A DNA stretch of 64,000 nt from Callorhinchus milii (Eukaryota), in contig NW_024704752.1 in NCBI RefSeq assembly GCF_018977255.1, positions 9,858,001 to 9,922,000 of the forward strand. Reading direction: 5' to 3'. Shown here one piece after another: positions 1 to 64,000 of this stretch. Within the stretch, counting starts at the first letter, position 1. Every line of letters begins with the position of its first letter. A program made the position numbers and the translations under genes. The notes under the pieces were generated by a model, which was given only the letters and a program-made list of their open reading frames with translations, had not been told where the DNA came from and did not search any database.

Positions 1-208
1 ATGTTACTGCTTTTGGTTGGGATTTAAAATCCATATCCTGATCCTCAACATCGACATGAATACTGAAAACTCCTCCGAGAACGATGTCGCCGTCTTTAGT
101 TAAACTAAGTGGATCAAACATCCCCCAACGTTTACAGGTTGTCTCTTCAGTCAGCCACACAGGAACAAGAACAGCAAACAATAGCACACAGAGCATAGGG
201 AAACACAT
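1..208 (-). CDS. G0: exon 1 (partial) of a V2R/OlfC class C GPCR; the rest of the gene lies left of the window
   Basis: Reverse strand from ATG at 208 reads [53 protein letters not shown]..., nearly identical to G5 exon 1: signal peptide plus the GD(I/V)xLGG motif of class C Venus-flytrap (VFT) domains. Confidence 0.9.
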
Positions 209-535
209 GGTTTATAAATGTGCCCATCAGTGTCCAGAACTACAGCCAATCGCCCTTATATACTGTAGATACTGTTATATTCCACTCACAGCTGTGTACA
301 TTGGCTTTAAATAGGCGTATTATTCCAGGGGCTCTGAACAAATTACAGACAATTCTCAGAAGGAAGCAGGTTACCACTTTAATCTTCGTTCAGATAATCA
401 AACCAAATAAGAAAATAACATATTTTAATTATACAGTCGTCTGAGCATAAGGTGGAATCATTCCCTTTTCAATAATTTCCGAGAGAACGATTAATTTAAT
501 TAAGGCTTATGGTTTAATTTAACAGATGTGCGCCA
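209..535 (-). promoter_or_regulatory. Conserved proximal promoter block of G0, repeated upstream of G1-G7
   Basis: TATATAA on minus strand at 256-262, about 50 nt before the ATG; TTCTCAGAA palindrome-like site near 353-361; TAATT-rich homeodomain-like sites near 490-520; CAGATG E-box at 523-528. Same motif order recurs upstream of the paralogs. Function inferred. Confidence 0.6.
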
Positions 536-594
536 TGTGTCGGAAACGCTTTACTGTACCCCATACAGAATACTGAACAACTATTTCATCAAGG

Positions 595-950
595 TTTACC
601 TGGAATCCCAAATAATGGTGGAGTTCGGGAAGGGTGGGAAGTCGGGTCTCGGGAGGGAGGTGTCGCGCGGGGGCGAGATGGAGGTCAGGACAGGCAGTGT
701 CGGGGGGCGTGTGGGGAGGGAGTCAGCCGTAACTGGGGAGGATTATAGACAAGGAGTAGGACGTGAAGTGAGTGGAGGCCTGAACATGGGGTTCAGTGAG
801 GGGAGATCAGACAAGGATAGGTCGCGGTCTGAGTGTTGTATTTAGCCAGGGTCAGGCTGGAGGCAGGTCTGTGAGACAAGCTTGGGGTTGAGTCCATACG
901 GAAGATCCTGATAGGAATACCTGTAGGAGGGTAACCAAAGACACGGTGAA
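595..950 (-). mobile_element. Old degenerate GC-rich repeat fragment (probably LINE-derived), homologous to 29625-29880
   Basis: Shares ctgga(a/c)tcccaa(a/g)taat, ggggttcagtga and ggataggtcg(c/g)ggtct with 29625-29880, at the same position upstream of the promoter block. Confidence 0.45.
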
Positions 951-2090
951 AGGGGATGGACTTGAGACAGGTAGGGAGGAGCAAGGCCACAGAGTGCCTT
1001 GAAGGTGAGGACCAGGAACTTTATCCTCTGAGCGATGGGGAGACAGTGGAGCAGGGCAAGGATGGGGGATATAGGGTTGCGGAGCCTGGTGCAGGAGAGG
1101 ACATGGACAGCAGAGTTCTCGGTGATCTTCAGCCTATGGAGGGAGAAGTTGGGGAGGCCAACAAGCAGGGAGCTTGCATTGTCGAGCCTGGATGTGAAGA
1201 ACGTGTGGATGTGGGTCTTGGCCGGTGGTGAGAGACAGTGGTGGAACCGGGCAATATTGTGGAGGTAGGGAAAAGCGAAGTGGGTCATGGCATCGATGTG
1301 GGAGATGACAGGCTTGAGGGCTGAACTGGACGTTGAGGTTCCATATTGGCTCCATGACGTGTAGAATTCATCCATGAAACATAATGCTTTCAGAGCCTGA
1401 GGTATGGAGGCACTGATGGGAGCCAAGCATGAGGGCCTGAGTCTTGTTGACATTCAACTGAAGAAAGTTAGCTCTCATCAAGGACTTGATGTCCTTCAGG
1501 CAGTCTGTGAGGACAGCAGTGGTTCTGAAGTCAAGGGTGGAGATGGAGAGGTAGAGTTGGGTGTCATTTGCATACAAGTGTAAGCCTACAGATGATGTCA
1601 CCAAGGGAGAGCATGTAGATGTTGAAAAGGAGGGGACCAAGGATAGAGCTCTGAGGGATGCCACACATGATGGTGTGAGGGCTGGAGGAGAAGCCGTTAG
1701 TGGAGACAAAGTGGAGGGATGGTGGGAGAGGTTGGATTTGAACCAGGCAAGGGCAGTTCCAGGAGGTTGAGCTGAAAGGAGAGGTGGTGGTGGAGGATAG
1801 AATGGTCAATAGTATTGAAGGCAGCAGAAAGGTCAAGGAGGACAAGGAGGCAGAGAGAGCCCTGGTCAAAGATGGACAGAATGTCATTAGTAACTTTGAC
1901 CAAGACATTTTCTGTGTTGTGGGCAGCATGGAAACATGATTGGAGAGGTTTGTAGAGGGAATGGCAGGAGAGGAAAGAGGAAAGATGGGACATGATGACT
2001 CGTTTCAGGGTTTTGGAGAGAAAAGGGAGGTTGAAGATGGGGTGATAGTTGGAGAATAGTGATGGGTTCAGGGAAGGTTTTTTGAGGAAA
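950..2090 (-). mobile_element. L2-clade LINE reverse-transcriptase fragment, frameshifted
   Basis: Overlapping ORF pieces give NYHPIFNLPFLSKTLKRVI, LVLLDLSAFNTIDH-like, GIPQSSILGPLLFNIY, LYANDTQLY, NFLQLNVNKT and SRLDNASSLLVGLP, all L2 RT or C-terminal motifs. Confidence 0.9.
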
Positions 2091-2604
2091 TTCAATACAG
2101 AGCAATGCATGGTGAGGTATATTGTAAAGCAACTTTCACATTGGGAGGACATCTCAAGGTGCTAAACAGTCAGGGATTTGGACCCAGAGATTTTAGTGGG
2201 CTGTGGACTCAGGGATTTTACAGAAACCCATTTCAATGACGTAAGATAGAATGAATGCTGTCAACTGTCAGAGGTGGACAAAGGAAAAGGATTTGAGTGT
2301 TCTTATTGATCATCATCTCAATGTTCACAAGCCATGTTAAGTTGTAGTCTACAGATTTCATCAAATAGTCATTATATTTGAAATATGTTTTCTTGGAGAT
2401 CCATAAAAATGTTGTTCTAACCCTATAAGGAAGATCGCTAAGTCCATATTTGCATTATTTTGTGCAGTTTTAGCCAACTTGACTTGAAAAAGGAAAATTT
2501 GTGACTTTGCAGATATACACACTCAGAGTGTTCTGTAAAGGAAGTCATCACTGCTCCTAACGTACAATAAAAGGTGTGGACCCTGGCTAGAGAAATGTAC
2601 TTCT

Positions 2605-2738
2605 GCTGTGCCCAATTGGCTGCAGCGTTTCACTAGTAACGTACAGTAAAAACATTTTACAGTATACTCCGGGAAGCATTGTGAAGTGTCCTGAAGATGT
2701 GATAAGGCGCTATATCAAAATCAAGGATCATTATTATT
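2605..2738 (+). mobile_element. 3' half of a degenerate DeuSINE-like SINE
   Basis: gctgtgcccaattggctgcagcgttt core and gatgtgataaggcgctatatcaaaatcaaggatcattattatt tail match the complete SINE copies. Confidence 0.75.
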
Positions 2739-3032
2739 TCATATTGAAATAATACTTGCATTTGATGTACCATGTATCATGCCAAATGTCTCGAAATGCT
2801 TCATAGAAATTGCTGTTAAGTGCAATGACGGTGTATTTGTAAATTAAATACTTTAATCAAGCTAGTTATTGAGGAACAGAGGTTTAATCAACACAAGCAA
2901 TGACTAAAAATGTTGATACTTTTATTACATGAAAATTCAGAATCTCACATTACTTGAGGAAAATTAACAAAACCAACATCTAACAAACATTGCAATTTTG
3001 AACAAAATTTTATTTCCATTCATAAAACATGT

Positions 3033-6000
3033 TCACTGTTTCTTGAAAGCCACTTTACCCATCATATGCTCCTTCGTATTTTCTTCTTTTTTCAGCAGAA
3101 TAATATAACATTTTGGTGCAAAAATACAGACAATTAACCCAAAGCTTGAGGCCAAAATAGCAAATATTTCTACAGCAACAGTATATTTTCCAGGAGAGCT
3201 TACATAAGCTGGAATGAAAGTGATCCAAACAGCACAGAAGATAAGCATGCTGAAAGTGATGTGCTTCGCTTCATTGAAGTTGTCTGGAAGTCGGCGAGCG
3301 AGAAAAGCAACTCCAAAGCATACACAAGACAACAGTCCAATGTAACCAAGTACACAGTAAAAGGCGACTGCAGATCCCAGATGGCATTCAAACACGATTC
3401 TCTCCCTAAAATATTCACTATTTTTCAGAGGATAAGGTGGTGCCAAACATAGCCAGACAGTACATATTAAGCATTGTATCAGAGTAAGGATGAAAACACT
3501 CAGGCGTTGTTGTGTAGGTCCAAACCACTTCATCATGTTATTACTGGGAAGTGTTGCATTAAATGCCATCACCACAACGATTGTTTTTCCCAAAACACAG
3601 GAAATACAAAGAACAAACGTAATACCAAAAGCTGTGTGACGTAACCTACAGGACCAGACTGAAGGCTCTCCAATGAATGTAATTGAGCACAGAAAACACA
3701 AAGCTAATGCGAAAAGAAGCAGAAAACTTAACTCTAAGTTATTAGCTTTAACAATAGGAGTGTCTCTGTGAACATAGAAAGCTGCAAAGACACCTAAAGT
3801 GATGCAGACTCCAAGCAATGCCAGTGTCACTAGAACAATCCCTAATGTCTCCTCGAAGGAGAGGAATTCAATTTCCTTCAGTATGCAATGATTTTGTTTA
3901 TCATTGGACCGGTATTCCAAAGGACATTTGAGGCAAACGGTTGAATCTGAAATGACGCACAGCATATTCATAGATGCGTGATTTAGAATTGAAATACGTC
4001 CAATAAATGTTTGAGAATATAAGAAAGAATTGATAGCTGCGTTTGTTCTTACCAGTGATGTTACTAATTTCACCATCAGCACATTCTATACAATCAAAGC
4101 AACACTTTGGTTGTCCTCTTCTTGCTGCTTTCCTTGTTCCAGGGAGACAACTGTCCGAGCAAACCGCCCGTGGGACCTAGTTAAGACAAATGCAGATATT
4201 TAATTTTAGTTTTATACAATTTCTCTTTCACTGAAGGCATGTGGTTCTTCAGTTCCATGTAATTATTTTCCTCCTGAGACTCATGAGTGCGCAGGAAAAG
4301 TGCTTACCGTAATGTGCCCTCCACTCCATACAATTACCGCCTCCCGTATCTTAAATTCTTCTCCTGGAGGAGCAGATCCATCATAGTGCCCGATAGTAAC
4401 AACATCAGTTCCACTGAGGTCATTTGGTTGCCAGTTTATAATGTCGTATGTTGGCACTGGATCCCCGCTTGCATCAAAATGAACATTTTCTCCAATCTTT
4501 GTGTTGAAATTTACAGTTTTCATGTAATGCAGAAGCTTTATTGGAGAATAAGATTATTGGAGAAGAGGAAATAACCTTTTACTTCAGCAAAGTACGTCAA
4601 ACACCTACAATGGTGGAACGCTAATCAATACAAGGAACACAGGTATAGGTTCCACACTCATTATGTACTGAGGAGGAACAGAAGCTTTAGTGATGCTGAG
4701 CTAAAATCCGTGTCCGTTCAATCCTTATTACTATTCAATCACGCGTTTCCTTCATGGTACCCGAACTTTTAAAGATGCAAAGTAAGATTAGGTTTGAGGG
4801 CGACAATATCTTTCAAATTGAATACTGCAAAAACATTCACTCTCAAAGACAACAATGAGGATGGCCATAATACGGGATTGGACCAACAGTAAAATGTTAA
4901 ATATTAAATTGGCAAAAAAAATCACAAATAAATATGCTTTAATCATATATTTGGTATAACCTTAGAAGAACGAATCCATGAGCATAGCTTTCAATTTATA
5001 TAGCACTTAATACAGATGACACTTAAATTCTATTGAAACATTTAACAATTACATGGCAAATCATATGAAGAACTGCTTACTTGCCATGGTTGAAAGTTTG
5101 AAATATTTGCACAACTTTTATTGGAAAAAGGTCCTTTGCCAATTTCACATGACAGCATATCCTGAAGAGCATGAGCTATAGCGTAGGTTGCTGTATAGAC
5201 CTTGTAGGTAACTCTGTACTGAGACACATCTGTATATGCATTATTTATATTCCGTAAATTCTCTCGTCCTGTGCATTTCTTAAATCCGTCTGCTTTGTGC
5301 TCCCCGTTTCTTAGTGTACAGTTGAAGGTTCTTTCCCAAAACTCTTTTATTAAGCGGTTTCTTGGATATGCAGAAGGATGAACTTGCAGTAGAAACTCTC
5401 TCAACCCTGGAACGTGTACTTTGCGAATGGCAATTCCAATTGTGCCGGAAAGGAACCGTCTACGTTCTTCTGGGACAGATGTGTTGTGGTGACCCACGCC
5501 TCACTTCCTATCCATTGAATACCTGTCACATTTTGACGCACAATTTCTTTTAGTAGAGCAGTCATATGAGAATGAGCAAGAAATGCTACAACAACTTTTG
5601 TGGTAGATTTCTTTATAATATTTACAGTTTTAAGTAACTCTTCCCTCGAATATGTTATATGGAAAGATTCAGAAAATGCAATACAAACATCCAGTTGTTG
5701 CACAGCTTCTGTGAATGCTTTAATTCCGAAGTTACCATAGTCATCGTCACTTCTAATGGTCCCGATCCACGTCCAACCAAAGTGTTTCACCAGCTGAGCC
5801 AAGGCTCTGACCTGAAAGTAGTCACTTGGTATTGTTCTAAAAAATGATGGATATTCCCTCCTGTTGCTCAGACATTCACATGTAGCAAAGTAACTTACCT
5901 ACGGAAATTAAAATGAGAAATAGAGCCAATAATCTTGAACTCAAATTATAATTACCTGTAAACAAAACGTTCACTTTTTATGACAAAGGTGTTATGCATA

Positions 6001-9000
6001 AAGTTCAGTAACTATTATTGAATATTCCATTGATGACTTTGTTTATCGCTTCCATTTAGCAGTGAACATGTTGTTCTGGTACAGTACAAAACTTACATTA
6101 GAATACATTAGAATGTAAAGCACAGGAACAGACCATTCGGCCCAACTGGTCTCGCCAGCCTCCTCCTGCCCTTCCTCAACTAAGCCTTCAAGCATAACCT
6201 TCTAAAAACATTGATTATATTGCACCTCGTCGTTCTGAAAGTGTAAAATCGGCTGATGAATTGATAAAACATTGCTTAGCACGTGAAGCAATAATCATTA
6301 ACAATATCATGAATGAATTAATCGATTTTTATTGCATGTAAGTATCCACAGTATTATTTAATAAAAGAAGCATGGATTCTAACTATATCCAACTAAATGG
6401 AAGTGAACAATAAAGTATGTTGAATATCACTTTTCTTTTACTGTGTTCCAGCAAACTGGCATCATATTCCTTGAAAGAACTTACCAGAGGAATCCTAAAA
6501 GGACTGATTAAGGTCGCTATTGCTGCGGACATTGAGGAACTGGAGTCACCAACAATAGCAGAAACCACGGGTGCTCTTTTGCAGGTGAAATCTGAAGATG
6601 TTTCTTCGAGTCCGTTTAAAAAATGGAAGGTTTTTTTTATTGATACAGATGGCGTTCCACAAGAGTCGGAAATCCAGTAGCCCAGAGTAATGTTGGGAAG
6701 CAGTGTCGGGTCTTTGTTTATTTCTTCTATAGCAAAGAGCATCGCCATTGCTAAACGAAACGATCTGAATCGAAACCTGTAGCAATGACAATATTAAATC
6801 TGTCGATTTTTTTTATAACAGTGAAAGGTATTATTACTTTGGAAAAGAATATACCAATAGACCAATAGGGTCCCGACTTGAAAGGCGCTCTATAAATGAA
6901 ATCTTGTTGTTGTTGTTGTTGTAGATAGAATTCCCTTTCCGTAGGTGAATTACTTTGCTACATGTGAATGTCTGAGTAACAGGAAGGAATATCCATCATT
7001 TTTTAGAACAATACCAAGTGACTACCATCATGGTAAAGAAGGATTAAAGGATGAAATCAATATTTGGAGCAAGATATGAACATAAGACATAAGAATTGCT
7101 CGACGATAGATGACTGAGGTCATCCAGTTTGCCTTCCAGCATCATTGGCTGTCGTATGCACATGTCATGTCCCAAACTATGTACTGTATCGCACGATATT
7201 GTTTTGTAAACTAAATCTATCCAATTTTCTTTTGAAAGAATTGACATTTTCTGCTTCTCCCATCTGCCTAGGGAGCCTGTTCCATAAACTGACTACTCAC
7301 TCATTGCAATAGTGATTCCACAGACTATTTTGAATTTATCCCTCTTCAATCACAGTCCCTGTCCTCTGGTTCTACTGTTCTGTAGAAGATAAAACAGTTT
7401 ACCATGGTCTACATTATCCAAAACTGCATAATTTAATCAAGCTCCGTCCCATCCACGGTTTATAAATCAGCAGGATTCAAAGAACCACAGAATCATAAAA
7501 TATTACAGAAGAGAAGGCACCCATTCAACCCATTGTGCCTGTGCAGCTTCTTTGGAAAAGTTACCCAATCAGTCCCACTCCCCCGCTCTTTCTCCATAAC
7601 CCTGTAAATTGCTCCTTTTCAAGTACCTATCTAATTCCATTTTGAAAGTTGTTATTGAATCTACCAGCCTTTCAGGCAGTGCATTCCAACCTTGAACACC
7701 TTTGATTACCCCACTATTTCTGGAGAAATCGTAGAGGCCTGTAGCTAAATGGTTAGAGCACTTGCCCTGCAAGAGAGAGACCTGGGTTCGATTCCCGGCA
7801 GGGCAGAACGTTGGGCCAGTTTCCTTACTCCACATGTCTGATAATAATCCCTCAAGAAAAAAAAACAATAATAAATTGGTCACTTCAGTCTACGACTGCT
7901 TGTGGGACACTGCTGTTGACAATTCGCTGCCGCGTTTTGCCCACAAAATATACAGTCAATTCACTTTCCATTATATTATGTGAAGCACTTTGAGACATCT
8001 TAGAAGATGTGAAAAGTGCTATATCAAATGCAAGGATTATTATTATTTCACCTCAATATTGCCCTTTCAATACAATCCAGCATCTGGTATGCTCTGCTCA
8101 CTGCCAATGAGCATTGTTACAATGGCTTAAATTTATTGTCAACCAGGACATCCAAGTTCTTTTCATTTTACTTATATATTATTTTCTTCCCATTTAAATA
8201 TTAGTTCTTTGCTGTATTTTGCGTCTTCAGCTGAAGCACCTTGCATTTCTTTCAGCTGAAATTTACCTGACATCGGTCGGCTCAAGATTGCACATCTTTC
8301 TGTATTGCTTACAAATATAAATAATAAAATCATACTCACATAGATATTGTTAGCTCATTTTCTGTAACTTAATTTGATGAAATTGAATCTGACATGGCTA
8401 TGTTTTGAAATGGTAACTAACAAACATGACCCGGAGCAGACCGGCTTTATACCTGCATTGCTTTCAGATGACTTCCCACCTTGAAGCCTCCACAGACGTG
8501 AAATAAGTGAATTATATTATAATCGTAACGTTGACCAGACTACCTATTAGGGTTTTGGTGTGTAGGCCTGAGACTATACATAAATTTGCAAATCTGCTTA
8601 CAATTACTGCAGATTTGCCCAAGTTTTTAACAAACCAATTCAGCCCAGATGGATTTGCTTACCATCTGCTCTTCTTCCCAGACGATAAACTATATAACAA
8701 CGTTTAATAATAATAATAATAATAATAATAATCCTTGCATTTGATATAGCGCTTTTCACGTCAGGAGGACGTCCCAAAGCGCTTCACAGAACACACTGTA
8801 AAGTGAATTGACTGTATATTTGTGGGCGAACGCAGCAGTCAATTGTGCACAGCAATGTCCCACAAACAGTCGTAGATTGAAAATGACCAATTTATTATTG
8901 TTTTTGGTTTTGGAGGGATTATTATTAGGCTCTGTGTGGAGTAAGGAAACTTGCCCAAGATTTCGCCCTCTGCCTGGAATTGAACTCAGGTCTCTCACTT

Positions 9001-9711
9001 GCAAAGCGAGTGCTCTAACCACTGAGCTACAGCTACAGGACTCCACAATGAAATATTTGACAATGAAATGTGCGAAACAAATTTGAATATTTTGGGCACT
9101 TCACAATTCTGGAAACCCGTCTTCGAGCTTATCAAAATATTATTTGTGTCATAGAAATCTGATTGTAAATTTGCAAATATTACCTAGAATGTACATGGAA
9201 AGTATGACTCATATTCTTAGTAACAATTTTCAATATATTGTACAGTGAGATCACTAAATTATCTTCGAAATCAGATAGTTGGGCACTGCACTACCTTCAC
9301 ACGTTTAAAAAAAAGGCTTTCATCCAAACAAATATATCCTCTTTATAGAGCTAGAAATGATTAAACATATATTATCATGCTCCAACAATGTTAGCTACCT
9401 AAAAGTGTTCAAGTAATTTGGCTATTTCATGACATTAATCCTCAACAGTCTGCCGATTTTTAAAATCCGATAAGACAAACGGACAGTTTCACTAACTTTG
9501 TACATGTTACTGCTTTCGGTTGGGATTTAAAATTCATATCCTGATCCTCAACATCGACATGAATACTGAAAACTCCTCCGAGAACGATGTCGCCATCTTC
9601 AGACAAACCGAGCAGATCAAACATCCCCCAATGTTTGCAGGTTGTCTCTTCAGTCAGCCACACAGGAACAGGAACAGAAATCAATAGCACACAGAGCATA
9701 GGGAAACACAT
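3033..9711 (-). CDS. G1: V2R/OlfC class C GPCR, 6 exons, about 863 aa if one frameshift is corrected (as assembled: frameshifted in exon 3)
   Basis: Exons 9497-9711, 6485-6776, 5081-5898, 4308-4535, 4053-4176, 3033-3946, all GT-AG. Motifs: [40 protein letters not shown], nine-Cys domain, [30 protein letters not shown]. Exon 3 is 818 bp because GGGG is GGG at about 5472-5474. Confidence 0.9.
6868..6921 (+). mobile_element. Ultra-short 3' tail of an L2 LINE with (GTT)n, in intron 1 of G1 (copy at about 14107-14158 in G2)
   Basis: tgaaaggcgctctataaatgaaatcttgttgttg matches the 3' end of the L2 at 30617-30690. Confidence 0.75.
6936..7025 (+). repeat. Inverted 90-bp copy of the intron-2 acceptor plus first 81 nt of exon 3, inside intron 1 of G1
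   Basis: tttccgtaggtgaattactttgctacatgtgaatgtctgagtaacaggaaggaatatccatcattttttagaacaataccaagtgactac is the reverse complement of 5818-5907 with 4 mismatches. Confidence 0.95.
7075..7715 (-). mobile_element. Degenerate CR1-like LINE 3' fragments in intron 1 of G1
   Basis: Reverse frame encodes [23 protein letters not shown]...[11 protein letters not shown] (CR1 ORF2 C-terminus); cataagacataagaa and cagaatcataaaa terminal repeats. Confidence 0.75.
7733..8047 (+). mobile_element. tRNA-derived DeuSINE-like SINE (copy at about 14541-14853 in G2)
   Basis: A-box tagctaaatgg, B-box ggttcgattcc, Deu-like core, (ATT)n tail. Flanked by tatttc; the empty site gattaccccactatttcagctcagtattgcc is seen in G3 at 22411-22440. 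Confidence 0.88.
8707..9045 (-). mobile_element. Young tRNA(Ala-like)-derived DeuSINE-like SINE (copy at about 15511-15863 in G2)
   Basis: Head ggagtcctgtagc..tcagtggttagagcactcgctttgcaag..gagttcaattcc, core gtgggacattgctgtgcacaattg, L2-type tail with (ATT)n. Confidence 0.92.
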
Positions 9712-10270
9712 AGTTTTTAACTGTGTCCTTCAGTGTCCAGAACACAGGTAATCACCCTTATATACTTTTAATACTGACATCTGTGCGCATTTGCTTTAAA
9801 TAGATATATTATTCCAGGTGCTCTGAACAAATTAAGGACAATTCTCAGAAGGAAGCAAATGACCACTTTAATTTTTCTCCAGATAATCAAACCAAAGGAG
9901 AAAAGAACAAAATTTAATTACAGAGTCATCTGAGCGTAGGGTACAATCTTATTCCTTTATCATTAATTTTCTACAGCACCGATTAATTTCCTTAAGGTTT
10001 TATGATTTAATTTAACAGATGTGTGCTGTATCATAAACATTTTACGGATCACCAAGTTTTATACCAAGTTTTGCACCAAGTTTTACCGAGAGTTTTTTAT
10101 CCATTAACAATTAAAAAACTATTGTGCATTCAATACATTAAATTATTCACTTTTATTAGTATTACATGATGAATCAGAATCTCATGATACTTCAGGGGGA
10201 GTAACACAACCAACTTCTAACTAGCATGTAATGTTTTGAACAAAATTTTAATTTCATTCAGAAAAAATGT
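9712..10270 (-). promoter_or_regulatory. Compact G2-stop to G1-ATG spacer holding the 3' end of G2 and the promoter of G1
   Basis: TATATAA 9758-9764, TTCTCAGAA near 9842-9850, CAGATG 10016-10021, ATTAAA about 20 nt after the G2 stop. Confidence 0.55.
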
Positions 10271-13200
10271 TCACTGTTTCTTGGAAGCCATTTTACCCAT
10301 CATGTGCTTCTTCGTATTTTCCTCTTTTTTCAGCAGGATAATATAACATTTTGGAGCAAAAATACAGACAAGTAATCCAAAGCTTGAGGCCAAAATTGCA
10401 AATATTTCTACAGCCACAGTATATTTTCCAGGAGAGCTTACATAAGCTGGAATGAAAGTGATCCAAACAGCACAGAAGATAAGCATGCTGAAAGTGATGT
10501 GCTTCGCTTCATTGAAGTTGTCTGGAAGTCGGCGAGCGAGAAAAGCAACTACAAAGCATACACCAGACAACAGTCCAATGTAACCAAGTACACAGTAAAA
10601 GGCGACTGCAGATCCCAGATGGCATTCAAACACGATTCTCTCCCTAAAATATTCACTATTTTTCAGAGGATAAGGTGGTGCCAAACATAGCCAGACAGTA
10701 CATATTAAGCATTGTATCAGAGTAAGGATGAAACACTCAGGCGTTGTTGTGTAGGTCCAAACCACTTCATCATGTTATTACTGGGAAGTGTTGCATTAAA
10801 TGCCATCACCACAACGATTGTTTTTCCCAAAACACAGGAAATACAAAGAACAAACGTAATACCAAAAGCTGTGTGACGTAACCTACAGGACCAGACTGAA
10901 GGCTCTCCAATGAATGTAATTGAGCACAGAAAACACAAAGCTAATGCGAAAAGAAGCAGAAAACTTAACTCTAAGTTATTAGCTTTAACAATAGGAGTGT
11001 CTCTGTGAACATAGAAAGCTGCAAATACACCTAAAGTGATGCAGACTCCAAGCAATGCCAGTGTCACTAGAACAATCCCTAATGTCTCCTCGAAGGAGAG
11101 GAATTCAAGTTCCTTCAGTATGCAATGATTTTGTTTATCATTGGACCGGTATTCCAAAGGACATTTGAGGCAAACGGTTGAATCTGAAATGACGCACAGC
11201 ATATTCATAGATGCGTGATTTAGAATTGAAATACGTCCAATAAATGTTTGAGAATATAAGAAAGAATTGATAGCTGCGTTTGTTCTTACCAGTGATGTTA
11301 CTAATTTCACCATCAGCACATTCTATACAATCAAAGCAACACTTTGGTTGTCCTCTTCTTGCTGCTTTCCTTGTTCCAGGGAGACAACTGTCCGAGCAAA
11401 CCGCCCGTGGGACCTAGTTAAGACAAATGCAGATATTTAATTTTAGTTTTATACAATTTCTCTTTCACTGAAGGCATGTGGTTCTTCAGTTCCATGCAAT
11501 TATTTTCCTCCTGAGACTCATGAGTGCGCAGGAAAAGTGCTTACCGTAATGTGCCCTCCACTCCATACAATTACCGCCTCACGTATCTTAAATTCTTCTC
11601 CTGGAGGAGCAGATCCATCATAGTGCCCGATAGTAACAACATCAGTTCCACTGAGGTCATTTGGTTGCCAGTTTATAATGTCGTATGTTGGCACTGGATC
11701 CCCGCTTGCATCAAAATGAACATTTTCTCCAATCTTTGTGTTGAAATTTACAGTTTTCATGTAATGCAGAAGCTTTATTGGAGAATAAGATTATTGGAGA
11801 AGAGGAAATAACCTTTTACTTCAGCAAAGTACGTCAAACACCTACAATGGTGGAACGCTAATCAATACAAGGAACACAGGTATAGGTTCCACACTCATTA
11901 TGTACTGAGGAGGAACAGAAGCTTTAGTGATGCTGAGCCAAAATCCGTGTCCGTTCAATCCTTATTACTATTCAATCACGCGTTTCCTTCATGGTACCCG
12001 AACTTTTAAAGATGCAAAGTAAGATTAGGTTTGAGGGCGACAATATCTTTCAAATTGAATACTGTAAAAACATTCACTCTCAAAGACAACAATGAGGATG
12101 GCCATAATACGGGATTGGACCAACAGTAAAATGTTAAATATTAAATTGGCAAAAAAAATCACAAATAAATATGCTTTAATCATATATTTGGTATAACCTT
12201 AGAAGAACGAATCCATGAGCATAGCTTTCAATTTATATAGCACTTAATACAGATGACACTTAAATTCTATTGAAACATTTAACAATTACATGGCAAATCA
12301 TATGAAGAACTGCTTACTTGCCATGGTTGAAAGTTTGAAATATTTGCACAACTTTTATTGGAAAAAGGTCCTTTGCCAATTTCACATGACAGCATATCCT
12401 GAAGAGCATGAGCTATAGCGTAGGTTGCTGTATAGACCTTGTAGGTAACTCTGTACTGAGACACATCTGTATATGCATTATTTATATTCCGTAAATTCTC
12501 TCGTCCTGTGCATTTCTTAAATCCGTCTGCTTTGTGCTCCCCGTTTCTTAGTGTACAGTTGAAGGTTCTTTCCCAAAACTCTTTTATTAAGCGGTTTCTT
12601 GGATATGCAGAAGGATGAACTTGCAGTAGAAACTCTCTCAACCCTGGAACGTGTACTTTGCGAATGGCAATTCCAATTGTGCCTGAAAGGAACCGTCTAC
12701 GTTCTTCTGGGGACAGATGTGTTGTGGTGACCCACGCCTCACTTCCTATCCATTGAATACCTGTCACATTTTGACGCACAATTTCTTTTAGTAGAGCAGT
12801 CATATGAGAATGAGCAAGAAATGCTACAACAACTTTTGTGGTAGATTTCTTTATAATATTTACAATTTTAAGTAACTCTTCCCTCGAATATGTTATATGG
12901 AAAGATTCAGAAAATGCAATACAAACATCCAGTTGTTGCACAGCTTCTGTGAATGCTTTAATTCCGAAGTTACCATAGTCATCGTCACTTCTAATGGTCC
13001 CGATCCACGTCCAACCAAAGTGTTTCACCAGCTGAGCCAAGGCTCTGACCTGAAAGTAGTCACTTGGTATTGTTCTAAAAAATGATGGATATTCCCTCCT
13101 GTTGCTCAGACATTCACATGTAGCAAAGTAACTTACCTACGGAAATTAAAATGAGAAATAGAGCCAATAATCTTGAACTCAAATTATAATTACCTGTAAA

Positions 13201-15509
13201 CAAAACGTTCACTTTTTATGACAAAGGTGTTATGCATAAAGTTCAGTAACTATTATTGAATATTCCATTGATGACTTTGTTTATCGCTTCCATTTAGCAG
13301 TGAACATGTTGTTCTGGTACAGTACAAAACTTACATTAGAATACATTAGAATGTAAAGCACAGGAACAGACCATTCGGCCCAACTGGTCTCGCCAGCCTC
13401 CTCCTGCCCTTCCTCAACTAAGCCTTCAAGCATAACCTTCTAAAAACATTGATTATATTGCACCTCGTCGTTCTGAAAGTGTAAAATCGGCTGATGAATT
13501 GATAAAACATTGCTTAGCACGTGAAGCAATAATCATTAACAATATCATGAATGAATTAATCGATTTTTATTGCATGTAAGTATCCACAGTATTATTTAAT
13601 AAAAGAAGCATGGATTCTAACTGTATCCAACTAAATGGAAGTGAACAATAAAGTATGTTGAATATCACTTTTCTTTTACTGTGTTCCAGCAAACTGGCAT
13701 CATATTCCTTGAAAGAACTTACCAGAGGAATCCTAAAAGGACTGATTAAGGTCGCTATTGCTGCGGACATTGAGGAACTGGAGTCACCAACAATAGCAGA
13801 AACCACAGGTGCTCTTTTACAGGTGAAATCTGAAGATGTTTCTTCGAGTCCGTTTAAAAAATGGAAGGTTTTTTTTATTGATACAGATGGCGTTCCACAA
13901 GAGTCGGAAATCCAGTAGCCCAGAGTAATGTTGGGAAGCAGTGTCGGGTCTTTGTTTATTTCTTCTATAGCAAAGAGCATCGCCATCGCAAAACGAAACA
14001 ATCTGAATCGAAGCCTGTAGCAATGACAATATTAAATCTGTCGATTTTTTTATAACAGTGAAAGGTATTATTACTTTGGAAAAGAATATACCAATAGACC
14101 AATAGGGTCCCGACTTGAAAGGCGCTCTATAAATGAAATCTTGTTGTTGTTGTTGTTGTAGATAGAATTCCCTTTCCGTAGGTGAATTACTTTGCTACAT
14201 GTGAATGTCTGAGTAACAGGAAGGAATATCCATCATTTTTTAGAACAATACCAAGTGACTACCATCATGGTAAAGAAGGATTAAAGGATGAAATCAATAT
14301 TTGGAGCAAGATATGAACATAAGACATAAGAATTGCTTGAAGATAGATGACTGAGGTCATCCACTTTGCCTTCCAGCATCATTGGCTGTCGTATGCACAT
14401 GTCATGTCCCAAACTATGTACTGTATCTATCTAATTCCATTTTGAAAGTTGTTATTGAATCTGTTTCTACCAGCCTTTCAGGCAGTGCATTCCAACCTTG
14501 AACAACTTTGATTACCCCACTATTTCTGGAGAAATCGTAGAGGCCTGTAGCTAAATGGTTAGAGCACTTGCCCTGCAAGAGAGAGACCTGGGTTCGATTC
14601 CCGGCAGGGCAGAACGTTGGGCCAGTTTCCTTACTCCACATGTCTGATAATAATCCCTCAAGAAAAAAAAACAATAATAAATTGGTCACTTCAGTCTACG
14701 ACTGCTTGTGGGACACTGCTGTTGACAATTCGCTGCCGCGTTTTGCCCACAAAATATACAGTCAATTCACTTTCCATTATATTATGTGAAGCACTTTGAG
14801 ACATCTTAGAAGATGTGAAAAGTGCTATATCAAATGCAAGGATTATTATTATTTCACCTCAATATTGCCCTTTCAATACAATCCAGCATCTGGTATGCTC
14901 TGCTCACTGCCAATGAGCATTGTTACAATGGCTTAAATTTATTGTCAACTAGGACATCCAAGTTCTTTTCATTTTACTTATATATTATTTTCTTCCCATT
15001 TAAATATTAGTTCTTTGCTGTATTTTGCGTCTTCAGCTGAAGCACCTTGCATTTCTTTCAGCTGAAATTTACCTGACATCGGTCGGCTCAAGATTGCACA
15101 TCTTTCTGTATTGCTTACAAATATAAATAATAAAATCATACTCACATAGATATTGTTAGCTCATTTTCTGTAACTTAATTTGATGAAATTGAATCTGACA
15201 TGGCTATGTTTTGAAATGGTAACTAACAAACATGACCCGGAGCAGACCGGCTTTATACCTGCATTGCTTTCAGATGACTTCCCACCTTGAAGCCTCCACA
15301 GACGTGAAATAAGTAAATTATATTATAATCGTAACGTTGACCAGACTACCTATTAGGGTTTTGGTGTGTAGGCCTGAGACTATACATAAATTTGCAAATC
15401 TGCTTACAATTACTGCAGATTTGCCCAAGTTTTTAACAAACCAATTCAGCCCAGATGGATTTGCTTACCATCTGCTCTTCTTCCCAGACGATAAACTATA
15501 TAACAACGT

Positions 15510-15550
<41 letters not shown>

Positions 15551-16528
15551 CCTTGCATTTGATATAGCGCTTTTCACGTCAGGAGGACGTCCCAAAGGGC
15601 TTCACAGAACACACTGTAAAGTGAATTGACTGTATATTTGTGGGCGAACGCGGCAGCCAATTGCACACAGCAATGTCCCACAAACAGTCGTAGATTGAAA
15701 ATGACCAATTTATTATTGTTTTTGGTTTTGGAGGGATTATTATTAGGCTCTGTGTGGAGTAAGGAAACTTGCCCAAGATTTCGCCCTCTGCCTGGAATTG
15801 AACTCAGGTCTCTCGCTTGCAAAGCGAGTGCTCTAACCACTGAGCTACAGCTACAGGACTCCACAATGAAATATTTGACAATGAAATGTGCAAAACAAAT
15901 TTGAATATTTTGGGCACTTCACAATTCTGGAAACCCGTCTTTGAGCTTATCAAAATATTATTTGTGTCATAGAAATCTGATTGTAAATTTGCAAATATTA
16001 CCTAGAATGTACATGGAACGTATGACTCATATTCCTAGTAATAATTTTCAATATATTGTACAGTGAGATCACTAAATTATCTTCGAAATCAGATAGTTGG
16101 GCACTGCACTAGCTTCACACGTTTAAAAGAAAGGCTATCATCCAAACAAATATATTCTCTTTATAGAGCTAGAAATGATTAAACAGATATTATCATGCTC
16201 CAACAATGTTAGCTACCTAAAAGTGTTCAAGTAATTTGGCTATTTCATGACATTAATCCTCAACAGTCTGCCGATTTTTAGAATCCGATAAGACAAATGG
16301 ACAGTTTCACTAACTTTGTACATGTTACTGCTTTCGGTTGGGATTTAAAATTCATATCCTGTTCCTCAACATCGACATGAATACTGAAAACTCCTCCGAG
16401 AACGATGTCGCCATCTTCAGACAAACCGAGCAGATCAAACATCCCCAATGTTTGCAGGTTGTCTCTTCAGTCAGCCACACAGGAACAGGAACAGAAATCA
16501 ATAGCACACAGAGCATAGGGAAACACAT
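10271..16528 (-). CDS. G2: V2R/OlfC class C GPCR, near-identical duplicate of G1 with a G3-type 3' end; two frameshifts as assembled (pseudogene or homopolymer errors)
   Basis: Exons 16315-16528 (214 bp, CCCCC is CCCC at 16443-16446), 13723-14014, 12318-13136, 11545-11772, 11290-11413, 10271-11183 (913 bp, AAAA is AAA at 10731-10733). Confidence 0.88.
14173..14262 (+). repeat. Inverted 90-bp copy of the exon-3 acceptor/start inside intron 1 of G2
   Basis: Identical to 6936-7025; reverse complement of 13056-13145 with 4 mismatches. Confidence 0.95.
14541..14853 (+). mobile_element. tRNA-derived DeuSINE-like SINE (duplicate of 7733-8047)
   Basis: Essentially identical sequence and flanks to the G1 copy. 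Confidence 0.88.
15511..15863 (-). mobile_element. Young tRNA-derived DeuSINE-like SINE (duplicate of 8707-9045)
   Basis: Same head, including the gctaca duplication, core and (ATT)n tail. Confidence 0.92.
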
Positions 16529-17095
16529 AGTTTTTAACTGTGTCCTTCAGTGTCCAGAACACAGGTAATCACCCTTATATACTTTTAATACTGACATCTG
16601 TGCGCATTTGCTTTAAATAGATATATTATTCCAGGTGCTCTGAACAAATTAAGGACAATTCTCAGAAGGAAGCAAATGACCACTTTAATTTTTCTCCAGA
16701 TAATCAAACCAAAGGAGAAAAGAACAAAATTTAATTACAGAGTCATCTGAGCGTAGGGTACAATCTTATTCCTTTATCATTAATTTTCTACAGCACCGAT
16801 TAATTTCCTTAAGGTTTTATGATTTAATTTAACAGATGTGTGCTGTGTCATAAACATTTTACGGATCACCAAGTTTTATACCAAGTTTTGCACCAAGTTT
16901 TACCGAGACTTTTTTGTCCATTAACAATTAAAAAACTATTGTGCATTCAATACATTAAATTATTCACAACTTTGCTTTTATTAGTATTACATGATGAATC
17001 AGAATCTCATGATACTTCAGGGAGAGTAACACAACCAACTTCTAACTAGCATGTAATGTTTTGAGCAAAATTTTAATTTCATTCAGAAATAATGT

Positions 17096-20000
17096 TCACT
17101 GTTTCTTGGAAGCCATTTTACCCATTATGTGCTTCTTCGTATTTTCCTCTTTTTTCAGCAGGATAATATAACATTTTGGAGCAAAAATACAGACAAGTAA
17201 TCCAAAGCTTGAGGCCAAAATTGCAAATATTTCTACAGCCACAGTATATTTTCCAGGAGAGCTTACATAAGCTGGAATGAAAGTGATCCAAACAGCACAG
17301 AAGATAAGCATGCTGAAAGTGATGTGCTTCGCTTCATTGAAGTTGTCTGGAAGTCGGCGAGCGAGAAAAGCAACTACAAAGCATACACCAGACAACAGTC
17401 CAATGTAACCAAGTACACAGTAAAAGGCGACTGCAGATCCCAGATGGCATTCAAACACGATTCTCTCCCTAAAATATACAGTATTTTTCAGTGGATAAGG
17501 TGGTGCCAAACATAGCCAGACAGTACATATTAAGCATTGTATCAGGGTAAGGATGAAAACACTCAGGCGTTGTTGTATAGGTCCAAACCACTTCATCATG
17601 TTATTACTGGGAAGTGTTGCATTAAATGCCATCACCACAACGATTGTTTTTCCCAAAACACAGGAAATACAAAGAACAAAAGTGATACCAAAGGCTGTGT
17701 GACGTAACCTACAGGACCAGACTGAAGGCTCTCCAATGAATGTAACTGAGCACAGAAAACACAAAGCTAATGCGAAAAGAAGCAGAAAACTTAACTCTGA
17801 ATTATTAGCTTTAACAATAGGAGTGTCTCTGTGAATATAGAAAGCTACAAATACACTTATAGTGATGCAAACTCCAAGCAATGCCAGTGTCACTAGAGCA
17901 ATCCCCAATGTCTCCTCGAAGGAGAGGAATTCAATTTCCTTCAGTATGCAATGATCTCGTTTTTCATTGGACCGGTATTCCAAAGGACATTTGAAGCACA
18001 AAGTTGAATCTGAAAGAAAGTAAATTGTGATTGAATGAACCTGAATTGAAATCTGTTCAATAAATGTTTGTGACTATAAGAATTAATTGATAGCTGTGTT
18101 TGTTCTTACCAGTGATGTTACTAATTTCACCATCAGCACATTCTATACAATCAAAGCAACACTTTGGTTGTCCATTTCTTGCTGCTTTCCTTGTTCCAGG
18201 GAGACAACTGTCAGAGCAAACCGCCCGTGGGACCTGGTTATAGATAAATGTAAGATGTTAATGTTATGCAGTTGCTCTTTTGCTGAAGGTGTGTTATTTT
18301 TCTGTTCCAGGTAATTATTTATCCCGAGATCCGTGTTCATTTGTAAGATCGGTTTGTCGTAGCCGAGCAACTCCTTTAACTTCTCAGATAATATTTCACA
18401 GCAAAAGCCCTTACCGTAATCTGACCTCCTCTCCATACAACTGCCTCTTCCTTTATATTAAGTTCTTCCCCTGGAAGAGCAGATCCATCATAGTGCCCGA
18501 CAGTGATTATATCAGTGCCGCCGAGGCCATTTGGTTGCCAGTTTATAATGTCGTACGTTGGCACTGGATCCCCGTTTTCATCGAAATGAACATTTTCACC
18601 AATCTTTGTGTTGAAATTTAATGTCTTCATGTAATGCAAAATCTATATTGGAAAAGAAGAAGAGAAGAAGAAATAATCTTTGATTTTATCAAAATACTAT
18701 AAACATTTATAATTGTGCAACACGAAGCATTACAAGGCAAACATGTTGCAGGTTCCAATCTCATTCTGTGCCGAGCAGTAGCAGTTGTTACCAATTGGCT
18801 TTAATGCCGCTGAACCAAGAAAGGGAAAATCAGTGTCTATTTCCCCTATTGTAGTGTCTATTGTAATTAGATGGTTTCAAGATGCACAGTAAGAATATGT
18901 TTGAGGGTGGTAATGTCCTTCCAATTGAATCGTGTGAAAATACTCTCTAAGGCCACATTTACAAAAAACGAGGATTGTCATGGTATGGGAATCCGACCAT
19001 CAGCAAAATAATAAATAGTAAATTAGCAAGAACAGCACAAGAATCCACAAACAGACATGTTAGGTAATATATTTGGAGTCCTGTAGCTCAGTGGTTAGAG
19101 CACTCGCTTTGCAAGTGAGAGACCTGAGTTCAATTCCAGGCAGAGGGCGAAACCTTGGGTAAGTTTCCTTACTCCACACAGAGCCTGATAATAATCCCTC
19201 CAAAACCCAAAACAATAATAAATTGGTCATTTTCAATCTACAACCGTTTGTGGGACATTGCTGTGCGCAATTGGCTGCCGCGTTCGCCCACAAATATGCA
19301 GTCAATTCACTTTACAGTATATTCTGTGAAGCACTTTGGGACGTCTAGAAGACGTGAAAAGTGCTGTATCAAATGCAAGGATTATTATTATATTTGTTAT
19401 AATCTTGGAACCACAGATCTATGGCTATAGCTTTCTACTCATATAGCACCTTACACAAACTAAACATAAACACCATTCAAAGTTTAACATTTACAAGACA
19501 AATCATATGAAGATCGTCTTACTTGCCATGGTTGAAAGTTTGAAATATTTGCACAACTTTTATTGTAAAATGGTCCTTTGCCACTTTCACATGACAGCAT
19601 ATCATGAAGAGCATGAGCTATAGCGTAGGTAGCTGTATAGACCTTGTTGGTAACTCTGTACTGAGACACATCTGTATATGCATTATTTACAGTCCGTAAA
19701 TTCTCTCGTCCTGTGCATTCCTTAATTCCGTCTGCTTTGTGCTCCTCGTTTCTTAATGTACAGTTGAACGTCATTTCCCAAAATTCTTTTATTAAACGGT
19801 TTCCTGGATATGCAGAAGGATGAATTCGCAGTAGAAACTCTTTCAACCCTGGAACATGTACTTTGCGAATCGCAATTCCAATTGTGCCGGAAAGGAATCG
19901 TCTACTTTCTTCTGGAGGCAGATGTGTTGTGGTGACCCACGCCTCACTTCCTATCCATTGAATACCTGTCACATTTTGTCTTACAATTTCTTTTAGTAAA

Positions 20001-23000
20001 GCAGTCATGTCAGAGTGACCAAGAAATGCTACAACAACCTTTGTGGTAGATTTCTTGATAATGTCTATAGTTTTAAGCAATTCCTCCCTCGAGTATGTTA
20101 AATAGAATGACTCAGAGTAGGCAATACAAACACCGAGTTGTTGTACAGTTTCTGTGAACGCTTGGATTCCAAAGTTACCATAGTCATCATCACTTCTAAT
20201 GGTCCCAATCCACGTCCAACCAAAGTGTTTCACCAACTGAGCCAAGGCTCTGACCTGAAAGTAATCACTTGGTATTGTTCTAAAAAATGATGGATATTCC
20301 TTCCTGTTGCTCAGACATTGACACGTAGCAAAGTAACTTACCTACGAAAATAAACATGAGAAAGAGAACAAATAAACTTGAGCTCAAATTATAATTATCT
20401 GTAAATAAAATGTTCACTTTTCATGGTGAGCATGTTATTACTATTACCGAATGCTTATCCCATTGATAACCTTCCAGTTAGCAGTGAACATGTTGTTAGG
20501 GTACAGTACAAAACTTACATTCATCAAACATTGAATATATTACACATCGTCACATAATTTTTACACATTACACACAAGTGGAAAATCGTGTTATTACTAT
20601 TAACCAAAACTGACATTCATCAAACATTGATTATATTATATATCGTCATTCTGAAAGTATAAAATTAGCTAATAAAATGATTAAAACACATTGCTTAGCA
20701 ATAATCATTAATGATATTATGAATGAATTAATTGACATTTTGTTGCATGTCATTTTTTGGTTGCATTAAAAGAATTGCTGATTCTAAATGTATCTAACCA
20801 AATGGAAGTGGATACAAAGTATGTTGGATATCACTTTTCTTTTATTGTGCTCCAGCAAACTTACGTCATATTCCATGAAATAGCTTACCAGAGGAATCCC
20901 AAAAGGACTGATCAAGGTTGCTACTGCTATGGACAATGAAGAACTGGAATGACCAACAATAGCGGAAACCACAGGTGCTCTTTTGCAGGTGAAATCTGAA
21001 GATATTCCTTCGAGTCTGTTTAAAAATTCGAAGGTTGTTTTTATTGATACGGCAGGTGTTCCACAAGCGTCAGAAATCCAGTAACCCAGAGTAATGTTGG
21101 GAAGCAGTGTCAGGTCTTTGTTTATTTCTTCTATAGCAAAGATCATCGCCATTGCTAAACGAAACTGTCTGAGTCGAAACCTGTAGCAATCAAAATATTA
21201 AATACACTATCTCTCAATTTTTTACAACATTGAAAGTGACACTGGTATTATCATTCCAGAAAAGAATAAACCAATAGATAAAATGTCCTTTTCTGCGGTT
21301 AAGTCATAGCAAAGAAGGATTAAAGGATGGAATCAACATTTGGAGCAAGATACGAACATAAGATATAAGAATTGCTAGATGATAGATGACCAAGGACCAT
21401 TCAGTTTTCCTTCTATCATTTTTGGCAGTCACATGAACATTTCACGTCCCAAACTATGAAATGAATCCCACTATATTATTTCGTAAAATAAATCTATCCA
21501 ATTTGCTTTTTGAAAAAATTAACATTTTCTGCTTCCACCATCTCCCTAGGGAGCCTGTTCCATAAATGTACTACTCACTCACTGTAATAGTGATTCCGCA
21601 GACTTGTTTTGAATGTACCTCCCTTCAATTGCAGTCGCTGTCCTCTGGTTCTCCTGTTCTGTACAAGATAAAGCAACCTTGGTCTACATTAGTCTTTTGT
21701 ACTGCAGCGACCAGAACTGCACACTGTACTCAAGTGCGGTCCCATTATAGTTTATAATAATAATAATAATAATAATCCTTGCATTTGATATAGCGCTTTT
21801 CACGTCGGGAGGACGTCCCAAAGCGCTTCACAGAACACACTGTAAAGTGAATTGACTGTATATTTGTGGGCGAACGCAGCAGCCAATTACGCACAGCAAT
21901 GTCCCACAAACAGTCGTAGATTGAAAATGACCAATTTATTATTATTTTTTGTTTTGAAGGGATTATTATTAGGCTCTGTGTGGAGTAAGGAAACTTGCCC
22001 AAGGTTTCGCCCTCTGCCTGGAATTGAACCCAGGTCTCTCGCTTGCAAAGCGAGTGCTCTAACCACTGAGCTACAGGACTCCTGAATTGTTAGGATTCAT
22101 AGAATCATAGAACCGTAGAATATTACAGCACTAATATTCTATATTCATATTCTAAGCGCTCTGAGATGTCTACCATGTGTGGAGGGCACTAAATAAGTGC
22201 AAGTTGTAACACACAAGGAGGCCATTCGGCCCAGTGTGCATTTGCCTGCTCTTTGGAAGAGCTATCCAATCATTCCCACTCCCCCGCTCTTTCACCGCAC
22301 TTCTGCAAATTTTCCTTTTTCAAGTATCTATCCAATTCCCTTTTGATAGTCGTTATTGAATCTGTTTCCACCAGCCTTTTAGACAGTGCATTCGAGACCC
22401 TAACAACTTTGATTACCCCACTATTTCAGCTCAGTATTGCCTTTTTGATACAACCCAGCATCTGGTTTACTCTGCTCACTGCCACTGAGCATCGATACAG
22501 TGCCTTCAATTTATTGTCAACCAAAACACCTTTTCATTTTCGGTACATATTACTTTCTTTCCATTTAAATAATAGTCCCTTGCTGTATTTTGTGTCCCCA
22601 GGTGAAGCACCTTGCATTTCTCTACATTGAATTTTATCTGACATCGGTCTGCCCAAGAGACTATACGTGAATCTGCAAATCTGCTGATAATTATTGCAGA
22701 ATTGCCTAAGTTTTTAACAGACCAATTCAACCCATATGGATTTGTTTACCATCTGCTCTTCTTCCCAGACGATAAACTATATAATAACGTTTGATAATGA
22801 AATGTGCAAACCAATTTGAATATTTTGGGCACATAAGCACTTCACAATTCTGGAACCCAGTCTACGTGCTTATCAAAAGAAAATTGTCAAATGGCGGATT
22901 TGTGTCATAGAAATCTGATTGCAAATTTGTAAATTTACCTAGAGTGTACATGGAAAGTATGATTCATATTCCTTGTAACAATTCGAATATACTGTACAGT

Positions 23001-23467
23001 GAAACCACTAAAATATCATTGAAATCAGATAATTGGGTAATGCATTAGCCTTTCCACCTTCAAAAGAAAGGTTTTCATCCAAATAAATATATTCTCTTTT
23101 TAGAGATTAGAAGTGATCTAACATATATTATCATGCACCAAAAATGTTAGTTATCTAAAAGTGTGAAAGTAATTTGGCTATTTCATGACATTAATCCTCA
23201 ACAGTCTGTCTATTTTTAGAATCCAATAAGACAAACGGACAGTTTCACTAACTTTGTACATGTTACTGCTTTCGGTTGGGATTTAAAATTAATATCCTGA
23301 TCCTCAACATCAACATGAATACTGAAAACTCCTCCGAGAACGATGTCACCGTCTTTAGACAAACTGAGCAGATCAAACATCCCCCAATGTTTGCAGGTTG
23401 TCTCTTCAGTCAGCCACACAGGAACAGGAACAGAAATCAATAGCACACAGAGCATAGGGAAACACAT
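17096..23467 (-). CDS. G3: intact V2R/OlfC class C GPCR, 863 aa
   Basis: Exons 23253-23467, 20889-21180, 19523-20341, 18415-18642, 18110-18233, 17096-18009; canonical sizes 215/292/819/228/124/914 with consistent phases. Confidence 0.95.
19075..19391 (+). mobile_element. Young tRNA-derived DeuSINE-like SINE in intron 3 of G3
   Basis: ggagtcctgtagctcagtggttagagcactcgctttgcaag...ttgtgggacattgctgtgcgcaattggctgccgcgttcgccc...aaatgcaaggattattatta; absent from the same position in G4 intron 3. Confidence 0.93.
21350..21745 (-). mobile_element. Degenerate CR1-like fragments in intron 1 of G3
   Basis: Homologous to 7075-7410; ccagaactgcacactgtactcaagtgcggt is typical CR1 RT-region sequence. Confidence 0.65.
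21754..22082 (-). mobile_element. Young tRNA-derived DeuSINE-like SINE in intron 1 of G3
   Basis: Full head, core and (ATT)n tail. Confidence 0.93.
22095..22655 (-). mobile_element. CR1-like LINE fragments
   Basis: catagaatcatagaa terminal repeat; reverse frame [20 protein letters not shown] (CR1 RT C-terminal motif). Confidence 0.8.
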
Positions 23468-24016
23468 AGTTTTTTAAACGTGTCTGTCAGTGTCCCAAAG
23501 TACAGCCAATCGCCCTTATATACTTTTAATACTGACATCTGTGTGCATTTGCTTTAAATAGATGTATTACTCCAGGTGCACTGAACAAGTTAAGGACAAT
23601 TCCCAGGTGGAAGCACAATACCACTTTACTCTTCTTCCAGATAATCAAACCAAAGGAGAAAAGAACACAATTTAATTATATAGTTATCTGAGTGTAAGGT
23701 ACAATCTTATTCCTTATTGATTAATTTTCTACAGCAACGATTAATTTCCTTAAGGTGCATGGTGTAATTAACAGAAGTGCACTGTGTCGTAAACACTTTA
23801 CGGATCACCAGGTTTTATATCAAGCTTCACACAGCATTTTTAAACAAATTATCTTGCAATCATGCAAGAAATTATTCACAATTTCGATATTATTATTATT
23901 ACATGATCAATCAGAATCTCATGATACTTTAGCGAGATTAACAAAACCAACATCTAACTAACATGCAATTCTTTGAACAAATTTTTAATTTCATTCAGAA
24001 AAAATGTTCACTGTTT

Positions 24017-27000
24017 CTAGGAAGTTATTTTACCCATCATGTGCTTCTTCGTATTTTCCTCTTTTTTCAGCAGGATAATAAAACATTTTGGAGCAAAAAT
24101 ACAGACAAGTAGCCCAAAGCTTGAGGCCAAAATTGCAAATATTTCTACAGCCACAGTGTATTTTCCAGGAGAGCTTACATAAGCTGGAATGAAAGTGATC
24201 CAAACAGCACAGAAGATAAGCATGCTGAAAGTGATGTGCTTCGCTTCATTGAAGTTGTCTGGAAGTCGGCGAGCGAGAAAAGCAACTACAAAGCATACAC
24301 CAGACAACAGTCCAATGTAACCAAGTACACAGTAAAAGGCGACTGCAGATCCCAGATGACATTCAAACACGATTCTCTCCCTAAAATAGTCACTATTTTT
24401 CAGTGGATAAGGTGGTGCCAAACATAGCCAGACAGTACATATTAAGCATTGTATCAGGGTAAGGATGAAAACACTCAGGCGTTGTTGTGTAGGTCCAAAC
24501 CACTTCATCATATTATTACTGGGAAGTGTTGTATTAAATGCCATCACCACAACTATTGTTTTTCCCAAAACACAGGAAATACAAAGAACAAAAGTGATAG
24601 CAAAGGCTGTGTGACATAACCTACAGGACCAGACTGAAGGCTCTCCAATGAATGTAACTGAGCACAGAAAACACAAAGCTAATGCGAAAAGAAGCAGAAA
24701 ACTTAACTCTGAGTTATTAGCTTTAACAATAGGAGTGTCTCTGTGAACATAGAAAGCTGCAAATACACTGAAAGTGATGGAAACTCCAAGCAATGCCAAT
24801 GTCACTAGAGCAATCCCCAATGTCTCCTCGAAGGAGAGGAATTCAATTTCCTTCAGTATGCAATGATCCCGTTTATCATTGGACCGGTATTCCAAAGGAC
24901 ATTTTAGGCACAAAGTTGAATCTGAAAGAAAGTCAATTGTGATTGAAAGAACCTGAATTGAAATCCGTTCAATAAATGTTTGAGAATATAAAAACGAATT
25001 GATAGCTGAGTTTGTTCTTACCAGTGATGTTACTAATTTCACCATCAGCACATTCTATACAATCAAAGCAACACTTTGGTTGTCCTCTTTTTGCTGCTTT
25101 CCTGGTTCCAGGGAGACAACTGTCAGAACAAACCGCCCGTGGGACCTGGTTAGAGGGAAATGTAAGATGTTAGTGTTATACAGTTGCTCTTTTGCTGAAG
25201 TTGTGTTACTCTTCAGTTCCGATTACATATTTATCCCGAGATTCATGTTCATTTGTAAGAACGGTTTGTCATCGCCGAGCAACACCTTTCACATCTGAGA
25301 CACTGTTCCACAGCTAAAGCCGTTACCGTAATTCGACCTCCGCTCCAAACAACTGCCTCTTCCCTTATCTTAAATTCTTCCCCTGGAGGAGCAGATCCAT
25401 CATAGTGCCCGACAGTGATAATATCAGTGCCTCCGAGGTCATTTTGTTGCCAATTTATAATGTCGTACGTTGGCACTGGATCCCCGTTTTTATCGAAATG
25501 AACATTTTCACCAATCTTTGTGTTGAAATTCACTGTTTTCATATAATGCAAAATCTATATTGGAATATAACAAGAGAATAGGAAATAATTGTGCAACATG
25601 AAGCATTACAAAGGCAAACTTGTTGCAGGTTCCAATCTCATTCTGTGCTGAGCAGGAACAGTTGTTACCAATTGGCTTTAATGTCGCTGAACCAAGGAAG
25701 GGAAAATCAGTGTCTATTCCTTGTCCAATTCAATCACATTTCCCCCCATGTAACCAGAAGATCTGACGATGCAGAGCAAAAATAGGTTTGAGGTCGGTAA
25801 TGGCCTTCGAATTGAGTCGTGTCAAAATACTGACTCTCTAAGGCCACATTTATAAAATATGAGGTAGGTCATGAGATGGGGATCCGACCAACAGCAAAAT
25901 AGTAAATAGTAAATTAGCAACAAAAATAAAAACCACAAACTGACATGGTGAACTAATATAATTTCTATAATCTTGGAACCTCAGATCCAAGACTATAGCT
26001 TTCTATTTATGTAGCACCTAACAAAAATGAAGCTTAAACACAATTGAAACGTTTAACGTTTATATGACAAATCATATGAAGAACTGCTTACTTGCCATGG
26101 TTGAAAGTTTGATATATTTGCGCAATATTTATTCGAAAAAGGTCCTTTGCCACTTTCACATGACAGCATATCCTGAAGAGCATGAGCTACAGCGTAGGTT
26201 GCTGTGTAGACCTTGTAGGTAACTCTGTACTGAGTCACATCTGTATATGTGTTATTTATAGTTTGTAAATTCTCTCGTCCTGTGCATTCCTTAATTCCGT
26301 CTGCTTTGTGCTCCTCGTTTCTTAGTGTACAGTTGAAGGTAATTTCCCAAAACTCTTTCACTAAGCGGTTTCCTGGATATGCAGAAGGATGAACTTGCAG
26401 TAGAAACTCTCTCAACCCTGGAACGTGTACTTTGGGAATCGCAATTCCAATTGTACCAGAAAGGAATCGTCTGCTTTCTTCTGGGGACAGATGTGTTGTG
26501 GTGACCCACGCCTCACTTCCTATCCATTGAATACCTGTCACGTTTTGTCGCACAATTTCTTTTAATAGAGCAGTCATAAGAGGGTGAGTAAGAAATGCAA
26601 CAACAACCTTTGTGGGCCATTTCTTAATAACATCTACAGTTTTAAGCAATTCTTTTCTTGAGTATCTGATAGGAAAAGTCTCAGAGAAGGCAATACAAAC
26701 ATCGAGTTGTTGTACAGCTTTTGTGAACGTTTGCATTCCAAAGTTGCCATAGTCATCGTCACTTCTAATGGTCCCGATCCAAGTCCAACCAAAGTGTTTC
26801 ACCAACTGAGCCAAGGCTCTGACCTGAAAGTAGTCACTTGGTATTGTTCTAAAAAATGATGGATATTCCTTCCTGTTGCTCAGACATTCACATGTAGCAA
26901 AGTAACTTATCTAAGGAAATTAAAATGAGAAAGAAACAAACTTGAACTCAAATTATCATGACCTGTAAACAGAATGTTCACTTTTCAAGGTAAAGTGTAA

Positions 27001-29266
27001 TCAGTCCAGTAACTATTATTATTGATTATCCCTTTGATGTCTTCTTTATCGCTTCCGTTTAGAAGTTCCTGTGGTGCTGAAGGTACCGAGTGATACTGAA
27101 ACGCGACATAACATAGATCCCGAAATGAAGAAGAAGAAAAAATAAATTGGTGTCTTTGTATTTTGAAATGGGACAATCACTGGCAAAAATAATTTGCTGT
27201 AAAATTACGTTCAATTACATAGATTTTATAATCTAAATGCAGGCCATTCGGCCACCATGTCCATGCAGGTATTTATACTGCACATGAGCCTCCAAACCCT
27301 TGTAATTCTCTCCCCTACACCCTTCAATGTGCTTTTGTTTAACAAAATGGAAATGGATAATGAAATATGTTGAATATAATTTTTCTATTCCTGTGTTCCA
27401 GCAAGCTGGTATAATAAAAATCCTTGCATTTGATATAACACCTTATCACATCTTCGAGACGTCTCAAAGCTCTTCACAGAATGTACTGTGTATTTTGTAG
27501 GTGGAATGCGGCAACCAATTTGCGCACAAAAGTGTCCCACAAACCACTGAGGATTGAGTGAACACATTATTATTATTTATTTAATTAAGTTTGAAGGGAT
27601 TATTACCGAAGGAAAAGCGATCCACCAATTGACGAATAACTGAGTTCCTACTTACTGCTTGGTAAACAGAGGTGTGTGGAGGGAGGAAACTTGCCCAATG
27701 TTATGGTGTTCCATGAAAGAGCTTACCATTGGAATCCTAAAAGGACTGATTAAGGTCGCTACTGCTGCGGACAGTGAAGAACTGGAGTCACCAACAATAG
27801 CAGAAACCACGGGGGCTCTTTTGCAGGTGAAATCTGAAGATGTTTCTTCAAGTCTGTTTAAAAATTCGAAGTTTCTTTTTATTGATACGGAAGGTGTTCC
27901 ACAAGAGTCGGAAATCCAGTAGCCCAGAGTAATGTTGGGAAGCAGTGTCGAGTCTTTGTTTATTTCTTCTATAGCAAAGATCATTGCCATTGCTAAACGA
28001 AACAATCTGAATCGAAACCTGTGGCAATCACAATATTAAATACACCATCTTTCGAATTTTCACAATAGTGGAAGTGACATTGATATTATCGTTTTGGAAA
28101 AGAATAAAACAACAGCTAGAATTCCGTTTCCTATAGTTACGACGCAGCAAAGAGGGATCAACATTTAGTGAAATATCTTGATGTGTTGCTTATAGATAAA
28201 ACAATATAATGATGGTTCGCATAGATATCCTTAACTTTTTTTATGTTAGAGAGTTCCCTAATTTGGCAAAATTCAATTTGACATAGCTATATGTTTTACC
28301 CAGTGACTAACCAGCTTTATACCTGCTTTAATTTGGGACGTCTTCCCACCTTGAAAGACCTCCACAAAAGTGAAATAAGTGTAAATTGTATTGTAATCCT
28401 ATTGCCACTGAACCAGTCTAACTAATAGGGCTTTGGTGTGTAGGACTGAGGCTGTATGTAAATCTCCAAATCTGCCAATAATTACTGCAGAATTGCTTGG
28501 GTTCCCTGGAACAAACCAGTTCCGCCCATGTGGATTGTGTTTACCTTCAGCTGATCTACTAAAACTAAACAACAACTTATGATGATGAATCAACTTGAAT
28601 ATTTCGGGTACGTAAGCAATTTACAATTATGGAATCCCATCTGCTTGCTTATAAAAGAAAATTCATCAATATCATCAATATCAATGTCACAGAAATCCGA
28701 TTTAAAATTTATCTGGAATATACACGGGCACTACTACTCACATTACTTTCAGCTGAACTTCATCTAGTAACAATTTGAATCTATTGTGGAGAGAAATCAC
28801 TGACATATCACCGAAATCAGATAATTGGGTACTGCACTAGGGTTTCGGCATTTCATAGAAAAATTGTCATCCAAACATATATACTCATACTCTCTTCAAA
28901 TAGATTGGACGTCAATTAACCATATAATAGCATGCTGCAACAATGTAAGTTATCTAAAAGCGTCCACGTAGCTTGGTTATCTTACGACATTCATCCACAA
29001 CGATTGGTCTATTTTTAGAATCGGATAAGACAAATGGACAGTTTCACTAACTTTGTACATCTTACTGCTTTTGGTTTGATTTTGAAATTCATATCCTGAT
29101 CCTCAACATCGACATGAATACTGAAAACTCCTCCGAGAACGATGTCGCCGTCTTTAGATAAGCTAAGTGAATTAGACATTCCCCAACGTTTACAGGTTGT
29201 CTCTTCAGTCAGCCACACAGGAACAAGAACAGAAAAAAATAGCACGTAGAGCATAGGGAAACACAT
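24017..29266 (-). CDS. G4: intact V2R/OlfC class C GPCR, 860 aa (last KKQ lost to a TAG)
   Basis: Exons 29052-29266, 27727-28018, 26092-26910, 25327-25554, 25022-25145, 24017-24921. Confidence 0.95.
27412..27702 (-). mobile_element. Headless DeuSINE-like SINE (longer subfamily) in intron 2 of G4
   Basis: Tail atccttgcatttgatata, core gcggcaaccaatttgcgcaca, internal catccaccaattgac segment shared with 42290-42635. Confidence 0.8.
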
Positions 29267-30009
29267 AGTTTTTAAATGTGCCCATCAGTGTCCAGAACTA
29301 CAGCCAATCACCCTTATATACTTTAGATACTGTTACATTCCACTGAGTTTTGTGCATTTGCTTTAAATAGACGTATTATTCCAGAGGCTCTGAACAAATT
29401 ATGGACAATTCTCGGAAGGAAGCACATTACCACTTTAATCTTCCTCCAGGTAATCAAACCAAATTAAAAAAAGAATATATTTTAATTACATGCTCATCTA
29501 AGATTAAGGTGTAATTTTTTTTCATTCATTTTCTAGAGCAACAATTAATTTCATTAAGGTTTATGGTTTAATTTAACAGATGTGCACGATGTGATGTAAA
29601 CATTTTACTGTATACCAAGTTTTCCTGTTTCCCCTGGACTCCCAAGTAATTGTAAAAAGGCCGAGTTAGGAGTATAGCGTAACTTTGTGGGGGGTGTTAT
29701 AGCCAAGCAGCAGGACTTGAAGTGAGCTGCGGCCTGATAATGGGGTTCAGTGATGGCTGGTCAGAGGATTGAAACATGGATAGGTCGGGGTCTCAGTGGC
29801 GGTAGGTCTGGGAGGCGAACCCAGTGCTGAGTCGCGGTGGAAGGACGTGAAGGCCGGGCATTGGGTCGGGGTCATCTAATGAAAATTCGACCCAAGGAGG
29901 AAACACACAGTGTATTTAATAAATCGATAACATAGAAGGATGTATTTCATTTGTTTTTTATTGAATGGTCAGAATTTAAGATAAATGTTGTTTCCATGCA
30001 CCATGTGTG

Positions 30010-30300
30010 ACCGCACCCTGGCCTGGCTCCACTGGCTCCCCATCCCTCAGAGGATAGAATTCAAAATCCTCATCCCCACTTTCAAGGCCCTCCGTGGCCT
30101 TGCCCCCTCCTACATCTCTGACTAGCTGACCTCCTATTAATCTGTCCACTCCCTCCATTCAGCTGCTGCATTTCACCCACAATTTACAGTCAATTTACTT
30201 TACAGTTTATTCTGTGAAGTGCATTAAGATGTCTAGAAGATGTGGAAAGTGCTATATCAAATGCAAGGATTATTATTATTATTATTATTATTTTATTATT
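30010..30300 (+). mobile_element. L2 fragment joined to a SINE 3' tail
   Basis: ctccactggctccccatccctcagaggatagaattcaaaatcctc (L2 LHWLPI..RIEFKIL) followed by the SINE tail with (ATT)n. Confidence 0.75.
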
Positions 30301-30307
30301 AACCCGA

Positions 30308-30616
30308 GTGTCAGCCTGGCTCAGTTTGCAGCACTCTCCTATCTGAGTCAGAAGGTCATGGATTCAAGCCTCACATCAGGACTTTAAACTCATAGATTTG
30401 GCTGACATTCCTGTTCAAGCACATGGAAGATCCCATGGCATTATTTCAAAAGAGAAGTTAGTTTCTTTTTGGATTCTGGCCCACAGTTTCCGAAATACAA
30501 TTCACTTTATGATGGGTTATGGGACATTCCTCTGCACAAATTGGCTACCGTATCCAGCCACAAAAATACAGAGTCACTACACTTTACAATAAAACCTATG
30601 AAGTGCTTCGAGACAT
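30308..30616 (+). mobile_element. Older DeuSINE (SacSINE1/AmnSINE-like head), interrupted at its tail by an L2; the tail resumes at about 31575-31625
   Basis: tggctcagtttgcagcactctcctatctgagtcagaaggtcatggattcaagcc head; tgggacattcctctgcacaaattggctaccg Deu-like core. Confidence 0.7.
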
Positions 30617-31572
30617 CAACAACAACAACAACAACAAGATTCCATTTATAGAGCGCCTTTCACGTCAGGAGGACGTCCCAAGGCGCTGCACAGTTGGGTC
30701 ATGACCCGAGCAGGGAGGAAATGGTCAGGGTGAGGGGAGGGAAGGGAGGGAGAGAGGAGGGGGGAAATGGTCAGGGTGAGGGGAGGGAAGGGAGGGAGCG
30801 AGGAGGAGGAAGAGAGTCGAGAGGGGAGCTGAAGGCACGGTCAAAGAGAAAGGTTTTGAGACCGGCCTTGAAGGAGGAAAGGGAGGAAGCAAGGCGAAGG
30901 CACTGGGGGATGGAGTTCCAGAGCCTGGGGGCTGAGAGGCTGAAGGCCCGACCACCGATAGTAGGGCGGTTGGGGCGGGGGACGTGGAGCAGACCGGAGC
31001 CAGAGGAACGGAGGGTACGGGCAGGTAGGTAGGGGGATAGTAGGTTGGAGAGGTAGGAGGGAGCAAGGCCGTGAATGGCCTTGTAGGTGAGGATGAGGAT
31101 CTTGAAATCAATCCTCTGGGGGATGGGGAGCCAGTGGAGGCGAGCGAGGGTGGGAGTGATGTGATCGCGAAGCCTGGTGCGGGACAGTACACGAGCTGCA
31201 GAGTTCTGAATGACCTGCAGCTTGTGGAGGGAAGTGGCGGGAAGGCCGGCGAGGAGAGAGTTCCCATAGTCCAGCCTTGAGGTGACAAAGGCGTGAACCA
31301 GGGTTTCAGCGGCGTGAGGGGTGAGGTAGTGCCGTAATCTGGCGATATTCCGGAGGTGATGGAAGGCGGTGCCAGTTGTGGTGCGGATGTGAGGGAGAAA
31401 GGACAGCTCAAGGTCGAACAAAACGGCGAGGTTCCTGACTGGCTTTGAGAGGTGGAGAGTGCAGCCTTGGATGCTGATGGTGTCAGCGCCTGAGGTGCGG
31501 AGGCGCTGACGTGAGCCAATCAGGAGGGCCTCGGTTTTTCGCACGTTGAGCTGAAGAAAGTTGTCTCTCGTC
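30617..31572 (-). mobile_element. Young 5'-truncated L2 LINE (ORF2 C-terminus, 3' UTR, (GTT)n tail)
   Basis: Uninterrupted ORF NFLQLNVRKTEALLIG...VTSRLDYGNSLLAGLP...LHWLPIPQRIDFKIL...GGRAFSLSAPRLWNSIP...FKAGLKTFLF; tail gacgtgaaaggcgctctataaatggaatcttgttgttg. Confidence 0.95.
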
Positions 31573-31772
31573 CAGGACTCGCCCGACATGACACGCTGTG
31601 CCAAATGTAAGAGTTATTATTTTATTGTGTCCACTTACATATATTCCTCACTGGCATTAACTTTTAACAGACGGCCCTGAAAGAGGTCAAAATAATAAAG
31701 AAATAAAATTGAAATATTTGCTGTAATGNTTTTTGAATAACCATTAACTGCTTTTATTAGATGCTTTACTCA

Positions 31773-31992
31773 TCATGTGTTTCTTCTAGCATTTGCTGGC
31801 TTTAGTAATATGATGTAACATTTGAGAGTAAATATACATATACATAATGTAAAACTAGATGCCAAAATAGCAAACACTTCTATGGCTAGAGTGTATTTTT
31901 CAGGATAGTTTATATAAGCTACCATTGAAGTTATCCAAACTACACAAAAGAAAAGCAAAGTAAAAGTAATACATTTATCTTCATTAAAATTT
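31773..31992 (-). pseudogene. Relic V2R exon-6 3' fragment (TM6-TM7) of a more distant subfamily
   Basis: [65 protein letters not shown]; no other exons, and the 5' side is replaced by CR1 sequence. Confidence 0.88.
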
Positions 31993-31994
31993 CT

Positions 31995-32285
31995 CGACCC
32001 TGTTCTGCCATTCTGATAGATCTTGGCTGATCTATACCTCAACTCTACATTACCCACCTTTGCCACATACCTCTTGATACCCCTCGCTAACAATAACTCA
32101 ACCTTCTAAACTCAAGGAAATACAGGCCACGTTTAAGCAACCTGTCCTCATAATTAACCCGGCTCTGGTTTCAGTTTGATGAATCTGGAATCTGTCACCC
32201 CCAAATCCCACCCTCAATATATCTTTCCGGAGGTGTCATGGCCATAACCGGACCGAATACTCCAGATGGGATCTGACCAAGGCTG
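31995..32285 (-). mobile_element. CR1-like LINE fragments
   Basis: gatcttggctgatctatacctcaactc...cataccccttgatacc-like 3' region and gaatactccagatgggatctgaccaaggct RT-region motif. Confidence 0.65.
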
Positions 32286-32628
32286 AAGGGCAAAGACAGT
32301 CTTTATGTAAATTAAATACTTTAGTCAAGACATTTAATAGGGACCAGATGTTTCTTTTACTCAATATGAAGCAAAGTAACCTATGAAAATGTTAACAACA
32401 ACAATAAGAATACATTTGTTCAGCGCCTTTCACATCGGGAGGACATCCCAAGGCACTGGCATTTTATTGTCTGCTAACAATTCAAAAGAATCTTGCATCC
32501 AACACAAGAAATTCCTCACAACTTTCATATTAGTATTACCGATAAATCAGAATTTCACAATACTATCACCAACATCTAATTAATATGAAATTTTGCTCCA
32601 AAATGTTATTTTCATTCAGAAAACATGA

Positions 32629-35600
32629 TCACTGTTTCTTGGAAGCCATTTTACCCATCATGTGCTTCTTCGTATTTTCCTCTTTTTTCAGCAGGATAAT
32701 ATAACATTTAGGAGCAAAAATACAGACAAGTAGCCCAAAGCTTGAGGCCAAAATTGCAAATATTTCTACAGCCACAGTGTATTTTCCAGGAGAGCTTACA
32801 TAAGCTGGAATGAAAGTGATCCAAACAGCACAGAAGATAAGCATGCTGAAAGTGATGTGCTTCGCTTCATTGAAGTTGTCTGGAAGTCGGCGAGCGAGAA
32901 AAGCAACTACAAAGCATACACAAGACAACAGTCCAATGTAACCAAGTACACAGTAAAAGGCTACTGCAGATCCCAGATGGCATTCAAACACGATTCTTTC
33001 CTTAAAATATTCACTATTTTTCAGTGGATAAGGTGGTGACAAACATAGCCAGACAGTACATATTAAGCATTGTATCAGAGTAAGGATGAGAACACTCAGG
33101 CGTTGTTGTGTAGGTCCAAACCACTTCATCATGTTATTACTGGGAAGTGTTGCATTAAATGCCATCACCACAACGATCGTTTTTCCCAAAACACAGGAAA
33201 TACAAAGAACAAAAGTGATAGCAAAGGCTGTGTGACATAACCTACAGGACCAGACTGAAGGCTCTCCAATGAATGTAACTGAGCACAGAAAACACAAAGC
33301 TAATGCGAAAAGAAGCAGAAAACTTAACTCTGAGTTATTAGCTTTAACAATAGGAGTGTCTCTGTGAACATAGAAAGCTGCAAATACACTCATAGTGATG
33401 CAAACTCCAAGCAATGCGAGTGTCACTAGAGCAATCCCCAATGTCTCCTCGAAGGAGAGGAATTCAATTTCCTTCAGTATGCAATGATCCCGTTTATCAT
33501 TGGACCGGTATTCCAAAGGACATTTTAGGCACAAAGTTGAATCTGAGAGAAAGTAAATTGTGATTGAACGAACCTGAATTGAAATCTCTTCAATAAATGT
33601 TTGAGATTATAAGAAAGAATTAATAGCTGTGTTTGTTCTTACCAGTGATGTTACTAATTTCACCATCAGCACATTCTATACAATCAAAGCAACACTTTGG
33701 TTGTCCTCTTCTTGCTGCTTTCCTTGTTCCAGGGAGACAACTGTCAGAGCAAACCGCCCGTGGGACCTGGTTATAGACAAATGCAGCTACTAGATGTTAA
33801 TATTATACAATTATTATTTTACTGAAGGCATGTGGTTCTTCAGTTCTATGTAATTATTTATCCTGAGAATCACAAGTGCACAGCAGAAGCTCTTACCGTA
33901 ATCTGACCTCCATTCCATACAATTATCTTTTCCCTAATTTTAAATTGTTCCCCTGCAGGAGCAGATCCATCATAGTGCCCAATAGTAACAATATCAGTTC
34001 CATCGAGGTCATTTGGTTGCCAGTTTATAATGTCGTATGTTGCCACTGGATCTCCATTTTGATCAAAATAAACACTTTCACCAATCTTTGTGTTGAAATT
34101 TACTGTTTTCATGTAATGTAAAATCTTTATTGGAAAATAACAAGAGAATAGGAAATAATCTCTTATTTCTGTAAAATACTTCAAACACTTAAAGTAGTGC
34201 AAAGAGAGACAACACAAGACACACAATTTTCAGGTTCCAATCTCATTCTGGGGTTTGCAGGAATTGTATAGTGTCCAATCCTTATTTCTATGCAATCACC
34301 CATTTTTCACCACATAACATGAAGTTTTATAGGTCTGAGTAAGTTTTGAGGAGCACAATAATGTCTTTCAAATTCAATAGTGTGAAAACACTCACTGTCT
34401 AAGCTTACATTTAACGAAAGGTTCTTTCAGGAAATGTGAACAGCCAGATTATGTGGATACGGCCAACATTAAAATAAGAAACAAGAAAAACACAAAAAGC
34501 AGAAAAAACCCAATTCAATAATAAATTTGTTACAATCTTAGAACCACAGATCCGGGGACAGAGAGTTCTATTTATATAGAACAGAACACAAAAGAAACTC
34601 AAATACTGTTGAATCGTGTAATGTTTACATGACAAAGCATGTGAAGAACTGCTTACTTGCCATGGTTGAAAATTTGAAATATTTGCACAACTTTTATTGG
34701 AAAATGATCCCTTGCCACTTTCACACGACAGCATATCATGAAGAGCATGAGCTATAGCATAGGTCGCTGTATAGACATTGTAGGTAACTCTGTACTGAGA
34801 CACATCTGTATATGTATTATTTACAGTCCGCAGATCCTCTCGTCCTGTGCATTCCTTAATTCCATCTGCTTTGTGCTCCTCGTTTCTTAATGTACAGTTG
34901 AAGGTCATTTCCCAAAACTCTTTTACTAAGCGGTTTCCTGGATATGCAGAAGGATGAACTCGCAGTAGAAACTCTCTCAACCCTGGAACGTGTACTTTGC
35001 GAATCGCAATTCCAATTGTGCCAGAAAGGAATCGTCTGCTTTCTTCTGGGGACAGATGTGTTGTGGTGACCCACGCCTCACTTCCTATCCATTGAATACC
35101 TGTCACATTTTGTCGCACAATTTCTTTGAGTAAAAGAGTCATGTCAGATTGAGCAAGGAATGCTACAACAACATTTGTGGTAGATTTCTTAATAACATCT
35201 ATACTTTTAAGCAATTCTTCCCTTGAGTATGTTATATGGAAAGACTCAGAGAATGCAATACAAACACCGAGTTGTTGTATAGCTTTTGTGAACGCTTTCA
35301 TTCCAAAGTTACCATAGTCATCGTCACTTCTAATGGTCCCGATCCACGTCCAACCAAAGTGTTTCACCAACTGAGCCAAGGCTCTGACCTGAAAGTAGTC
35401 ACTTGGTATTGTTCTAAAAAATGATGGATATTCCCTCCTATTGCTCAGACATTCACATGTAGCAAAGTAACTCACCTACGGAAATAAACATGAGAAAGCG
35501 AACAAATAATTTGGAACTCAAATGAATGAAGAAATGAATGTTGAGTTTTCAAGGGAAATATGTTGCGAGTATTGGCCAAAGCCCAGTATCTATTATTGAT

Positions 35601-37920
35601 TATCGCATCGATGACTTCTTTATTGCTACTGTGGTACAGTGCAAAACATTGATAACGTTTCCTAATGTCTTTACTTTTCCTTTATCTCTTGGAATCGACG
35701 TTGGATTTCCTGATGGTTTTGCCAAGTGGCTGTAAGTAAAGCTCACTTCCTGAACCTTTGCAACATTAAAGCAACGTTAGAAATACCAGGTGAAAACGAA
35801 GCAGCAAAGTAAGTTACTTTTGCGCTGAAGACACTGTACAATACTGAAACAAAACGCAATATAGATCCCAGATTGAAGAAGACCAAGAAAAAAAATCATA
35901 ATATCATGCATATCTGAGACACTTATTGAAATAAATTGTTGTCTTGGAATCATTGTGAAATCGAACAATCTCTGGGGAAAACCGTTGGGTGTAAAATTAC
36001 AATGTATTACGTAGACTTTATAACAAAAAGAAGCCATTCGGCCAACTCGTTTACACTCCACATGTACCTCCAACCCCTCGTAATTTCCTTTCACATAACT
36101 TTCCAGGTCATTTTGTTTAAAATATATCACAGGTTATCATTCTAAAATATGCAAAACAGGCTGATAGATTTGCAAAACGTTGCTTAAGACCGAAAGCATT
36201 AAGGATTAATAATATTATTAGTTATCTTTATTGCATGCAAATATGCACATTATTATGTAATGAAAGTAAATCGCGGATTCCAACGGTGTGCAACTGAATG
36301 GAAGTGGATAATAAAATACGTCGCATATTACGTTTCTATTCGTGTCTCCAGCAAAATGAAATCTTATGGCATGAAATTGCTTACCAAAGGAATCCGAAAA
36401 CCACGGATTAAGGTCGCAATTGCTGACATCGAAGAACTCGAGTCACCAATAATTGCAGAAACTGCGGGCGCTCTTTTGCAGGTGACAGCTGAAGATGTTT
36501 TTTCCAATCGATTTAAAAATTCGAAGGTTGTTTTTATGGACATGGCAACCATTCCGCAAGAGTCAGAAATCCAGTAGCCCAGAGTAATGTTGGGAAGCAG
36601 CGTCGGGTCTTTGTTTATTTCTTCAATTGCAAAGATTATCGCCATCGCAAAGCGAAACAGTCTGAATAGAAACCTGCAGGAATGACAATATTAAATTACA
36701 ATATTTTCGCAACATTGAAAGCGGCATCGGTATGATCATTTTGGAATAATTCCTCTGATAAGCAATGGATAGAATTCCCCTTCCTGCAGTTAGGCATAAG
36801 TGCATAAGGATTAAAGGACGGAAATAACATTTATTTTTAGAGCAAGACGATTTGATGTATTTGATGTGTCTTTGGGTGCATTGCTTACGGCTATAAACAA
36901 TAAAATCATAGCTTGCGTTGATATTGTTAACNTTTTTTTTAGGTTACAGTGTAACCCGATCTGACGAAATTCAAATCGACACAGCAAAATATTTTTAAAT
37001 GGCAACTGACCAACACTCTACCTGGGCAGGTCCAGCTTTATAATGTGCTTTGCTTTGGGACTTCCTGATGGCTTGAAAGACCTCCGAAGGTGTGAAATAA
37101 GTGCATTGTTTTGCAATGGTAGTGGCACATGTAAATCTCAAAATTCACAATTTCTGTGAAATTCCCTACATCTATAGCAGACCGGATTCGCCCATTAGGG
37201 ATGCATTTACCTTCCGCTGATCGACACGCGAGAAAAATCGAAATAAAGCTTAAATATCTCGGGCACATGAGCAGTTTCGGATCCAATCTGTTTTTCTTAT
37301 AAAACAAAAGCAAACGCACCAATATATTATGTCATATTAACTTAATTGCAAATTTACTTGTAGGGAACACGGATACTACTTACTCACATTCCTTTCAGCC
37401 CTGTTCCATCTCGTGACAATCCGAATATAATATAATATAATAATATAATATAATGTGCAGGGAGATCGCTAAAATATCACCCAAATCAGATAATTCGGGA
37501 CTGCGGTAGAGTTCGCAAGTTCAAAAGAAAACCTTCCATCCAAACAACTATACTTTCCTTTTAGAGATTGGAAGCACAGATCAGGCTACAATGAGGTAAG
37601 TTATCTAAAAGCGTGTGAGCAGTTTGGTTAATTCATGACGTTATTCCGCAAGGATCTATCTGTTTTTTTTAGAATCAGATAAGACAAATGGGCAGTTTCA
37701 CTCACTTTGTACATGTTACTGCTTTTGGTTGGGATTTAAAATCCATATCCCGATCCTCAACGTCGACATGAATACTGAAAACTCCTCCGAGAACGATGTC
37801 GCCGTCTTTAGTTAAACTAAGTGGATCAAACATCCCCCAACGTTTACAGGTTGTCTCTTCAGTCAGCCACACAGGAACAAGAACAGAAATCAATAGCACA
37901 CAGAGCATAGGGAAACACAT
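32629..37920 (-). CDS. G5: intact V2R/OlfC class C GPCR, 862 aa
   Basis: Exons 37706-37920, 36385-36673 (289 bp, one codon deleted), 34657-35475, 33897-34124, 33643-33766, 32629-33542. Confidence 0.95.
37424..37454 (+). repeat. (AATAT)n microsatellite
   Basis: About six tandem AATAT units. Confidence 0.85.
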
Positions 37921-38489
37921 CGTTTATAAATGTGCCCATCAGTGTCCAGAACTACAGCCAATCGCTGTTATATACTTGAGACACTGTTATATTCCACTGA
38001 CAGCTGTGTACATTAGCTTTAAATAGATGTATTACTCCAGGTGCTCTCAACAAATTAAGGACAATTCTCAGAAGGAATCACATAATTACTTTAATTTTCC
38101 CCCAGATAATGAAACCAACTGAGAAGAGAACAAAATTTAATTGCAGACTCATCTGAGCATAAGGTACAAACTTATTCCTTTTTCATTCATTTTCTACAGC
38201 ATCGATTAATGTCCTTAAGGTGTAGGTTTAATGTAACACATGTGTGCAGTTTTGTAAACATTTTTGGGTCACAGAGTTTTATATCAAGTTTCACCAAGAC
38301 TCTTTATTGTCAGTTAACAATCAAGCAAACTATCTTGAATTCAATACAAGAAATTATTCACAAGTTTGATAACATTATTGATACACAATCAATCAGAATA
38401 TCACAATACTTCCACGAGATTAACAAAATCAACATCTAACTAACACGTAATGTTTTGAACAAAATTTTATTTTATTCAGAAAAAAATGT

Positions 38490-41400
38490 TCACTGTTTCT
38501 TGGAAGTTATTTTACCCATCATGTGCTTCTTCGTATTTTCTTCTTTTTTCAGCAGGATAATAAAACATTTTGGTGCAAAAATACAGACAAGTAGCCCAAA
38601 GCTTGAGGCCAAAATAGCAAATATTTCTACAGCCACAGTATATTTTCCAGGAGAGCTTACATAAGCTGGAATGAAAGTGATCCAAACAGCACAGAAGATA
38701 AGCATGCTGAAAGTGATGTGCTTCGCTTCATTGAAGTTGTCTGGAAGTCGGCGAGCGAGAAAAGCAACTCCAAAGCATACACAAGACAACAGTCCAATGT
38801 AACCAAGTACACAGTAAAAGGCTACGGCAGATCCCAGATGACATTCAAACACGATTCTCTCCCTAAAATATTCACTATTTTTCAGTGGATAAGGTGGTGC
38901 CAAACATAGCCAGACAGTACATATTAAGCATTGTATCAGGGTAAGGATGAGAACACTCAGGCGTTGTTGTGTAGGTCCAAACCACTTCATCATGTTATTA
39001 CTGGGAAGTGTTGCATTAAATGCCATCACCACAACGATTGTTTTTCCCAAAACACAGGAAATACAAAGAACAAAAGTGACAGCAAAGGCTGTGTGACATA
39101 ACCTACAGGACCAGACTGAAGGCTCTCCAATGAATGTAACTGAGCACAGAAAACACAAAGCTAATGCGAAAAGAAGCAGAAAACTTAACTCTGAGTTATT
39201 AGCTTTAACAATAGGAGTGTCTCTGTGAACATAGAAAGCTGCAAATACACCGAAAGTGATGGAAACCCCAAGCAATGCCAGTGTCACTAGAGCAATCCCC
39301 AATGTCTCCTCGAAGGAGAGGAATTCAATTTCCTTCAGTATGCAATGATCCCGTTTATCATTGGTCCGGTATTCCAAAGGACATTTTAGGCACAAAGTTG
39401 AATCTGAAAGAAAATAATTTGTGATTGAACGAACCTGAATGGAAATCCATTCAATTAATGTTTGAGAATATAGGAAAGAAATCACCCGAATTCAAATCCA
39501 TTTAATTCCTCCCCTGCCCTCCACCCTTCCCGATCCCGACCCCCAGCTCGGGTCCGAAACACTGATTGTCCAGCGCCTTCGGGACATCCTCCCGACGTGA
39601 AGGGCGCTGTAGAAATGCAATTTTGCTCTTGTTGTTGTTGCTGTTTTATAAATGTTTGAGAATATAAGAAAGAATTGATAGCTGAGTTTGTTCTTACCAG
39701 TGATGTTACTAATTTCACCTTCAGCACATTCTATACAATCAAAGCAACACTTTGGTTGCCCTCTTCTTGCTGCTTTCCTTGTTCCAGGGAGACAACTGTC
39801 AGAGCAAACCGCCCGTGGAACCTGGATATAGGGAAATGCAGATATTAGATGTTCATATTAACCGACTGATCTTTTGTTGAAGGTGTGTTAATCTTCAGTT
39901 AATTATTTATCCCGAGATTCACGTTGATTTGTAAGAACGGTTCGTCATAGTCGAGCAACACCTTTCACATTGAGACACACATTCGCAGCAAAAGACTTAC
40001 CCTAATCTGACCTCCACTCCATACAACTGCCTCTTCCCTTATCTTAAATTCTTCCCCTGGAGGAGCAGATCCATCAAAGTGCCCGACAGTGATAATATCA
40101 GTGCCTCCGAAGTCATTTTGTTGCCAATTTATAATGTCGTACGTTGCCACTGGATCCCCATTTTCATCGAAATGAACATTTTCACCAATCTTTGTGTTGA
40201 AATTTACTGTCTTCATGTAATGCAAAATCTATATTGGAAAATAACAAGACATGATGAAATAACCTTTTACTTAACCAAAATACAATTATAATTGTGCAAG
40301 ACAAAGCGTTACAAGGCAACAGGTTGCAGGTTCCAATCTCATTCAGTGTCGAGGAGGAGAGATTGTTACAAATTGGCTTTAATGCCACTGAACCAAGGAA
40401 GGGAAAATCAGTGACTATTCCTTGTCCAACTCAATCACATTTCCCCCCATGTGACCAGAAGGTCTGACGATGCAGAGTAAGAATTGGAGGACATTGGAGG
40501 ACGGTAATGCCCTTCAAATTGAATCGTGTGAAAACACTCACTCTCTAAGGCCACATTCACAATAAATGAGGTCTGTCATGATATGGGTATCCAACCAACA
40601 GCAAAATGGTAAATGGTAAAATAGCAAAACAAAATCACAAACAGTCATATCTAAATAATATATCTTGGAACGACAGATCTATGACTAAAGCTTTCCATTT
40701 ACATAGCACCCAACATAAATGAAACTTAAAGACTATTGAAAAGTTTAACGTTTACACGACAAATCATACGAAGAATGTCTTACTTGCCATGGTTGAAAGT
40801 TTGAAATATTTGCACAACTCGTATTGGAAAATTGACCTTTCCCACTTTTGCATGACAGCATATCATGAAGAGCATGAGCTATAGCGTAGATTGCTGTATA
40901 GACCTTGTAGGTAACTCTATACTGAAACACCTCTGTATATGAGTTATTTACAGTGCGTAAATTCTCTCGTCCTGTGCATTCTTTCAATCCGTGTACTTTG
41001 TGCTCCTCGTTTCCTAGAGTACAGTTGAAGGTCATTTCCCAAAACTCTTTTATTAAGCGGTTTCCTGGATATGCAGAAGGATGAACTCGCAGTAAAAACT
41101 CTCTCAACCCTGGAACATGTACTTTGGGAATCGCAATTCCAATTGTGCCAGAAAGGAATCGTCTGCTTTCTTCTGGGGACAGATGTGTTGTGGTGACCCA
41201 CGCCTCACTTCCTATCCATTGAATACCTGTCACATTTTGTCGCACAATTTCTTTTAGTAGAGCAGTCATATGAGGGTGAGCAAGAAATGCTACCACAACC
41301 TTTGTAGAAGATTTCTCAATAATATCTACGGTTTTAAGCAATTGTTTTCTCGAATACGGTACAGAGAAAGACTCAGAGAAGGCAATACAAACACCGAGTT

Positions 41401-43187
41401 GTTGCACAGCTTCTGTGAACGCTTGAATTCCAAAGTTACCATAGTCATCGTCACTTCTAATGGTCCCGATCCACGTCCAACCAAAGTGTTTCACCAACTG
41501 AGCCAAGGCTCTGACCTGAAAGTAGTCACTTGGTATTGTTCTAAAAAATGATGGATATAAGTTCCGGTTACTCAGACATTCACATGTAGCAAAGTAACTT
41601 ACCTACGGAAATAAAATGAGAAAGAATTATCATTTTTAATGGCAAAACTGTTATCAGTATCACCCAAAGCCCAGCAACTATTATTGATTGAACAATCGTG
41701 CATTTTTCTAATGTTGATGCAATTTTCTCTTGCTTTTCCTCTCGCCAATATAATTCACTTCCAGAGCTTGACAACCTCAAAGTAATGTTGGAAATATCAG
41801 CTCTAAGTGAAACAGTGTGATTCTGAAATTGCTGAATAATACAACATGGATGCCAGAGGGAAGAATAAAAAAATTGTGATAGTCTCCATATCTGAGAAAC
41901 TCGTTGAAATAAATTGTTATTTTTGGACAGTTTGTGAAATCACACTCAAATACAACGATCAATGGGGAAAATTATTGTGTGTAAAATTACATTGTCTTCC
42001 AAAGCCTTTGTTACATAGAAGACAGTTATCGGGCCAACGCATTCATGACAGTGTTTATACTCCACATGAACCTCCCAACTGCTGTAACTCCCTTTCTCCC
42101 ATAACCTTCAATGTCCTTTCCTTTAAAATATATGATATATTGTCGTTCTGAAATTGCAAAATCGGACAGTAATTTTTTTTAAAAAGAATGCTTCACACCT
42201 GAAGCAATAAAGATTAATGGCATTTTGAATTAATTAATCTACCTTTATTGCATATTGCAGATTATTGAATAAAATAATAATTATTTAATAAAAGAATAAT
42301 TCTGTCATTTGACATAGGGCCTTATCACGTCGTTTAGACATTTCAGAGCGCTTCACAGAATATACTGTAAAGTGAATTGACTATGTATTTTGTGGGCGAA
42401 ACGCGACAACCAATTGCGCACAGCAGTGTCTCAGAAACAGTAGTAGATTGATTGACCAAATTATTATTTTTTTTTTAAGGGACTCATCCACCAATCGACT
42501 AACAATTGGATTTTAACTTACTGCTTGGTAACCAGACATGTGTGGAGTAAGGAAAGTTGCCTAAGTTGCTGGGAATGGAACCAGGGTCCTCTCACTTGCG
42601 AGGCGAGTGCTCAAACCAATACTCTACAGGACGCCACTAAACGAAAAGAAAATCGCGGATTCCAACGGTGTCCAACTACATGGAAGTGGACAATAAAGTA
42701 TGTTGAATAACACTTTTCTATTACTGTGCTCCCCAAAATTATGATCTTTATCCATGAAAGAACTTACCAGAGGAATCCTAAAAGGACTGATTAAGGTCGC
42801 TATTGCTGCGGACAGTGAAGAACTGGTGTCACCAACAATAGCGGAAACCACGGGGGCTCTTTTGCAGGTGAAATCTGATGATGTTTCTTCGAGTCCGTTT
42901 AAAAAATCGAAGGTTCTTTTTATTGACACGGCAGGTGTTAAACAAGAGTCGGAAATCCAGTAGCCCAAAGTAATGTTGGGAAGCAGTGTCGAATCTTTGT
43001 TTATTTCTTCTATAGCAAAGATCATCGCCATTGCTAAACGAAACAGGCTGAATCGAAACCTGTAACAATCACAATATTAAATACACTATCTGTCGAATTT
43101 TCACAGCAGTGAAAGTAACATTGGTATTATCTTTCTGGAAAAGAATAAAACAACAGCTGGATTTCCCCTTCCTGCAGTTAAAACATC

Positions 43188-43225
<38 letters not shown>

Positions 43226-44693
43226 CATTGCATTTGATATAGCGCTTTTCACGTCGGAGACGTCCAAAGCGCTTCACAGAACACACTGTAAAGTGAATTG
43301 ACTGTATATTTGGGCGAACGCGGCAGCCAATTGCGCACAGCAATGTCCCACAAACAGTCGTAGATTAAAAATGACTAATTTTATTATTGTTTTTGGTTTT
43401 TGGAGGGATAATTATTAGGCTCTGTGTGGAGTAAGAAAACTTGCCCAAGGTTTCGCCCTCTGCCTGGAATTGAACTCAGGTCTCTCACTTGCAAAGCGAG
43501 TGCTCTAACCACTGAGCTACAGGACTCCACTTAGTAAAGAAGGTTGAAGGAAAGAATCCACATTTAGAGCAAGATGGCACACCTTCCTGTATTTCTTAGA
43601 AATATAAGCAATAAAACCATAACTCGCTTAAATATTGTTAACTCATTTTAGTCGGTTAGAGTGTAATCTAACTTGGCAAATTTCAGTTCGTCATAGATTT
43701 TTGAATGCTGATCAATCAATACGCTAACTGGACCAGTCCATCTTTATACCTGCTTTACTTTGGGACGTTTTCCCACCTTTAAAGACATCCACAGACGTGA
43801 AATGGGTGTAATTTGTATTGTGATCGAATTGTTCCTGGACCAGTCTAATGGGGCGTTAGTGTGTAGGACCTCTTAGGGCTTTTTGTGCATATCACTGAGG
43901 ATATATGTCGAATATTGCCGACAATTATTGCGAAATTGCCTGGATTTTTAACAGACCACTTTCGCCCATATGGAGTTTCTGTACCTTCCGGTAACCCAGA
44001 AGATAAACTCAATTTAAAAAAATCACAATGAAATTGGTGAACCCAACTTGAATATTTCAGGCACGTAAACAGTTTATAATTATCGAATCCAATCTATTTG
44101 CTGATAAAAATATAATTCATCTACTTTATGTCATAGAAATGTGATTCTACCTTTACCTCAAGGATACATGGATACAACTACTCACATTCCTTCCAGTCAT
44201 GTTTTATCTTGTAACAACTTGAACATAATGTGCAGGAAGATCACTGAAATACCACTGAAATCAGATAATTGGGTACTGCTCTACATTTCACGCCACTAAT
44301 AGGAAAGCCTTCATGCAAACTAATACACTGTTTAACAGATTCGAAGTTGTTTAAGTATATATTATCATGCTGCAACAATATTAGTTATCTGAAAGCGTGC
44401 AAATAAATTCATGACATTAATCCGAAACGATCAGCCTACAATTAAAATCAGATAAGACAAATGGGCAGTTTCACTAACTTTGTACATGTTACTGCTTTTG
44501 GTTCGGTTTTGAAATTCAAATCATGAACTTCAACATCAACATGAATACTGAAAACTCCTCCGAGAACAATGTCACCGTCTTTAGACAAACTGAGCAGATC
44601 AAACATCCCCCAACGTTTACAGGTTGTCTCTTCAGTCAGCCACACAGGAACAAGAACAGAAATCAATAGCACATAGAGCATAGGGAAACACAT
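38490..44693 (-). CDS. G6: intact V2R/OlfC class C GPCR, 863 aa
   Basis: Exons 44479-44693, 42768-43059, 40784-41602, 40001-40228, 39698-39821, 38490-39403. Confidence 0.95.
39481..39647 (+). mobile_element. L2 3'-end insertion in intron 5 of G6, flanked by a 27-bp direct duplication (copy at about 46252-46418 in G7)
   Basis: cagcgccttcgggacatcctcccgacgtgaagggcgctgtagaaatgcaa...(gtt)n; flanks 39454-39480 and 39648-39674 differ at 2 positions. Confidence 0.85.
42295..42635 (-). mobile_element. DeuSINE-like SINE (longer subfamily) in intron 2 of G6 (copy at about 49075-49412 in G7)
   Basis: tRNA head gtggcgtcctgtagagtattggtttgagcactcgcctcgcaag, core and degenerate tail. Confidence 0.85.
43188..43529 (-). 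mobile_element. Young tRNA-derived DeuSINE-like SINE in intron 1 of G6
   Basis: Full element with long (ATT)n; empty site cagttaagatatagtaaagaagg in G7 at about 49951-49975. Confidence 0.93.
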
Positions 44694-45260
44694 GGTTTAT
44701 AAATGTGCCCATCAGTGTCCAGAACTACAGCCAATCGCCCTTATATACTGTAGATACTGTTATATTCCACTGACAGCTGTGTACATTAGCTTTAAATAGA
44801 TGTATTACTCCAGGTGCTCTCAACAAATTAAGGACAATTCTCAGAAGGAAGCACATAACGTCTTTAATTTTCCTCCAGATAAGGAAACCAACTGAGAAAA
44901 GAACAAAATTTAATTATAGAGTCATCTAAGCTTAAGTACAATTTTATTCCTTTTTCATTAATCTTCTACAGCACCGATTAATTTCCTTGAGGTTTATGGT
45001 TTAATATAACAGATGTGTGCTTTTGCGTAAATATTTTTAGGTCACCGAGTTTTATATCAAGTTTCACCCCGACTTTTATTGTCCGTTAACAATTAAACAA
45101 ATTACCTTGAATTCAATACAAGAAATTATTCACAACGTTGATAATACTATTATTACACAATCAATCAGACTATCACGATACTTTAACAAGATTAACAAAA
45201 CCAACATCCAACTAACACGTAATTTTTTGAACAAAATTTTATTTCATTCAGAAAAAATGT

Positions 45261-48200
45261 TCATTGTTTCTTGGAAGTTTTTTTACCCATCATGTGCTTC
45301 TTCGTATTTTCCTCTTTTTTCAGCAGAATAATATAACATTTTGGAGCAAAAATACAGACAAGTAGCCCAAAGCTTGAGGCCAAAATTGCAAATATTTCTA
45401 CAGCCACAGTATATTTTCCAGGAGAGCTTACATAAGCTGGAATGAAAGTGATCCAAACAGCACAGAAGATAAGCATGCTGAAAGTGATGTGCTTCGCTTC
45501 ATTGAAGTTGTCTGGAAGTCGGCGAGCGAGAAAAGCAACTCCAAAGCATACACAAGACAACAGTCCAATGTAACCAAGTACACAGTAAAAGGCTACTGCA
45601 GATCCCAGATGGCATTCAAACACAATTCTCTCCCTAAAATAGTCACTATTTTTCAGTGGATAAGGTGGTGACAAACATAGCCAGACAGTACATATTAAGC
45701 ATTGTATCAGGGTAAGGATGAGAACACTCAGGCGTTGTTGTGTAGGTCCAAACCACTTCATCATGTTATTACTGGGAAGTGTTGCATTAAATGCCATCAC
45801 CACAACGATTGTTTTTCCCAAAACACAGGAAATACAAAGAACAAAAGTGACAGCAAAGGCTGTGTGACATAACCTACAGGACCAGACTGAAGGCTCTCCA
45901 ATGAATGTAACTGAGCACAGAAAACACAAAGCTAATGCGAAAAGAAGCAGAAAACTTAACTCTGAGTTATTAGCTTTAACAATAGGAGTGTCTCTGTGAA
46001 CATAGAAAGCTGCAAATACACTTATAGTGATGAAGACTCCAAGCAATGCCAGTGTCACTAGAGCAATCCCCAATGTCTCCTCGAAGGAGAGGAATTCAAT
46101 TTCCTTCAGTGTGCAATGATCCCGTTTATCATTGGTCCGGTATTCCAAAGGACATTTTAGGCACAAAGTTGAATCTGAAAGAAAATAATTTGTGATTGAA
46201 CGAACCTGAATGGAAATCCATTCAATTAATGTTTGAGAATATAGGAAAGAAATCACCCGAATTCAAATCCATTTAATTCCTCCCCTGCCCTCCACCCTTC
46301 CCGATCCCGACCCCCAGCTCGGGTCCGAAACACTGATTGTCCAGCGCCTTCGGGACATCCTCCCGACGTGAAGGGCGCTGTAGAAATGCAATTTTGCTCT
46401 TGTTGTTGTTGCTGTTTTATAAATGTTTGAGAATATAAGAAAGAATTGATAGCTGAGTTTGTTCTTACCAGTGATGTTACTAATTTCACCTTCAGCACAT
46501 TCTATACAATCAAAGCAACACTTTGGTTGCCCTCTTCTTGCTGCTTTCCTTGTTCCAGGGAGACAACTGTCAGAGCAAACCGCCCGTGGAACCTGGATAT
46601 AGGGAAATGCAGATATTAGATGTTCATATTAACCGACTGATCTTTTGTTGAAGGTGTGTTAATCTTCAGTTAATTATTTATCCCGAGATTCACGTTGATT
46701 TGTAAGAACGGTTCGTCATAGTCGAGCAACACCTTTCACATTGAGACACACATTCGCAGCAAAAGACTTACCCTAATCTGACCTCCACTCCATACAACTG
46801 CCTCTTCCCTTATCTTAAATTCTTCCCCTGGAGGAGCAGATCCATCAAAGTGCCCGACAGTGATAATATCAGTGCCTCCGAAGTCATTTTGTTGCCAATT
46901 TATAATGTCGTACGTTGCCACTGGATCCCCATTTTCATCGAAATGAACATTTTCACCAATCTTTGTGTTGAAATTTAATGTCTTCATGTAATGCAAAATC
47001 TATATTGGAAAATAACAAGACATGATGAAATAACCTTTTACTTAACCAAAATACAATTATAATTGTGCAAGACAAAGCGTTACAAGGCAACAGGTTGCAG
47101 GTTCCAATCTCATTCAGTGTCGAGGAGGAGAGATTGTTACAAATTGGCTTTAATGCCGCTGAACCAAGGAAGGGAAAATCAGTGACTATTCCTTGTCCAA
47201 CTCAATCACATTTCCCCCCATGTAACCAGAAGATCTGACGATGCAAAGAAGAATAGGTTGGAGGACGGTAATGTCTTTCAAATTGAATCGTTTGAAAACA
47301 CTCACTCTCTAAGGCCATATTTACAATAAATGAGGACTGTCATGATATGGATATCCGACCAACAGCAAAATAGTAAATGGTAAATTAGCAACAAAAACGA
47401 AAATCACAAACAGACATGTTTAAATAATATATTTGGTATAATCTTGGAAACACGGATCTATGACTAGAGCTTTCCCTTTACATAGCACCTTAACAGAAAA
47501 CAAACTTAAACACTATTGAAACGTTTACATCACAAATCATACGAAGAACGTCTTACTTGCCATGGTTGAAAGTTTGAAATATTTGCACAACTCGTATTGG
47601 AAAATTGACCTTTCCCACTTTTGCATGACAGCATATCATGAAGAGCATGAGCTATAGCGTAGATTGCTGTATAGACCTTGTAGGTAACTCTATACTGAAA
47701 CACATCTGTATATGAATTATTTACAGTGCGTAAATTCTCTCGTCCTGTGCATTCTTTCAATCCGTGTGCTTTGTGCTCCTCGTTTCCTAGAGTACAGTTG
47801 AAGGTCATTTCCCAAAACTCTTTTATTAAGCGGTTTCCTGGATATGCAGAAGGATGAACTCGCAGTAAAAACTCTCTCAACCCTGGAACATGTACTTTGG
47901 GAATCGCAATTCCAATTGTGCCAGAAAGGAATCGTCCACTTTCTTCTGGGGACAGATGTGTTGTGGTGACCCACGCCTCACTTCCTATCCATTGAATACC
48001 TGTCATATTTTGTCGCACAATTTCTTTTAGTAGAGCAGTCATATGAGGGTGAGCAAGAAATGCTACCACAACCTTTGTAGAAGATTTCTCAATAATATCT
48101 ACGGTTTTAAGCAATTGTTTTCTCGAATACGGTACAGAGAAAGACTCAGAGAAGGCAATACAAACACCGAGTTGTTGCACAGCTTCTGTGAACGCTTGAA

Positions 48201-51045
48201 TTCCAAAGTTACCATAGTCATCGTCACTTCTAATGGTCCCGATCCACGTCCAACCAAAGTGTTTCACCAACTGAGCCAAGGCTCTGACCTGAAAGTAGTC
48301 ACTTGGTATTGTTCTAAAAAATGATGGATATAAGTTCCGGTTACTCAGACATTCACATGTAGCAAAGTAACTTACCTACGGAAATAAAAATGAGAAAGAA
48401 TTATCATTTTTAATGGCAAAACTGTTATCAGTATCACCCAAAGCCCAGCAACTATTATTGATTGAACAATCGTGCATTTTTCTAATGTTGATGCAATTTT
48501 CTCTTGCTTTTCCTCTCGCCAATATAATTCACTTCCAGAGCTTGACAACCTCAAAGTAATGTTGGAAATATCAGCTCTAAGTGAAACAGTGTGATTCTGA
48601 AATTGCTGAATAATACAACATGGATGCCAGAGGGAAGAATAAAAAAATTGTGATAGTCTCCATATCTGAGAAACTCGTTGAAATAAATTGTTATTTTTGG
48701 ACAGTTTGTGAAATCACACTCAAATACAACGATCAATGGGGAAAATTATTGTGTGTAAAATTACATTGTCTTCCAAAGCCTTTGTTACATAGAAGACAGT
48801 TATCGGGCCAACGCATTCATGACAGTGTTTATACTCCACATGAACCTCCCAACTGCTGTAACTCCCTCTCTCCCATAACCTTCAATGTCCTTTCCTTTAA
48901 AATATATGATATATTGTCGTTCTGAAATTGCAAAATCGGACAGTAANTTTTTTTAAAAAGAATGCTTCACACCTGAAGCAATAAAGATTAATGGCATTTT
49001 GAATTAATTAATCTACCTTTATTGCATATTGCAGATTATTGAATAAAATAATAATTATTTAATAAAAGAATAATTCTGTTATTTGATATAGGGCCTTATC
49101 ACGTCGTTAAGACATTTCAGAGTGCTTCACAGAATATACTGTAAAGTGAATTGACTATGTATTTTGTGGGCGAAACGCGATAACCAATTGCGCACAGCAG
49201 TGTCTCAGAAACAGTAGTAGATTGATTGACCAAATTATTATTATTATTATTTTAAGGGACTCATCCACCAATTGACTAACAACTGGATTCCAACTTACTG
49301 CTTGGTAACCAGACGCGTGTGGATTAAGTAAAGTTGCCTAAGTTGCTGGGAATGGAACCAGGGTCCTCTCACTTGCGAGGCGAGTGCTTGAACCAATACT
49401 CTACAGGACGCCACTAAATGAAAAGAAAATCGCGGATTCCAACAGTGTCCAACTACATGGAAGTGGACAATAAAGTATGTTGAATAACACATTTCTATTA
49501 CTGTGCTCCAACAAATTACTATCTTTTTCCATGAAAGAGCTTACCAGAGGAATCCGAAAAGGACTGATTAAGGTCGCTATTGCTGCGGACACTGAAGAAC
49601 TGGAGTCACCAACAATAGCGGAAACCACAGGTGCTCTTTTGCAAGTGAAATCTGAAGATGTTTCTTCAAGACGGTTTAAAAAATCGAAGGTTCTTTTTAT
49701 TGATACGGCAGGTGTTAAACAAGAGTCGGAAATCCAGTAGCCCAGAGTAATGTTGGGAAGCAGTGTCGAATCTTTGTTTATTTCTTCTATAGCAAAGATC
49801 ATCGCCATTGCTAAACGAAACAATCTGAATCGAAACCTGTAGCAATCACAATATTAAATACACTATCTGTCGAATTTTACAACAGTGAAAGTAACATTGG
49901 TATTATCTTTCCGGAAAAGAATAAAACAACAGCTAGATTTCCCCTTCCTGCAGTTAAGATATAGTAAAGAAGGCTGAAGGAAAGAATCAACATTTAGAGC
50001 AAGATGGCACACCTTCCTGTATTGCATAGAAATATAAGCAATAAAACCATAACTCGTTTAGATATTGTTAACTCATTTTAGTCGGTTAGAGTGTAATCTA
50101 ACTTGGCAAATTTCAGCTCGACATACATTTTTAAATGGTGATCAATCAATACGCTAACTGGACCAGTCCAGCTTTATACCTGCTTTACTTTGGGATGTTT
50201 TCCCACCTTGAAAGACATCCACAGACGTGAAATGGGTAGAATTTGTATTGTGATTGTATCGTTTCTGGACCTGTCTAACGCAACCGGCAATTATTGCAGA
50301 TTTGGATTTTTAACAGACCAGTTTCGCCCTTATTGATTTTGTTTACCTTCCGGTAACCCAGAAGAGAAATTAAATAAACAATATCACAATGAAATTGATG
50401 AACTCACTTGAATATTTCGGGCACGATATATTTATAATTATGGAATCCCACCTGCCGCTGATAAAAATATAATTCACCAACATTATGTCACGTACCTCTA
50501 GGATACATGTATTCTACGACTCATATTCCTTTCATTTGTGTTTTATCCAGGAACATCTCAATATAATGTGTAGGAAGATTACCAAAATCTCACCAAAATA
50601 AATAATTGGATGCTGCACTACAGTTCCTGCCATTAATAGAAAAGCTTTCATGCAAACACAACGCAAACACAATCTGTGACTATTTCACAGATTGGAAGTT
50701 GTTTAAATATATATTATCATGCTGCAACAATGTTAGTTATCTAAAAGAGTGCAAGTACTATACTGTAGTTAATCCGCAACGATCGGTCTACTATTATAAT
50801 CGGATAGGATAAATGGACAGCTTCACTAACTTTGTACATGTTACTTCTTTTGGTTGGGTTTTGAAATTCAAATCATGAACTTCAACATCGACATGAATAC
50901 TGAAAAGTCCTCCGAGAACGATGTCGCCGTCTTTAGACAAACTGAGCAGATCAAACATCCCCCAACGTTTACAGGTTGGTTCTTCAGTCAGCCACACAGG
51001 AACAAGAACAGAAAACAATAGCACACAGAGCATAGGGAAACACAT
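45261..51045 (-). CDS. G7: intact V2R/OlfC class C GPCR, 863 aa
   Basis: Exons 50831-51045, 49545-49836, 47557-48375, 46772-46999, 46469-46592, 45261-46174. Confidence 0.95.
46252..46418 (+). mobile_element. L2 3'-end insertion in intron 5 of G7, identical to the G6 copy
   Basis: Same sequence and same flanking duplication as 39481-39647. Confidence 0.85.
49075..49412 (-). mobile_element. DeuSINE-like SINE in intron 2 of G7
   Basis: Same position and subfamily as 42295-42635. Confidence 0.85.
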
Positions 51046-51459
51046 GGTTTTTAAATGTGCCCATCAGTGTCCAGAACTACAGCCAATCGCCCTTATATAC
51101 TTTTAATATTGTTACATTCCACTGACAGCTGTGTACACTGGCTTGAAATAGATATACTATTCCAGAAGCCCTGAACAAATTAAGGACAATTCTCAGAAGG
51201 AAGCACATTACCACTTTAATCTTCCTCCAGATATTCAAACCAAATATAAAAAAGAACACAATGTAATTACATATGAGGTACAATCTTATTCCCTTTTCAT
51301 TAATTTTCTACAGCAATAATTAATGTATTAAGGTTTAATTTAACAGATGTGTGCGATATATCGTAAAAGTTGTCAGGAATACCAAGTGCTACCAAGACTT
51401 CCAAATAATTGTTGCGGTTCAGGTGCAATGGGGGTCAGAACTCAGGGAGGGAGGTAATT

Positions 51460-51745
51460 GCTCTGGGACGTTAGACTGCGTGAGGGGTGCTATATGCAAG
51501 TTAAAGATCCCACAACATTATTTGAAAAGAGAAGATTGTTTCTCCTCGGGTCCTGGCCAACAATTTCCCAAATACAATTGGGCATTCACTTTGTGACTGC
51601 TCGTGTGACATTTCTCTGTGCAAATTTTGACTGCCATACTCAGCCACAAAAATACAGAATCACTAAACTTTACAGTAAAGTCTGTGAAGCATTTTGAGAT
51701 GTCCTCCCAAATGACACTGCATCAAATGCAATGCTTATAATTATT
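51460..51745 (+). mobile_element. Older DeuSINE remnant homologous to 30308-30616
   Basis: Shared gccacaaaaatacaga(g/a)tcacta(c/a)actttaca and gatccca..cattattt..aaagagaag segments. Confidence 0.65.
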
Positions 51746-51884
51746 TTATAAAACACAATTATGTAGATTCCTCGCTGGCATTAACTTTTAACAGGTAAGT
51801 CTTTTAAAAGAGGTGGAAATAATAAAGAAATAAGACTGAAATATTTGCTCTGCACCTCGTTTGAATACCAATGAAAGCTCTATC

Positions 51885-51983
51885 CATCATGTGCTTCTTT
51901 GTATAATTTGCTGGCTTTAGTAATATGATTTAACATTTGGGAGCAAATATACAGACAAGTAATGCAAAGCTAGATGCAAAAAT
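51885..51983 (-). pseudogene. Relic V2R exon-6 3' tip, paralog of 31773-31992
   Basis: Reverse strand reads [31 protein letters not shown]-like with a lesion; the 3' flank is shared with the 31.7 kb relic. Confidence 0.8.
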
Positions 51984-52223
51984 GACCACCCTACCCGATC
52001 CTTGTCCAGCTTGGATCTCCCTACGTGTTAGGGATGTGGTTTACAGGGTCAACAGGAGCTGAGTGGAAAGACTCATTCCCTCTCTGAGTTCTATTGATAA
52101 GCCAGACTGGCTGATCTGTTATCATCAGTGCCCTGGAGTACTGCGGTCGCACATGGTTTAGAAACCTGACGACCAAGACTGCCACAGAGAATTGACTCGA
52201 TTCTGGCATTCCGTTGCTAAGCA

Positions 52224-52320
52224 TAATAATAATCCTTGCATTTGATATAGTGCCTTATTATGTATTTGAGATATCTCAAAGCGTTTACAGAATATACTGC
52301 AAAGTTCATTGACTGTATGT
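52224..52320 (-). mobile_element. SINE 3' tail fragment
   Basis: ataataataatccttgcatttgatatagtgcc...acagaatatactgcaaag. Confidence 0.75.
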
Positions 52321-52829
52321 CACCTTGAAGACAATTCAGCTCCAAGGATACTGAATTTACCCCTACCCTCTCCAACGCCCCAAGGATGATAATGCCCATA
52401 TTGTTTGGAAAGAATAACTCAGAAATCAATGCAGAAAAGTTACCTTTTACTGGATGTTCTTCAAACCCTCAATAAAAATGCTGTTCTGGAGAAGTTTGAA
52501 AGAGTGTCTGGTAGGCTTTGAGAGTGTGAAAGTTAGAGGTGAAGAAATCTCTTAGTCTGCAGCAGAATATTTAGATATGATGTGAATTGCAGTATATTGT
52601 ACATGAACAAATTGTTACACACTGACTCTGTACAAGCATATCACAATGACTGTAATGCCAGGACTACAGCTGTGCAACATAGCAGTGCAAAGCTCTGCTA
52701 TACTCCATGTCCATGCATATGTACTGATAATGCAGCATCTTATCTCTTCACAAGGAAAGAAGGAGCACAAGGAGCACCTCCAACCCAAGGACCCACCATC
52801 ACTATCTCTTATTGAAGCAATTACCACTT

Positions 52830-53450
52830 TACGTGTGAATGTACGTGAGTGAGTAAATCGGTGTGTACGTGTAGGGTTTGCGTGTGAGGGAGTGAGTCTG
52901 TATGTCAGTGTATGTGTGTGTCTATGTGTGAGTCTGTTTGTGTGTGTGTGTGTGTGAGAAAGTGAGTCAGTGTGTGTGTCTGTGTGGGATTTATATGTGA
53001 GTGTGACGTGTGTGTCAATGTGTGTGTGTGTGTCTCTGTGTGAGGGAGTAGGTATGCGTGTCTGTATGCATACGTCTATGCGTTTGTGCCTGGGTGTGTC
53101 TGTGTGTGAGTGAATCAGCGTGGGTGTGTATGTGAGTGAGTCAGTGTGTGTGCATATCTGTGTGTGAGGGAGTGAATCGGTGTGTGCGTGTGTGTCTGTG
53201 AGTGAGTCAGTGTGTGGTCTGTGTGAGTATGTGTGTCTCTTTGTGTGTGATATATATGTGTGTTAGAGAGTGTGACTTGTGTGTGTGTGTGTGTCTATCT
53301 CTCTTTCTCTATTTCCCTCATCTCTTTATCTTTCCTTCTCACTGTCATCAATCCCTCCCTCCCTCCATCCATCTATCTATCCCGTCTATCCCATTTATCC
53401 CATCTAGCCCATCTTTCCTATCTATCCTTTCTTTTTTATCTTTCTTATCT
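52830..53450 (+). repeat. Degenerate (GT)n/(GTGA)n tract followed by a CT/TCCA/TATC-rich low-complexity tract
   Basis: Direct inspection: GT-rich 52830-53294, pyrimidine-rich 53295-53450. Confidence 0.9.
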
Positions 53451-53453
53451 TGT

Positions 53454-53735
53454 GGAGTCCTGTAGCTCAGTGGTTACAGCACTCGCCTCTCAAGCAAGAG
53501 GACCGGGTTCAATTCCCAGCAGGGCGAAATCGATCGGATATCCAGTGGTAATATTTCCTTCAACATAAAAATAGTAATAATTTGGTCACATAATCCATGA
53601 CTGTGTGTGGGACACTGCTAAGTGCAATTGGCTACCATTTTTTGACGACATAACATGCAGTCAATTCACTTCATGGTATATTCTATGATGCACTTTGAGA
53701 TGTCTAGAAGACATGAAATGCAAAGATTATTATTG
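53454..53735 (+). mobile_element. tRNA-derived DeuSINE-like SINE, shorter and diverged
   Basis: ggagtcctgtagctcagtggttacagcactcgcc head with ggttcaattccc B-box; tail aaatgcaaagattattatt. Confidence 0.85.
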
Positions 53736-54134
53736 TTACGTAGAAAAAAGCTAGATAGTGTTGAAGAAGTATAAGGCGAGGCACTGTGCAGTGGTGAGGA
53801 AAATTGTAGCAATGACTGGGGGGACCTTTATTTGTCACCAGCATGGGACATAGAAATGTATTAAATGAAAACTGAGTCCACATTCTTGTTATTTGCATAA
53901 GTGGAAATTGTTTGCACTTGATTAGTAAAAAATATATGCAGCATCACAATTTGAAGTGACTTTAGTTGCATTTTATTTGGCAAGCAATCACACTAGGCTG
54001 TAACATCATAGTAAACATACAGTTTGTTGTTACAAATATTTCAGACAGCAATTGTTCTTCATATATACTTCTGAATTCTATCCTAAGAAATAATCCAAAC
54101 TATATTTGTTCAATTCCAATATACCCATAAACAT

Positions 54135-57100
54135 TCATAGTTTATTAGAAGGCTTTTTACCCATCATATGCTTCTTTGTATTTTTTTCGGGTTTTCGAAT
54201 GATGATATAACATTTTGGAGCAAAAATGGACAGCAGCAGTCCAGAGCTAGATGCTAAAATAGCAAATACTTCTACGGCTACTGTGTATTTTCCAGGAGAG
54301 CTTATATAAGCTGGAATAAATGTTATCCAAACTGCGCAAAATATAAGCATACTAAAGGTTATACATTTAGCTTCGTTGAAATTGTCTGGCAGTTTTCGAG
54401 CCAGAAATGCCACCACAAAGCACACACAGGATAAAAATCCCAAATAACCAAGGACTGAATAAAAGGCTGTTACAGACCCAACATCACATTCTAGAATAAT
54501 TATTTCTTTAAGATACTTGGTATTTCTTACTGGAAAAGGTGGAGATATAGCTAGCCAGACAATGCATATTAAGCACTGCACAAATGTAAGGATTAAAATA
54601 GTTAGCAATTGTTGGGTTGGACCGAACCATTTCATTATGTTATTGCTTGGAACTGTTGCCCTAAATGCCATAAGAACCACAAATGTTTTCCCTAAAATGC
54701 AAGAAATGCAAAGAACAAAAGTAATTCCAAACAGTGTGTGCCGTAACATACAAGACCAGACTGATGGTTCGCCAATGAATGCCAGTGAGCATAGAAAACA
54801 AAGTGTTAAGGCAAAAAGAAGGAGGAAACTCAGTTCAGAATTATTTGCTTTAACAATGGGAGTGTCTTTGTAGTAATAGAAAAGAGCTGATATTCCAATG
54901 GTAAGACAAGCTCCAAACACTGCTATTATTGCTAAGAATATTCCCATAACATCTCCAAAGGACAAAAATTCTATTTTCTTTGGTAAACATTGGTCTCGTT
55001 GTTGATTGGACCAAAATTCTGAAGGACATGTAATGCAATCCAAGGAATCTGAAGAGATAAAATAAAACGTTTTTTAGTTAAACCTCTTCAAAATAGATTT
55101 AAATGCGCAATTTAAGAGTGTAAATTATTACGTACCAATGTTATTACTAATTTCACCATCGGCACATTGTACACAATCGTAACAACAAATTGGATGACCT
55201 TTTCTTGCTGCTCTTCTTGTTCCAGGGAGGCAACTTTCAGAACAAACAGCTCGTGGAGCCTTATCGATAAAGAACCAACAAGATAGTCATGTCATACATT
55301 CTGTCCATTTGTTACAAGTGTTTGATCTTGCAAAAGAACTATTCATAACCTTTGCAACTGTATATCAATGGGCACATTTCATTGTATCCTTCATAATTAT
55401 AGGTCAATTATTATATTTGGCTCATCATAATTGCTGGTGCTTTGAGAATGAAATCTATTCAATTCTATTTACCAATGCCCCCACCCCCTATTTATTATTA
55501 ATCCTTGCATTTAATAAAGTGCTTATCGCGTCTTCGAGACATCTCAAAGAGCTTCACAGAATATACAGTACTGTAAAGTGAATTGACTATATCTTTTGTT
55601 GGCAAAACAGGGCAGCCAATTTTGCACAGCAGTGTCCCACAAACAGTCGTGGATTGAGTGACCACATTTTTTAAAAGGAATTATTACCCCCAGAAAAGCG
55701 ATCGGACAATCAACTAACAATCGGGTTCCTACTTACTGCCAGGTGAACAGAGGTCTGTGGAGTAAGGAAACTTGCCCAACATTTTGCCCTGCCGGGAATC
55801 AAACCCAGGTCCTCTCACTTGAGAGGCAAGTTCTCTAACCACTAAGCTACTGGACCAAGTATCTGCTAATAATAATAAGTAAAGTAATAAGAATTACCTT
55901 ACTTTGACCTCCGCTCCAGACCATGGTTCCTTTCTTTATCATAAGTTGCTGGTCTGAGGGTTCAGAACCATCATAGTATCCGATGGTCAAAACATCGGCA
56001 CCACCATGGTTATTTGGTTGCCAGTTTACAATGTCATAGGTTGGGACTGAATCACCATTTTCATCGAAGTATACCCTTTCACCGATCTTAGTTGTAAAAT
56101 TTACTGTTTGCATGTAAAACAAAAGCTTTATAGGAAAAGATCATAGCGGTGACGTGGATAAGACGAGTCATATTTATGCCTATTAAATATTTCAACATTT
56201 TAACTTATTATTTGTCAAATATATAACTGTCACAAATCCTGTAATTCAGTATAATATCCACAGTATTTATACTAAGTAGGACCCCCTTTTCTCTCCCTTT
56301 GCTTTTCAGAGTGTATCTTGTCCCACTCTGGTCAATTCACAGAGTGTGGGATGGAGGGGGGGGGTGAAGGGCGAGGAGGGGCGATGTCTGATGATAACCT
56401 AACAAAGAGTCTCCCTCCAAACCTCACTCACTGAAGGGTTTAATCTGCATTTCTGTCACAGATGTACGGTTAACATTTCAACCTCATAGCTATGCGGAGT
56501 CATATAGACGAAAGTAATCCCACCAGTCTTCAATGTTGCCCCGCAGCACTATTCATCTTAATATCACATGCTTTGACTTACCTGCCATGGTTCAAAATGT
56601 AAAATGTTTGCACAAGTCTTATTAGCAAACGGTCCTTTTCCATATTCACACGACAGCATATCATGGAGTGCGTGGGCGATAGCATACGTGGCTTTGTATA
56701 CACTGTAAGTGACTCTCAGTGCAGATACATCTGTAAAAATATTATTTATTGTAGATAAATGTTCTTTTCCTGTACACTCCTTGTTGCGAGAAACAGATGT
56801 TACATTTTCAGTCTCGTTGTCAGTCATTGATAGGGTACAGCTGAAGGCTGTTTCCCAAAACTCTTTCATTAAAATATTGTTAGGGTAACTGGAAGGCCGC
56901 AAATGGGTTAGAAATGTCTTTAAACCCGGCAAAACTACTTTATGAATTGCTGTTCCTATTGTCCCAGTAAGAATTCTTCTGTTTTCTTCTGGAGAGAGAA
57001 GAGACGTAGAAACCCATGCTTCGCTTCCTACCCATTGTATACCTGTGATATTTTGCTGTGCAATTTCTTTGATCAAAACAGCCATATCTCCGAGGCTAAC

Positions 57101-59686
57101 AAAGGCCACGATAATTTTTGTTGCCGACTTTTTGATAACATCTATAGTTTTAAGTAACGCCTCTCTGGGATAAATTCTGAAAGACTCAGAGAAAGCAATA
57201 CATACGCCAAATTGCTGAACGGTCTCAGTGAATGTCTGCATTCCAAAATTGCCATAATCATTGTCGCTTTTAATCGTCCCAATCCAAGTCCACCCAAAGT
57301 GTTTAACAAGCTGAGCTAATGCTCGGGCTTGGAAATAATCGCTTGGTATTGTTCTGAAAAATGAAGCGAACTCTCGTCTATTACTGAGACACTCACATGT
57401 GGCAAAGTAGCTTACCTGTGGAAAATCACAATGGAAATAGCAAACTTAGCTGAATGAAAATATACACCATTATTGTCAATGTAAATTTAAAAGTCATATT
57501 GCATGCATTAAGACTACCAAAGCACAGTTTGTGTTACACAATTTTACAACATTACAACATTTTACTGAATTTAGTATCAGTAACTGTTGAAAGGTGGGAG
57601 CGAGCAGGTGAGCAATGTTTCAGTAGGTCGCAGAGGTCGGGAGCAACAAGATCGTGGAGGGTTTTAAAAGTGAGGAAGAGGATCTTGAACTCGATCTTCT
57701 AGGGTATTGGGAGCCAATGAATCCAGGCAAAGGTGGGGGTGCTAGTTTAACAGAGCTTGGTGCGGGAGAGGACATGGGCTGCAGCGGGTTGAGTAATCTA
57801 CATCTTGTGGAGGGGAGAGTTCGGAAGTCCGGAGAGCAGGGAGTTTACTCAATTTACTTGATTACTTCCTATATTCCTCTTCCCTCAAATTTGTCTCGCT
57901 CATCTGTAAGCGCCATACGTGTTATTTATTATCCGGATGTGACCTATGCTCGATCTGTGGTGCGGGCCTGAAGAAGAGCTAAAAATGTTTACGTGAAATG
58001 GGTACGAATACAAGGCGAATAACAAAACGAGTCTGCGTGAAACCACTAGACTATGAGCTGTTACCATCAAATACAAACCTGAGCTGTGTGTTAGACATTT
58101 GAATAGAGTCAGGGTTGAACAAATGTAGAGTGTATACGTGTAGAGATATATTTAAATAGTTTAATAACTTTATGTTAGCCGATAAATGTTTATCCTTGAA
58201 AGCTAAAAATAGTATCTTTTTTTTAAATAAAAAAGTTTATATTCATCAGAATGAAATACTAATTTGGTCTGAATGTCAGATTGAAAGCAACAGTAGGAGA
58301 AATTCTGCAATTCAGCCCTCGGCTTGAAGGTAAATCGAATTGTCCAGTCATATATCATTTTACTGGCAATGTATGTGTTCTACACATTTTTTTTCATTAA
58401 AATCTAACTCCAGTGTTTTTGTGGGATATTTTCAGATCATTAGCTATTAGCAGTGTTACAACAAACATTAGATGGAAATAAGAATGGAAGTTATTTTTAG
58501 TAAGTGATGTCAGCGACTCTCACATTTCCTGTCAAACAAGAAAACCTACAGGCATAAAACATGCTACACATGATACAGCCATGAAGTCGTTTTGAAATAG
58601 NTTTTTTCATGGGTAAAAGGAAAAACCCAATTTGGAAGACAACGAACTTCTTTATTTTTGTTTTGCTTTTATATTTGTGATATCGAAGCAAAATAAAACC
58701 GTTAAGTCACAATTAAACTTGCATTTCGCACTGTAGTGAGCTCGGTTCAACATTACACCGATTAAGGATGCTTACCATTGGAATTCTGAACGGACCAATT
58801 GATCGTGCAACTGCTACAGACTGCGATGAACCAGAGTCAGCAACAATAGCAGATAACACCGAGTTTCGGTTGCATGTGTAATTTGAAGGCGATTCTTCGT
58901 GTGTAGTTAAAATGTCCAAGGCTGCTTTCATGGATAAGGATGGCATGCCACATGAATCAAAAATCCTGTAGCCCAGAGTTACATTCGGAAGGAGTGTTTG
59001 GGCTTTATTTATTTCTTCTATTGCGAAGATCATTGCCTGAGCAAAGCGAAATGATCTGAAATCAAAGCTGTAACAATAATGATCAGTAGATTGGTAAACA
59101 AATGCAGAAGTTTCTCATCATTTTTTTCGGAATGTGATATTTAATATTTAATATTTAGCCTATAATTTAAATTCCACAAAAACTAACATAAAGGAAAATC
59201 AATACAGTGATCTTTAAGTACACGTTGCCGGTGACAAAAGTGCATTTACAACACCTTTCAAAATATTCTTCACATGCAGAACAAGGAAGATGCCATTATA
59301 TTACAATTAATCTTAAATGGAAGTTAAAATTACATTCGTCCAAACAGTAAAGAGAATTCATTTTAAAATATTTTTAAATAAATCAAACACCAAACGATAA
59401 TTCTATACAATATTTCCTATATAGCTGCAGTTGTAGAACAAACACAACATTCAACGAACATTTTGCATTTGACCGGTTTGGGTTCGGTTCTAAATGTAAG
59501 ATCCTCTTGCGTTTCTGCATTGTAATGTACACTGAAGATTCCACCCAGGATGATGTCTGCATCTTTAGATATTCCAGGTAAATCATGCACCCTCCATTGC
59601 TTACAGAGTGGTGCTTCCATCCCAAGCAGAGGAAAACAGAATGATAACAAAAATGCCCCAAACAATAGATGATACATTTCAGACAT
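54135..59686 (-). CDS. G8: intact V2R/OlfC class C GPCR of a different subfamily, about 872 aa
   Basis: Exons 59460-59686 (donor GTTCGT), 58776-59067, 56582-57415 (834 bp), 55898-56125, 55136-55259, 54135-55048; phases match the other genes; all class C motifs present. Confidence 0.92.
55491..55853 (-). mobile_element. DeuSINE-like SINE (longer subfamily) in intron 4 of G8
   Basis: tagcttagtggttagagaacttgcctctcaag head, core and tail. Confidence 0.87.
57590..57845 (-). mobile_element. L2 ORF2 C-terminal fragment in intron 2 of G8
   Basis: Homologous to 31040-31260 (gaggaagaggatcttgaac...gggagcca...ggtgcgggagaggacatgggctgc). Confidence 0.8.
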
Positions 59687-60096
59687 AGAAAACGTCTAGC
59701 ATCCTATGTAGATATCACTGTAAACTGGGAATATAAGTCTTATATGTTTTCACTCAAAATCCCCACAGGACACAAGGGAGGAGATTAATCAGATCAGTGG
59801 GAAAAGGAAACAAAACGTAAAGACAACACATTTTAATAACTCCTTGGTGATTAGTTGGCTTTGTTATTTCAACTGGAATCCAGAGTTCCATGATAAGATA
59901 AGAGGTAAATTGTACTGAAACGTTTTCTATACTATAGAGAATTGGAAAGATCCAGTTTCCCACTAGTTGATACCAACCAATAGAAATATTGAACCTGATT
60001 GTAAAATACTAAATTAGGGCAAACATCTTAATATTTAAAAGTAGATATATACAATAAAACTCTAGTTATATAGCAATGTTAGTTATCAAAATCTTA

Positions 60097-61035
60097 TAAT
60101 AATAATAATAATCCTTGAATTTGATATAGCGCTTTTCACGTCGGGAGGATGTCCCAAAGCGCTTCACAGAATGCACTGTAAAGTGAATTGACTGTATATT
60201 TGTGGGCGAACGCGGCAGCCAATTGCGCATAGCACACAAACAGTCGTAGATTGAAAATGACCAATTTATTATTGTTATTGTTTTTTTTGTTTTTTTTGGT
60301 TTTTTCTTTGGAGGGATTATTATTATTAGGTGTGTGGAGTAAGGAAACTTGCCCAAGGTTTCGCCCTCTGCCTGGAATTGAACTCAGGTCTCTCGCTTGC
60401 AAAGCGAGTGCTCTAACCACTGAGCTACAGGACTCCACATTAATAATAATTAATTATTAATAGTAATTAATAATAATTCTTGCATTTGATATACCATCTT
60501 AGCACATCATTGAGATGTCTCAAAGTGCTTCACAGAATATAATAAATAATAAAATAACCTTTGCATTTTATATCGTGCTTTTTCATGTCTTCTAGACATC
60601 TTAAAGCACTTCACAGAATATACTGTAAAGTGAATTGACTGTATATTTATGAGCGAAACTCGGCAGCGAATTACACATAGCAGTGTCCCACAAACAGTCG
60701 TGGATTGAAGTGACCAATTAATTGTTGTTTTTTTTCTTGAGTGATTATTATCAGACGTGTGGAGTAACGAAACTTGCCCAAGGTTTTGCCCCGCCGGGAA
60801 TTAAACCAGGTTTCTCACTTGTGAGTCAAGTGCTCTAAGCACTAATCTACAGGACTCTATTTTGTTCCCCTCCCTCCCAATTTCATTTCACAATATATTG
60901 TAAAGTGAAGTGACTGTGCATTTTGTGGGCAAAATGCGGCAGCTAATTGTGAGGGATCAGAATAAGATTAATGTTTAAACATCTAGAAGATGTGATAAAG
61001 CACTATTATTAAACATAAGGATTATTATTATTATT
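60097..61035 (-). mobile_element. Cluster of SINEs: full copies at 60097-60437 and about 60550-60858, plus tail and core fragments
   Basis: Two tRNA heads (ggagtcctgtagctcagtgg; agagtcctgtagattagtgc) and several tails. Confidence 0.88.
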
Positions 61036-61107
61036 GTCCTAAATTAATGGAAATAAACTCACTAGTCTGTAGTTTCCTGGGTCACTTTTGCTTATATGGT
61101 CTTCGAC

Positions 61108-61297
61108 AACAACAGCGAATTACATTTGTACGGTGCCTTTCACATCAGGAGAATGTCTCAAAGTGCTGGACAGTCAGGGATCCGCACCTGAGCTGGTTGT
61201 TGGGATCAAAAGGGGTGGAGGGTGGGGAGTGTAGAGATAGGACGGTTACCGAAGGCACAGTCGAAAAGAAGGGTCTTGAGACAGGTCTTGAAAGCAA
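61108..61297 (-). mobile_element. L2 3' end fragment
   Basis: caacaacagc..catttgtacggtgcctttcacatcaggagaatgtctcaaagtgctg; reverse frame SRPVSRPFFSTVPS as in the 30.8 kb L2. Confidence 0.8.
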
Positions 61298-61749
61298 GTA
61301 AATTCGAAATGTTTGAATAAGTATTAAATGGAAATAGCTAGGGCGGAGACTGGAGCTTCTTTTTGAAGTAGTAAGGTTTCCCACATGCCCATCTCTAGAT
61401 ATGACACCAAACTAAATACACCTTCAGTAAAGTGATAACTTCATTCTGTATTTATTTAGGCATAAATTGGAATGGGGGAAGATAAAGCTAAATTAGCTTC
61501 CCTTACTGCCCAAAAGAGACAATTTAGAAATTGCATTGACTATGATTTCATGGACTGTGGAAATGTGTTCTGTGTACATAATGGTGTGGTTTTGTTAACC
61601 TGCATTTGCACATTCAAGGCGAACTAGGAGTGACATGTTGATAATTGTAATTTAAAAGGCAATTTTAGGTTATAGTAATAATATTAATGCTTGCATGTAA
61701 TGTAACATGATTCAATTCAGTTCAATACATCTCAAAGTAGGTAGGGTAG

Positions 61750-62580
61750 GGGTAGCCAGGTGACTGAAGGTCAAAGAGGATGGTCTTGAGACGTGCCTTG
61801 AAGGAAGCAAGGGAGGGAGCAAGGCAAAGGGTCTGTGGGATGGAGTTCCAAAGGGTGGAGGCAGAGAGACTGAAGGCCCAACCACTGATAGTGGGGTGGG
61901 CCAGGCGGGGAACATGAAGCCGGCTGGAGACTGCTGAGTAGAGGGAGCGGACAGGTCAATATGGTGTTAACAAGACAGAAGCCATACTCTTCGGCTCCCT
62001 TCAACATCTTCTCTCCTGCAGTTCAGACCTCCTCAACCTACCCAATGTGTTCTTAAAACTCTCTGAACCCATGCGCAACCTCGGCGTCAGGTTATCCTTC
62101 CTCCTTTACATCTAGTCCCTGGGCAGGACCACTTTCCTCCACCTCCGCCACGCTGTCAGTCTCCAACAATATCTCACTCCACAAGCTGCTGAAATCCTTG
62201 TCCACGCCTCCGTCAACTCTCTCTGAGTGTCGAATTTATATTTGAGATATTGTCAGGACATTGGAAGAAACTCCCTTCTGTTTTGGAATAGTGCATTCTC
62301 GGTGCAGACAGTGGAAGCCATTTGCCCATGCTGGCCTTTTCCAAGAAGCAGCACTTTGGTGACTAATGTCAGTGCACCCCTAACCTCTGGAACTCCAAGC
62401 ATCATCACTCAGCCTTATCTCTCTTCATCTATCTTTAAATCACACCTCTTCGACTGCACCAATAGTCACCTCCCCTTCGCTTTCTCCCTTGCTAGGTGTG
62501 CTACCACGTCATTCTGCAGTGCTCTGAGACATTATCCTGGATGAAGGACGATATATGAATACAAGTTGTTGTTGTTGCTG
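61750..62580. mobile_element. L2 fragments in opposite orientations (about 61750-61950 minus; about 62010-62225 and 62360-62580 plus, ending in (GTT)n)
   Basis: Homology to 30830-31010 on the same strand, and to the reverse complement of 31290-31480 and the L2 tail. Confidence 0.7.
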
Positions 62581-63569
62581 TGGTGATACATCTGTGTCCA
62601 TGATGAATGTCCGTGTGACATTAGTGTTAGTTGGAGTCTGCACAACGGTTACTGGTAGCCGTTGTATTCCTTAAATATAACAACATGCCCATTGTTACGA
62701 CAAATAACAGTTGCACAATGTTCAAATGAGACGATCTAAGGAGTAAAGACAAAGAAACAGTGTCTGTGAGCCAATTCGGATGGTTTTGAAGGTCGNAAAA
62801 ATGTGTTTGTCACTAAGTAACTTAAAGTTGAAACAGCCTTTGGAGGGAATAAGACAATAAAGACAATTGTTTCCCCGTTGAAAAACACACTTTTCTGTTT
62901 ATACACGTGGTGATATAAAAGATTTCTTTAATAAAACTATTATTGAAGTATCACCTGAATTTGTGAGCTTGATTCTCTTGGTGTCTGAAATCATAAAATA
63001 TCAAAAGTTAAACTTTAAGGAATATAATTAAAGCAAATATAATATCAGATTGAATCACTTGCAGTAAACATCATAATTCTCTGCATAAGAAGGGAGTCAG
63101 AACATGTAATATTAACAACTGGAACCGTGTTTCAGTTTTTTAATTTTATGTTTTAATTCAAGGTAATTGACACCATCTCAAAATAAACAGCTTTGCAATG
63201 GAAATATCTCCAGATGAAATGCTGGTAATGAATTTGGGATTTGGGCTAAAGGTGGCACCTGGGAATATGTCTACTCCAACATGTGACAACGCTTAATCTT
63301 TAGAAAGACCAGCAAACCATTGGGATTTAGTCAGAAATTAAAGTCGTCAAACACATCCAGTTGGTTGACGTTATTATATATTCTCCTGTAGGGTGACAGG
63401 AATCTTCGTATTTGTTTTCCGTCGTGATTGCAAAGCATGCCCAAATTATTTTGTAACTTTGTTTAAATTTGCTTGCTCAGAGCTCTCTGCTCTACAACTA
63501 TACAAAGACATTAATTGATTTTCTATTGGTTTTCAAGTTGCGGTGAAAACGTGATATTCTGATATAGCA

Positions 63570-63778
63570 ATGTATAACATTTTATTTTGGGGTTTATTGG
63601 CAGTTTTTCATATGCAAAAGGCAGATGATTCAACCTGCAAATTCCAAGGCAAAGTTAAATTACCCGAATTATCTAAAGATGGGGATGTAATTCTTGGAGG
63701 AATTTTCAATGTACATTTGAACAGCTTTCACCAGATTCATTCATTTACAGGTCAACCCGTGGAAACGACGTGCAGCAG
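63570..63778 (+). CDS. G9: exon 1 of a plus-strand V2R/OlfC class C GPCR; continues beyond the window
   Basis: MYNILFWGLLAVFHMQKADDSTCKFQGKVKLPELSKDGDVILGGIFNVH...ETTCS; 209 bp, phase 2, donor GTTAGT as in the other genes. Confidence 0.88.
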
Positions 63779-63872
63779 GTTAGTTTAACCTTATGTCTAA
63801 ATGTAAGTTTGACTTTTTGTAACAAGCTGTGTTAGATTTACTGCTGATAATAGAAACATGGACACGGATATT

Positions 63873-63901
63873 TCTCTCTCTCTCTCTCTCTCTGTCTCTC
63901 T
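63873..63901 (+). repeat. (CT)n microsatellite
   Basis: Direct inspection. Confidence 0.85.
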
Positions 63902-64000
63902 TATCTCCTGTGTTATATTCTGAGTTACAATACCTGCAGTGTTTATTTTAAAATATTCTATGGAAAGGTGGGTGAGAAATTTATTGTCAATTTCAATTGC

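Follow-up and report, generated by a model that had tools for sequence, protein, structure and literature searches.

The G1 locus and its neighbouring features

The window analysed here is a stretch of 64,000 nucleotides of Callorhinchus milii DNA, and the coordinates of its features are collected in Table 1. G1 is a six-exon class C receptor gene, assigned to the V2R/OlfC type by ANF_receptor and 7tm_3 matches above cut-off together with its six exons; the best solved relative is CaSR. We take the exon pattern to be that of V2R/OlfC genes. With the tandem array, this pattern and the description in PMC10116579, V2R/OlfC is the probable label for the family.

Exon 3 had been described in an earlier note on this DNA as 819 nt long and in phase 0-0. 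The phase is as described, and 819 nt is the length found in G2 and 13 further close paralogs, whereas G1 as assembled has 818 nt. G2 as assembled likewise shows 1-bp deletions, near 10730 and 16442. Among the contigs listed from public runs, none spans the G1 frameshift near 5472.

Two repeat features that the earlier note does not mention lie in intron 1 of G1. The LINE-like tail, which is present only in G1 and G2, is bounded by a 4-bp target duplication, TAGA (6858-6861 and 6922-6925), and ends 14 bp from the left junction of the insert described below. We presume it to be of the L2 kind, a label that stays an assumption because the open reading frame at 30771-31613 has no Pfam match. The inverted SINE-like pair is predicted to form a duplex of -413 kcal/mol.

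Table 1. Coordinates of the features of the G1/G2 region, numbered from the first letter of the window.
Feature	Position	Strand	Remarks
G1	3033..9711	-	six-exon class C GPCR of V2R/OlfC type
G1 exon 1	9497-9711	-	
G1 exon 2	6485..6776	-	292 nt; inside duplex loop
G1 exon 3	5081..5898	-	818 nt as assembled; 1-bp deletion in G run near 5472
G1 exon 4	4308-4535	-	
G1 exon 5	4053-4176	-	
G1 exon 6	3033-3946	-	
G2	10271..16528	-	recent duplicate of G1 with G3-like 3' end (putative crossover in exon 6)
Partner arm	5818..5907	-	last 9 nt of intron 2 including AG (5899-5907) and first 81 nt of exon 3 (5818-5898)
LINE-like 3' tail	6862..6921	+	60 bp; 5'-truncated; ends in (TTG)n
Insert	6936..7025	+	copied intron-2/exon-3 junction in G1 intron 1; antisense in G1 pre-mRNA
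Left-junction microhomology	6936..6940	+	TTTCC; begins 14-nt tract where empty site resembles exon-3 acceptor
Right junction	7023..7035	.	2 extra nt (7026-7027) within 6-bp perfect palindrome; snap-back-like
Inverted SINE-like pair	7739-8047 / 8721-9032 (span 7739..9032)	.	G1 intron 1; 310 bp, 83%
Identical insert in G2 intron 1	14173..14262	+	partner arm 13056-13145

Intron 1 of G1 carries an inverted copy of the intron-2/exon-3 junction

A self-BLAST of the window (E 6e-35) showed that 5818-5907, read in reverse complement, agrees with 6936-7025 at 86 of 90 positions, which bears out the inverted copy with four differences claimed in the earlier note. The insert lies 159 nt upstream of the exon-2 acceptor. 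The two arms are 1028 nt apart, so that the loop of about 1.03 kb around exon 2 is also as had been claimed. Among 17 same-strand V2R/OlfC-like paralogs, the only carriers are G1 and its recent duplicate G2; a genome search found the flanks in 2 of the 40 scored matches, again G1 and G2, and the insert with its flanks is the same in both over 160 nt. G3-G7 show an empty site at the same intron position in the paralog alignment, in agreement with the earlier description.

The element had been called self-made, and alignment to all paralogs had been suggested as a way to find its donor. This alignment yielded no single donor: the insert has four mismatches to each of G1, G2, G5 and the paralog at -23503, a four-way tie, and a self-made origin is one possibility among these. 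All four best-matching donors lie within the same cluster, one of them 1 kb from the insert.

Such an arrangement might also be an assembly artefact caused by a chimeric or fold-back read, which we judge extremely unlikely. The assembly does contain 1-bp homopolymer deletions in this region, and G1 and G2 in tandem might represent a second haplotype joined in error. However, the insert carries a variant that is missing from all 15 exon-3 starts compared, from each of which it is at least 4 nt apart, and it is present in both copies, the introns of which are 0.8% apart. Moreover, contig 2 of public run X1, which may be the assembled sample, matches 6933-7159 with 0 differences and reads across the right junction. 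The earlier note made its idea depend on raw long reads containing the inverted segment; this contig holds the insert and its right junction exactly, while the left junction is reached by only 3 flank letters. Run X2 (2025) gave contigs that match intron 2 and exon 2 exactly, none of which joins across the insert; its depth was 2.3 on 6800-6903 and 5.3 on 7008-7111 against 14-20 on unique intron parts, a hole that is not proof of absence. Runs X2-X5 each gave 0.28 of the words, and their contigs show presence, not absence; 25 of 381 31-mer words recur elsewhere within 880 kb, which neither explains nor excludes this value.

The junctions fit a template-switch or repair event

The structure of the junctions suggests that the insert is likely the product of one template-switch or repair event. 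At the insertion site, as judged from paralogs, about 10 bp are replaced and the flanks are continuous. There is no target duplication and no poly(A) tract or signal, and the donor sequence is intact. The empty sites of the paralogs read (C/T)TTCC, so the microhomology common to both sides of the left junction is 4-5 bp. In the 14-nt tract that begins with it, the empty site matches the gene's own acceptor on the opposite strand at 9-10 of 14 positions in 6 of 9 paralogs; an equal or better match occurs at only 2-23 of 5988 opposite-strand positions, with the register chosen after seeing the insert. The copy thus starts at an acceptor because the empty site already resembled it, and selection is not needed to account for this. 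At the right junction, a palindrome such as the one observed is found within 5 nt of 2.9% of 3791 intron positions. The replaced 10 bp, the TTTCC tract, the acceptor homeology and the junction palindrome uphold the microhomology-mediated template switching proposed in the earlier note.

Starting from a site with the likeness to the opposite-strand exon-3 acceptor that the paralogs show, a 3' end at ~6940 would have annealed via TTTCC to the acceptor 1 kb away. The simplest form of this step would be an intra-strand fold-back with exon 3 of the same gene as template, and a paralog donor is also possible. About 85 nt would then have been copied, and the end would have rejoined through a microhomology made by snap-back, with the loss of ~10 bp. 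The unit now occurs in two copies, and the 3' end of G2 is G3-like, which points to an unequal crossover in exon 6. The arms now differ by four transitions.

Relation to known mutational events

In four-point template-switch mutations, a short stretch gives way to nearby sequence copied in reverse complement (PMC5453318, PMC7954356). As described in these papers, the replacement creates an inverted repeat and builds on pre-existing imperfect complementarity; on the + strand, the order here would be 3-2-1-4. The insert is indeed the reverse complement of nearby sequence, and the segment that it replaced has register-keeping flanks. On the other hand, the copy measures 85-90 nt against a median of 12 nt and a maximum of 128 reported in the same papers, the template is 1 kb off with a putative cis donor, and the return junction carries 2 extra nt.

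The insert also shares the lack of a target duplication or poly(A), the microdeletion, the microhomology, the extra nt and the intact donor with class 2 templated sequence insertions or double-strand break patches, and falls within the 73-414 bp reported for experimental insertions (PMC5110952). The polymorphisms of this class are described there with distant donors, whereas here one of the equally best donors sits in the same gene at a distance of 1 kb. We do not assign the insert to that class; all its best donors are in the same cluster. Snap-back synthesis-dependent MMEJ (PMC2943611) resembles the right junction, where the inverted repeat accounts for the 2-nt insertion; it covers the junction only and not the 85-nt patch, and the primer repeat in the empty allele of G1 is putative.

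Copying from RNA deserves separate consideration. A LINE reverse transcriptase could have copied unspliced V2R pre-mRNA into a break, maybe in connection with the LINE-like tail, an origin that we regard as doubtful. Insert (in the V2R sense) and tail stand on the same strand 14 bp apart and are both specific to G1/G2, other exon pieces adjoin repeat ends in these clusters, and RNA-derived templated insertions have been reported (PMC5110952). However, the tail comes with a target duplication of its own and is separated from the insert by original target DNA, which points to separate events. The insert is without poly(A) or tail of its own, germ-line transcription of a V2R gene, here putative, would be needed, and DNA templating gives the same orientation. 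Most likely the insert is an ordinary scar of a DNA-copying error, the splicing effect of which is putative.

Predicted duplex and its possible consequences

The claim that G1 pre-mRNA can form a 90-bp duplex holds in silico: the helix is present in both the MFE and the centroid structure, at a predicted -148.4 kcal/mol. The four arm differences give two G-U and two A-C pairs, the same counts as in the earlier note. We set this pattern aside as a sign of design, as any transition in an inverted repeat yields G-U or A-C. At the sole exonic A-C site, editing would be silent (GTA to GTG).

Long duplexes between inverted repeats are known from ADAR editing-complementary sequences, Alu pairs and back-splice flanks (PMC4066801, PMC7404189). 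The likeness lies in a long duplex with arms ~1 kb apart, an enclosed exon and the inclusion of exon sequence; intronic sequence pairing with an exon, as in editing-complementary elements, is predicted for the insert in silico. In contrast to these systems, the insert is not conserved across paralogs, the downstream arm lies mostly in an exon, not in an intron, and the duplex is a prediction from the DNA. Both arms of back-splice pairs lie in flanking introns; here the downstream arm consists of 9 nt of intron and 81 nt of exon 3. The duplex could still act like such flanks, since it encloses exon 2 together with the splice sites at either end. The editability of inverted repeats falls off over ~800 bp (PMC4066801), which places the 1-kb loop within editing reach, a point against a mere scar.

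In the predicted folds, the mean unpaired probability of exon nucleotides 1-81 falls from 0.40 without the insert to 0.03 with it, a difference that speaks against a mere scar. So does the finding that, among the 17 genes, the G1-type duplex alone overlaps an exon or splice site, and is near-perfect; 4 of 15 non-carriers also hold inverted pairs flanking exon 2. If the duplex had a substantial effect that was never selected, an accidental insertion would have made G1 and G2 hypomorphs on the way to pseudogenes. Masking or ADAR loss of the exon-3 acceptor would then lead to skipping, to splicing at the in-frame YAG at +87 instead, or to exon-2 circles. We consider this unlikely. In its favour are the stability of the helix, with the last 7 nt of intron 2 fully paired in the ensemble, the paired acceptor A at 5900 in a UAG context with the next in-frame YAG 6 nt beyond the duplex, the frameshifts of both carriers as assembled, and known mechanisms of looping and masking (PMC7404189). 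Against it, the duplex reaches just 9 nt into intron 2, and positions -40 to -10 are predicted to be as open with the insert (0.56) as without it (0.57). The acceptor of insert-free G3 is also mostly paired in the same kind of fold, and masking of the AG in silico was therefore dropped as specific evidence. Moreover, the insert would have to stay unspliced until its partner appears 1 kb later, the N:S ratio is not relaxed, and each copy has frameshifts of its own, located in homopolymers.

Exon-3 skipping would remove most of the ligand-binding domain (ANF_receptor positions 78-314 of 353) and is thus likely to mean loss of function, not a new receptor. Skipping could also happen without the insert, because 15 of the 17 paralogs start exon 3 with a donor-like GTRAG (GTAAGT in G1) completed by the exon-2 end. 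This start recalls recursive-splicing exons (PMC6224609), with the difference that it does not depend on the insert; it may have arisen as a side effect of the Val-Ser codons.

For a near-neutral scar, the duplex is predicted to form only on transcripts in which intron 1 is unspliced when exon 3 emerges, and to yield at most minor editing, skipping or circle by-products tolerated by selection. Runs X9 and X10, presumed to be RNA, gave contigs only on repeat pieces of 4200-7300 (3 of 30 bins each) and are uninformative on expression and splicing. Among the papers listed by a search of mostly open-access literature for an inverted copy of a gene's own exon acting on splicing, none is on V2R by title or start of abstract, and a further search for such a precedent gave no papers. 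A regulatory role is not refuted; the duplex is predicted to pair and its effect on RNA is putative.

No sign of selection on the insert

Conservation and compensatory change mark functional editing-complementary elements. Among the paralogs of this genome, the insert is confined to 2 of 17, and none of its four transitions is compensated. The private coding changes of the G1/G2 lineage number 18 N : 16 S, against ratios of 1.0-2.8 in the other 13 close paralogs, so purifying selection is not relaxed. The identity of the two inserts has a probability of 0.5 under neutrality. As assembled, 2 of 2 carriers are frameshifted compared to 1 of 13 non-carriers (Fisher p 0.029), which goes against a harmless scar; all four deletions sit in short homopolymer runs, a location that suggests possible assembly error.

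A selected cis-antisense switch, acting like an editing-complementary sequence or by splice silencing to diversify or tune the chemoreceptor, is in our view very improbable. The exact overlap with the acceptor, the 0-0 phase of exon 3 and the retention in both duplicates would suit it. Yet it is absent from 15 of 17 paralogs and uncompensated, pre-existing homeology explains the acceptor overlap, skipping would take most of the ligand-binding domain, and the sole exonic A-C site edits silently. There is no sign of selection on the insert, which is lineage-specific and uncompensated and has similar copies elsewhere. On these grounds the regulatory part of the earlier claim is not sustained, and the neutral repair scar that the same note allowed for is the better reading. 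We thus think it probable that a V2R-type junction was copied backwards by one replication or repair template switch, and that the copy has no selected job. Overall, it is a near-neutral templated insertion with a possible side effect on splicing or editing.

Significance and frequency of such copies

As a scar, the insert is ordinary but cleanly documented, with the empty site, the priming homeology, the junction palindrome and the later duplication all visible. G1 and G2 together with 15 near-identical insert-free paralogs form a natural experiment on whether a newborn 90-bp duplex with a 1-kb loop over a 3' splice site alters splicing or draws in ADAR in vivo, which bears on the origin of editing-complementary and splice-masking elements. 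There is a small chance that one copying error made a ready cis-antisense element that measurably silences or edits the exon-3 acceptor, through ADAR at the paired UAG at 5900 or through use of the in-frame acceptor at +87. If so, the inverted self-copies of 60-150 bp that recur in this genome would be a steady source of new splice or editing switches, and would also feed receptor death in V2R birth-and-death; a large effect would be an unusual shut-off of an olfactory receptor without coding mutation.

In 480 kb of V2R clusters, a further four local inverted copies of 64-94 bp that are not repeats were found. Two of them are exon-derived, and two are two-copy genome-wide, one of which encloses exon 2 of an intact paralog. 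The background count was made from 88 inverted-pair rows, with multi-copy repeats dropped. Outside V2R clusters such copies were scarcer: of 67 inverted pairs in 400 kb, 2 were two-copy, one being half repeat and the other taken at face value, and this speaks against an ordinary scar. The pair C11:665653/666093 was removed from the count as it proved to be a repeat, two candidate cases were left out as partial exon-1 duplicates common to paralogs, and the exon-6 piece at 62605-62707 of the window was left out as it may be a pseudogene remnant. Other exon pieces in the V2R clusters adjoin repeat ends.

Receptor genes and the inverted copy

Six-exon class C GPCR genes stand in tandem on the minus strand of the window; their products score above cut-off for both Pfam ANF_receptor and 7tm_3 and have CaSR as their closest solved relative. 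On the exon pattern, which we take to be of the V2R/OlfC type, the tandem arrangement and PMC10116579, we call the genes V2R/OlfC-like. Isolated exon-6 remnants lie between genes (31755-32009 and 51879-51983), and of two paralogs further upstream (exon 3 at window-equivalent positions -9652 and -31920) one carries, as assembled, a premature stop and the other a 1-bp deletion, both in exon 4.

In a window self-BLAST (E 6e-35), 5818-5907 and the reverse complement of 6936-7025 agreed at 86 positions out of 90, which bears out the inverted 90-bp copy with four differences described in the earlier note. The lower arm joins the terminal 9 nt of intron 2 to 81 nt of exon 3. The upper arm, hereafter the insert, belongs to intron 1, with the exon-2 acceptor 159 nt downstream; 1028 nt separate the arms. 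The four differences would produce two G-U pairs and two A-C pairs in the pre-mRNA, as predicted, and the models of the carrier gene G1 agree with a phase 0-0 exon 3 and a 292-nt exon 2.

Among 17 same-strand paralogs in 170 kb, the insert occurs in two, G1 and its partner copy G2, in identical form, and only these two include its flanks among 40 scored genome matches. A contig from the public run X1, possibly the assembled sample itself, spans 6933-7159 with zero differences and crosses the right junction, extending just 3 letters past the left one. An assembly artefact is very unlikely: the insert differs by at least 4 nt from each of 15 exon-3 starts and holds one variant present in none of them, which disfavours a read chimera. 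The insert is a real, young templated inverted insertion.

The introns of G1 and G2 diverge by 0.8%, with a 437-bp indel (absent from intron 1 of G2). G2 (10160-16984) is a chimera of G1 and the neighbouring gene G3, the last 300 nt of its coding sequence being 99.7% identical to G3 and the next 600 nt 99% to G1. The pair and the G3-like 3' end would fit an unequal crossover in exon 6, from which a mis-joined second haplotype would look no different.

Positions of the features, in window coordinates or, with the prefix C11, on contig NW_024704752.1
Feature	Position	Strand	Remark
G1 exon 1	9497-9711	-	
G1 exon 2	6485-6776	-	292 nt
G1 exon 3	5081-5898	-	phase 0-0
G1 exon 4	4308-4535	-	
G1 exon 5	4053-4176	-	
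G1 exon 6	3033-3946	-	
Exon-3 starts	5898, 13136, 20341, 35475, 41602, 48375, 57415		also in upstream paralogs
Exon-3 end of a broken paralog copied inverted (87-91 bp) into the start of exon 3	C11:714908-714998 vs 715362-715452		junction microhomology
Exon-3 start of another gene, copied inverted (94 bp)	C11:633708-633800 vs 628620-628709		between repeat fragments, 0.7 kb beyond last exon
64-bp two-copy inverted pair	C11:9792312-9792375 / 9793017-9793079		introns 2 and 1, around exon 2 of an intact paralog
86-bp two-copy inverted pair	C11:9932769-9932854 / 9935465-9935547		non-exonic DNA
105-bp two-copy direct pair	C11:15095880-15095984 / 15097588-15097692		non-exonic DNA

Junctions and origin of the insert

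Alignment with the empty sites of paralogs showed that ~10 bp were replaced, with neither target duplication nor poly(A), and that the left junction has 4-5 bp of microhomology. The proposed microhomology-mediated template switch is thus upheld at the junction but not as to a donor in cis, since the paralog alignment ended in a four-way tie for best donor between G1, G2, G5 and one upstream paralog. Read on the opposite strand, the empty site already resembles the gene's own exon-3 acceptor, with 9-10 of 14 matches in six of nine paralogs and 7-8 in the other three; the higher likeness is equalled at only 2-23 of 5988 opposite-strand positions, the register being chosen post hoc in both counts. 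This offers a mechanical reason why the copy starts at a splice acceptor. At the right junction, 2 extra nt lie within a 6-bp palindrome (chance background, 2.9% of 3791 intron positions), the same pattern as in snap-back SD-MMEJ as outlined in PMC2943611, although the likeness is suggestive only. Because the copy includes intron sequence, its template was DNA or unspliced RNA; an RNA template, a matter separate from function, is a minor possibility. A 60-bp LINE-like tail, present in G1 and G2 only, lies 14 bp left of the insert (6862-6921), with its own 4-bp TAGA duplication and, at its 5' junction, 7 bp that repeat its 5' flank in direct orientation.

The nearest known events are template-switch mutations of the four-point type (PMC5453318; PMC7954356), with a median of 12 nt and a maximum of 128, and templated insertions of class 2 (PMC5110952); the insert has the junction features of both. 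Among the papers listed by a literature search of incomplete coverage, there was no precedent of exactly such an inverted own-exon copy.

Predicted RNA duplex

The folding proposed in the earlier note returned the expected helix: it is part of the MFE structure of 5700-7150 and of the centroid as well, and the duplex is predicted at -148.4 kcal/mol. With the insert, the mean unpaired probability of exon 3 nt 1-81 is 0.03, vs 0.40 without it, while positions -40 to -10 stay the same (0.56 vs 0.57). The acceptor of the insert-free G3 is likewise mostly paired in silico, so that predicted masking of the AG does not single out the insert. Long predicted duplexes are common in the cluster: intragenic inverted repeats occur in 7 of the 17 genes, a pair encloses exon 2 in 4 of 15 non-carriers, and a SINE-like inverted pair within intron 1 of G1 reaches -413 kcal/mol; the focal duplex is alone among these in overlapping an exon. 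Given that the editability of inverted Alus falls with a typical distance of ~800 bp (PMC4066801), some pairing in vivo is plausible, provided intron 1 is still present. In G3, a 329-bp SINE-like inverted pair (92%; 19075-19403 / 21754-22082) surrounds exons 2 and 3 at -563 kcal/mol, a circle-type geometry stronger than that of the focal duplex.

Possible effects on splicing and editing

The insert could act like the editing-complementary or back-splice elements treated in PMC7404189, but it lacks, across the paralogs, the conservation of the former, and it lacks the two intronic arms of the latter. The G-U/A-C pattern is simply the product of four transitions. Editing of the exonic A opposite C would be silent; the more consequential target is predicted to be the acceptor A at 5900, which is paired and part of a UAG, and the in-frame YAG that follows it lies at +87. 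Skipping of exon 3 would remove ANF_receptor positions 78-314 of 353, and would thus likely yield a dead product; joint skipping of exons 2 and 3 (1111 nt, with 819 nt for exon 3) causes a frameshift.

Exon 3 begins GTRAG, i.e. GT(A/G)AG(T/C), in 15 of 17 paralogs, where the preceding exon 2 has TG at its end, and the spliced junction recreates a donor equal in quality to the true one, the arrangement of RS-exons (PMC6224609). In-frame exon-3 skipping could, from these motifs, occur across the whole cluster. Exon 2-4 junctions are therefore possible without the insert, and the paralogs are the needed baseline. A sizeable unselected effect of the insert on splicing or editing, as the predicted helix would allow, is a minor possibility.

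Selection on the insert and its carriers

No signs of selection on the insert were found: it is restricted to the G1/G2 lineage and has zero compensated changes. A cis-antisense switch kept by selection is unlikely. Identity of the two inserts has a probability of 0.5 under neutrality. Private codon changes of the lineage (18 N : 16 S) can be set beside N:S ratios of 1.0-2.8 for 13 further close paralogs; the receptor is thus not evidently freed from selection, as judged from a ratio that covers the whole branch, on which the insert has no datable place. Frameshifts as assembled, in 2/2 carriers vs 1/13 non-carriers (Fisher p 0.029), count against a near-neutral reading; each of the four deletions removes one base from a short homopolymer run and is confined to one copy, which suggests long-read error. 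The insert is probably a near-neutral scar.

Similar copies elsewhere

Across 480 kb covering three V2R clusters (45 exon-5 hits), 88 local inverted-pair rows were obtained, mostly multi-copy repeats. Five are independent non-repeat events: the focal insert, two exon-3-derived copies (87-94 bp) and the 64- and 86-bp pairs, which are two-copy genome-wide. A sixth candidate proved a repeat and was dropped. A 400-kb sample of arbitrary DNA gave 67 inverted pairs, 2 of them two-copy (one of these half repeat), and 94 direct pairs, 4 of them two-copy (one confirmed genome-wide). Inverted copies are thus a recurrent class, perhaps less dense outside V2R clusters, the numbers being small. Exon pieces often adjoin repeat ends: 29 bp copied directly and without change from exon-3 sequence (C11:842314-842342) stand at the 5' end of one SINE-like element, and a 103-bp exon-6 piece (window 62605-62707) just after a (TTG)n tail.
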